Below the pieces are notes generated by a model. The model saw nothing but the letters and a program-made list of their open reading frames with translations, was not told where the DNA came from and made no database searches. A stretch of 63,028 nucleotides of DNA, filler included, from Diploschistes diacapsis (lineage: Eukaryota), in the NCBI GenBank assembly GCA_023645945.1. It is 18 parts of 18 records of this genome, joined end to end, with 100 filler letters (N's around TTAATTAATTAA, not from the genome) between each part and the next. Parts side by side here need not be neighbours in the genome. Positions count along the whole stretch, not along the records: positions 1 to 20,486 come from JALAIB010000342.1; 17 more parts are not named here. One strand, given 5' to 3'. Below are positions 1 through 63,028 of this stretch, piece after piece; the stretch's first letter is position 1; every line of letters begins with the position of its first letter. The position numbers and the translations under genes are program-made.

Positions 1-369
1 ATATTAAGTTTATAACGTTTCATAAAAAAAATCGAGAATAAAAAACGCTTTTTAATAATTATAAAAAACGTAAATTAAATAAACGAATCGAATTAAAAGA
101 TCGTTTTATATTTAATATAAACGAAGTTTTTAAAATAATAACTCGAGCTAAATCGAGTCGAATAATTTTAAAACGATCTATAACGCGTAAAAAACGTCGT
201 CACGTTTCTAAAATCGAGAAAGATAAAGAAAAAGAAGATAGATTCGATTTAAATCGATTAGATTCTAATTGCGACGAATAGATTGTATCTAAAAACCGTA
301 GAATATTGGCGGTAGTGATTTGAGGTGGCCGGAATCTGGGGGTGGCCGGAATCCCCGTGAAACACGTTA
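1..369 (+). mobile_element. RIP-degraded pogo/Fot1-like (Tc1/mariner) DNA transposon end, family A
   Basis: Ends ...GGTGGCCGGAATCTGGGGGTGGCCGGAATCCCCGTGAAACACGT (367) followed by TA. A TIR starting ACGT with two internal direct repeats is typical of Fot1/pogo. The sequence recurs at 21344, 24270, 25084, 30599 and 55074. Confidence 0.8.
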
Positions 370-850
370 TCGTAAATCGCGATCGTAAACAATTTATATA
401 AATTATTATTAATTTCTTTTTAAGCCGTAAATACTAAAGGTAAATGCAGTAACGAGGTGGAACATAATGTTCGATTTTTAAAAAAGTAGGGGGATAAAAT
501 AATTAAAATAACAAAGGTTGGGCATCTTAGTTTCACGAGCTAGGCAATGTGAGCATGGGTGAGCGTAGGCGCCAATCGCGTGACGGTAGGTCTGAAAGAA
601 GGGTGTGTAATCTTGGCATTTAAAGTCAAATCAACTTTATCCCCGATAACGCTGAACACTCTTCCTACAGTCGAGATCAATAGTAAAGCCTTTCTCTCCC
701 ACTTAAAGGCATTCAGTTTGCCGCTCAATTCACTTTTCTAGCTCCATTTCTACTTCCGATACCTTACTTAGTTCGGATCAAGCTTCACTACGCCCGACGT
801 CTAATCAGTATTACTAAAAGTCAAAGCATATTACTCTGCAATCTCACACC

Positions 851-1561
851 ATGACTGAAAACGACAAGAAGAAGATCCTCAAGCTCAAGCCCTCAGATGG
901 CACCGAGCCAATCGAAGTTGGTAAGTTCATCCCCCTGAACAGGTCCTGGTTTGTCCAGCCTCAATCTTTAAGATCAATAGCTAACTCGAACCTTCTGTAC
1001 AGACCGGGAACCGATGATGCGGTCCGTCCTGATCAGCAACATGATCGGCGATATAGCCGAAGCTGATTTTGAAGAACACCCCATCCCGCTACACAACGTC
1101 TCTCGCAATGTTCTCGAGAAGGTCGTTGAATGGTGCAAGCATCACCAGAATGACCCAATCACTAACCAAGACGATGACTCCGAGTCGCGCAAAAAGTCCA
1201 CCGACATTGATGATTGGGATCAAAAGTTCATGCAGGTCGATCAGGAAATGTTGTTTGAGATCATTCTTGTAAGCTTCTCTTTGTCCTTCAGCTTACTGAT
1301 GACCTTTGCTAACGTACAACACTACAGGCTGCAAACTACATGGACATCAAACCCCTCCTTGACGTTGGCTGCAAGACTGTCGCGAATATGATCAAGGGCA
1401 AGTCTCCAGAGGAAATTCGCAAGACCTTCAACATCCAGAATGACTTCACGCCTGAGGAGGAAGACCAGATCCGTCGTGAGAACGAATGGGCTGAGGAGTA
1501 AGTCAACCCCCTTGCTCCCGATCTTTCCCATCCACAATGCTAACACCCTTTTAGTCGCTAA
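851..1561 (+). CDS. SKP1: SCF ubiquitin ligase adaptor Skp1 (SconC/SkpA)
   Basis: Exons 851-920, 1003-1268, 1328-1497, 1555-1561. Motifs [75 protein letters not shown] and ENEWAEDR*. Confidence 0.97.
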
Positions 1562-2522
1562 GCTTCCACTCTACTGCACGCCACCGATGCAGCTTTCTCC
1601 GAGTGTCTAGATCAGAATCATGTGTTTACGAAGAATGGGTCTGGAAAGTTTGCGCTTGCGGGAAGCCTTTTAGAGCTCTTGCAAGGCGGAGTTATATGGG
1701 GGGATAGCTTGTTTTTTGATGGAGCCTCATTGGCCATCTTGCGCTGCGGATCTTAATTCGCTTGCAGGCTCCTACATGCATCAAGCTGGGAGTTAAGCGG
1801 GAGCACTCTCAGGCAACACCAAGGCTATAATTACTCGAGGCATTGTAGCAGGAATAGTCATAGAAATTATCGCTTGCAAGCACTTACGGATTACGGACCT
1901 TTATGCTGAGTGAAAATCAGCTCTACTGGTGCCATGCTGAAGATAGCGTTTACATCCCGATGATCTTTGTGCTGTCCCGAGGTCCTTCATAGGCTCATTG
2001 AGCTAGGAAATTCGATATATATGAACGCCTAAAACCAAACAATCTTTGAGTTGTCCGTAAGTGTTTCATGTCCTAATTCGGATTCGTCATGGCCCCAAGA
2101 ACTGTGTCCTTGTCTTCGAAAGAGCCAATATGACACATCCATAGCCAGATGCACAGGCCAAGTGGTTACTGCAAAATTTCCTTTGTGATTTCACTTGCAC
2201 AATCATTTAGACAGACTTTTTTTCGCATTTCTATTGTTGTCATGCAAAACCATTCGCTTGGTTTATCTCCCCAACGCTATCCGATCCTAAGAACAAAGAC
2301 CAGCAACAACCACCCGATTAGGTTCAACCTCAAGCCCCCATAACAATGCCCGTCACTCTGATATCGCACCCATTGCACCCATCGTAAGTTGTAGTCGGTC
2401 GTTATGGAACAGGTGATCAAGATCGAAGAATTTGGTAATTGGACGACGGAAATCGGTGTTGCAGGTTGATAAGATGGATGAAGTGTCGGCAGGGCATTGA
2501 AGATAGGTTGAAAGGAGCGAGC

Positions 2523-3127
2523 TCAAATGCCGAGGCGAGTCTTGCGCCAGTGCCTTCGTTTGGCGTTGTATCTTGTATGCAACCGTCAGCATCTATATCC
2601 GCCAAAACACATTGAAATCGCGCGCCGTTTGACAGGCCAAGCTCTTCCTGGAGTTTCTGCCATTTCAATTCACTATCACCGCCTCTTCTCTTGGGGCCAG
2701 CCAGCCCGGTATTGAGCCGGATGCATGACTGCACCTTGCCTATTCCCAGGCTGTAGCCACTACTTCGTATAAAAAGACTTGAGACTTGTATAACCTTTTC
2801 CTATTCTCCAAGCGCGCGCTAGATGTCGATTGTACATTTAAGACGACTCACCGGATAGTGTTGCCCGTCCGCAAGCGAATCCACTGCGGAATCGGTCTGT
2901 TCTGCTTCTGCGCCTTGGCGAGCTTCTGCTTCGTGCGGAAGGACTTGTGGCTCTATCGAAATTCAGAAAATTAGCATTTTGTGAATCTAAGGACATGGAA
3001 AAATTCATCGGGTGTTGCAAGGTTTTGCGTGATTATCGAGGCTATCCACTTAGGGAAGGCTAGACTGTTGGGCCCTGACAGCAGGGCTGAGAGATGCTGA
3101 AGATGGAAAGGTTGTCCTTACCGGCAT
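2523..3127 (-). CDS. RPL39: 60S ribosomal protein L39 (eL39), 51 aa
   Basis: Exons 3127-3122 (ATG CCG), 2952-2852 and 2571-2523 splice to [51 protein letters not shown]. Not in the ORF track. Confidence 0.97.
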
Positions 3128-3436
3128 TTTGATGGCAAATGTCGAGAAAAAGTATTCCAATCTTGACGATATCTTTTCCTGATTTCACGGAAGGGTGATA
3201 TGAGAGGAGAGTGTGTAGGGCTGAATCGCTTATAGTTAAAACCTACGCTAGGCGGGGAGTGGAATATCTCGGGCTTTCAAGGGGTTTGCTCTTTGCTGAT
3301 TGGGCTTGCGATTGCATTTGGCCTTTGTAAGGCCTTCGAAAATAACCGATATCATGAACTTATCTGTCAAGGTCTATTATTAAAACGTGTGCCTTCGTGA
3401 AATACTGCCTTTAGGCTTGGCAAAGCCTGAAATCTA

Positions 3437-4992
3437 TCATTCTAACCTTTTGGCTTTCTTTTTCGCAGGTCCCTCCCTTTCTTTTTCCTTTCCCTGCCTT
3501 TTCCCTCTCCCATTCCCTAGCCTGGCCCAAAATCCGCTTGTATAATTCAGAATTAAGTCCAAAGAAGTTTCTGCCGCGGCTTTGGGTATCGCTACGGCGG
3601 CAGACAGTATGGCAAGCATTGCCTGGCCTGGTACAACTACTATGGCGGCCAAGAAGTCCAGTAATATAGCGGCACTCCCTTTCCTACCCCTTTCTGCCGC
3701 GGCCGCAAGTGATAGCGCGTCTTTTGTACGAGACTCGAGATTCTGTAGCTGACTTTCAATCTGCATATTGAAGACAGTCACGCGTTTCTCATAGCGACGT
3801 ACAGCGCGGTTCAATGCATCCAATTCAGGCTGTATACTTTTGCGTACTTCAGCCACTAGTTGAGGGGTTCTTGGCTCACCGGCCTTGGCCTTGGCCTCGT
3901 TAACCGTCGACACTGCATGTGACTCGAGTTCGTCAAGACGAGCCAGAATCTCCTTCGGAATAGCCAGTTCCGTAGGCTGTGGCGTGTGAGGATTCGTCGC
4001 TACCATCCGTTGAAGGTACATGGTGCGTGACTGTATCAACGTCAAGACATGGGAGACGGGTCTAATCTCTGCCGCCAAAAGGAATATACTAAGATTGTAG
4101 TCGGACACCAGCCCTTCTGAAGGGCGTGACAGCTGAAAACGAACGGTGTGCAAAAGCCAGGCGCCGAAGATCGGGCCAAGAAAACAAGCCAGAAGCGCCA
4201 GAACCTCATGAGTGCGAAGCTCAGAAGCAGCAGCGGATTGTCGAGCAGATGGTATATCTTTAGCATTTTCCGTATCATCTTTCTGTGCGTTGTCGTCTCC
4301 CTTGGGTTTATTCAAATATTCATCCTCGTTTTTAGCGCCCTCTTCCTTGTCTTCATCACGATCTTCCTCAATAATGGCGTCGGAAGTCTCGTAAGGAACT
4401 TGAGCTTGCGTGCGAATCGATTGTGTAGAATGATACCAGTCCCTCGAGGAGAGTCAGTCACACATGGAAAACGAAGGTAACCTCAAGAACATGACCCCCA
4501 ACGGCGTTGATGAGTTGATAGCTTGTGTACATACCATGGCAGCCTTACACACCAGTTCAAAAATATAGCAGCCAGAATCAACAGCGTCAAATCCGTCAAC
4601 ATAGCACTACCATTATTGAATAGGACTCCTCCAAGTGCGGGCAAAAGAGCAAGTAATAATGGCGCTGAGTGCAGATGTGATGGTTCATTTTGGGTATTTT
4701 GACCTGGAAGAACAGCACGTGGCAGAAGCAGGTCGCTCATTGAAGACTTCATCGACTCTCGGTCTACAGAATCAGCGTCCATGAAAGAGCTTCTTCGCCG
4801 CTCTGAGGGACTCGTGAGGTCTCCAAGCGTAGCGGACCGCATCAGTGAACGATGTCGCAATGGTGACATAGCTTTTCGCCCGGAACTGAAAGCTGCAGAA
4901 CCATTCTGTGGGGCTACTCTGTCCTCTCCTTTTTCTCCGCTACAAGCGTGACTATCTCGGATTATTGGCTTGAAGTTGTTGTTCGAAGACAT
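3437..4992 (-). CDS. Conserved fungal hypothetical membrane protein with C-terminal coiled coil
   Basis: ORFs 4483-4992 and 3437-4315 are joined by intron 4534-4443 (GTATGT...ACTGAC...GAG), giving ...FLNWCVRLPWDWYHS.... Several hydrophobic helices and a coiled-coil-like segment (LDALNRAVRRYEKR). Confidence 0.75.
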
Positions 4993-5699
4993 CGTAGTTG
5001 AGGATTGATGTCGCTGAACTAATGGTTACTTGTAGGCTTGGCGCGCCCGGGGCAGACAGATGAAGCTGCTAGCCAATAACCACTGGCAGCATTCATCAAT
5101 CGCTATTGCCCTCATAATGAGCACAATAAATGGACATTCTTTAGAATGGACAGGATACTGCTTGGGAAGCGCCTATCAGCGCTTAGAAAAGAGGTTGCTA
5201 AGCGGTCACTCGTCAGAACGCTTAGAAATTGACTGAAGGCGAGGTCAGGCAGAAGTTTGTCCCCGGCTAACGGAGGGATGACGCTGCTTTGCCTTGCCGA
5301 CGCGGGCCGAAGCGCGTTGAGACGGGCCGATCTTTGGCCGATTGAATATCAGGACTTTGTGAGCATCATCCTCCCCTAGTCAACGCAAAGACTGACAATG
5401 TTTTTCACCAGCCTTAAAACTATCACACTCACATGGGCAGCAGCTTCTACTACTGCCTTGCCTAATAACCTCAATCAAGCCTCTTGCGGACGCTGTCTGA
5501 ACTCGAAGCTGTTGGGTGACATGCAATAGCATCTTCTTTGTAGAAGACTTGAGCTGACAGCAACAAAGAAGCGCCACACCACTCATTGCCAGTCTTTCCT
5601 GTATCAAGCAGATAACCTGCAGTGAGATAGTATCGAGGCACGTGTCGATGATTTATCACTCCGATGCGGATTAACTGCGGAGTATGACCTTTCGAGAAA

Positions 5700-5778
5700 C
5701 CTTATTGTCGCCCCAAAAGGGAAATCCGGCCCCTTATAGTGAAAGCTTCAATAAGGTTGACCAACCACGTTTATTGAG
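5700..5778 (+). promoter_or_regulatory. Putative MAT alpha-box (alpha1) / Mcm1 sites upstream of STE3
   Basis: CTTATTG-TCG-CCCCAAAAGGGAAA at 5701-5724, an inverted CCTTATTGAA at 5747-5756, and TTTATTGAG at 5770-5778. Confidence 0.55.
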
Positions 5779-6354
5779 ATGTTTCTCCCTCTTCAACAGC
5801 TCCTATGTACTATAGAGATCGTCTATGCTCTTAATTAAAGTGGTTTTGAATCATTACGTCTTATTCAAAGGTTTCCTCGTCGATGATACGCAATCCTCTC
5901 TTTTGATTTCTCATATTTCCTATATCATCTACTCCATACTTCTTCCAATACATCTACATCTCTTTTCAGGTAATAAGTCTTCTCTTCTTCCCTCCTTCAG
6001 GGCGCATGTTTTGGTTCAACATCATTTCATCTTTGTCCAGGGTCTAGCATCTTGGCTGGAAGCAACTATCTATTGTGGTCGCCACACTCCCGACTTGATG
6101 GTAGGTACAACTCCTCATTTGCGGCATGCTTCCTTTGCTGCAGATGCTGTAGTGGCGACTGCCATCTGTATGTGCTTCAACAGGTGAAAGTAACGAGTTC
6201 ACTTTGGGCTTGCTCAGAGTATCACTTTACGAACTTGACCACCGCGCTTCCTGCTACGCGGCTTTTACCCTTTGGCATTTGGAGGAGTTCACATCACTTA
6301 GTCTCGTTAGCCCTCATCTATCCGTCTTTACTAACACATTTACTACAGTCCGGC

Positions 6355-8178
6355 ATGGTTTCCCTCAATATTAGCTATGACGGTGGCTCCACGTCAACCA
6401 ACAACTTCTCCGCGCTACCACTCTCCGCCGTGGACCCCTACTTCACGAGCACCTCCGGCGGCTCCGTATTACTCGTCGCCATGTCCTTCTTCGCCCTCCT
6501 CTTCTCCATCCCTGCTCTCATCTGGCACGTCAAGAACCGCAACTTGCCCGCATCCTCGATGGTCTTTTGGATTGTCCTTGAGAACACCTTCAATATCATC
6601 AATGCCCTCGTCTGGCCCAATGATAATGTCCTGGCCTGGCCTTCTGGTGTTGGGTACTGCGACGTTGAAATCAAGCTCGACATCGCCTCCTCCATTGGTC
6701 TGCTCGGTTCCCTCTGCTGCATTCTACGCTCCCTCGCCAAAGCGCTCGACACGGATAACGCGCGGCTCATGGCCACGCCAGCAGAGCGCCAGCGGCAGCT
6801 CGCTCTCGAGCTCTTCTATTGCGTTGGCCTTCCCCTCGTGCTCGCGGTGCTTCACTTCGTCATCCAACCCTTCCGATACTACGTCCTCGCTATAGCGGGT
6901 TGCGCGCCAGCATTCAGCAATTCCTGGCTAACGATTATGATCTTCTATATCTGGCCGCCAGTCGTCTGTCTCATAAACGTCTACTACTCTATCTTGCTGA
7001 TTGCCCGCATCCACCGGTACCGCCGGGATTTCTCCAGTATCATTACCTCGCGCGGCGGGCTCAACAAATCCCGCTTCCTCCGCCTCTTTTCTGCGGCTAT
7101 GGTTATGTTGTGCATAGTCGTCCCGACACAGGCGTATTCGTTGTACCGAAACTTGCAGGACGAAATTACCACGTTCGACTGGAAGGAGACCCATAACCCA
7201 CAGACATGGCAGACTGTCATCTTCGTGCCCACGTATGGTGTCGTGTTCGAGGACCGCTGGATCCGTGTAGGCTTGGCATTGCCGGTATTTCTATGTTTCG
7301 GATGGGGCAAGGACGCAAAGAGTCTTTACAAATCCTGGGCGCTACTCCTCGGCCTCGACCGCTTCTTCCCCTCTCTTCGCCCGAGCGGTAGTTCCGCACC
7401 AGCAGGCCACAGAAACCTCCACATCGGCACTTCGACCACTCTTTCCTCCGCTTCTTCCAAATACCCCTTCGTTTCGAAAGCGCTCAAGCTTCTTACCTCA
7501 CCCTTCCCCTCCTCACCTGGAAAGACCACTTCCACCCTCTCCGACACGAGCTCCACCGCCTACCCCAAGCCCAGCCCACGCTATATCTCCGACTCCATCG
7601 ACCAAAGCGTCAAGACAACCGACTTCGCTCTCTCCCCCAAAACCTCCTTTAATAACGCTTGCAGAAAGGACGAAACAAGCACCAAAGAACTCTCCGCCAT
7701 CCCCCTCGAAGCTCTGGCAGCCAGAGCCCAGCAGCGCCATGCCAAAAAAGCCGAAGAGGCGCAGCGGAAAAAGCGCCCCCACTCCTTGTACTCCCTCGGC
7801 TCCCTGGACTCGGAGACGACGTACATAAACTCGCCCGCCTTCCTCCACTCACCCCACGCCCCCGGCCCGCCATCCGCGAACGCTAGGGCAGGCCAAGCAG
7901 CAGCCAAAGATGGGAGCGAGAGGAATCACACCTCGACCTCGAATTCGAACTCCGTGGTGAGCCATGATACATGCAGTGCGGTCGAGGACGACGAGGAGGA
8001 GGAGGAGGAGGAGGAGGAGGGTATGGGACGCGGCAAGGCTCGGGCCAAGGCCACGAAGAGGATGCGGATGGAGAAAGAAAAGGAAGGCAAGCGCAGCTGG
8101 GAGACGGCCGCGCAGGCGATGGCGATGGTGCAGGCGGAGAGGGAGTACGAGGATCTTGTTGTTGGGGCTTTGACCTGA
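6355..8178 (+). CDS. STE3: a-factor pheromone receptor, STE3/PRE1 family GPCR
   Basis: Seven hydrophobic segments. Motifs WHVKNRN, NALVWPND..W..G.GYCDVEIKL, FVIQPFRYYVLAIAGC and FLCFGWGKDA. Long S/P-rich C-tail with poly-E. First plausible ATG is 6355, just after a CTAAC...TACAG acceptor (probable 5'UTR intron). Confidence 0.93.
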   Translation: MVSLNISYDGGSTSTNNFSALPLSAVDPYFTSTSGGSVLLVAMSFFALLFSIPALIWHVKNRNLPASSMVFWIVLENTFNIINALVWPNDNVLAWPSGVGYCDVEIKLDIASSIGLLGSLCCILRSLAKALDTDNARLMATPAERQRQLALELFYCVGLPLVLAVLHFVIQPFRYYVLAIAGCAPAFSNSWLTIMIFYIWPPVVCLINVYYSILLIARIHRYRRDFSSIITSRGGLNKSRFLRLFSAAMVMLCIVVPTQAYSLYRNLQDEITTFDWKETHNPQTWQTVIFVPTYGVVFEDRWIRVGLALPVFLCFGWGKDAKSLYKSWALLLGLDRFFPSLRPSGSSAPAGHRNLHIGTSTTLSSASSKYPFVSKALKLLTSPFPSSPGKTTSTLSDTSSTAYPKPSPRYISDSIDQSVKTTDFALSPKTSFNNACRKDETSTKELSAIPLEALAARAQQRHAKKAEEAQRKKRPHSLYSLGSLDSETTYINSPAFLHSPHAPGPPSANARAGQAAAKDGSERNHTSTSNSNSVVSHDTCSAVEDDEEEEEEEEEGMGRGKARAKATKRMRMEKEKEGKRSWETAAQAMAMVQAEREYEDLVVGALT

Positions 8179-8340
8179 GGGGAGGGAGGAGAAGGGGGTT
8201 ACGGAAACGGGGATGGTGATGGTGGTGATGGTGGTGATGATGATGATGATGATGATGGGGAAAGGCGAAAGGGGAGGGATATTTGTGTACTGGATGGGTA
8301 GCGGGCTAGTGGCTGGTAGTGGTGGTGGTGGTGGTGGTGG
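7992..8340 (+). repeat. Trinucleotide microsatellites (GAG)n, (GAT/GGT)n, (GGT)n
   Basis: (GAG)n encodes poly-E in the STE3 tail. GAT/GGT runs at ~8212-8257 and GGT at ~8320-8340 lie in the 3' flank. Confidence 0.85.
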
Positions 8341-9128
8341 AAAGAAATGGAGGGCGGGATGGCGGAGGATGGTGCTGTGCTTTTTATATTGGTAGCCGCA
8401 TCTGATGGCTTCTACTTGGCAACTTTGTCGTTATGGGTTCGGGCAGCAGCATGGGCCATATAGCAGCACGGGAAGTGGAAAAAAAGTTGGGAAGAGCTCG
8501 CCATAGCTTCTTCCATCAGACTTGGCCCACAAAGGATGAATAATGATGCGCCGCGTTTGTGCGTGCGTGCATGCATGCGTCCGTCCGTCGGGAGTTTGCT
8601 TTGCGTATAACTTGGCTTGCTTTGCAGAACCGCTGGACGGCGCTTTGCCTTGGCCCGGTCAACCCTTGTCTTGTTGATATGCTCGTGCGAAGAGGGGTTG
8701 ATAGCTTGGACTCGAGTTGAATAGTGGGAATGAAAGGCATTGATAATAAATGATTGATTAGGCTTGTGGGGGCAATCACGCGTGGATTCGTGCTCGATTG
8801 CGCCCATGTCCATTCAGTGTGGAGAAACGTGCCGTGTCCCTTCCTGAACAAAGTATCGACACAACTCGAGACGAGCGCTTGAGATTGGCATTAAAGGAGC
8901 GACAACGTGGCAAGAACATGTAGAGCCAGGTCGCAAGCATGGAGGAGAAGAACCATTGGGCTTACCTGACGCTGCTGTTCTCTAGCCAAACACATACTAG
9001 TTGAAAGCCCTTCACAGCGTGTATGAGCAAGTACTCCCATCAAGAGCCAAGCTAACATAACAAAGAAAAAGGATACACATCAGCGCATCAGCGTGGTAAC
9101 CGACGATGTTCTGATAGCTTGACAGGCT

Positions 9129-11087
9129 CTAAATAAACTTCAACCTCTTAGCAACTAACAGACTCCCAACTACGATCGCAGCAATTAACCCAATGATACC
9201 AAAAAACCACGACAACGGCCCATCGTTCACACCGCCAGGAACAGGCACGTTCATGCCGAAGAGACCGCAGATCAAGTTCAGCGGCACGAGCACCGTAGCA
9301 ATGAGAGTGATCTTCCCCAAAACCGCGTTGGCCCTGTTGCCCTGCTGGATCTGATCGACGCTCAACTGAGCTAAGTAGTTCGAGTGCGAGCGACCAAGCA
9401 TCTTCTCGAAGTGGCCCAGGTTGCTCATCATCGTAACAACGTGGTCCTGGATGTCGCCTAAGTACAGACCAATCTCGCCACGAGGGGCCACGCCGAACTG
9501 CTCGTTACAGCGCTTGGCGAAGCCCTTGATGACGTCCGCTTTGCCGCCCAGTAGGCGCATGAGGGTCATGACCTTCTTGCGGCACTCACCGATGCGGCGT
9601 AGTGAGGAACTGAAATCCTCCGAGCGGGCGACGAAGACGGAATCTTCAATGTTGTCGGTTTCAATTTCAAGGTTGCGGATGACGGGCTGGAAGCAGTCAA
9701 CAATGTTATCCACCATAGCGTAACAGATCCAATCTGCCGTGAGATTGATGTAGTTTCGCAGTCTTCCAATGCGCTTGCGGACTTCCGCGGCGTGTGGGCT
9801 TGGGGCATAGGTGAATGTAAGAATGCCCTCGCGGAAGACGACCATGTATACATTGACTGGTTCCAGGTAATCATCGCTTTCTTTGTCCATCTGGTGGAAG
9901 GAGCGAAAACAGACAAAGTAGTACTGGTGGAACAACTCCACTTTCTCGCGGCTCTCCTTAGTCTCGATATCCTCTGTTGTCAATCTATGGATACCGAACG
10001 CCTTTTGAAACATATCCATCTCTTCCTCGGTGGGATTTATAACGTCAAGCCACCATGCGCCGCTTTCGGGGGGTAGTTCGAAAAGATCGCGGAATCTCTC
10101 GCCCGGCATTATCAGGTCTCCCATTTCCGGCGCATGGATCGTCTGTTCAATTTCGGAAGAGAAGAAGCTGAAACGATTTGTATCCGCAACGCCGGGTTTA
10201 CGGTCAAAACTCCTAGCGCTGAGCCTCTCGTCGTTGCCTGCGGCGAGTTTCTCGTCGATTGCACACGCCGAGTCGGTTTCTGGTTTTCGGCCGTCGGGAC
10301 TTGGAGCATGCTCAAAAATATTTGGCACACTCACGCCATTGGGTAGATTCAGGGCGGTGAAAACTGGTTTCCTTGCTCCTTCAGAACTAACACCCTGGTC
10401 TTCATGGGTCAAGCCTGTTGAGCGGGATTTGCTGTTTAGTACCACAAACTCTTCGATTTCTTCATAATCAATCTTGAAGGTTTTGCTCGGCTGCTCCTCC
10501 TGAACAGGGAAGCATACATCATCCTCGGGTTGTTCGCCGTCGACGTCCGCTGGTCGGGTGCTCACATTGTCAAAGGTAGGACGACGGGCACGCGTTCCAC
10601 CAGATACCGTCCTTTGGATCTGAGCCTCGAGCTCGGACTGGCTGCCGAAAGTATTCGCTCTCTCTCGTCGCCGTGGTTCGGCGAACGCATCGACAGAATT
10701 CGGTGGCGAGGAGGACCTATCTGAAGGAGACCTGTCGCGGGAGCGACCCATATCTTCCAATCTTTGTTGAACGCGCCTAGAGAAGACGCGACTAGCATGT
10801 CCATTGGGTGGAGGTATTAGCTCTTCTCCACCATTCTTGTCATCGTCGATGATTGCTTGCTCCAAATCTCGGGACTTGGGTACAGTTCCTTCAGGTGATT
10901 CCATGGTGTTTCTATTTTCTTGTCTTGCTACCGACCTAGATGTGCCGGCTCTTGGTCTGCCTTCAGAGACCGGAGACCTTGGAGGGTTTGCTGTAGCTGG
11001 TAACGTAAACTGCTGACGGTGATCATCTAGCTCAGAAGCCGGTGTACTAAAGCGGGTTTCGATCTTGTCGGAAGGTGGAGAATACAT
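9129..11087 (-). CDS. ALR1: CorA-family Mg2+ transporter, Alr1-type
   Basis: 652-aa ORF with WWLDVINPT..EM, KAFGIHRLTTEDI...ESREKVELF..YYFVCF, YLGDIQDH, the GMN signature (GLFGMNVPVPG) and two C-terminal TM helices. Confidence 0.92.
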   Translation of the reverse strand: MYSPPSDKIETRFSTPASELDDHRQQFTLPATANPPRSPVSEGRPRAGTSRSVARQENRNTMESPEGTVPKSRDLEQAIIDDDKNGGEELIPPPNGHASRVFSRRVQQRLEDMGRSRDRSPSDRSSSPPNSVDAFAEPRRRERANTFGSQSELEAQIQRTVSGGTRARRPTFDNVSTRPADVDGEQPEDDVCFPVQEEQPSKTFKIDYEEIEEFVVLNSKSRSTGLTHEDQGVSSEGARKPVFTALNLPNGVSVPNIFEHAPSPDGRKPETDSACAIDEKLAAGNDERLSARSFDRKPGVADTNRFSFFSSEIEQTIHAPEMGDLIMPGERFRDLFELPPESGAWWLDVINPTEEEMDMFQKAFGIHRLTTEDIETKESREKVELFHQYYFVCFRSFHQMDKESDDYLEPVNVYMVVFREGILTFTYAPSPHAAEVRKRIGRLRNYINLTADWICYAMVDNIVDCFQPVIRNLEIETDNIEDSVFVARSEDFSSSLRRIGECRKKVMTLMRLLGGKADVIKGFAKRCNEQFGVAPRGEIGLYLGDIQDHVVTMMSNLGHFEKMLGRSHSNYLAQLSVDQIQQGNRANAVLGKITLIATVLVPLNLICGLFGMNVPVPGGVNDGPLSWFFGIIGLIAAIVVGSLLVAKRLKFI

Positions 11088-12344
11088 AATTTTTCTAATA
11101 AGGATCTCTATCCTATAAAGTCTAAGATTCGTAAGTCTGCCGTCTTCAACAATTAACGTTGCGCAACCAACCTACCTATGCAGATATTGTGGGCTCCGGT
11201 CTAGGATACTTGGCCTTGGATGCCAGCATTCCTTTATTCTTAAGTTCTTGACCCATTGATATATGATATGTCAGTGGTGATCCAAAAGACCTCTCCTACC
11301 GAGTAGGAGAAAGGCCCCGGCTTTTCAGTTTGGTTGATTCTTCGGTGTGCTGGAGAGCTTCCTAAAGCCAGTTATGGAGGCTTCAGGTCGCCTCCGCAGA
11401 AGACCCGAGCTTGTGGGCCAAGAAGAGGGCGGATGAAGGAGAAGTTGTGGAAGTGAGGTCCCGCCAACTTGGTGGTATTCACAGGAGGGGGTGTTGACGG
11501 CGCCAGCTTCAAAGGCCTTTTGAGATTTGATTGGAGAAATACGAAAGACTGACGCAGTCCTTCGTATGAGAAGTTTCTGTTGTAGTGTTTTGCAGGCACG
11601 GCCCACTGTCTCTTGCGAGGGCAATAGGCTCTCTTCGAGACAACTTGAAATTCCAAAATTTGGAGACTTGAAGACGAAGCGAGGACTATCGCAAACAAGA
11701 ATAAGACAAATTAAGTGCACAAAGTGCGAAGAACAAAGCGTTTGCTGGGCAAAAGAAAGATTGAGATGAAAAGGGTGAGGTGGGCTCTTAGGCTTTTAGG
11801 AATGACCTTTAGTGTGCGCCCTCGGTACAAAAATGGCGATCGCCTTGGCCTGCGCTTTCCAGGAGCGGTCAAACCTAGAACGAATTCCTTTGTGCTTAGC
11901 CACACGGATCAAATTCAACAATGGCTCCTCGAGTATAGAAGAAATGCCAGAATCAGATACATGCCCGTTTTTGTGGGAATACTTTTTTATTCTAAGTCTT
12001 CAATTTTCTAGATAGCTTTTTCCCGTACGTCGTTTGACCTCTATTTGGGTAGACCTGCGCATGCGAAGATTCATCCATCTCCTTATTCCCCGATACCCAA
12101 CAGATATGATTCATGATCTTTCCTACCTATACAGAATGTAGCTGGTAGGCAGGGCCTGGTATTCGGATCTCTGCCTCCCGTTACTCCCATAGATGCACAC
12201 TTTACAAGACAGCGCTTTCGCAAAGTAATGATCGATGGTTCATAGTCTCGGATGAGTCAGGTTCACTCCTAATGTATTCCTCAGTGTGAGGCTGAGACTA
12301 TCAGAAAATAACCACATAAATATGTCTTGAACGTTTTTATGGCT

Positions 12345-14523
12345 TCAACTCATAGCCGCCCCTGTAACGGAGGAGGGTAAGAAGGCCCACACGGTGCCAA
12401 ATATAGCAAGGATGGAACAAGAGACGATCAAACCCCAGTCTATCACGAGCTCGGTAATGCTGATCTCTTTACCAAATATCCGGAGGTAGAACGAAACAGG
12501 TAGGATGACACAGATCGTGAAGCAGAATGCCGATCCCATGAGCGCCATCACTCGATCAAATGATGGCACCAGAATAGCAATGGCGGTTACCACGAGCGCA
12601 ACAGATATACGCACTCCGCCCTTTACCAAACCTCGAGAGAGCCCGGACATACCCACCAGGCCCTCAGAATTCGGGACTTCGCGAGGACCAAGACCGCAAA
12701 GGTGCTCCATAGTACTATATATCGGTCGGGCACTTCACGGTCAGCTAAGAGGAAAGCAGCCACATACGAAACAACTTACTTCAGCGGTATCTTGGTTAGC
12801 GGAATGATTGAAATGCAAATTGCTATCATATACGATATGGACTTGGGATAACCTTTCGTCACAAAGATGTTTGCCGTTATCTCGTCTCGAAGCATGTCCC
12901 CGAACATGAGTAGGCCAACGATGGCAAGGCTTGCATTGATAAGAAACTAGAGGGACAGTCAGCAAAATATTGCTTGTCATTGGCAACAAGCCTACGGTAA
13001 AGCCAAATGTCACTTGAAGACTCCTGCCGTATCTATGTGGGTGACGCATATCTCGATAAATGTTGGGGAACACGGCATGGCCTCCCCATGGACTCATCAA
13101 AAGACCAAAACTAAGAGGCAGTGTAGACCAATCAGTTGGCAAGAGGTAGGTTACTGCCGGCTCTCGTAAGGACCCGGGAGCGTTGGGCTTAATTGTACCA
13201 TCAACAATCACAAGAGTGACAACTATCTAATTTAGCATGCTCACTTCGACTCTTCCGGGATGCATACTCAACAAGCAGCAAATGATCCCCAAAGAACTGG
13301 TGTATCCCAGGAGCCTAAGTGGCACGAAGCTCAAGGGTATCATGATGACGCCGCAGACAATTTTGAACTCCAAAAGTCCCCACCCTGGAATCAATATATT
13401 TAGGCTATCGGCGAAGAGGACGAAAAGAGCCACACAAGCCGCAGTCAATTCTAGAGTAAATAACAGACCGATAAAAACCTGAGCTCTGGGTCCGAAGGCG
13501 ATATAGGCAAGATCGGAGAAGGTTATCTGGTTTCGGTCGACTGTCAAGCACTTCCCCAGTAGACGCGCCGTGTAGCCAGTCACGATAGCAGAGACACTTA
13601 GAAAAAGTAGGCCAATTAGCCAGCCGGCGTACTTGATTCCTAGGGGAAGACTGAGTAAACCAACACCAATGAGGACATTGGTACTATTGAGAACTGTCTG
13701 ATAGATGGTACTTTGCCCAACGACTTCCATAACCATCTTTCCGTCTTCCTGTTGAACCCTCCTGATCAACATGGGCTCGACATCTTTATCAGGCTCCTGA
13801 ATTCCAGTTGTTTGCTGTTCCATAAACAAGCGGGAGGCCGTCTCTCTCGTAGTTTCATTCGTCCATGCGGATAGAGAACCGTAAGTGCCCCCAAAGCTAG
13901 CAGAAAACGCTGAAGAACGATAGGAGGCAGGGAAGACGGTATCCCTGTTCGGTGATGCCGATAGACTGCGAGGAGAAGCTGCATCTGGTGGTAGTTGTTG
14001 AACATCTTCACCACTGTCGTGGACAGCCATTTCCCGCCGACCCTCATGTTCGAGTTGCTGCCGTAGGAGAGACCTCGGCTGGACGGAAGACCGCTCCGCG
14101 TCCCGTAAACGACGTATATCAGGCTGACTGCCATCCTCCGTGATGGCAAATGAGGCTCTGGTTGGAGTGAACTCATGGAAAGCGACAGCACGTTGCCAAG
14201 ACCTTGCGAAGTTCTCTAGACTATTTACGCCACCAGCCTGGGTGAATGAATTGATTCGCATGGATATTGAGGACCTACACTTATGCTGTCATTAGCTGGA
14301 CGATTTCTGGATAGCTAATTAACATGCGTGCAAGCAGACAGACGTGCCTTTTACGTTGGAGATCTAGACTGCCGTTGGAGTCATGCCTGTCTGGAGGCAC
14401 AAGGCGGTCCGCCTCTGTGCTTCGGTCGAAGTGTACTGCACTAGCGGTCGAGGTCACTGAGCCCTGGTATGAGGAAGATCGGCCATGCTCATATTCTTCC
14501 CAGTTGGTCGGATATTTCGCCAT
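12345..14523 (-). CDS. AVT1: Vacuolar amino acid transporter, Aa_trans family, Avt1-like
   Basis: Starts MAKYPTNWEEYE. Introns 14347-14275 (GC-AG), 13267-13223, 12995-12947, 12779-12733. Motifs GGVNSLENFARSWQRA, GQSTIYQTVLNSTNVLIGVGLLSLPLG, GGHAVFPNIYRDMRHP and KIPLNARP. Confidence 0.88.
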
Positions 14524-14999
14524 TTTGCTTGAACGATGGTAACCGGTATTCAGGCCCGAAGCCGTGATGTGCGGGAGCACTCGACAACCTGCTGCAAGGC
14601 GAAACTGGGTGTCACACGGGTACAATGATTGTGCGTTCTACCGCATGTCCACACGTGCGTCCAATTACTGAACGAATGGACTGACTTTTAGTATAACGAT
14701 GGAGAGTAGCATAAAGATATACGAAGACAAGTGAAGTGTGCGCTGGTTCTAATGAGAAGATAATCTTCTCACGCATAAAAAGAAAATGGGGAGGAAAAGT
14801 TAGTGAATTGACGTAGGTTACCTGTCACTTTCAATCACGAGATCGAAGTAGATGCATATGATAAAGCGCCGGCGCATTCAAATAAGTACTTTTCGAGTTG
14901 GGACTAGAACACTGTACTCTATACCGTCAAAAATTATATTGTAAGAGCCAGACTTGGTCAGTCAGTAAAAGGTGTTTCCGGTTATTGATGGCATTCAAG

Positions 15000-15016
15000 C
15001 TGTGACTCAGCCCTAC
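15000..15016 (+). promoter_or_regulatory. Homol-D-like (TGTGACT) plus TCAGCCCTAC motif upstream of eRF1
   Basis: CTGTGACTCAGCCCTAC lies ~105 nt upstream of the ATG. The AGCCCTAC core is shared with the RPL39 and RPL25/BMT2 promoters. Confidence 0.5.
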
Positions 15017-15121
15017 AAGCCAGCACCAGCAGCCCCTCCATCAAGAAAAAATCATGAATACATGACAGAAATTGGACAACAACGATACGCCTTACACAGG
15101 AATATTCAACCCCAGTCAACC

Positions 15122-17320
15122 ATGAGTAACCCTCAGGCCACCGAGGCCGAGAAGAATATTGAGATGTTCGTTATGGCCATCGCTCAACGGAGATGTGATT
15201 TGATTCTGACATGCTGGGTGCAGATGGAAAGTCAAGCGCTTGATCAAGAGTCTGGAGGCAGCAAGGGGTAATGGAACCTCAATGATCTCGTTGGTTATTC
15301 GTGAGCGCAGCCTTCCCAATTCATCTTTTGCTCCAGCTTATTCGACTTGTAGCTCCCAAAGATCAGGTATCGCGTATCGCAAAAATGCTGGCTGAAGAGT
15401 TCGGAACCGCATCAAACATCAAATCCCGTGTCAATAGACAGTCCGTCTTAGTTTGTGCCACAAATGCTCCTCGACAGAGAGCACTTGCTGACAATTTTTC
15501 TACAGTCTGCCATTACGTCGACACAGCAAAGGCTCAAGCTATACTCTAAAATACCCCCAAATGGCCTAGTTGTGTATTGCGGAGAAATAATAACCTCAGA
15601 GGGAAAAGAGCGGAAGATAAACATCGATTTCGAGCCATTCAAGCCCATCAACACGTCCCTATACTTGTGTGATAACAAATTTCATCTTGAAGCCCTCAGC
15701 GAGCTGTTGGAATCAGACCAACGTTTCGGCTTCATTATCAGTTTGCTTGCACCCAGAGATGTCGGAAGCTGTTCGCTGACTGGGGCTAGTGGATGGTAAT
15801 GGAGCTTTGTTTGGTACCTTGAGCGGAAATACGCGCGATGTGGTGCACAAATTCTCAGTCGATCTGCCGTAAGCCCATGAGTGTTCTGGAGTTTCATTGG
15901 ATTGACTGACTACGAACAGGAAGAAGCACGGCCGGGGTGGACAATCTGCCCTTCGTTTCGCTCGATTACGAGAGGAGAAGCGCCATAGTAAGGTCTTGAG
16001 CTGTCCGCGGGGCTGTCATATGTCTAACCATATACAGACTACGTGAGGAAAGTAGCAGAGCTTGCTGTACAGAACTTCATCACAAATGACAAGGTCAACG
16101 TTGCAGGCATTGTTCTAGCCGGCTCTGCAGACTTCAAGAACGATCTCAATGCCTCTGACATGTTTGACCAGCGTCTCTCAGTACGTGGCTCCATTGTCGC
16201 TAAACTTCTGAACGTATTGCACATATTTGGCTCGAAATCCTTAGAAATCTTGTTTTCTCCTCTTCTCCTTCCTTCTCTCCATGTTTCTTTTTTAATGCCT
16301 TTCTCTCTTTGCTTGTCTTTGTTAACCAGTTATTCTGTATCCTACTCCACAGCACGATAGAATCCATGCGACCTGCGTTTAGATAGATTGACATGTTATT
16401 TTTCTTTAGTTACCGAAGCACTGCATCAGAATCTGCTATTCTTTACTAACATTTTGATAGTCCAAGGTCATAAAAGTTGTGGATGTCTCGTATGGTGGAG
16501 AGAATGGCTTCAATCAGGCTATCGAACTTGCCTCTGAGACGTTGGGAAATGTGAAATTTATCCAAGGTTGGTAAAATCTTTGTCTCTGCTTATCTGTTGC
16601 AATCCGTGTTAGGCTTCTACCATGTGGTACTCTTAGCAGGGTCTGCTGGTGGGGGTGCACTCAACATACTAAAGAGGTACCCTTGATAGAAGCTCCAACT
16701 AAGTATCATGCAGAGAAAAAACTTATTGGAAAATATTTCGAGGAAATCAGTCAAGATACTGGCCGTGTGTGTTATGGTATAGATGATGTATGACTCCATG
16801 ACTGTTAACGCAAAGGTAAAGCTCACAATCGCAGGTCTTAAAAGCGCTTGAGGCCGGTGCTTGTGATACATTGATTGTGTTCGAAGACTTGGAAATAACA
16901 CGCTGGGTGTTGAGGGCGAGCGACGGTAGTGAGATTATTATCCATACAAACAAGCAACAAGAGGCGAACCGTGAACAATTCATGGATAAGGACACAGGCC
17001 AGGAGATGGAAATTGCTGACAGTGGCTCGTTCCTGGAATGGATAGCCGAGAAGCATCGCGACTTTGGAGCAACTCTAGAGTTTGTAAGTGATAGGAGCTC
17101 TGAAGGCAACCAGTTTGTAAAGGGTTTCGGAGGGATCGGCGCAATCGTAAGTCGAAATCGAAGCATCAAGGGTAGCATCCCCTGGCTAATATTGTGGTCT
17201 AGCTTCGTTATAAGCTCAATTTCGAGCAACTTGCTGACGTTGACGATGATGACGAATTCTATGACGGTAGGGGATCGTAAAAGAGGAGTTTTGTCTCATA
17301 TGCTAAACAACCTAGATTGA
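15122..17320 (+). CDS. SUP45: Eukaryotic peptide chain release factor 1 (eRF1)
   Basis: Eleven introns: 15166-15223, 15301-15352, 15451-15505, 15741-15789, 15869-15919, 15988-16037, 16181-16460, 16567-16713, 16788-16834, 17147-17202, 17267-17315. The spliced product has [34 protein letters not shown] and [11 protein letters not shown], and ends DDDDEFYDD*. Confidence 0.97.
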
Positions 17321-17509
17321 CGATTCTCTGACCTCGCAAAGGGCGAGGGAATGCGACCAGGTACTAGACAACAGCACGCAGTACTGATCGCTGCTCCCCG
17401 CGCCGAGCGCCTTAAAAAGCGCGCCGAACGAGGCAATTTGTCATGTCATAGACTCTTCCGAGCCACATGCCAATCCGTTTTTGTAGGTTGATGAATTTGA
17501 AGGAGGAAG

Positions 17510-17577
17510 GTTAGTATTACCTACAATTTATTACACTTTAATGACGTACAAAATTTAGTATTTCTGACGCCTTCCAG
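17510..17577 (+). other. Predicted 3'UTR intron of eRF1
   Basis: AAG|GTTAGT donor at 17510, branch TTCTGAC at 17562-17568, TTCCAG acceptor at 17577 (68 nt). A possible alternative acceptor GCTGAC...GGCAG lies at 17626. Confidence 0.7.
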
Positions 17578-18101
17578 AGTGCTTCATACAACAAGCTGAC
17601 CTGCGTTGGTCGATTCCTTTTGGCAGATGGCAATTCAGCGTTAGTCTAAAGGATTGCAGTGGGCCGGTGCGAGGGAGATGTGCAGTATGGAACGAGAAAA
17701 GTTGAAATTTGTTGCAAGAAGTAGTCACTCTTTATTACCATACACCAACCAGACGCTCTCAAGACCCATCTAAATAAATTGGATGATTACGTCCCACATG
17801 TATTTGGATCTATGATCCAATCGTCAAAATAATAGCCTTCCGCACAAATACACTACCACCGCTACCAACTCACGTGTATCCTGCGCACTGTTTTGGTGTT
17901 ATAGTGACACAAAGAATTGGGGACAAGAAATGTTGAGGACTTCAGACCTGGACAACCCGTGATTGACAAGACACTGGATGAAACGATTTCTAGCTTTTCC
18001 CGGCCTTCACTCGAAGGGATTGTTGCCAAAAAGATGAGATAGACTTCAAATATAGCAGCCCACGATATGCCTATGAACATGAAGGCTCGTGGAATCAAGT
18101 A

Positions 18102-19052
18102 TCACAAAACAACAGCGAAATTGTTCCTTGTACCACCCTTCCGTAACTCGCTTTTACCAAAGCGACACCCAGCTGCATCTCTTCGTTTGCAATCGAACCG
18201 GAAATAGTGATACACAAGCTTATTACCGATCTTGCTCACTAGAAGGTCGAAACCAAGACTCCCCATTATATTCTCCAGCTTCTCCTCGTTCAGATACCTC
18301 GAGTTCGTCACACACGGCGCTGGTAGAACAAGGAACAAACCTGGAAACCACCTGTTTAATTGTTCACCTGCCCTTCCAATTGCGACTGTACCCGGCTCCC
18401 TAAGAAAAGAACTGACGCGTTTCAGCATCAGACCCCTGCCAACCGCATCCCCTACGTAGTTGACCACAAGACTCAAGCTCACCACATCGAACCCTTGTGT
18501 TGCCCTTTCGGCCCTGTCCTTTGGTACGGGGCGGGCCATGAAATCCTGCTCTTCGATGGACGGGTGCTGGGAGTGCAGGTCTATGCGCGTAATTTGAAAC
18601 ATTCCGCTACGAGAGCATGCATTATCTGGGCGCAGGGCGCCAACTTCCAACAACCTGAGCGTGGGAGTAGATCCTGGTGGGTTTGGGGAAGTTTCGGTGA
18701 ATGACCCGGCGGTAAGGTTCTGGGATTTTGCATCCTTGAGCCACTCTATGAGCACGCGACTGGAGTCTCCGCCTCGATCGGCGGCTTGGCCTTGGATGCT
18801 GGCGCGTTGGTAGGCGTCCAGGCCGCCGGATTTGTCAATTCGGGCTTGTAAAGATGCCGTGAGGTCGCCATCTCCAGTAACTTTTGCTTGCTGGAGTTTC
18901 TTCTGTAGATTGTGATATGAGCGGATCACGGTGCGAGTGAGGCGTGAAGAAACCGTCACGGTGCGCTTGTTTTGAGCAGAAGGACCGCCTGGGCGCGAAC
19001 TGGAAAGGAGCTTTCTTTTGTGGTTTTGTTTTGCTTTAGATGTCGAGGCCAT
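18102..19052 (-). CDS. BMT2: 25S rRNA adenine-N1 methyltransferase Bmt2
   Basis: ATG at 19052 (MASTSKAKQ). Motifs GGLDAYQRASIQGQ...RGGDSS, LRLLEVGAL, ITRIDL, IEEQDFM, FDVVSLSLVVNYV, LFLVLPAPCVTNSRY and RNNFAVVL*. Confidence 0.92.
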   Translation of the reverse strand: MASTSKAKQNHKRKLLSSSRPGGPSAQNKRTVTVSSRLTRTVIRSYHNLQKKLQQAKVTGDGDLTASLQARIDKSGGLDAYQRASIQGQAADRGGDSSRVLIEWLKDAKSQNLTAGSFTETSPNPPGSTPTLRLLEVGALRPDNACSRSGMFQITRIDLHSQHPSIEEQDFMARPVPKDRAERATQGFDVVSLSLVVNYVGDAVGRGLMLKRVSSFLREPGTVAIGRAGEQLNRWFPGLFLVLPAPCVTNSRYLNEEKLENIMGSLGFDLLVSKIGNKLVYHYFRFDCKRRDAAGCRFGKSELRKGGTRNNFAVVL

Positions 19053-19162
19053 CTTGTGGTAGACGACCTCGACGGGATACTCAATTCTCACACCATTTTG
19101 CTATGAGTTCGGGGATCGTTTATAGGTGGCCACAGGACGCAGGAGACTTTGCAACGATTCAC

Positions 19163-19240
19163 GTAGGGCTGAAGGCGCGATCTCCGCTGGAAAAACTCAA
19201 TTTCCGACTCGGTAAGCCCACAGTTTAGCCCTACCCTAAG
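19163..19240. promoter_or_regulatory. Divergent BMT2/RPL25 promoter with two oppositely oriented TTYAGCCCTAC motifs
   Basis: GTAGGGCTGAA at 19163-19173 and TTTAGCCCTAC(CCTA) at 19224-19238, within a 270-bp intergenic region. Confidence 0.55.
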
Positions 19241-19322
19241 CAGAAATTCGAGATCGATAACCTCATGCGTGCAAGGTCATAGTCGTCTTCGATTCTTTGT
19301 TTTCGCGAAGATATCTGACATA

Positions 19323-20141
19323 ATGGCACCAAAAAGCAAAGAGGCTGGTAAGTCAATCATCTTGGGAGCATCCCGCATTACTTGAGTTTGGCCGGCTGGG
19401 TAAAGAGCGCGCAGGCATTGAGAGAGCTCAGCTTCCTGCTCGTGGTTACGAAGCCCGAAGTTGCATGCAGATGCGTGAGCTAACATGTTCCTTCTTTAGC
19501 AGGCAGCAAAGCCAAATCGAAGCCCTCGAAACCGAACGCCAAAGCTAACCAAGCCGCAAAGGCCACTCTACGCGGTGTAAGGGGTCCCACCCATGCATCT
19601 CTGTACCTCCACATATCGAACGCTTTCGCCCGTCTTCTGCTTACACGGGTTTCTCGCTATCTAGCAACATGGCCAAAAAGTCCGCAAAGTCCGCCTCTCG
19701 ACGACCTTCCACCGGCCCAAGACCCTCAAGCTCTCCCGCTCGCCCCGCTACCCTCGCAAGTCCATCCCGCACGAACCCCGGCTAGATGCGCACAAGGTGC
19801 TCATCAACCCGCTCAATACGGAATCCGCGATGAAGAAGATTGAGGAGAACAACACGCTCGTCTTTGTGTGCGACGTCAAGGCGAACAAGAGGCAGATCAA
19901 GCAGGCGCTGAAGACGCTGTACGACGTTGAGTGCGTGAAGATCAATACACTGATTAGGTACGTGGTTCTCCTTGTTTGACGGTGGTAGCAATTTGAGGTT
20001 GAGGTGCTGGCGTTCTGGGCCAGGGTTTGGGAAGGGCTTACGGAAATGCATAGGCCCGATGGCTCGAAGAAGGCGTACTGCCGTTTAACACCGGATCAAG
20101 ATGCTCTTGACATTGCGGCGACAAAGCTCTCGATTGTTTGA
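19323..20141 (+). CDS. RPL25: 60S ribosomal protein L25 (uL23)
   Basis: Introns 19348-19499, 19577-19664 and ~19958-20053. Spliced product includes [48 protein letters not shown] and [13 protein letters not shown]. Confidence 0.97.
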
Positions 20142-20486
20142 ATGGGGAAGTACGTGTGGGGCGTGGGTGCAGGCATGGCTCAGTGGGAAGATGGCAGGAA
20201 ATGTCGTATATTTCATACCACCAATGAGATTTTAAGCGTGCACAGGAGAATGCTTTAATATTATAGTAAAGCCAATTTCAATGTCACACCACCAATCGAG
20301 CCAGCAAAGTTGCAAAAGCAGACCTAACGGCCAGCCGAACTCCGACACACCACCAAAAATTGCCCCAATCTATCCATGATGCGCCATAACCCATATGTAT
20401 GCAACACCCCATGATATCCATACAACCCATTCCTCGAAACAACCCCAGCCTCTCCATCTCCCCTTTCCCCCTCATCCAACACTCGA

Positions 20487-20585
20487 NNNNNNNNNNNNNN
20501 NNNNNNNNNNNNNNNNNNNNNNNNNNNNNNTTAATTAATTAANNNNNNNNNNNNNNNNNNNNNNNNNNNNNNNNNNNNNNNNNNN
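20487..20585. other. Artificial contig linker N-TTAATTAATTAA-N (recurs at every gap)
   Basis: The same palindromic 12-mer, with stops in all six frames, sits at the centre of each ~100-nt N run throughout the window. Confidence 0.98.
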
Positions 20586-20810
20586 NGTCCGAAGGAAGTC
20601 GGATTACGCTCACGACGCTATAATAAATATAATCAATCCGAGCATAATGCGCGAACTTACGAAATAGAATCTATAACTTCTAAAAAAGATATTAATAATT
20701 AATATAATAAATTATCGTACGAATTGATTACGCAAATGTAATTACAACTCGTACGAATCGAGAAAAATATCCGCTCGCTATAAGTGTCCGCTCGCTATAC
20801 ATATACGTTA
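20586..20810 (+). mobile_element. RIP-degraded 3' end of a second pogo/Fot1-like transposon
   Basis: Reads RRYNKYNQSEHNARTY, a CxxCxxxxHxxxxC knuckle with Cys to Tyr (G-to-A) changes. Then a TIR with two TCCGCTCGCTATA repeats ending ACGT followed by TA. Confidence 0.75.
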
Positions 20811-20819
20811 TATCGAGAA

Positions 20820-20904
20820 ATTTTTTATTACGGTATCCGTGTCCGTGTTTTTATTGCAGTATAGTGTCCGTGTTAGTGTCCGTGGCACGAAACGGCTTGC
20901 CTAT
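20820..20904 (+). mobile_element. Right end of hAT-type MITE, family B
   Basis: GTGTCCGT repeats ending GGCACGAAACGGCTTGCCTA, matching the end of the full copy at 31344. Confidence 0.75.
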
Positions 20905-20993
20905 AAACAATCTTTCGATTTATAAACGCTTTATATATCTCGCGAGGATATTCTTTTATTAATAATTAAAAATTATTACGATTAATAATTAAT

Positions 20994-21215
20994 TGGAACA
21001 TCCTGAACGTTTGTGGGTTCAAGGGTTGAGCCCTGGTAGGGCTGGTAGGGCTGGCACCCAGACTATTTATTGGTGCCCTCCTCCTACCTAGATAGTTTCT
21101 TCCTTGCCTTTTCAAATCTGAACCATTCAGTCTATAGATGCTTAGTTACACGTAATCTGTTCGGATCAGGCTCAGCCCCCGGTAGTGTAGCACCTATTCC
21201 TGTAGGAGCGTTCTA
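20994..21215 (+). mobile_element. Solo LTR related to family E, with 5-bp target-site duplication
   Basis: TGGAAC...GTTC(C>T)A termini flanked by TTAAT on both sides. Shares GCTGGCACCCA and CGGATCAGGC...CCCCCGGTAG with 26385-26702. Confidence 0.7.
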
Positions 21216-21343
21216 TTAATAGATTTTTTAAGGCGGCTATTAAGTTTATCGAAAAGAAAAAAAAACCCCGTTACGTCGAGCGACTTTACGGAACGATAAT
21301 GAAAGAGATTGGATTTTAGTTTCGATGAAAATATTTTTTATTA

Positions 21344-21864
21344 ACGTGTTTCACGGGGATTCCGGCCACCCCCAGATTCCGGCCACCTTAAATCGCTACT
21401 GCCAACATTCTACGGTTTTTAGATATAACCTATTCGTCGCAATCAGAATCTAATCGATCTAAATCAAATTTATTTTCCTTTTCTTTATTCTCTTCGATTT
21501 TAAAAACGCGACGACGTTTTTTACGCGTTATAAATCGTTTCGAAATTATTCGACTCGATTTTATCCGAATTATTATTTTAAGAACTTCGTTTGTATTAAA
21601 TATAAAACGATCTTTAATTCGATTCGTTTATTTAATTTACGTTTTTTACGATTATTAAAAAGCGTTTTTGTTCTCGGTTTTCTTTACAAAACGTTATAAA
21701 TTCAATATACGTCGATTTAAATATATAAATTATTCGATTCGAATAACGTCGAATCGAATTAAATAGTTTTAAAACGGCTCGTAACGTTTAATTAAATTCT
21801 TTATTGATCTGTCGTATTTCGTTCGTATTTAGTAAAGAACTATATAATAAGAATAAATTTAAAT
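21344..21864 (-). mobile_element. Family A pogo/Fot1-like transposon end
   Basis: Reverse-complement match to 1-367, with TA at 21342-21343. Confidence 0.8.
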
Positions 21865-21964
21865 NNNNNNNNNNNNNNNNNNNNNNNNNNNNNNNNNNNN
21901 NNNNNNNNTTAATTAATTAANNNNNNNNNNNNNNNNNNNNNNNNNNNNNNNNNNNNNNNNNNNN

Positions 21965-22367
21965 ACGCTAGCAGGTCGTTTAGGGATAATCAGATGCCCT
22001 CTTCTTTTCTTTTTTTATATTTTTATAAATAATGTCTTTCTGTCATGTCTGGAGCTTTTAGATTGTAACTTTCTCCTTATTTTTCGTAAGATGTAGAAGG
22101 GTTCTTAGATAAGTTTTCAGATTGGCCCTTATTATAAATACAAGACGCGTTGTTTAAAGAGACTTCCCTTGCTATAATAGGTAGATAGTCGTAGATAATG
22201 TAATAAAGAAATGTAGTGTGATTTCGTAATCAATATCATATCTAGATAGGACATTTGTGAGGTGTAGGATGTATTGCTTGTCTAGAGCTACCTAGCAGGC
22301 CTCCTTAAATGGAGCTGCCCTGTGGGGACCACCCCCACCAAGTCTGCGGCCTACTTTTATGTTTACA
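21965..22367 (-). mobile_element. LTR family D (TGTAAACA...) with adjacent internal sequence
   Basis: Matches 29730-30116 (+), ~55290-55533, 57645-58449 and 60387-61055 (-), and 62696-62932 (+). The differences inspected are mostly C/T and G/A transitions. Confidence 0.75.
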
Positions 22368-22639
22368 ATACACGTCATTAATAATCCGATTACGCATATA
22401 ACACCTGTTAACGCAACGTCAACAACGTCTAACACACAGGATTCTTAAGCAGTAAACGACATAAACGATATTTTAATAATTATGACTATTCAGGGCATTA
22501 AGGAACTATATAATACGAATTTCGTTATTAATAAGCGATAACGGGATATCGAGTATTTCTTATTAATTAAAGCATTGAGAAGCTATATGGCGTTTATAGT
22601 CAATGAATAAGAGATAACGAGCGACGTCGGTTCAAGATT

Positions 22640-23025
22640 AACGCGTATTAATATTTTAAAGAATTATAAAGAGGTCGTGAATTATTTAATCTTCGGACAA
22701 GAATAGGAAGTAATAGTAAGAAAGAAAGAAATCGATTCTCTATTATTGAATTAGATTTAGATTAAGTTACCTAAACCATCTAAACCCATTAATATTATAA
22801 GCTTAAAATAGGTTTTCGATATTAAGTATAATCTTAATAGCGACATTAAAAGGTGTAAGGCTAGGTTAATCGTAAGAAGATTTTCGTAGAAACAAGGTAT
22901 CGATTTCGATAAGACATTTATTCTTATTATTCGAACCGATTCGTTACGGATCTTATTAACGGTTATAGTAACTAAAGATCTAGAATGTTATTAAATGAAC
23001 GTCAATAACGCATTTATCGAAGTAT
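22640..23025 (+). pseudogene. Ty1/copia reverse transcriptase remnant (RIP-inactivated)
   Basis: Reads LK*VFDIKY...KRCKARLIVRRFS*KQGIDFDKTF...RTDSLRILL...MNVNNAF, matching the copia KWVF/KARLVARGF.Q..GIDF motifs with stops. Confidence 0.85.
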
Positions 23026-23341
23026 TATCATCACGAAAAGTTTTTGAAGCAAAAAAAAATTTCTGGCGAAACTGGCAAAACCGGCGAAGATAGCGAGGCC
23101 AATCATTTTTAGTACGTAATCAGAAAATAAAAAAGGATTTTTTAATATTTTAAAAAAAAAATTTCTAAAAATTTTTTCAAAAATCCGCTAATTTAGCGCC
23201 GGATAACTAGCGTTAAAAACTCGCTAAAGCTCTCACGCTACNNNNNNNNNNNNNNNNNNNNNNNNNNNNNNNNNNNNNNNNNNNNTTAATTAATTAANNN
23301 NNNNNNNNNNNNNNNNNNNNNNNNNNNNNNNNNNNNNNNNN

Positions 23342-24267
23342 AAAACCGATTTCTTAATAACGTTCAGTATATCTAATTAATTTAATATCGGGTAGATATC
23401 TTTTTTAAATATTCGGTTTAAGGTTTTAATATCGATAATAACACGATCTTTTTTAATATTATTAATTATTTTTTATATCATAAATATAGGAAAGCTGAAC
23501 GACGTAGATTCTTTAATTTATTTTATTCGATTTTTATCTTATAATTTATCGAAGGTTTCGTTAATTACGGCCTTATCCCGATTATTAATAGGGTATATTT
23601 TTGTTATACCGGCGCTATATTTCTCTCGTTAGTCGTTAATTAATAAGATTTCTAGTCGTTTTGGTATATTGACATTACCGGTGTTAATAAATAGGTTAAG
23701 ATAGCTATCGATTAGCCCTTATAATTCTATCATTTTATACTCGTGTCCGTACGTCGTAATTCCGTTATTTAATCTAGTTTCGAGCTTCTTCGGGTCTGCT
23801 AAGATGGCTTTAGGTTCGTGTTATATGAGAAAACATCTCGCTAGGTCCCCGAAACTAGCATCGACGTTATAGATACCGCTGTCGTCGTAATTAATAATTA
23901 AATCTAATTAAGCATGATTCGGTAGGATATATATAACATTTATATCGTTTCGTACTAGTACCGTGTTAATACTATAGTCGACCACGTGTACGTATATCGA
24001 AAAATGTCGCTATCGTTTAAGTTAAAATAGAAAATCTCGATCCTATAATAACGCTAAAAGTACACCCTTTAGACCAATAATAGACATTAATATAACCGTT
24101 TTGGGAAATATCGTTAAAATATCTTCGACGAATATCGTAATTGTAATCTTTTTTATCGTTATAATCGAGATAGAGACTTTAATATTAATATAGTTTCTAA
24201 TAATAACAATATGTTTTTAAAAGTCTATTAAAAACCGTTCTGGATTTAATATATCGATCTTTATAAA
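23342..24267 (-). pseudogene. Ty3/gypsy pol remnant (protease to RT N-terminus)
   Basis: Minus strand reads YPINNRDKAVINETFDKL...STSFSFPIF...RVIIDIKTLN...DIYPI, matching the RT motifs R.V.D...LN and D.YP. Confidence 0.7.
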
Positions 24268-24269
24268 TA

Positions 24270-24617
24270 ACGTGTTTGACGGTGAGTCCGGCCACCCCCA
24301 GAGTCCGGTTATCTCAAATCATTACCGCCAACATTCTACGGTTTTTAGATATAACCTATTCGTCGCAATTAGAATCTAATCGATCTAAATAGAATCTATT
24401 TTTTTCCTTTTTATCCTTCTCGATTTTAGAAATGCGACGACGTTTTTTACGCGTTATAGATCGTTTCGAAACTGTTCGACTCGATTTAACCCGAACTTTT
24501 ATTTTAAAAACTTCGTTTATGTTAAACATAAAACGACCTTTTAATTCGATTCGTTTGCTTAATTTACGTTTTTTATAATTATTAAGAAACGTTTTTTGCT
24601 TTCGGTTTTCTTTACGA
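24270..24617 (-). mobile_element. Family A transposon end (variant TIR) inserted at TA next to the gypsy remnant
   Basis: TA|ACGTGTTTGACGGTGAGTCCGGCCACCCCCAGAGTCCGG... Confidence 0.8.
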
Positions 24618-24717
24618 NNNNNNNNNNNNNNNNNNNNNNNNNNNNNNNNNNNNNNNNNNNNTTAATTAATTAANNNNNNNNNNNNNNNNNNNNNNNNNNN
24701 NNNNNNNNNNNNNNNNN

Positions 24718-25086
24718 ATATTAAGTTTATAACGTTTCGTAAAGAAAACCGAAAATAAAAAACGCTTCTTAATAATCGTAAAAAACGTAAATTAAATAAA
24801 TGAATCGAATTAAAAGATCGTTTTATATTTAATATAAACGAAGTTCTTAAAATAATAATTCGGGTTAAATCGAATCGGATAGTTTTAAAACGATTTATAA
24901 CGCGTAAAAAACGTCGTCGTACTTTTGAAATCGAGAAAGATAAAGAAGAAGAAAATAGATTCGATTTCAATCGATTAGATTCTAATTGCGACGAATAAGT
25001 TATATTTAAAAACCGTAAAATGTTAGCGGTAGTAATTTAAAGTGGCCGGACTCTAAGGGTAGCCGGACTCACCGTCAAACACGTTA
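24718..25086 (+). mobile_element. Family A transposon end (variant TIR)
   Basis: Colinear with 1-369 and ends CCGTCAAACACGT|TA. Confidence 0.8.
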
Positions 25087-26384
25087 TAATAGGTTATAAA
25101 ATAACAATAATAAACCGTATATACCTTCCTCCTCAGGCGTTCTTATTCTATAAGAACCGTTGCTCTTCGATCGTCTTTTCTTTTAGTACTTAGCGTCGTT
25201 CGTTAAATTTCGGATCTAAAAGGTTTTTCCGTTCAGGTGCATCTTTCTGTTATTTAGCAGGGCGTTCCCTAATTACCGTATTAATTTTATATATATCTTA
25301 ATAATTGGCCTCGTATGACTAAACAGAAAAACGTTTTATTATTTTTTCGTCACTTTCCTCTTTCTCGAAATCTTTAGGCCTAAATCCAGCATTAATCACA
25401 CTATACGCTAATATTTAGTATAAAGATCTAGTCTAAACCTGTTATAAAGGACGAATATTCGAAGGAATTTTATTCCTATAAATCTTTTCCCAATTATTAA
25501 GATATATATAAGATTAATACGGTAATTAAAAGACGCCCTACTAAACAGCAGAAAGATGGATTTAAACGGAAAAACCTTTTAGATCCGAAATTTAACGAAC
25601 GACGCCGGGTATTAAAAGAAAAAACGATCGAAAAGCAACGGCTCCCACAGAATAAAAACGTACAAGGAGGAAGGTATATACGGCCTATTACTATCATTCT
25701 ATAACCTGTAATATCTGATAATACGAAAAAACGAGAACCGGACATATAAGAAACCATTATAAAAGATATCGCCGAGGAACCTAAAGAGATAAGTCGGGAA
25801 ATATAAGTAATTCTATCCAGCGGAAATGCACCGGGAAAAATTTTAATAAATCGTCCTCGTGTTCCCGCCGTCCGAAAGCTAAGGATCTCCGGAAAAGCAA
25901 TAATTGATTTATTAAAAAAATAGGTTCTTAAGATTGTTAAAAGAACGGAAATTAAAATTATTTCAAAAAAAGCTTTTTTAATAAGAATTATACNNNNNNN
26001 NNNNNNNNNNNNNNNNNNNNNNNNNNNNNNNNNNNNNTTAATTAATTAANNNNNNNNNNNNNNNNNNNNNNNNNNNNNNNNNNNNNNNNNNNNATAATAC
26101 CCGGAAATAATAATTTACGTTAATAAAAACTATAAACGGAAACGAATTTTTAAAATAAAGCGATATCGATCATTACGACGATTATATTCTTTTATAGAAT
26201 CTAAAAACGTATTTAATTAAAAACGACGCTGAAAGAAATTTAAAAAAACGGAAACATTTATTATAAAAGAATAACGAATATTCTTTTAAATAAATTAAAA
26301 AAAGAAGTAAAGATCGAAGTAGAGATTAATTGAAAAAAGAATATCGCGCTTATAAGAGACATAAATATTTAAAGAAAGGGGTAA

Positions 26385-26702
26385 TGAGACAGCCCAGCCT
26401 AAGGGTTTGTTAAGCCACGACAGGGTTAATGCTTAGGTGTTTGCTAAGCCACGGCAGGGTTAATGCCCAGGTGCTTGCTAAGATACGGCAGGGTTAGAAA
26501 ATAATTGTATAAATGGGTAGTCCCCGAACCCCGGTAGGCTGGCACCCACATTACTTAACGGTGCTTTTTTCTCACTTAGATAGTTTCTTCTTCAGCTTTT
26601 CGAATCGAGACCTTTTACCTACAGATGTCTAGCTACATCTAATCCTTCCGGATCAGGCCAAGCCCCCGGTAGAGTAGCATCCTTTCCTGCGCTGGCGTTT
26701 CA
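26385..26702 (+). mobile_element. 3' LTR of a Ty3/gypsy element, family E
   Basis: TGAGAC...GTTTCA termini. Preceded by the polypurine tract AAAGAAAGGGGTAA. Contains three 34-bp tandem repeats and TATAAAT. Confidence 0.8.
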
Positions 26703-26719
26703 AATTGATTTCTATTAAT

Positions 26720-27368
26720 AACATTTTTCTCGAATAACAAGCTATCAACCGCCATTTATTATTATTATTTAGTTAAAATAAGTAAGTTGCTATAACGAGT
26801 TTTAAAGCATTGGTTTCGATTCGTATTAATTTATTTAGATTATAGAACCTTAGGATAGGCGCGTTAATTATCAGGTCCTTAAGTTTACGAAAGGCCTGTT
26901 CCTAGTTTTGTATTTATTCGTAAGGTAAATCTTTTCTAATAAGTTTTATTAATAGTTTTATTATTTTCAAATAGTTTCTAATAAATTATCGATTATAATT
27001 AACGAATCTTAGAAAAGACTGAACGTCTTTTACGTTCTTTAGGGTTAATTATTCAAGAATTAATTATATTTTCTTTAAGTCGATTTTAACGTCTTCTCGT
27101 TTTACGGTATGTTCTAGAAAGTCGATTTCTATTTTATAGAATGCGTATTTCTTTGATTTCAAACGAAGTTCATATTTATCGAATCGTTAAAGTATTTCTT
27201 TAATCTTTTATTAATAATTTTCGAATGTACCGCTGAAATAGATTAAAATATCGTTTAGATATAAAATAACGTACTCGTTTAAAATATCGCGTAATATATC
27301 GTTTATAAGCTCCTGTTCGGTAACTAATGCGTTAATAAATTTAAAAGGTATTATTAGATATTCGAATA
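26720..27368 (-). pseudogene. Ty3/gypsy reverse transcriptase remnant
   Basis: Minus strand reads FEYLIIPFKFINA...LINDILRDIL...YLNDILIY, a RIP-mutated FEY.VMPFGLTNAP / YLDDILIY. Confidence 0.85.
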
Positions 27369-27468
27369 NNNNNNNNNNNNNNNNNNNNNNNNNNNNNNNN
27401 NNNNNNNNNNNNTTAATTAATTAANNNNNNNNNNNNNNNNNNNNNNNNNNNNNNNNNNNNNNNNNNNN

Positions 27469-27806
27469 TAGTAATACGGTAATAAATGTTATTATTAAAA
27501 GTAAAATTACTCTTATTAAATGGATTAGTGATACTAGCGTTTCATTATATATAACTGATTAGTTGCATCTGTTTAGAAAATTGACTCCTATTTAAAGACG
27601 ACGAATTAAAATCGGGAAAGGAATATTTTATTTAAATTACGCTGGGAAGGTTAGGGTAGAATATGGTAATAATATTTTATATTTGGGATATATTATGTAT
27701 GTTTTAGGGTTAAAAGCGAACCTTATATCGGGGTAAAAGTTATATAAAGCAAGCTTACGGGGAAGTTTTAATTAAGATGGCTTATATTTATATAATGGCG
27801 AAGGAC
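27469..27806 (+). pseudogene. Ty1/copia pol protease-region remnant
   Basis: Reads KWISDTSVSLYITD*LHLF, resembling the copia protease motif W..D(S/T)GAS.HMT. Confidence 0.55.
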
Positions 27807-28742
27807 TGAGACAGCCCAGCCCAGGGACCTGCCAAGCCACGGCAGGGTTAGTGCCCAGGGGCTTGCCAAGACACGGCAGGGTCAATGCCCAAGTGCTTGC
27901 CAAGATACAGCAGGATCAATGTCCAAATGCTTGCCAAGACACGGCAGGGTCAGGAAATGGCTGTATAAATAAGTAATCCCCGAATCCCAATAAATCTAAC
28001 ACCCACATTACTTAACGGTACCTTCCTTCTATTTAAATGATTTCTTTTTCAGCTTTTCGAATCGAAATCTTTTACTTATAAATACCTAAACTACACCTAA
28101 TCCTTCCGGATCAGACCCAGCTCCCGATAAAATAACATCCTTTCCTACGCTAGCGTTTCATATTCGAAAAGCTTATTTTACCTTCGCACTCGTGACGAGA
28201 ATTTAAAACGTTAACCGAACTAAATATTCAAATAAGTCCACGACAACCGGAACTCGAAAGTACTACCCGTCGACCCATTATAAACAATAACCCCCGCTGA
28301 TAAAAAAAATTAAAAGAAAAAAAAAATCGATAATACTTCTGTCTTTTAAAAAATCAATCGAGATACCATCGATTAAAAAATACGATTCAATAAATAAATT
28401 ATTAGTTAAAAAACAATCCGTAAAATATCCCGCGTTACAATAATTATCAACACCAAAGACCTTCGAAAGATTTAATACCAACGAAAAACCAATACGAAAA
28501 GGATCTTAAAAAGACCCCCGCGACGAATCTAAGCGACGAATATCTTCGTTCAAAAACCCGATAAAAAAATTAATTAATTAAAATAACGTTATCGAAAACA
28601 TAATAGACCTATAATTATAAAAATAAATAAAAGAAATTTATTAACGAACTAAAAATAAATTAACGAAATTAATAAAATTAATATATATTTACGTAACAAC
28701 CGTCGAAAAAACGAATCAATAAAACGATCGAAAGATTTAACG
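27807..28742 (+). mobile_element. 5' LTR (27807-28160) and leader of family E gypsy element
   Basis: Same LTR as 26385-26702 but with four 34-bp repeats. Immediately followed by TATTCGAAAAGCT in the PBS position. Confidence 0.8.
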
Positions 28743-28952
28743 NNNNNNNNNNNNNNNNNNNNNNNNNNNNNNNNNNNNNNNNNNNNTTAATTAATTAANN
28801 NNNNNNNNNNNNNNNNNNNNNNNNNNNNNNNNNNNNNNNNNNATTAATACGGTTATTAATAAATTATACGTATTTTTAAATTTTTACTTAAATCGAATCG
28901 ACCCGAAACGCGACGTTTATTAATTATAAATAATTATAATGATTATATTATC

Positions 28953-29729
28953 TGTTGAGCAGGCAGGCAGAATGCATGGCTGGGAAGTTCAGCTGAACCT
29001 CAGGTTCAGGTTCAGTTCAGCTGAACCTACTGGGGTTCCTATTAATCCTAATCGGGAGTAATACAAGTCTATAGGACTTAATGGATCCTATTAGTATAAG
29101 AATTTATATATAAATTCTTCTTTTTAATTAGAACTCTAGATATTTAAACTTTAATACATGCGTTATTTAAAAGATTATAAACCCGGGTTAATTTATTATC
29201 CCGTCGCGTTTATATATTAAAAGTAATATTTCCGGATAAATGTTACCGTTACGACTGCGGGATCCAATTACGTTACCTATTATAAATTAAATTAAAGAAA
29301 TCTTAAAAGCCTAAGATCTGGATTATAGCACCTTAAGATAATCAGATCCAAAATAGAAGTTAAATTACTTATCAATAAAACGCGGGCACCGACTACGCTG
29401 CTCTAAGAGAACTAAATTGGCTGAATTAAGTCAAAATTTAGGACCTAAGTTTAGGTTTATTTAATTGACATTCGAAAACCTTTCTCCTCGATAATTATTG
29501 AAATCCAGCAGAATTCTATTATTATATTCATTCGATTATTCTGGATAAGCATTAAAGTTTAGTTAAATTTACTGAATTTACTCGATTACCTTCATTTCTT
29601 TAGTAGAAAATTCACATCTTTTTATTCCATTTATTAACGATTTATCAATTACGATTCATTTATTATACCAATCTTCTTTATTTACGAAAATTGTAATCAT
29701 GAAAGATATCATAAGTAAGAAAAGAATAG
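28953..29729 (+). mobile_element. LTR family C (TGTTGAG..., copia-like), interrupted by a family D LTR
   Basis: Colinear with 59327-~60090 and shares its start with 57434-57544. Contains GTTCAGCTGAAC palindromes. Confidence 0.72.
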
Positions 29730-30116
29730 TGTAAACATAAAAGTAGGCTGTGGACTTGGTGGGGGGCGAGTCCCTCAGAGCAGCTCCACATAAGGAGGTC
29801 TGCTAAGTAGCTCTAGACAAGGAATGCATCCTACACCTCATAAATGTCCTACCTAGATATACTGTTAACTACGAGATCACATTACATTCCCTTATTACAC
29901 CACCTGCGACTACCTACCTACTATAGTAAGAGAAGTCTCCCTAAACAGCGCGCCTTATATTTATAATAGGGGCCAACCTGAAAACTTGTCTAAGGACCCT
30001 TCCACATCTTACGAAAAATAAGAAGAAGATTACGATCTAAAAATTCCAAACATGATAAAAAGACATTGTTTACAAAAATATATAGAAAGAAAGGAAAAGG
30101 ACATCTAATTATCCCT
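29730..30116 (+). mobile_element. LTR family D copy
   Basis: Starts TGTAAACATAAAAGTAGGC and is the reverse complement of 21965-22367. Confidence 0.75.
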
Positions 30117-30369
30117 NNNNNNNNNNNNNNNNNNNNNNNNNNNNNNNNNNNNNNNNNNNNTTAATTAATTAANNNNNNNNNNNNNNNNNNNNNNNNNNNN
30201 NNNNNNNNNNNNNNNNTCCTTTTACTTCCATTTTCCAATCTTTTTTTAACCTCGAATCGAATTGAATCGATTTATTTTTATTTTTATTATATAATTCTTT
30301 ATTAAATATTATCGAACTTCGAAAAATAAATAAAAAGTTTAATGAGACGTAACGAGCTTTTTTAAAATA

Positions 30370-30601
30370 ATAGTTCGAGATAAATCGAGTCGGATAGTTT
30401 TAAAACGTTTTATAACGCGTAAAAAACGTCGTCGCGTTTTTAAAATCGAGAGGGATAAAAAAGAAGAGAATAGATTCGATTCAGATCGATTAGATTCTAA
30501 TTACGACGAATAAGTTATATTTTAAAACCGTAGAATGTTAGTGGTAGTGATTTGAGGTGGCCGGAATCTGGAGGTGGCCGGAATCCCCGTCAAATACGTT
30601 A
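30370..30601 (+). mobile_element. Family A transposon end
   Basis: Colinear with ~140-369 and ends ACGT|TA. Confidence 0.78.
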
Positions 30602-30694
30602 TACAAGTTATTCAATTCCAATAACGTCGAATCGGGCTAATTAGTTTTAAAACGATTCGTAATGTTTAATTAAATTTTTTATTAGTCTTTCGCA

Positions 30695-31344
30695 TAGGCT
30701 GGCCGTCACTGACACTGACAGTGTCAGTATCCGTGTTTTAGATTTTTTAGCTGCGGTGTCCGTGTCCGTGGATTCACGGAAGTGCAGTGTCCGTGTTAGT
30801 ATTAATATTTTAAATTTTTTAATTATAGTGTCCGTGTTCGTGGATTCACGGAAATATAATGTCCGTATTAATGTCCGTGTTTAAAAAATTTAGTTACGAT
30901 GTCCGTGTCCGTGTATTCATTATAATATAATGTCCGTGTCCGTGTCCGTGTTTTAAAAAAACTTTTTTAAATATAAAAGCGTGAGAAATAAACGTAATAA
31001 TTTTAAAAATATTAAAAAAAAATGTTTTCGTTTTTTTACTGTAATGTAGTGTCCGTGTTAATGGATTTACGGAAATATAATGTCCGTGTTAGTATCCGTG
31101 TTTTAAATTTTTTAATTGCGGTGTCCGTGTTCGTGAATTTACGGAAATATAGTATCCGTATTAGTATTAATGTTTTAAAAAATTTTAATTATATGTCCGT
31201 GTCCGTAGATTTACGGAAGTGTAGTATCCGTGTTAGTATTAATGTTTTAAAATTTTAACTGTCGTGTCCGTGTCAGTGTCCGTGTTTTGAAGATTTTTGC
31301 TGCAGTGTCCGTGTTAGTGACCGTGGCACGAAACGGCCAGCCTA
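30695..31344 (+). mobile_element. Complete 650-bp non-autonomous hAT-type element (MITE), family B
   Basis: Perfect 12-bp TIR TAGGCTGGCCGT...ACGGCCAGCCTA. Perfect 8-bp TSD CTTTCGCA (30687-30694 and 31345-31352). Interior packed with GTGTCCGT motifs and has no ORF. Confidence 0.92.
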
Positions 31345-31590
31345 CTTTCGCAGTTCGGTCGTATTTAATAAAGAATTATATAATAAGGATAAATTTAAAT
31401 TGAGTCGGTTCGTGATTAATAAAGAATTAAAAGATAAAAATAAAAAAGTTCGATACGTCGAAACGAATTTACTAAACACGGTTATAAAATNNNNNNNNNN
31501 NNNNNNNNNNNNNNNNNNNNNNNNNNNNNNNNNNTTAATTAATTAANNNNNNNNNNNNNNNNNNNNNNNNNNNNNNNNNNNNNNNNNNNN

Positions 31591-31827
31591 AGAGTAAGAA
31601 GGGCAAAATCCCCCTTCAAGTACCCGCAAGCCAAGACCCTGAGTGCCGCTTGTCCGACTATTGGCATGCTCCTTGCTTGGCCTTACAGCAAGATAGGTTT
31701 ATACTAGAACTAATTACTAAAGAAAAGGAAAGAATAAGAAGGACAAAATCCCCCTTCAAATACCCGCAAGCCAAGACCCTGAGCGCCGCTTGTCCGACTC
31801 TTGGCATGCTCCTCGCTTGGCCTTACA
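31591..31827 (+). repeat. Two direct copies of an LTR-like 3' end (...CTTGGCCTTACA)
   Basis: 31591-31687 and 31731-31827 are near-identical ~97-bp copies ending in CA. Confidence 0.7.
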
Positions 31828-32313
31828 CTATTGACTTCTTTTATTTCTATTATTGTGTTTTTTATTATTGTGTTATTATGCCGTCCATTTCTTCTCGTTA
31901 TGAAAGATATGTTCATCTCGGGCGGAAGAACTATATTTCGATATCTTAAGAGGTTGTAGATAGGATACGCGTTCAGGCGGAGTTTAAATTAGAGTTAGAA
32001 GAGGAGAAAAGACGAAAGCTCTTTTTTTAATTGGTGAAATATAAGGCCCGGATACAGAAGTTACGAAAGATTTTAAAGCTAGCCGAAAAGAAATTTATAA
32101 AGCAAGTTAAGTACCTTATTAATCAAGTAAATAAAAAGGTTGAGGCGGTTAACGATCCGAACAATAATGTGGTATTCATAAATAGCCCGTAGGACCTTTA
32201 ATTGTTAGTGTTTATGTTGTCGTCGCAAATAAACTAGGAGTTAAAAGATGATGCGTTATTAATAGCGTAAGAAGAAACTTTTATTTCGTCGATTCTATGA
32301 GATTTTTATATTA

Positions 32314-32483
32314 TGTAACAGCGGGGGTAGTGCCTAATAGGGTAGCGCTATCCCACTGAGCCAAAAGACTAACACAATGCTTTCAGGAACCCCGAAGCAC
32401 TGTTTCCCTATTACACTATATGTAGGTGCATGGCTGTGGCAGCAGGGGGACCTGAACCCCAGGGCGCACCTTTGGGCGTTACA
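32314..32483 (+). mobile_element. Short solo LTR, family F
   Basis: TGTAAC...GTTACA termini with flanks TATTA/AATTA. The 5' part recurs inverted at ~61200-61331. Confidence 0.65.
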
Positions 32484-32599
32484 AATTATGGCGCGTTCTT
32501 ATATAATTAATTACTTTTTAGCGGAATAGATCAGTAGATAGATAAAATTACCGTTCTTCCGTTCTATTTATAGAAAATAAAATAGCCTTCAAGGCTTTT

Positions 32600-32716
32600 T
32601 ACTCATCACGTGACCAGTATTACCATAATTGGACTATATATAAAGAGTGATTAAGTTAGGCCCGATCAGCTGTGAAGTGCCAAGTGGACTACCACCTAGT
32701 TACTTGGATCGTAACA
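32600..32716 (+). mobile_element. LTR end, family G (...TGGATCGTAACA)
   Basis: Similar ends at ~62540-62591 (+) and ~57064-57130 (-). Confidence 0.55.
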
Positions 32717-32963
32717 CTTAACCCTTCCGACGTTCTATTTTAATAAAAATCTCTCTTATATCTTCATCCCGGCTTTTCAACTATCTTATTTTTACCGCCA
32801 AAAGATCGGCACGGTTATAAATATTATTTTATAATAATATAGTTCACGTAATAACTTCTATTTNNNNNNNNNNNNNNNNNNNNNNNNNNNNNNNNNNNNN
32901 NNNNNNNTTAATTAATTAANNNNNNNNNNNNNNNNNNNNNNNNNNNNNNNNNNNNNNNNNNNN

Positions 32964-33109
32964 GGAGGAGGAGGAGGAGGGAGAGGGCTTGCTTCTGTTC
33001 CGGGTAGTGTGTCGGGGGGAGCGTGCTTCTGCGGAGCTGCTGCTGCGCCTTGCTGCTGCTCCGGTCGAGGGCTTGAAGGAGGCTCGGGATTGGCCCAGAG
33101 CCAGCCCAT
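32964..33109 (-). CDS. 5' fragment of a gene truncated by the contig end (MGWLWANPEPPSS...)
   Basis: ATG at 33109 in an AAAACATGG context. The GC-rich open frame runs into the gap at a poly-Pro (CCT)n repeat. Product not identifiable. Confidence 0.55.
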
Positions 33110-34569
33110 GTTTTTTGAAGGTACAGTAGTCGGCGCGGGGTTTTTTATCCGCAGTTCCAACGCTTTTTTGCACTGACGATTTTTGACGTGCCAAGATAAT
33201 AATAGAAATCTGCGTCAACGTCATGGGTAACCGCCGTCGCGTAATTGCTGCGTTATTCTCCATACCCACCTACTTCGTAACAAGAAACATAGACAGAGAA
33301 GCATTATTCAAAATCTCAAAAACACTTCCCTCTACCGGCTGCATCTGATGCACTTACCAATCGTCTACTTTAATCACTTGGAGCTTACGCATGCTACATG
33401 TATCACCGAAAGCCACACAAGATTACCCAAGGCTACATAAAAAAAAAGCCCTTTGCAGCGCTCCGCGACATAAGCGAAGTGGAGATTACGGACCGAGAGA
33501 AGACCAAGAATGCACTTTGCAACAATCGCGCTCGTGTCGAGAGAATGCGTTAGATAAGTGGTTTGTGGATTCGTCCACTTGGAACTTTGGAATAATGGGG
33601 ATTTCTAGGACGAGAACCCGAATCTTGTGCTCCGAATGGGGAATTGTGTTGGCGACGGATTTCCTCGTATTAAGAATATAAAAGTCTGCCTCCTTAAAAG
33701 AATATGCCGTGAGAAGTAAAAAACATTCGTGGCGCCTTTCACTGGGGATGAATACTTTCAGTTACCAGATATTCAAGGGGCCTTCTCTTGTGGCGCGAAA
33801 ATGAAGCAAGTGAGTAGGGTATCATTGGTTACAGTTTCAGTTCAGCACATGGAACAGAATCATAGTTCGCCGATACAAGCCCATAGCTGCTCTAGAGAAA
33901 GGAGCCATTGTACTACAATTCTATCAGACAAGAAAAGGTTCATGATAAGTATCTACTGTCCTTGGGCACATTTACCGCCTATATTGTTCGAAGCGAAAAT
34001 CCCACCGCGGAGGATTGCTGCCTCGGTTTCTCCAGGGGTTCTCCACGATAAAGCAACAAGGCATAAATCGAGAGAATGGCTGAATATTCATCTCGGAGAA
34101 AGATGGCGTGATTCCTTCTCTCTCCAAATGTATCAGTAATTGCATCTAACAAATCCATGATCCGGTCGTGCTCGGTTTTGTCAGGCCACCAGCTTTCTGT
34201 AGCAAGCTACACACTTATCTAATTTTGTTCAAGCCTTCTCAATGGAAATCAGCATGTTGAGTGCTGTTCATCTGAAGATGAAGCCGAGCAAGTAATACGC
34301 GGGCCATTCTGATAGACAATATATCGGACATTGCCCGAGCCCTCTATCAGGCCTGACAGCTATGTATTAAAATAGACAAGTCGAGGGTTGTTTCAATTAG
34401 GTCACGCCCATCTGTTTACTGGCTGTAGAATATGAATGATCTGGCATCAGAGATGGGCAGAGCGATCAAGGTGTTAATAGTATTGCAGGGATGAAAGAGT
34501 TATCATGACAAGCGGTGCAAAATGCTCTGGTCAACGTCCAAGTAATCGGTAAAAGCCAGCACGTCATTC

Positions 34570-36363
34570 TTACCCAGCCGTTGGCCTCTTCTTAGGTCTC
34601 TTGAATAAATTCTCCGTTTCTTTTGACACAGATGTATCGGGGGTGATTTCTTGCAGTTCCTCAAGCTGGGATTTGGTCTCAGCCAGCGCGGAAGACTCCA
34701 TCTGTTGTGAGAATCCAGTAGACTCGCTGAAGCGAAGCTCTGAAGATTGCGAGACCTCAAAGTTGATATCCTTCGGAATTTGGTCGACGGCTGAACAGAT
34801 TCTTTCAAAATGCTTCGGCATCCACACGTTGTAGATACTCTTTGTGAACTTGTACGCTGTCCATTTATCCCTGCCATCAAGTTCGGTGAAGTCGAAGGTA
34901 CGGACTGGATAGCGGTAGAATTTAGTGTTGTCACCATCGACCTCAGCGTAATGCCCATAGATACGGACGGAGCGATGATCGTGCGAGACCGAGAATGCGA
35001 GAATCTCTCGGTGTAGCTCCGTGTCACGTTTTACAAGACGAAAAAGCTCGACCACGCCTCTGACTGCAAGTGTCATACTGTGGGCGTTTTGCCGATCTGC
35101 GATATCGAGAGCCCCGGCGCCACACTTCACTTCGCAAGTGAAGAACGGGAAGTACATATAGAATGTTCCTAGAAAGAATGACGTCTCAAAGAGATTGCCG
35201 ATGAATGGTTCAAGCTTTTTAAACTGAGCAGGCGTGAAAGCATCTCGTTTGAAGCCAACAGCATAGTCTGGCTGTGGGCGAGTCTTCGAGACCGGAATTG
35301 AGTTGTTCCATCCCTCATTGACGCTTTCAATGAGAATGTCCAATGATTTGGCGCCATATATAGCCAGATTCTGTGCGGAAGGAACGATTAATCGACTTAT
35401 ATCCTGAATGACTAACGCTTCATTCCTATCTTGTATCTTATTACAGGTGCTTTTAAAGAGATCGTCACGAAACAATGAAGCTGAGGGGACGGTCTGTTCC
35501 TCGTCAAGAAGAGTGCGACAAAGCGACCTGCTTTTGTCCGTGATACCAAGATCGGATTCTTTTAGGAAACTACCCTTGGTGGCAAGGAAAACTGGATACC
35601 GCACATCTCTGTAAGGAGCGCTTTTCGCTTCCCTTGGCTTCTCATCACTCTGAGTCGTAGTGCCCGGCGTGGTATTACCCGATTCGGACTTTTTACGGCG
35701 AAGCGAGGTATCCGATCTTTTCCTTGCTAGCAGATGACTCATCTCCGTGTATGGTTTGATATACTCTTCGTACCAGCTGTCCCGCTCCAAGTCTTTCTTG
35801 GTCTGGCTATTTTGCTTGAAAAAGTATGCTGGCCAGTTCTTGTGCGCAACCCAGTAGGCAATAGGATTTGGTTGGGTGGAGCCAGCGGAGGTATATTGCG
35901 TCGTAATGGTGGCAATAGTTGTTCGCTTTCTCTTTCGTGAATGCTCGGCTGACGCGCAGGAGGCTTTGTCGCTTTCAACAGCCTGTTTCCTCTTGCTCCT
36001 AGTGTGTTGCGCGAGAGAACGCAGATTCTGCAATACAATGACTCGGTTAGCTGGGTAGCTACGCTAGGAAACGGACGAGCACACCTCTTTGCTGGTGGAA
36101 TTGCGATGAATTTGGGTGTTTATATCACTGGAGAGAGTCCCAGCTCCACGATGCACTTGGGCAATGGTCCCTTTAAGACGCAGTTTTGGCGACTTGCGTT
36201 TCTTGATGCCTATAAATGGTTGTTCATTTTAGCTGTGAGCTAATACGCAGGCCCTCAACACCATCCTGCTCTTACCACGATTTACCGCCGGTAAGTTGCT
36301 TGAGGGGAATTTTGCTTCTCGCTCAGTGTTTCCAGTTTGCCGTCTTAATTCGTGGTTTGCCAT
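34570..36363 (-). CDS. Uncharacterised fungal protein with putative PD-(D/E)XK-like domain (resembles DUF7924-type proteins)
   Basis: Main exon ORF 34570-36033 has ESVNEGW, RPQPDYAVGF, FPFFTCEVKCG...LDIADRQNAHSM, LAFSVSHD and IYGHY. Short upstream exons to an ATG at 36363 are inferred from splice signals and are uncertain. Confidence 0.7.
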
Positions 36364-36821
36364 GTTGAAGAGTGGAGGTTAAAAGGTGCTGGTTGGAGGC
36401 ATAAGGGACTGGCACATGAGATCGGACCTGGAGGTTTGGCAAAGCCTGTCAGCCGCAAGCGGGCGCTTGTTTGACATGACCCCGGACCAGGGTCATAACC
36501 GTATTACAAAAATGATAAAAATTCAATTTAGAAAAAAAAGAGTAAGTAGTATTAATAAAACAATGTTTAGTGGGTGGATTTTATCAAGTCATTGATTACA
36601 CTTTGCGTTAAGGCGACAAGCTCTGAACAAGACTTGCAGGGGACTGCGATGTTGCTGTATGATGACGTACCATTTACAACTATCCTGTGTACAGTAGGCA
36701 GAATAAGACTTGCCTCCTGCTTTGGTGTGAGCGTCTTTTCTAGGCTGCCTTTGACGCGTTCATTATCCATTGTTCTCCATTCTGATTGTGTCGGAGGTGA
36801 GACTGCCTCGTCGTCGACAAG

Positions 36822-39468
36822 ATGCTGGGTACACGGCTCTTAGCTGTTCAGCGAGCCCAATACCTTCGCCCGACTACCCTCCAACGCCCTAGCATCGAAG
36901 CGCGTAGCTCTCCGCTATGGCGGAATCCACAATCTACTACGATCGGCAAACGGTGGCAGACTTCGGTCCACAAGGTAGGGGAGAGAAAGTCAGGGCATAT
37001 AGACTGTGGCCCAAATGAGGGGATGATCTTCCTTGACCGTAGGTGTCAGATGCCACAGGAAATGTACGCTAAGATTATGAAGATATATATCCCCTGAAGC
37101 TAAGATGGGCACTCCGTCTCCCCCTTCTGAATATGGAGCAATCCATCAGTAAAGCCATGGCCAAACTCAATACGGATACACATGCAAGTAGACTAGACCC
37201 CATGGGCATCATTCGAAGCGCCATCCCCAAAGACTTACCTATCAGGATACAAGAGATAATACCTCGAATGAAAGAGGGAGGCGTGTTTATAAAGTTCTCT
37301 CATGAAGCTGGCGTAGACCGCAAGCAGATAGAAGAGAGATTAGCGGCTTCTTTGGAAGAAAAGCCCATTTATCCACTTTGGAACCCCTGGCGGCGCGTGA
37401 GGGCTGCTCTGGTCAAGGGCAAGCCATGGTTTGAGGACCTATACCGCTTTCCAAGTCCCATGCTAAGGATTGAGTTCTTGCCCGCGAGTCCTGGAGGTGA
37501 AGCCGCAGAGCTTTCACAGGAGCAAATCTTCTCACTCATGAGGCAGTACGGCAAGATTGCCGACATTGCTTCCATGCCTGCCGATTCCAAGACTCTCCCG
37601 AAGTTCGCTACCGTCACGTTCAAGCTACCTTGGTACGCTATAATGGCCCGAAACTGCATGCATGGCTTCGTGCTATCTGAAGAGGCTGGTGGCGGAAAGG
37701 CGGGAACCGTCTTGAGGATACACTACGAGAAAATCATCAAAGGCCATCACATTCGGGATTGGATGGCAAACCACCCAAGAATTGTGATACCATTGCTGGC
37801 AGCGTTGGCAGCTGTGTTGACCATGACCGTGTTTGACCCAATTCGAACCTTCTTCATCAAGCTGCACATTTCACATGCACGCATGTTGTCTGATAATCGG
37901 CTCTATGGATGGCTCAGGAGCCAGGCCAAAAAAGCCAACGCATTACTCACCCTGCAGAAGAATCATTCAGAAGACCGTAGCCTAGATGCCATATGGGACG
38001 ACCGGCAAACGGAGATCGGGCAGATCAAAGCCTGGCTCATGGAGACTGCTGACACCTTTATTGTCATACAGGGTCCTCGCGGATCCGGCAAGAAGGAACT
38101 TGTAATGGACCAAGCTTTGAAAGGGAAAAATAACACGTTACTCATCGACTGCAAGCCCATACAGGAGGCTCGTGGCGATAGCGCAAAAATTAACGCAGCT
38201 GCTAAAGAGGTCGGTTACCGCCCTGTCTTCTCGTGGATGAATAGCGTCAGTTCCCTGGTCGATCTGGCGGCGCAAGGTGCCATTGGCACAAAGACCGGCT
38301 TCTCCGAAACCCTTGATGCACAAATTGCGAAGATTCTTGGAAGCACAGCAACAGCTCTTAAGCAGATTGCTTTAGAACAGCGGTTAAAGGACGATCAAGA
38401 CAAGGATCTTGACGATGATCAATACCTCGAAGCGCATCCGGAGCATCGGCCAGTAGTCGTAGTTAATAATTTCTTGCACAAAAGCAACGAGGGCACCATC
38501 GTTTACGATAAGGTTTCCGAGTGGGCAGCAAGTGTCACAACTACCAACATTGCGCACGTCATTTTCCTGACCCACGATGTCTCTTTCTCGAAGTCATTAA
38601 GTAAAGCTCTTCCGGATCGAGTCTTCAGACAAATCTCGCTCGGGGACTGTTCAGCTGATGTGGCGAAGCGATATGTAATTCGCCATTTAGATTCTGGGGC
38701 CGAGACGTCAACTTCCGACGGGAGCCGGAAGTCTCTTGCTCCCTCGCAGCGGAGAAACGATCTTGAGGAGTTAAATGGGTGTATTGATATTCTGGGTGGG
38801 CGATTGACAGACCTCGAATTTCTGGCTCGAAGGATTAAGGCTGGCGAGACGCCGAGCAGTAAGGCCAAAACCCCCCTAACTTGATTATATTTCTTAGTCA
38901 CTGACATCCTCTTGTAGACGCCGTCCAAGAGATCATATCACAGTCCGCGTCCGAGATCCTTAAGATGCACATTCTCGATCCCGATCACAATTCTCATGCC
39001 TGGAGCACCACCCAAGCCTGGCACATAATCAAAGCTCTCGCAGCATCAGACACAGTCCGCTACAACGAGGTCTTGCTTTCCGACATGTTCAAATCTGGTG
39101 GCGAGGCCACTCTTCAGGCTCTTGAGCAGGCAGAGCTCATTTCGATAGTTTCCTCCAACGGCCGTCCCTATGCCATCAAACCTGGTAAGCCGGTCTATGC
39201 TGCCGCCTTCCAGCAGCTGAGGAAGGACAAGGTGCTGAGCAGTAGAATGGATCTGGCTGTCTTGACAGAGTTAACAAAGGGGGAGACTGACGGTATAGTA
39301 AAGTGCGAGGAGGAGCTCAAGTTGCTCGGAGCTCTACCGAATCATCCGAGCCAGCTGGGGGCCAGGATAAAGTGGTTGTTGGGAAAGATCCAAACAAGCC
39401 AGACAAAAGTTGAGGGTTACGAAAGGGAGAGCGGAGCATTGAAGAGGGTATTGACGAGCGAGTTCTAG
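36822..39468 (+). CDS. YME2: Mitochondrial escape protein 2 (RRM plus RNA12 P-loop domain)
   Basis: Basic N-terminal presequence. Introns 37039-37082 and 38859-38917. Motifs PRMKEGGVFIKF, LVKGKPWFEDLYRFPS, NHPRIVIP, TFIVIQGPRGSGKKELV, GYRPVFSW and LGGRLTDL. Confidence 0.93.
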
Positions 39469-40372
39469 ACGGTGAGCCCTCTATCAAAGTTTTGTAAAGA
39501 CAACAAGCTTCGGTCTTCGGCGATTCTGGTGACCTGCAGACGTAGGAGTATTTTCATCTTGTCGTTCAGAGATACCCATTGCACTAGATTCGAAATAGAG
39601 GGATCAACCCCTCCTCTTCTAGCCATTATGTACATAGATCGATCCCGCAATCAATACAGTGCCAACGAAATAATGTGACCATCCATGGATGCTACCATGC
39701 CACAGTGTAGACATAGCCGCGACTCTATAGATGACAGCCTGAACGGTCCGCTGCGCTACTATGATATCGTCATGGCTAGTTACAAGGCATTCTCTTCGTG
39801 AGCACCTTGATTACACGAGGGCATATTTCCATGGCTTTGGCGCGTTGTGTCCATGGTACTTTGTCCACTGATAGATCGCCTTAAGCAACCTAATATATAG
39901 TACTTCATCCTATTAGTTCTATAGTCTGGAAACTGCTAGGCGAAATAAGCCTTGTCTTTTAGGCTAGGGATTACTACAAAAATCCGGGGTAAATTTTTTT
40001 GCTCGAGTAGCTAGCAAGGAGCTTTGTACCTTGTCAACAACGGTCAACTTGTCACCAGAGACTACGGTTGCAGGGCATTGGACTCTACGATGAATGTTAA
40101 GCGAGCGCACAACAACAAATCACAGTGTCATGCCAATGGATTCTTTTGATCTAGGCTTGTTGAACATGACCGTTCGTTGGAGTGCACGCATGGGTAGTAT
40201 TACAAATCCATCTCCTTGCCCCGTGCCGGCTGTCCCACATAATTGCCGCTTCCCAGGCATCTGGCCAGAGAGCTCGTAGCACCGCTTGCTTGTCCTGCCA
40301 TCCCGTTGGAGCTGGCCACCGCTGGCAGCAGACCGCTCGGCTGATCCGGAGTCAGGAGTCGCAAGGGCAGCC

Positions 40373-41773
40373 CTAATCATCCTCGGCATCTTCGGCATCT
40401 TCGATCGGCGGGTAGTCCGGACGCAGGGCATTATCTGCATAGTCCGTGTTCATACCGCGAGCGCCGGAGTGATTCGCATAGTACGGAGACTCTGAGAAGA
40501 AGGACGATCCTGCAGCCGGGCCGGTATTGAAGGCGCTTGAAACACCGGTGGCGTTCGTGTGACTAGTGCCATAGTTACCAACATTGTATGGGCTTTCGGA
40601 GAAGGTGGATAATCCAGGAAGCGGGCCGGTATTGAAGCCGCGTGGGACACCAGTAGCGTTCATATGGCTAGCGTCATAGTTACCAACATAGTATGGGCTT
40701 TCTGAAAAGATGGATAATCCTGCAAGCGGATCGGTCTTGGAGGCACTTGAGACACTGGTGGCGTTCACGTTGCGGTTCGCGGTATTCAAGCGTTTCCTGT
40801 TGGCCCTGCGGTTGCTACCGGTGTTGAAGGAGCTTGAAGAACTAGTGGCGTTCATATCACGAGCGTCAGAGTTACCAACATAGTATGGATTTGCCGAGGA
40901 GGTGGACGATCCTGTAACCAGACTGGTATCGAAGGCGTTAGAGATACTCGTGGCGTTCACGTTGTCTTCCGTGGTATCGAGGTGTCCCTTGTTGGCGCCG
41001 CGGTAGTTGCGCTTTCTCCTGGCGTCTGGGGCTGGAGAACCTGTCCCTTTGGTAGCGGAACCTGCGTTGGCTGACGCGGCGATTGTGGAGGCCTGAGACC
41101 ATGGTTAGACTAACGTCTTTTTGAGGTAAATTAGAAGAATAACTTACTGGACTCTGGTTTTGGTCCTGCACATCGGAAGTAGCAGATGTGTGAACTGAAG
41201 CTCCGGTGGCAGTTTCAAGTTGATTGGGATCACGCAAGAGCGCTTTATGCAGCACGGACAAGTCGGAATGCTTGAGCCTGCGCTGCTTTGGGGCCCCGAC
41301 GATTGTCTTGAGCCGAGGCTTGGCGGCCAACATTGCTTTGAATTTCCTGATAAAGCGGTCTTTCTGTCCGCAGAATCGGTTGCTCCAACTCGCAAGCGTC
41401 TGCAGTGCATCCACTGCCACGTAATCCCCCGGCTTTGAGGGATCGAGGAAAAGGTCGGTGAGCGGACCTGGAATGGTCAAATCCTCGCCCCAGTTGCGGT
41501 AGACTTGACATAAGTAGGTCGCGGCTCTGGGCCGCGTCTGGGTTTTGAACGTCCGTGCTGCATAAGCCACCATGTAGCTGGACAGGCCGCTATTGCGTGC
41601 CAGTAGATTGGCCGCCTGGAGAAAGTTAGTCCTAGCGAACAGTTTTCAAGGGCTGCAGAGCATCATACACTGAAGGTACCGGTTGCTCCTGCTGCATGCG
41701 GGGTCGCAGGAATAGACGTGTTGGCACCAGCCGATGTATCAGACGCAGCTCTTGCCTCAGAGGACTTCGACAT
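40373..41773 (-). CDS. Orphan protein with C-terminal 35-aa tandem repeats
   Basis: ATG at 41773 (MSKSSEARAA). Introns 41668-41616 (GTATGA...ACTAAC...CAG) and 41147-41093 (GTAAGT...TCTAAC...CAG) join the ORF fragments in frame. Ends EDAEDAEDD*. Confidence 0.7.
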
Positions 41774-43269
41774 CGTGCATAGACTCGTCAAGATACCTTT
41801 ACAGCTTAAATATCAAACGCGAACGCTGGTTGATCTTGCATGAAAGGAAGAAAAAATCCGAACTGAGATCGCAGTGCGACCTCCTGTGTTATGGCTCCAG
41901 GCCACGATTAATCTTACAGCAGCGCACCCCATCCTAACCACTGCGTTCCGCTTATCCCGTTATAGAATGATATGGGACCCGGATCCAGTCCCTAAAGAGT
42001 ACGTGAGCTGGATTATGGGTTCAAGAGTGCCCTGCGATTGAGAGAAGAAAGAAAGATGGGTTTGCATACTAGTGTCAGAAGTAGTGTCTTCGTTATAGGT
42101 ACATCCCTCTCGTTTCCCTTTCGACAAAGACACGCATCGCGACAGCTTTTGCTACGTTCACAGAAGTCAGATGTGACGATGTCCAAAGTCACGTGTTTGT
42201 CGCGCTTACCGCGCTTATGGCGCCTACTGAGCTGGGCATGCTGGAAAATAACCGTTTCCGAAAACAGCAAGCGTGTTTTGCTGTTATGCCGAATGGAGCA
42301 ACTGTGGATGAGATCCCATAATTTGAGAAACAGTGCTCCTATGCATGTTTCACATTAGCAACATGATCGCTCTTCTCGGTTGGATTGCTTGCTTCACACC
42401 ATCTGTCAGTTCATCACAGTCTCACCGCTCCATCGAACCCAATGTCCATTTTTTGCCACGACCATCACGTATCTACTACACACGGCTGAAGCGTACTACA
42501 CAGGCAGATAAGCTGCTTGGTGCTCTCGGAAGTGTCCTATATATATAGAGGAATAATAGCGAAGGTGGATCTAGTATTTCAGGAGGTGCCTTAGGTATAT
42601 ATACACGTAGGTGGCCTAGTAGCAGATGCCATGGCTGGGCCTTCTTGTTCACACTAAATGATATAGAGGAGGTATATGGCCAAAGCTGGGGACAATGGTG
42701 ACACTGTTTAGCGCAAGCAATAACGTGTTCGTGCCACGCCTGTGGATGTCCTTATGCACTTTAGGACCTGGTGCCTGAGGTTTCTAGGCATAAGAACCGA
42801 TCCTTGTGGGAGCTTCAAGAGATCGTAAGGTGAGGGTGGAGAGCATAGTTATCGCTCTCAAAGTGAGGCCTCAAGAGATTCAACAACAAGATTAGAGAGA
42901 GGCCGGCCTGCATTGGGGCATTTGAGAATCCCCATCGCTTTCCTTCAAAAGAACCCCTTACTTTCTAGAATTTACCATCATCCCATGAGTAACTACTCCA
43001 TAGCTCTTCTACAGTGCCGGCCATAAGCCTGGGTAGGAGCGACCAATCCTCCTGCTGAGGAAACCGTCTGATTTGAAATCTGCTGATGGATTCTGCCCCA
43101 TGCGCAACCATATCCGACGTCTGAATCGAAATGTCCTTCTATAAAGATCAACTTTCACGCAAGAAGAATCAGATATCAGAGCAGAAAACCTTTCCAATAT
43201 ACAGGCTTCGACTACGAAGATCACCTATCCTAATTTAATTTCGACGAGCCAACTCTAACTTATCCCAAG

Positions 43270-44028
43270 ATGCTCGGCTTTCTCGACCTGCCACCGGAAA
43301 TTAGAAACCAAATCTATCGTCATTTCCTACCTACGCTGGAGGAGCCAGCACTCTTCGGTTGGGATTGCTGTGCTCAAGACGAGAATAAGCATGCCCTTGC
43401 CACCTGGGATACCTGCAGGACGATTCGCTCGGAGCTGCCCGAGCCCGAACAGCTTTTCCGGGCCGGGGCCGTGATACCATGCATTGCGGCACACCTAGAG
43501 GACCCTGACAGGCAGTTCTCTCGAAGCGACAGCATTCCTATAAAGTATCTGCGCTGTTCAGCTATACTCCGAGTTGTTGGGCCAATGAAGAGGCGTGAGC
43601 ATGAAGATCATATTGGTGATTTTACAGACGAGTGTGAGGAAACACATACTTGGCACAAGTGGCTACAAAAATGGTCTCAGTCACAGTGGGCCACCAATAT
43701 CATGAATGCGTTTCTATCTGCCAGCACTCCGCACGTTTCCAAGGGTGTCCAGGTCCAGTTAAAGGCCGAACCAAATTATAATGAGCGCTGTTTTTCGGAA
43801 AATTCATGCCTGTTGCTTTTTCTAGGAATGGATGCGAACATGGTCGACAATCTGTCAAAGATCGGTTTCTTGGTTGGGGAATACCTGGTCGAAGAGGAGC
43901 TAGATCCTATGATCTTGTTATTTTTCAAGGCTAATCTTGGATGGTTAAAAAAATACTATCGGAAGTCGAAGCTTATAGATGGCACATGTTATTTAAAGTA
44001 CCACCTTTCTGACCGAATCATTGAGTAA
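43270..44028 (+). CDS. Fungal protein with N-terminal F-box-like motif
   Basis: 252-aa ORF starting MLGFLDLPPEIRNQIYRHFL, with a later TCRTIRSE. Both patterns are common in fungal F-box-like proteins. Confidence 0.7.
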   Translation: MLGFLDLPPEIRNQIYRHFLPTLEEPALFGWDCCAQDENKHALATWDTCRTIRSELPEPEQLFRAGAVIPCIAAHLEDPDRQFSRSDSIPIKYLRCSAILRVVGPMKRREHEDHIGDFTDECEETHTWHKWLQKWSQSQWATNIMNAFLSASTPHVSKGVQVQLKAEPNYNERCFSENSCLLLFLGMDANMVDNLSKIGFLVGEYLVEEELDPMILLFFKANLGWLKKYYRKSKLIDGTCYLKYHLSDRIIE

Positions 44029-47000
44029 TTCAACAGATTGCAACGGTAGATGCTTCGACATGGTGGTGTATGACGCGGTGAGAGATGGTAAAAACGGGGA
44101 CTCGCTGGAGGACCTAATAGAGTCAGGAATGGAGCTTATTTAAGTCTATGGTCGTACTTCCATACAGACTATAACTTCTTTCTGTTTTCGGTCACTAGCA
44201 TTTCGTTTCACAAAAACCTACGGCAAAGAGAATCACAACGGAACAAGTGAGAAAATCCTGCGTTTACGAACATTCTATTGTTGAGGATTATTTCATAGTT
44301 TTTCTTGTGTTGTCCACCTGGGTCATCGCTAGTGTAACCTGGTTGAACTTGTGCTAATTGCCTGATCATCCTAACTGAATCTCAATTTCCCTCAGCAGAG
44401 GCTCGCCATTGTCTAGGAAATGTAATAACAATAGCAAATCGCAACTACAGATTGCACCTGGGCAACGAAGATTCGCGATGTCCGAGAGCGCTTCGGCAAT
44501 CCTACCACTCACCGCGCCAGGGAGTCTTAGATGCCCACATCATTTCCAACCCGAATGATACAGCAGCTGCTGGCGGCCAGTGAAGTGACTCGGACAAGCC
44601 TAATCATCAGTCTGACGCCCTCAATGATACGTCCTCAATGATAACTTTGAAACAAAGTATATATTTTTAGTATCACATCACCAAGGTCTGATTCTCTTCT
44701 TTCAGTTTACCATCAAGTGGTAGACCTGATCCATGGTCAACAAGGGCGATTATACCCAAAGGAAGAAAGAGTGGACAGCCCTACCAGTCGTGTTAGCTGA
44801 ACTACACATGACGGTAACTGGTTATTATTCGACAGCTGAGCAATATGAATCCTTACTTAGGACAAAACAGCGTGATGTCTTCAACCTTTCCTTCGTACTT
44901 GCCAACCAGGTAAGGCTGCTAAGATCTGTTCTCGGATATCCAAAACAAAAACACCCCCCAAAGTATCCGAGTGGTTTCTGTTCAGAGCCTTCGAGTCACT
45001 CTTGCAGAGAATGGACCTTGGGCAGTATACCAAGCGATGTGCTGAATCTCTGTTCGCTGCGACGATATGGCATGCTTAACCTTGTGCCGCAAATTGCATG
45101 CAACTCGTATAACCTAGCCGAAGGAAGCGCGAGTACTTGGGGCACTATTGTGATAAATGTTTTCGTCTCTTTCAAGCTCCACTGCCACTACAGTATTATG
45201 TTTATCTGAACCTCCTGCGCAAATGACCGCGGTTCTGGTAATAGAATACAGGTAGATGGCCCATTCCAAACTGGCGGCAAAGAGCCTCGCTGTAATTGTA
45301 GCAACCAGTCAAGGCATAGTCTTCGCTCCTATCAATTCTTCTTGGTATTTACAGTGCTTGTTCCTACGCTCTACCTAGGCAAGCCCCTCAACCTCAACAG
45401 GTATCAGCTGACACCTCTGGTTGGGATTTATGATTACCGAGAAGACGTTTGGAGCACTTTTGATATCGATATGTTCGGCGTTCAACAGCACAGCCCTTCG
45501 TCTTACTATATTTTGTCCACATTAAAGGGAGGCCTTTCCTCTAAATTCATATTTCAGTCTGCACCCTGTTCGGGGAAAGGATATCGCTTATCCGGCTTCT
45601 GGTCTCTTTTATACTCACAGCACAGCGAGTGGAGAACGCAATACCTAGTGTCCCAAAAGCCGATCTAGCGGAGAACTCTAGCTTGTCCTATCGACCACAG
45701 ACGATGGAAAGTTCAAACTAAGAGTATGATTGGTTATATCTTGTATTTTGGAAGTGTTACGGAACAGTCCCCAATTCATCTTATTTTCTGAAAGGGGAGG
45801 TTCCGGAAGTTGGAACAACCGAGGAAGAAAGGGAAAGTTTGGGGCCAATAGAGGTAACTTATGCAGAAACCAAGCAACAGGTAACCAGCCTAGGATCGTT
45901 GGATGTTCTCTTGATTAGGAACCATATCGAACCGTTCCAGTAGTGTGCGTGTTCTAATCATCTACTTGGTTGTGCCAGAGACCTCAAAGCTCAAAACTTC
46001 AACTTCGCAACCCAGTCTGCTGTTCGATAAACCTAAGTTCTTATGGGTTTCAAACTTGCGTACGATCCTTTTGCTGTACGCCCATAGTTTGAAATCCACG
46101 ACTCCAACCCTATAGTCCTTTGTTGAAGGTTCATAGCGCTGGAGAAAGCTCGTCGTGTTGCTTCACAGTCCGTTATATTTAAGCCCAGATCAAGTCAAAG
46201 GCTCTTCTCGAACTTCAGTGCATTTCGCTCTCAAAGCTTGGTATTCGCTGGCTTACGCGCCTGCCAGTATGCAGTATGCTGATGTTGCAGCGACCATCTC
46301 AAAGAACCTGCAGGATCGCGCCCTCATCCTGCTAGGAAATCAGAGTAATGACCAGGCCCTGGCTGCAACAGAACACTGCCTAAGTACATGGAGGTAATGG
46401 GTTGGATAATACCCAGGATCGAGCATTAACGCTTCGAAAGAGGCTCATAGGTAAACCGGTTTGAAGGTATGATGGGTTACACAGTCTAACTATGATTGTA
46501 ATCCATTTAAGTGCCGCTCGCAGCTAGGAAGGGTTCAAGAAGAAGGTCGTGTTGGTCTCCGTTGTGACTACCGAGATGGCTGTGAAAGGGAGTTACTCAG
46601 GGTCCCTGGAAGAACGCGGGCTTTCCACAGAAAAAACGACCGTTTCAAGATCTGCTGGACCAAGTTATTGCCTCGTGTGTGTGCCGTAGCATCATGTCCG
46701 ACACTGCAATTTCTGTTATCCCTCGTCGTTGGTTTGATATGCCAGGGATCACAGCGCCATATGGCTGTCGCTTTCGGAGCGTCTGGCAGTGCTCCTCGAT
46801 TTACTCTCGTTCTTACAGCCGGTCTTATACCTGCCCCTGCGAATCCCTATGTTTGGAGAGGTAGCGCGCCGGGTCTTAAAGACTTTCGATCAATTTCATT
46901 CGTATCCTAGCTGAACACTCGCTATCGCGTCGGTTTCTCACGCACTAGTGTGTCCCGAGGGCTTAGTCCCGTATATTTTGACACTGTGGAAGTGACAAGG

Positions 47001-49092
47001 TACCCATGGCACCAGCTATCCAGTGATAAGACGAGGTGGAGCAGGAAAAAGGCCTAGTTTTGAACGTTATCTTGGATGTCTCGATTCATACTCCAGTACG
47101 CAAAGTACGGAAGCCAATCCGCAAGGTCACTTTCGTAGATACTTGAAAGCTTCGTTCGATTGCATGGAGGAAACGCATATCCCATTAGGAGCTTAGATAA
47201 AATAATCCAGGCCTCGGCAAGTCCAGGCAGATTGAACCTGGTTCTCTGTGACCCAGATGTCAGATTCAAATACAGCTATCATTACGGTATGGAGATGTAG
47301 AATCCCTGACCGTTTCGGTTATCGTATACCTTCGAGGAGATGCAGAGGAGGGATGGACCGAAGATTAGGATTGGTCTCCCTGATCCTCAGGTATGGCTAT
47401 TGTTGTAACTCCCTCGATATATAAATTCCGAATGAGCTTCAATACTCAGATGCAGCGAGCGGAACCCCAGTTTTCCCTGAAACACCTCAGGTATGGTGTC
47501 CAGAAACTTCTACTCAGCTTCAGCGGACAGGACAAGATTCTTGCAAAACCCTCATCTGGTTTATGGCGGGACTAGAGTCTCTGTTCGTACTACTCATATC
47601 AGACATTAAAGATCGACAGCGGAGTTCTCCCTAGGCAGTTTCGGTAGCCCAACGAAAGACTGAGGACGGAAACGCTACGTCGTTGGCACTATAAGGGAGT
47701 TCTGCGAACCGGGTGCGAGTGCTAGTGGTTCACCCAATGTCCTCGAGTTAGAAATGGAGGCCTTCTCGCTGGCTTGTCATAGCGTGAGAATAGCCGAAGG
47801 CAATGTTTCATTTCAGAAGCAATACATGCTTCTCCGAATCAAGGTTCCTGAGATAAATCTGTTTTAGACTGTAATCCTTAAGTACCAGCATCCTCCTCAC
47901 ACTTTCAACGCTAAGCTTCAGCTACCATCTTTATGTAATGTCAAGGATGTATATATATTCTTTGTAGCTTTGCACTTGTACTCACTCTTGACCCTGACCA
48001 TTACACTTATTTTTCCAGGGAATAAAGCAAGCCCAGACAGCGTAGTAATAGCTGTAATTGAACAAACGCCGAGACTCCTATACGGCTTATATTCTTTCGT
48101 GCTGATTTCGTTCGCTCCTCAGGTTCTAGAGCGATAAATATACTAGAGCGCTCGACAAGGCAAGTTATCCTTACTATTTCGCTCGGCAAGGATTCCATGG
48201 GCCTATGTCGCATGAGTCATATCAATTAGCTGCCAACTAGCACAAAGCCTGAAAGCGAACATTCGTGATATCAGCGCAAGCGAAGCCTAGTGAAAGTTCC
48301 TAGTCTCAAGACTTCGAGCAGACGCTGACAGACCCACGAAAGTCAAAACCGTGTCCCTCTTTATACCTTCTGTGGGGATTCCGGAAAGTTGGCGGCTAAT
48401 GCGCAATGTAACTCCCAAAACCGGGGGGTAGAGGGAAGGCATTTGAATGTGAAGTTTGAAGATGGACAAAAAAAGAATGTCCCAGACCTGAATTCGTTAC
48501 TCATACGACTAGAGATCTTGGGGAGAAGATTGCGACTTAACAAACTATAGTAGAGAGATGTGCAAAACAAGTAGAAAGGCAGCAATGCCTGAATATGAAG
48601 GGCTGATCGGCTCAGAATTACCATTTCGCCACATAAAATGTTAATAAAGCATCTAAAGGAGGAATTCTGCCTAATACGAAGAGGTGAAAAAGAAAGTTGC
48701 CAAGGAAAAGCAAAAGCTAGGTTGGAAAGAAGGAAGTCGAACTGTCTTATATACGTATATTATATACGTATACATATATAAAGATCATAGGGAGCCGTTG
48801 TGATCGGGAGAGGGGGCCTAAGATTTGTGGCAGTCAGGAGATGAATCTTGAAGTTTGCTGTAGCATCATTGAATACTAAGGTTAACTTGATCGCGATCAT
48901 ATTTCCGCGCAAATAGGTAAGCAAACTAGTAGAGCCACCCAGGGTATCCATCTGCACAGAATTGAAAAGCTCGATAGACCAGCTCACATTTATTTCCCCA
49001 CCTGACCCGCCATGCAACGCTATGCAACATTAAGTAGAAAGGAAGTCGGTCCGAATGGTATCACAGGCGCATCTCATCGTTCCGTTGAACTG

Positions 49093-52000
49093 CTACAGGT
49101 TATCCGGAAATTCGTCTGTCAGCTTCAATCTTGCGCTGATATTCATGCTAAGCATCTCTTGTATGAGTAGCTTTGCGGCGTAAGGGATCGTCATCTTCAC
49201 GACGCCTTGCGTCTTATTACAGGTTTTGCAGTAGCCCTGATAACCCATCATGCCGCAGGTTCCACAAATGTCCACTTGGTGAGCATCGCTGGAATGCATG
49301 AGCCGTTCCAGCAGAAGCTGCGAGGCGCCGTAAGCTATCAAACAGTCCCGCTCCATTTCGCCAAGACGTAAGCCACCAGACCGAGATCGACCCTCGGTGG
49401 GCTGCCGCGTCAGTACCGCTCTGGGACCGCGTGATCGAGCATGCATCTTGTCCTGAACCATGTGCTTCAACTTTTGGTAGTAGATGGGCCCGAAGAACAC
49501 GTATGCAGGCAATGGCTCGCCAGTAATGCCACTCGTCATGAAGTCTTTCCCGGAGTAGCTGAAACCGTGCTTTAGTAGAATGCTGCCCATGTCCTCTACA
49601 TTGCTGCCGCCAAATGCTGTGCCGTACTGGAGCTCACCTGTGAGCACACCCGCTTTGCCCGCTACAAGCTCGAGCATCTTCCCCACCGTCATGCGGGAGG
49701 GGAACCCATGAGGGTTCATGATGACGTCCGGAACGATACCTTCGTCTGAGAAAGGCATGTCGGCTTGCTCTGCAATAATCCCCACAACGCCCTTTTGTCC
49801 ATGACGAGACGAAAACTTGTCCCCAACCTCGGGTCGCCGGGTCTGGCGAGTCTTGATCTTGATGATCTTGGAATCGTTCTCGTTAATGGTGATCATAACT
49901 TGATCCACATAGCTGGGATCTGGAAGTTTGTACACCATATAGTTAGGGACGTAAAACTCGTTTGTGTTGACATCGGATGGCAGTATGGCAGTTGTTGTGT
50001 TCGTAGGAGCCTGTTTGAGTAGATACTTGTCCCCATCGCAAATCTGTTCGCCAACTTCCACCACGCCATTCCTGTCAAGCTTAGAATATGATTTCTCAAG
50101 GAAGAAAGTCCCGTCCGGGGCCTCGGTCAAAGGGGGCCTGTCGCCAATACGATCTTCCAAGCCATTGGTATGCTTCCTGAGCAGAGTGGCATATTTGCGA
50201 AAGACCTGGCACCGCCCAAATCCCCGGTCACATGAGGCTTTGTTTAATACGAGTGCATCCTCAATGTCGTATCCAGAATAACTCATCACAGCAACAATGG
50301 CGTTCTGCCCAGCTGGTAGTTTATCGTACTTGATCAGCTCAATTGCTCTTGTCTTGACCAAAGGTTTCTCGGGATAGACCATCAGGAACAAAAGGGTATC
50401 GATCCGCAGAAATTGGTTCGAAGCAATTGCACCGATTGCTTGTTTTCCCATAGCGCATTGGTATGTGTTTCGAGGAGATTGGTTATGATGTGGATATGGT
50501 ATCAACCCAGCAACGGCACCTAGTATAGTGAATGGCTCGATTTCCAAATGTGTTGTTGCGTCATTCATGTCAGTTTCATACATTGCGATGTTCGAGTCGT
50601 TCTCTTCGTTCACGTCGAGGTATTCAACAAGGCCACGTGCCAGGAAATCATCAAACTCCATGGTTCCCTTTCGTAAAGCCTTCAGATGGCGAGTAGTGAC
50701 CTTGGATTTACCTTTTTCCACCACAATGATTGGCCGGCATATCCGGCCCTCGTCCGTCGCGATGTGCACGGCCTTATGGTGGTGATTGATGAAGATGCTG
50801 ACAAACTCCGAAATACGGCCCATTCTGCGTAGTCGGCGAAAAGCGTTCAAAAACTGTTTTGGAACCCTGGTGAAGGCTATCGGGGTACCATTGACGAAGA
50901 CCAAATAGCTTCCTTCACGATAGAGATCCACGCCGTTCTGAGCGGCTACATCTTGAGCTCCTAATATAAAGACGAGTTTCTTGATCGGCTCTTCCTCATC
51001 GTCCGTCGTGATGTGGGTCATGAGAGCCAGGTTCTTGACGAGGCCACAAGCCTCACCTTCAGGGGTGTCAGATGTGCACAACATCCCGAACTGTGAGGGT
51101 TGAAGAGCACGGGGCCCGGAGACTTTACGGGTTTTCTCGAACTGGCTCGTAATTCTCGTCATCATTCCCAGCGCGCTTATGTAGCTCAACCGGCTCAATA
51201 CATGGGTCACACCCGCTTTGTTCATGCGAAATCGTTTCAAATTCCAATTGCCGGTGGATATTGCTCGACTCATGCCGCCCGTGATTGTGCTCGCTTGGTG
51301 CTCCACGGCCGTCCAGGCTTCAAACTCTGTCCGCTGGGGCTTTCGGAAGACCTTGTCAATGCTGGTCTTTACATCGTGGTTGAATTTCTTGAATAGATCC
51401 TCGAAAAGCAAGGATAGCATCTGACCAGCAAGTTCGAGCCGCTTGTTGCCCACATAGTCTCGATCGTCGACCAACTCGCTGTCGCGCCACGCCGCCAGAA
51501 CACGTCGGACCATGAATGCAATGTACATGGCTTTGGGCCTGAAATTGAGTGCGCGAACGGGGACATGGGGTATGATGACAGAAGCCAGGGCCTCGAGGGC
51601 CTCCTGAGCGTGATGCCGCCGTGGTGCACCGAAGCCAACTGGCTTTCGCATAATTTTGATCCTGGATCCAAGAAACTCAAGGGCCTGTTGCTGCGTGTAG
51701 ATCCCGAGCCGATCAGACTCTTCAAAATTCAACGCAAATTGGTCCTGAAAATCTGCATCCGAACCCGTACAGATTGACATCATTTCTTGGTGTGAGACAA
51801 TTCCCATGGCCTTGAATGCGATAACGATCGATATGTCTTCGTTGAGAACATTGTGGGCCAAGTAAAGACGGTCCTTCTTCAACCCTACATAACTCTTCGA
51901 TTTGCGCTCGTGAGTGGAACTTGTGACGGAAGCTTGGACAAAGTCCTTCTTGGAATCCGCTTCGACGATGATTCGATTCTTGCTCAGCTGCTCTTGCACT

Positions 52001-52820
52001 AGGATAACCTTTTCCGTGCCATTGACTATGAAGTAACCTCCAGGATCGAGGGGACATTCGTTCAATTTGCTCAAATCTTGACCCGCCCTCTCTGTAAGCA
52101 CACACTTGGAGCTTTTGAGCATGATTGGAAGTCTTCCTATCGGCACACGACGTCTCTCGATCCTCTGTCTTCCTCGCAAGTATTGCACATCCACATAAAT
52201 AGGGGCAGCATAAGTGAGATCCCGCAGGCGGCATTCGTTCGGAGTAACGTCAGAGCGGTACTTTGGATCATTTGACTGAGGATCATCTTTGCGACTAGGG
52301 AAGCCAACGTATATGTCTTTATAATGCAAGTAGAATTCCGGGTCGACATCACTAAGAATAGTTCGGTTTGCGCGCACGATCTTCTTGAGCTCGACTTCGA
52401 CGAAATAATTAAAGGAGCTGATGTGCTGTTTGACGAGACCTTTGACCTTCAAAAATGCCGGCAGTAGGTTCCACTTGTCTCTTGCGGTGTCAACAGGGTC
52501 TGTCAGAGACTTGCCATAGTAGAAAGGCTCAAGTATGGCGTCGAAGCCATCGTCCCTGTGCCCGTGCCTCTTTTTTTGTCCCTCTGGCACGTGTGAGCGT
52601 TCTGTATTCTTGTCTTGGATAGCTGCATCCTCTATATGCCCATCCTGCAGCTGTGAGTCGGCTGTTGTTTGCGATAGTTTGGGCGTTTTTTCCGTTTGCT
52701 TCTTCTGTGCTGTGAATGAGTGACCAAACAGAATAGTTGGGACATGAACTGTGACCTTACCTGGAAGCTGTCGTCATCTGAAGCTTCGACCTGATCAGCA
52801 GGCTTCTTCCGAGAAGGCAT
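49093..52820 (-). CDS. RPC2: RNA polymerase III second-largest subunit (C128)
   Basis: ATG at 52820, intron 52760-52705. Pol III-type [26 protein letters not shown], plus [52 protein letters not shown] and a C4 zinc ribbon. Confidence 0.97.
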
Positions 52821-53528
52821 GGATGGAGCCTGAGGCCCGGCCTGCGAAATTGTGAATCTCTTGATGAATCCAAAGCTATAGCTAGAAATTAGATACAGGG
52901 TATCTATAATTTCCAGCAGAGAGAGGGTAGGTCCCCACTGTTAGGGTTCACCCCACTACACTACACTACACTACTGCTTCTGCGTGTTGAAATGCTAGAT
53001 TGTCCTACATAAAAGTTGTTGTTGGCCTCTGTCCCCACATAAACTAAGTGTGATGAGCTAACATCTCAACAGGACTGAAGGTTGTATATTCGGCAAAACA
53101 AGTCTTCCGACGGATGTCGCTTCTTGGAGTCTCTATTACGTAAGGTCTTACCAATCCTTTCATCCCGCCTCGCCTCTCCTCTCCGGAGTTAGAGTCCCCG
53201 CGGGAAAAAACAAAAATTCCCTCCCTTTTCTTCTGGCTTTCTTTCTCTCCAACCCCACCCCCCTTTCTACCAACAAACTTGAGCTCGCCAATCAGCCAAC
53301 TTTTGCTCACCGCCCTGGCTAAGACTTTCAGATCTACATACCTAGCATACCCTAACACACCCTAACATAAGAAATCCTACCTGTAATCTACGACGATTTT
53401 ATCGTGATATGCCCCGCCACTCTACACCNNNNNNNNNNNNNNNNNNNNNNNNNNNNNNNNNNNNNNNNNNNNTTAATTAATTAANNNNNNNNNNNNNNNN
53501 NNNNNNNNNNNNNNNNNNNNNNNNNNNN

Positions 53529-53965
53529 AAAGTAATGGTCCCTCCACCAAAACACACCAAAATTTTCGCATTTCAGGAAGCTCCCAACTCATCAATTAAA
53601 GGTTTTAGGAATTGAAAAGATTATAAAAGACATTTAAAACTACGCTCAATATATATAAATTCTTTTAAAGAAATTCCGTGCGATATAGAGTGATTAATAA
53701 CACGATAAACTTTTGAAGTGTACCGCTGCCGCCAAAAATCGCGGCAGCGATACTTTCTCGATCTTTACAACGTAATTACTTCAGTTATAGCTTTAATAAT
53801 TTCAAAAAAAAAACAGTAGAGTAAATATCCATCTTATTATAAAAAGCTTGAATATTTTTTTAGATTTTTAAAAGGCTTATTTATGGGTGGTATAATAGCT
53901 CTATGAAATAGACGCATTTTGGTGTAACTTGGGGGAGGGTCCATTACTTTTGGCATAGTACTGTA
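53529..53965. mobile_element. Tc1/mariner-type MITE (~450 bp)
   Basis: Right TIR (revcomp CAGTACTATGCCAAAAGTAATGGACCCTCCCCCAAGTTACACCAAAAT) followed by TA. It matches AAAGTAATGGTCCCTCCACCAAAACACACCAAAAT at the contig start. Confidence 0.75.
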
Positions 53966-54900
53966 CATCTTCTTTAGGTTTTAGATCGTCGGCCGTTTTA
54001 ATACATTCTTCTTCTTCCTCTTTCTCGCGCGTAAAATTGGGATCTTAGGATAAATAACGCCTTCGCCGACTTGTGATACTAGAATTATCAGATTGTCGTA
54101 AATAATATCCGATAACGAGAGTCTTACGAATAATTAAATTATTAAACGGGATTATCGATATATAATAAGATCCCGACCGCGATTAAGTATTTTCTTAATA
54201 TTAATTTCCGAGATTGGAACAATTAAGATATCACGCGTTATTCGCGTCAGCTTCGGAAATATTTGTTCGTTTATACGCTACCATTCAAGAAAGTTAAGTT
54301 CTTTATTTTTATCATAAACTACATTATCGTCTAAATATTGTAAAGCTTAAGTTCGTTTATTCATTACGATTCGTTTCGTTTAATAATTAGCTTTAAAATT
54401 AGTAAGAATTGTTAAACCTGATATAACTTTAAGCGTTCTCGATCGATAAATATCACGTTAATAATATTCTTTAAAGAAATCTATGAATTCCTTTTTATAT
54501 CGACGTTAATATTTTTTATTATTTAGAAATTCATCCTTATCCCAATCCTATATAAAATCAGTTAATATATTAATAACTAAACTCCAATATTATTATTTTA
54601 TATAATAATAACTTATTACTTAAATCGAGAACGGTTATAAGATTATAAAAAAATCTGTCTTGATTTTTTATTTTAAAATTGTATTTTTCGATCTTTACGA
54701 TGGAGATCTTAATCGCGGGAATAATATCGTTATAAAACCGCTCATATTTAGATAACTTATCCTTTAATTTTATTAACTGGTTCTCGAGGCGATCTATAAT
54801 NNNNNNNNNNNNNNNNNNNNNNNNNNNNNNNNNNNNNNNNNNNNTTAATTAATTAANNNNNNNNNNNNNNNNNNNNNNNNNNNNNNNNNNNNNNNNNNNN

Positions 54901-55125
54901 TATCCGTATCCGTGCATTCATCGAAACACTTTTAAATATTTTTTTAATGTTACTAATTCTAGAAGTATTACGCCTATTTCTCACGCTTTTATTTTTTTAA
55001 AAAAATTTCACCGCGGTCTTTCGATAGATTTACCGTAGTGTTTCGATGGATTCACGGAAATGCAGTATCCGTAACGTGTTTCACGGGGATTCCGGCCATC
55101 CCCAGATTCCGGCCACCTCAAAATT
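54901..55125 (+). mobile_element. Family B internal fragment joined at TA to a family A TIR
   Basis: GGATTCACGGAAATGCAGTATCCG|TA|ACGTGTTTCACGGGG.... The sequence after the TIR differs from the other copies, so this is probably the opposite end of family A. Confidence 0.7.
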
Positions 55126-55289
55126 ATTATTTTTATCTTATATTCGATCTTTTTTAACAATGACTACTTCGTATAATAATAATTCGATTTTAATAAATTT
55201 TAATATCAACGACTGTTTATAGGCCTTAAAATTATAATAATATATTAATATTCGAGAAACTATCCGCGTATTTAAAGTATCTCGGTCGA

Positions 55290-55533
55290 TCATTATAGTA
55301 TAAACACAAGGCGCGCTGTCTGGGGAGACTTCCTTTGCTGTAGTAGGTAGGTAGTCGTAGGTGGTGTAGTAGGTGAATGTAGTGTGATCTCGTAGTTAAC
55401 AGCATACCCAGGTAGGACATTTGTGAGGTATAGGATGCATTGATTGTCTAGAACTACCTAGTAGGCCTCCTTAAATGGAGCTGCCCTATAAGGATTACCT
55501 CTATTAAGTCTACCGCCTACTTTTATGTTTATA
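55290..55533 (-). mobile_element. LTR family D copy
   Basis: Matches 22130-22367. Confidence 0.72.
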
Positions 55534-56785
55534 TACGACCCCCCCTTCAATAATTCGCTGTCTCATAACGAACTTCATATAAATCTCTTTAACAGGAAAT
55601 TTCCATCCCGTTATCTATATCTTAATATAATTCTATATCTTCTAAACAACCGAAATACCGAATAATCTATCATCCTTAATACTCCTTCTTCGACGTAACT
55701 GTACTTCTAAATCTATTCCCTTACATTTCATTCTCTCGAACACGGCTAAACAAAAAAACGGTACCTATCCAAAGACATCCTTATTTCCGATCGTATTCAT
55801 ATATCCAAAAACATCCTTATTTCCGACCGTATTCACACTATCCGTAAATATTCCGCCCGATAAGTACAGCTAACAGCACGTCCTTCCCTTTCTTTTCTTT
55901 TATCTTTTCCTTCGTTTCGTCACCATCAGCAAGAAGTTACCTATAGATAAGCAAATAGAAAGGCAGGTAAGTAAATAAATCATATAAAAAAAATAAATAA
56001 GTAAATCAGGCGGAAAAGTAAGAATACTATAAAACTAACAGACAAAATAAATAACCGCGTAAGTAACAGATAGTTTTTTATTATAGTTATAGGTTTTTAG
56101 GGCCTTGTGATACCGACTCCGATTTTTATTTATATAATTGTTAATTAATACGGCTTTAGTTCTTCTTAAGATNNNNNNNNNNNNNNNNNNNNNNNNNNNN
56201 NNNNNNNNNNNNNNNNTTAATTAATTAANNNNNNNNNNNNNNNNNNNNNNNNNNNNNNNNNNNNNNNNNNNNATATTTTATAAAAAGGTCCAAACTTTAG
56301 AATTTCTTCGTCTATAAGTTCAATAATATGATCTTAAGGTTTATACTTAGATAGTATTCGTAAGCCTATTTCTTTCTAAAAGAAATATAATTACTAATAA
56401 TATTCTTTAAAGATTTTTAAAAGATAATCATTTCTTTTTTTATTAGTATTCTTATTAATACGAGTCTTTATTTCTCGTATCTAAATTTATTAATTAAGAT
56501 CGTTCTTAATTCCGGTTCGAGAAGTATCGTATAATATTTTCTTTTTATCTATCGTAATCGCTATAACTGCGCGTAAACGGGATATATTAATATACGTATA
56601 TCCGTTTAATTTAAAAGTCCGTATCTTAAAATTAATCGTTAGATTATAGATATTCAGTCAAAGGTCTCCGAGAATGATTTCGTAGATAATTATATTTATT
56701 AAATCGAAAATAAGTTTTTTAACATATCCTAAAATTTTGATTATTAGCGATAACGTACGTTTAATAATTTATAAAGCGTTACGTG

Positions 56786-57063
56786 TAGGCTGGCCGTTTC
56801 GTGCCACGGTCACTGACACGGACACTGCAGCAAAAATTTTTAAAACACGGACACTGACACGGACACGACAGCTAAAATTTTAAAACACGGATACTGACAC
56901 GGACATTATATTACAGTAAAAGCACGGACACGGACACTATAATTAAAAAATTTAAAACATTAATATTAACACAGACATTACATTTCCGTAAATTTATCGA
57001 AATACTACAATAAATCCACCGAAACACCGCAGTGAAATTTTTTTAAAAAAATAAAAACGTGAG
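56786..57063 (-). mobile_element. Family B hAT MITE end, interrupted by a family G LTR
   Basis: TAGGCTGGCCGTTTCGTGCCACGG... is the reverse complement of the end at 31344 and carries ACACGGAC repeats. Confidence 0.82.
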
Positions 57064-57433
57064 TATTACGATCCAAGTACCAGACTTGGCACGTCCCAGC
57101 TTTGTATATAGATCAGTCACGGGACCGAGGGTCACGTGATGCGCTCACTGCTCGCGCTCATTCTCGTAAACGGCGAACGGGCTTTCGCCACCGCTCGATA
57201 ATCGCGTTCATTCTTATAAACGGCGAGCCTTAGGAACACCGCTCGCTAAATTTATAATAAACGACGAACGAGTTAATTATATATAAACACGACTCTACTT
57301 TCGTGAAAAAAGACGTATTTACTTTTATAAATATCTTAAGTTATTATTCGGGATTAATTTATATTCGTTATTTTTATCATTTTAAAACTTTCTTTTTAAA
57401 AACAGTTTAAGATTTATAACTATTTAAAATATT

Positions 57434-57544
57434 TGTTGAGCAGGCAGGCAGAATGCATGGCTGGGAAGTTCAGCTGAACCTCAGGTTCAGGTTCAGTTCA
57501 GCTGAACCTACTGGGGTTCTTGCTAATCCTAATCGGGAGTAATG
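57434..57544 (+). mobile_element. LTR family C 5' end
   Basis: The first 77 bp are identical to those at 28953 and 59327. Confidence 0.75.
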
Positions 57545-57644
57545 NNNNNNNNNNNNNNNNNNNNNNNNNNNNNNNNNNNNNNNNNNNNTTAATTAATTAA
57601 NNNNNNNNNNNNNNNNNNNNNNNNNNNNNNNNNNNNNNNNNNNN

Positions 57645-58449
57645 TCTTAATATCCGTCTTATTCTTTTATTATTTTATTCTTTTTTTTTATTCTTTGGTT
57701 CTTTCGTTCCGATAATATTGATTCTTTTATTTATTTATTTTTTATTATTCTTCCTTAAAACCCGTATTTAATTTTATATTCGATACTTTTTCCTTAATAT
57801 ACGTATTCGTATAATCCTATTTAATTTATTTATTCTTATTCGATTTTCTTTTTTTCGTGTTCGTATTCGCGTAATCTTGATTAATTTACTTAATTTCTAT
57901 CCGGTATCGAGTAACTCGAGCTAATAATGCCTATCGTTTCTAATATCGATAATCTTTAATTTCCAATTCTTTCTTAATATCTTATTTATTCGCAGCCCAA
58001 CCCTCTAAATGCATTTTAATTAAATTCTGTTCTTTCATCCTTTTAATACTGGTAGATCATTTAAGGATAATTAAATGTTCTCTTTCTTTTTCTTTCTATA
58101 TTCTTACAAATAATGTCTTTCTATTATGCCTGGAATTTTTAGATCGTAACCTTCTTCTTACCTTTCGTAAGATGTAGAAGGGTCCTTAAACAAGTCCTTA
58201 GGTTGGTCTTTATTATAAACACAAGGCGCGTTGTTTAGCGAGACTTCCCTTGTTATAGTAAATAGGTAATCGCAGGTGGTATAATAAAAGAATGTAGTGT
58301 GAGTTGGTAGTCAATAGCATACCTAGGTAGGACATTTGTGAAATATAGGATGCATTCCCCTCTCTAGAGTTACCTAGCAGGCCTCCTTAAATGGAGCTGC
58401 CCTGTGGAGACCACCCCCACCAAGTCTGCGGCCTACTTTTATGTTTACA
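57645..58449 (-). mobile_element. LTR family D plus internal sequence
   Basis: Colinear with 60387-61055. Confidence 0.75.
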
Positions 58450-59326
58450 CTAGAACTTTTTAATTATAAATCAAACTAAAGAATTATATATTACAAATAT
58501 AAGCGCTAGCACGCGGACTTAAATAAAACGGATTTAAACCAACCTCAAAATTAGATTAAGACGACATATCGTACAAACACTAATCGATCTAGATATTATT
58601 ATAAACGCCATCTTAATCTTATATATATAACGGTTAAAAATAAAGAATTACGAACTTATATAAAAATACATACTCGAAACCGTAATAATATATAACGCCT
58701 TACAAGTTATTAAGTATACGTTACCGCTAATAGTTAGGATCTTAAGATATGTTAAGGAACTTATTTTTGATTTAATAGATATAATTATCTACGAAATTAT
58801 CTTTAAAAACCTTTAACTAAATATTTATAATTTAACGATTAATTTTAAGACACGGATTTTTAAATTAAACGGATGTACGTATATTAATATATCCCGTCTA
58901 CGCGCAATTATAACGNNNNNNNNNNNNNNNNNNNNNNNNNNNNNNNNNNNNNNNNNNNNTTAATTAATTAANNNNNNNNNNNNNNNNNNNNNNNNNNNNN
59001 NNNNNNNNNNNNNNNCTTTTTTAATTCCGATTCGGGAAATATCGCATAATACTTTCTTTTTATTTACCGTAGTTGTTATAACTGCGCGTAAGCGGGATGT
59101 ATTAATATACGTACATCCGTTTAACTCGAAAATCCGTATCTTAAAATTAATTATTAAATTATAAATATTTAGTTAAAGGTTTCCGAGGATGATTTCGTAG
59201 ATAATTATATTTATTAAGTCGAAGGTAAGTTCCTTAATATACCTTAAAATTCTGATTATTAACGGTAACGTACGTTTAATAATCTATAAAGCGTTACGTG
59301 TTATTACGATTTTGAATATATATTTC

Positions 59327-60112
59327 TGTTGAGCAGGCAGGCAGAATGCATGGCTGGGAAGTTCAGCTGAACCTCAGGTTCAGGTTCAGTTCAGCTGAAC
59401 CTATTAGGGTTCCTATTAATCCTAATCGGGAGTACTGCAAGTCTATAGGGCTTAATAGATCCTATTAATATAAAAGCTTGTATATAGACTCTTCCTTCTA
59501 ATTAAAACTCTAGATATTTAGACTTCAATACATACGTTACCCAAAAAGTTATGAACCCGAGTTAGTTTATTATCCCATCGCGTTTATATATTGAAAGTAA
59601 TGTTTCCGGGTAAGTATTACCGTTACGATTACGGGATCTAATTACGCTACCTATTACAAGTTAAATTGAAGAGATCTTAAAAACTTAAGATCTGGATCAT
59701 AGCACCCTAAGATGGTCAGATTTAAAGTAGAAATTAAATTACTTATCAATAAAACGCGGGCACCGACTACGCTGCTCTAAAAGAACTAAATTGGCTGAAC
59801 TAAGTCAAAATTTAGGACCTAAGTTCAGGTTTATTTAATTGACACCCGAAAATCTTCCTCCTCAATAATCATCGAAATTTAGCAGAATTCTATTACTATA
59901 TTCATTCGACTACTCTGAATAAGCATTAAAATTCAGCTGAACTCGCTGAACTTACTCGATTATCTTTACTTCTTTAACAGAAAACTCACACCTTTCTATT
60001 CCATTTATCAACGATTTACCAATTACGATTTATTTATTACATTAATCTTCTTTATTTACGAAAACTATAACCATAAAAGATATCATAAATAAAAAAAAAA
60101 ATAACTTCAATA
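59327..60112 (+). mobile_element. LTR family C, near full length (~785 bp)
   Basis: TGTTGA...TCAATA termini (RIP-mutated TCAACA). Colinear with 28953-29720. Confidence 0.72.
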
Positions 60113-60386
60113 CTGAGCAAAGAAAACTATAAAAAATGATTTATACTAATTAAGAATTATTTTTAAAACGAAGGAATAGACGACGTGTTATTATACGAAG
60201 TACCGCCTAGTTATGGCACCAATATTCCAGTATCGAGCAATTAGTTTAGTTTAATATCTAAACCTTTATATATTAGGGATCAATAGNNNNNNNNNNNNNN
60301 NNNNNNNNNNNNNNNNNNNNNNNNNNNNNNTTAATTAATTAANNNNNNNNNNNNNNNNNNNNNNNNNNNNNNNNNNNNNNNNNNNN

Positions 60387-61331
60387 TCGATACTTTTTTC
60401 TTAATATACGTATTCGTATAATTCTATTTAATTTATTTATTCTTATTCGATCCTCTTTTTCTCGTATTCGTATTCGCGTAATCCTAATTAATCTACTTAA
60501 TTTCCATCCGGTACCGAATAATTCGAGTTAATAATACTTATCGTTTTTAATATCGATAATTTTTAATTTCTAATTCTTTCTTAATATCTTATTTATTCGC
60601 AGCTTAATTTTTTAAATATATCTTAATTAAATTTTATTTTTTTATTTTTTTAATATTGGTAGGCCATTTAGGGATAATTAGATGTCTTCTTTCTTTTTCT
60701 TTTTATATTTTTATAAATAATATCTTTCTGTTATGTCTAGAGCTTTTAGATCGTAACCTTCTCCTTATCTTTCGTAAGATGTAGAAGGGTCTTTAGATAA
60801 GTCCTTAGGTTAACTTTTATTATAAATATAAGACGCGCTGTCTAGGGAGACTTCTCTTGCTGTAATAGGTAGGTAGTCGTAGGTAGTGTAGTAAAGGAAT
60901 ATAATATGATTTGGTAATCAACAGCATATCTAGGTAGGATATTTGTGAGGTGTAGGATGCATTCCTTGTCTAGAGCTACCTAGCAAGCCTCCTTATATGG
61001 AGCTGCCCTGTGGGGACCACCCCCACCAAAGCTGCGGCCTACTTTTATGTTTACAATAGGTGCTTGTAGATAATTACGACAAACGGCTTAGGATATCCAA
61101 CATACCCGGAGCGTTATATGAGACGTAATAGGTGCTGAGGGCCAGCACTGTGGGGAAGGAAGATAGTTGTAAGGCCTGCGGGGTTATACATCTGCTATTT
61201 ATTGCCACAGCCACGCATCTATATATAGTGTAATAGGGAAACAGTGTTTCGGGATTCCTGAAAGCATTGTGGTTAGTCTTTTAGCTCAGTGGAATAGCGC
61301 TACCTATTAGGCACTAACCCCCGCTGTTACA
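60387..61331 (-). mobile_element. LTR family D (to 61055) inserted just downstream of a family F LTR (~61119-61331)
   Basis: Matches the D copies and the reverse complement of 32314-~32440. Confidence 0.72.
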
Positions 61332-62695
61332 ATTTTAGTTTCGAGGTTAATTATTATTAAACGAATTTTCTTAAATTCTGGAAATTTAACGTAAGTAATT
61401 ATATTAAACCTAACTTTTAAAGATAGGCGGTCTATCGGTGTGAAAAATATCGACGATTTTTAAAGTTTTTTAAACTTTATAGATTTAAGATATTGATTTT
61501 ATTTACGTCGGTAATAAATGTTTGATTATCCGCGGTTAGGTCGAGGTAATTCGGGATAATATATCATTTTTTATTATATTTGATATAGATTACCGTTATA
61601 GATCTTTTCGATTTGTTGTATTTTCTTTATTTTTTCGGATTCATTACGGTTATAAATNNNNNNNNNNNNNNNNNNNNNNNNNNNNNNNNNNNNNNNNNNN
61701 NTTAATTAATTAANNNNNNNNNNNNNNNNNNNNNNNNNNNNNNNNNNNNNNNNNNNNATATTCTCGACGGTAGCCGCGAGTTCTTCGGTTAATTTAGTTA
61801 AAGCTTCTTTATTATAATATCTATTTATAATATAAACTTCTTCGGTTAGAATCGAATAACCCTTAATAAACTTAGGCCAAGATTTAAGTTTGTTGATCTT
61901 GCATACTTTGTATGCCTTCTTCGACCTTTTGGCTCTGACAGAGTCTGTCATAACCTCATCCTAATTAAGGCCGCCTCGTCCTCTATATCCTCGGATTGAC
62001 TCCGCAATCCTATCTTATTTTGCTAGAGTCTATTAGCCCCTACCATAATATTCTTTAATTATGAAACTTACGAAGTCATCGTCGGGTCCGTCAAGATTAA
62101 TTATAGAAGAAAAAGCCATCTTAAGTTTATTAAATATTATTAAATTTAAATATTATAACTCCTAAAAAAGAACTGAGGAGTTAAAAACTTATTAATAATA
62201 TTATTTATAATATTAAAACGTTTTAAGTAAAGCTAATAACCTATAAGAACAAAGAAAGAAAAAATTAGCTAATTTTATTAGAGCTAAATAAACTAGCACG
62301 ATGCATTTACGAGAGAAGAGAGTTGATTAAAAAAAAGTTTTTTATGAGTATAAAAAGCAATTAATAAGCGAGTCGCTCATATCCTAGTAGGGGAAGATGT
62401 GGTTTCATTACGGAGTTAAGCTCTAAATCCGAAAAGACTTGGTAGAATACTTTTTATTTATAAATCTGTAGCTAGACAATTTGAACACACTATGCAATCG
62501 AATCACAGTTGGCTATATACAAGGATTGGTTGGGAAGTGCCCGACTAGCTGTGACGTGCCAGGTGACTGCCTAGTACCCTGGATCGTAACACAGGATTAC
62601 ATTAAGATAAAAAGATAACGGGATTGAGATTTCTTGCTGATAAGGCTTGCGTAAACTTCGCTATAGGGCAGCGAACTATTGAAAAGAGGGTCGTA

Positions 62696-62932
62696 TATAA
62701 ACATAAAAATAGGCGGTAGACTTAATAGGGGTAGTTCCTTCAGGGCAGCTCCATTTAAGAAGGCTTATTAAGTAATTCTAAACAATTCATGCATCCTACA
62801 CTTCACCAATTCTTTATCTAGCTATACTCTTGACCACGAGAACACACTACACTCCTTTACTACATCACCTACGACCACCTACCTACTACAGCAAGGGAAG
62901 TCTCCCTAGACAACGTGCCTTGTGTTTATAAT
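62696..62932 (+). mobile_element. LTR family D copy downstream of a family G LTR end
   Basis: Starts TATAAACATAAAAATAGGCGG (RIP-mutated TGTAAACA) and is the reverse complement of 55290-55533. Confidence 0.7.
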
Positions 62933-63028
62933 ACTATTTATCGATATTAATATATCCGACTATTATACCTAGCTCTCATCTTATTTATTAATTTATTTTA
63001 TCGTCTAGATAACGACTTCGGATTTACG

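Follow-up and report, generated by a model that had tools for sequence, protein, structure and literature searches.

A probable readthrough/NMD feedback 3' end in the eRF1 gene of Diploschistes diacapsis and a conserved hairpin downstream of its stop codon

Autoregulation of eRF1 by readthrough of its stop codon coupled to NMD has already been reported, as the initial annotation of the locus studied here had stated. Kurilla et al. reportedly found in 2020 that erf1 of Neurospora crassa is autoregulated by readthrough and 3'UTR-intron NMD, and Zhang and Sachs are said to have come to the same circuit in that gene in 2015. By title, the Neurospora crassa system is of the same kind as the one predicted here from the sequence of Diploschistes diacapsis. 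For plants, the RT-NMD 3'UTR was defined on three sequence criteria for eRF1-1 by Nyiko et al. 2017 (PMC5397192). Plant eRF1-1 resembles our locus in having a leaky stop codon with C at position +4 and in the model by which readthrough clears the exon junction complex; the intron lies 130 nt after the first stop in Arabidopsis compared to 189 nt here, and less than 25 nt after the next stop compared to 18 nt here. There are also clear differences in that the plant signal is the hexamer CAATCA, the words "stem" and "hairpin" occur nowhere in the main text of PMC5397192, and plants have paralogues lacking the element, whereas one eRF1 copy was found in the genome analyzed here.

Three further lines of published work bear on the locus. 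UGA-C is described as the leakiest stop tetranucleotide in PMC4615788, which backs the same statement in the initial annotation. The rule that a junction more than ~50 nt downstream of a stop codon triggers NMD, also invoked there, is supported by PMC6173133 and PMC10578600, which also cover the involvement of the exon junction complex in Neurospora NMD. Finally, stem-loops located 3' of the stop stimulate readthrough in Drosophila dfr/vvl (PMC13170385) and in alphaviruses (PMC8310308), where the structure lies just 3' of a leaky stop and its distance and stability matter.

The window, i.e., the whole stretch of 63,028 nucleotides that was analyzed, contains an eRF1 gene whose coding part is as follows.

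15122 to 17320, plus strand: eRF1 coding region with 12 exons and 434 aa, from the gene model, a Pfam eRF1_3 match and a single genome match for exon 10
17267 to 17315, plus strand: intron 11, the removal of which fixes the frame of the stop

Removal of 11 GT-AG introns in silico leaves an uninterrupted 434-aa frame starting from the ATG at 15122, which contains what we take to be the NIKS and GGQ motifs, and the C-terminal domain is recognized by Pfam eRF1_3 at 16829-17146 with an E value of 1.5e-17. A search with the eRF1_1 family gave no match, probably because the domain is spread over short exons. A search of the 29-Mb genome with exon 10 gave a single match and hence one eRF1 copy; a weaker eRF1_3 match elsewhere in the genome (G000:C3908:14519-14692, minus strand) is probably a Dom34/pelota paralogue. 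Two of the introns, namely intron 7 (16181-16460, 280 nt, with a long pyrimidine-rich tract) and intron 8 (16567-16713, 147 nt), are far longer than the other nine (47-58 nt), and neither has an Rfam match or a blastn match to the 80 orthologous loci described below. The 11 coding introns of the window gene (15122-17320) compare with an open frame of ~400 codons upstream of the stop in many of these loci, and the window eRF1 is unusually intron-rich within the orthologue set. An intron at the same codon position as intron 11 is found in many orthologous loci and is absent from others.

Downstream of the gene, a convergent open frame of more than 300 codons (about 18090-19035, minus strand) with a methyltransferase-like motif has its 3' end near the eRF1 3'UTR; it may resemble the rRNA methyltransferase Bmt2. 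AT-rich blocks (GC about 0.30) with N gaps occupy about 20500-33000 and 53000-63028 of the window, and their raised TpA/ApT and lowered (CpA+TpG)/(ApC+GpT) ratios are the signature of RIP-mutated repeats. Taken with the short introns and their CTRAC-type branch points, these RIP-like blocks suggest a filamentous ascomycete.

Metagenome contigs were scanned with coding exon 10, 259 relatives were confirmed, and the best 80 of these 259 (73-81% identity) were used. The loci were picked by exon 10 alone, the 3'UTR playing no part in the choice. To place their stops we relied on C-terminal codons and splice acceptors and accepted any stop codon. Clustering of the 80 loci and the window by their first 90 nt at 80% identity yields 37 groups, which are related to each other and are not independent samples. 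The features of the 3' end of the window gene considered in this comparison are the following.

17318 to 17323, plus strand: stop context UGA-CGA, predicted to be leaky; UGA-C in 80 of 80 loci
17321 to 17331, plus strand: spacer of 11 nt between UGA and hairpin A, a length that the window shares with 80 of 80 loci
17332 to 17348, plus strand: hairpin A, CCTCGC / 5-nt loop / GCGAGG, probable readthrough stimulator
17341 to 17404, plus strand: helix B, with a 5' arm at about 17341-17365, which takes in the 3' strand of hairpin A, pairing with about 17380-17404; it excludes hairpin A
17321 to 17488, plus strand: readthrough frame of 56 codons, lacking a PTS1-like end in the window gene
17489 to 17500, plus strand: second stop TGA (17489-17491) and non-conserved stop cluster, TGA TGA ATT TGA
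17510 to 17577, plus strand: predicted 3'UTR intron of 68 nt, with an alternative donor at 17483 and an alternative acceptor at 17626
17773 to 17778, plus strand: first AATAAA-type hexamer after the stop in a five-hexamer scan over 17321-18000, a consensus match only, located downstream of the intron

Once intron 11 is spliced, the TGA at 17318-17320 is followed by CGA, in agreement base for base with the earlier reading of the spliced stop as UGA followed by C. The same UGA-C is found at the stop in 80 of 80 related fungal loci (the best 80 of 259 relatives). The codon that follows UGA is CGG in 17 of the 37 groups, CAA in 12 and CAG in 3, with five singletons including the CGA of the window; the UGA-CGA variant thus represents one group in 37, and it differs from the plant CARYYA motif at two of six positions.

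Past the stop, the window gene has 56 open codons (17321-17488) ending in TGA TGA ATT TGA at 17489-17500, as had been noted. From base composition, an open tail of 56 codons at the window locus has p ~0.12, and an open tail at a single locus is not beyond chance; it is conservation that lifts the observation. The stop frame remains free of further stops over 48 codons or more in all 35 of 35 groups, while each of the other two frames does so in 3, and shuffles lead one to expect 7.5 (the count covers groups with enough sequence, L008 and L081 having been dropped as short). The stop cluster, to which the initial annotation had given weight, is present and is not conserved: in none of 46 other completed extensions is the terminating stop immediately followed by another, which makes the cluster particular to the window gene. 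A +1 frameshift at GAU-UGA-C, as in bacterial RF2, was also considered and was rejected, since no more than 3 of 35 groups keep the +1 frame open for 48 codons.

The donor GTTAGT of the 3'UTR intron lies at 17510, i.e., 189 nt past the first stop and 18 nt past the second, so the distances given previously hold for an intron that is itself a prediction. This candidate (17510-17577) has the top score of 15.4, within the 7.4-19.7 range of the training introns. The alternative 17483-17577 comes second with 14.5, and 17510-17626 ranks first under looser settings; under all four donor and acceptor combinations, the second stop lies 18 nt before the junction or beyond it. Among 31 groups (five others were dropped as too short and one as spliced-only), a candidate scoring at least 12 occurs within 400 nt in 24, compared to 5 of 31 on the reverse strand, and in the remaining 7 no candidate exceeds the threshold. 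The donor falls at +167 to +208 in 18 of the 24 groups and at +190 in the window. The initial annotation had proposed that orthologous 3'UTRs be compared for stop-to-intron geometry, and this geometry is kept in 23 of the 24 groups with a candidate, L050 being the one that failed: the in-frame stop that comes next lies either within the last 50 nt before the junction or past it, compared to 0 and 1 of 24 for the other frames, a result that follows in part from the long open frame and is not independent of the open-frame test.

Some contigs differ by the intron itself. Many orthologues have few introns, so the length of the open frame could not be used to sort contigs into spliced and genomic, and the comparison was made by explicit pairs. 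L041 and L046 are identical at 419 of 420 bases apart from a 48-nt intron at +180 that is gone together with a coding intron; the second stop lies 29 nt before the resulting junction. The intron is likewise removed between L074/L075 and L064/L067 and between L013 and L062/L068. We infer that the spliced-looking contigs are cDNA-derived. Two sets carried no information, namely L010 compared with L022/L026/L039, where the gap was unresolved, and L029 compared with L034/L036, where there was no gap.

Two RNA elements in the tail, hairpin A and helix B, are absent from the account given in the initial annotation. The inverted repeat CCTCGC-loop-GCGAGG starts exactly 11 nt past UGA in 80 of 80 loci and in the window, with single-base variants in three groups. 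Its loop is 5 nt long in 73 of 81 sequences (window included) and 8 nt long in 8 of 81, and since these lengths differ by 3 nt the frame is kept. In the hairpin A columns, 99.1% of the cells are paired compared to 33-62% for slid partners. Within the 32 groups that have 5-nt loops, the leucine codon is CTC in 32 of 32 and the glutamate codon is GAG in 32 of 32, while the codons next to them are constant only at their stem bases and specify 4 to 8 different residues; the constraint on hairpin A is thus, on the evidence of this codon pattern, at the nucleotide level. Compensatory changes were found at 0 of 6 pairs, in columns that barely vary (one C-G to U-G change and two broken end pairs). The 83-nt region folds no better than its shuffles (z -0.23), and the Rfam covariance models gave 0 matches at E<=1 over 15000-18200. 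The pair probability of hairpin A in the window is 0.49, 0.70 and 0.0 in contexts of 45, 80 and 150 nt, the changes being due to a competing fold, and it is at least 0.5 in 35, 23 and 17 of 37 groups in the same contexts. RNAalifold applied to the alignment returned hairpin A and did not return helix B. In the 5-nt loop, 25 of 32 groups have A at the first base and 29 of 32 have G at the fourth (window 17338-17342), a preference that hairpin A does not explain and that helix B explains only weakly (17 of 36 paired). A genome-wide family of the hairpin repeat was considered and rejected, with 14 sites compared to 12 for the reversed control, i.e., no enrichment; none of 9 other sites (of 13) has TGA-C 11 nt upstream and one has TGA-G.

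With its position just 3' of a predicted leaky stop, hairpin A is probably a readthrough stimulator comparable to those of dfr/vvl and alphaviruses. It is unlike these in that its stem has 6 bp, its sequence is near-invariant and the 3' strand of the stem has, besides the 5' strand, another partner that is conserved; for dfr, sequence identity is reported as not mattering (PMC13170385). Our literature search returned no paper on a fungal eRF1 hairpin, an alternative helix or a PTS1 tail; Kurilla 2020, Zhang and Sachs 2015 or their supplements may describe the hairpin.

The fold that competes with hairpin A in longer contexts pairs GCGAGG and the bases following it with a conserved downstream stretch, and we refer to it as helix B. 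On a sequence-only alignment, 66.5% of the helix B cells are paired compared to 33-48% for slid partners; the two outermost pairs initially proposed failed at 37.5% and were rejected. Covariation exceeds that of all 500 shuffles, an excess that relatedness alone can produce, and the structure was chosen after folds had been seen. At a synonymous alanine position, one pair takes two forms, A-U (14 sequences) and C-G (8 sequences). Codon choice in the arms is nearly fixed (threonine ACG in 23/24, proline CCA in 25/27) and roughly even elsewhere. When the arms of each locus are paired with their own partners rather than with those of other loci, the energy is -20.0 versus -17.6 kcal/mol (p<1/20000 by permutation, compared to p=0.47 in a control region), and composition accounts for just 0.35 of this gap; the advantage is seen in only 22 of 35 groups, and for the variable part of the helix alone it has p=0.069. 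In an unbiased scan of 5283 column pairs, two helix B pairs rank 5th and 9th, inside the noise of unrelated pairs. Near +65 there is a conserved CTGAC that looks like a branch point; its in-frame position and its pairing with CCAGA lead us to count it as a part of helix B. Altogether, support for helix B is moderate, and the helix is probably real in part of the lineages.

In the window the fold with A has -26.3 kcal/mol and the free fold with B has -28.0 kcal/mol, a difference of 1.7; among 35 groups the folds are within 3 kcal in 13, A is better in 15 and B is better in 7. We put forward tentatively, as a possibility that we ourselves regard as doubtful, that the tail is a conserved two-state RNA in which GCGAGG pairs either with the upstream CCTCGC (A, at the ribosome mRNA entrance) or with the downstream partner (B). 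The invariance of GCGAGG would then follow from its having two pairing partners, the level of eRF1 readthrough would be fixed by the balance of the folds, and each ribosome that reads through would leave behind the fast-folding A as a short memory of readthrough on each mRNA.

Conserved tails could also be selected for the protein that they encode. Freitag in 2012 and Stiebler in 2014 are said to have described cryptic PTS1 signals exposed by readthrough in fungi. If readthrough were kept mainly for a functional extended eRF1, for example a peroxisome-targeted one, the intron would be secondary. PTS1-like ends follow the pattern [SAC][KRH][LM]. Of the 33 groups whose extension is complete, 9 show it at the end of the tail, far more than chance would give, compared to 10 of 2545 internal positions. 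These tail ends resemble the cryptic signals, although the tails have ~50-90 codons rather than a few. We nevertheless consider this explanation unlikely. No PTS1-like end is present in 24 of the 33 groups, and the window tail has none under four splice choices or under intron retention, which means that the extension cannot be the general reason for the layout. Moreover, groups that have the tripeptide and groups that lack it share the intron position, and the conserved tail residues sit on fixed codons (leucine CTC 32/32, glutamate GAG 32/32, threonine ACG 23/24, proline CCA 25/27), which indicates that the RNA and not the peptide is constrained. The PTS1-like end may therefore be a lineage-specific means of disposal or use of extended eRF1. 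The tripeptides SRL, SKL, ARL and AHL end the tails of L002, the L010/L022 group, L018, L025, the L029/L039 group, L044, L049, L055 and L066, and in L006 an in-frame ARL is succeeded by CAA at the place of the stop in others, which looks like loss of the signal. Some tails share longer peptides: PPAxQDLGLVHG|RSxLRH spans the 3'UTR intron junction in L011, L012, L013, L016 and L062/L068, with the second stop 35 nt after, and PSPLR is common to the tails of other groups. A peptide-level function in some lineages is possible.

An explanation that we rate about equally low, if anything a shade lower, is that the intron provides constitutive NMD damping or feedback on NMD activity, that the motif is a protein site or stability element, and that readthrough has no regulatory role. 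An invariant stem lacking covariation is as compatible with a protein site as with structure alone, and Neurospora 3'UTR introns by themselves trigger EJC-dependent NMD, as stated in PMC10578600; what this explanation leaves unaccounted for is UGA-C in 80 of 80 loci, the fixed spacer, the loops differing by 3 and the open frame in 35 of 35 groups. That we are looking at chance, i.e., a GC-rich 3'UTR with an open frame and cryptic intron-like sequence, or at an inverted repeat serving as a DNA-level site, is hardly credible: a single open frame can arise by chance (~0.12), as can an intron score of 12 or more, seen in 5 of 31 reverse-strand controls, but conservation across 80 loci contradicts it, and a DNA-level site is contradicted by the lack of enrichment of the repeat (14 versus 12) and of TGA-C 11 nt upstream of 9 other sites of 13.

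We conclude that the window very probably contains the 3' end of a fungal eRF1 readthrough/NMD feedback gene. The circuit is published, and its layout is, by the comparisons of sequences presented here, real and conserved at this locus. The initial annotation was right in that all parts of such a switch are present: the three sequence features that define an RT-NMD 3'UTR are found in the window and recur in orthologues far above controls. The genome also contains MAGO, UPF1 and UPF3 genes. These observations point to a regulatory loop in Diploschistes diacapsis that would operate as follows. The exon junction complex sits ~20-24 nt upstream of a junction, and splicing of the 3'UTR intron would place it around 17486-17490, where it would cover the second stop. 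With abundant eRF1, the ribosome would terminate at UGA, the complex would stay in place, and UPF1-dependent decay would remove the mRNA. When eRF1 is scarce, a near-cognate tRNA would read UGA, aided by the C at +4 and by structure at the ribosome mRNA entrance, and the readthrough ribosome would run to 17489, clear the complex and stabilize the mRNA. The RNA structure probably sets the rate of readthrough and hence the set point of the loop.

The level of eRF1 sets global stop-codon fidelity as well as the strength of NMD. Extension of a known circuit to another fungus is a modest step; the addition made here is a 17-nt near-invariant hairpin at a fixed distance from the stop, with a possible competing helix, which offers a compact cis-element for the question of how the set point is determined and could be used in fungi as a portable cassette for readthrough. 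If the readings proposed above are true, some lineages would have a peroxisomal sink for extended eRF1, and a two-state tail would add a structural set point to the known loop across filamentous ascomycetes.
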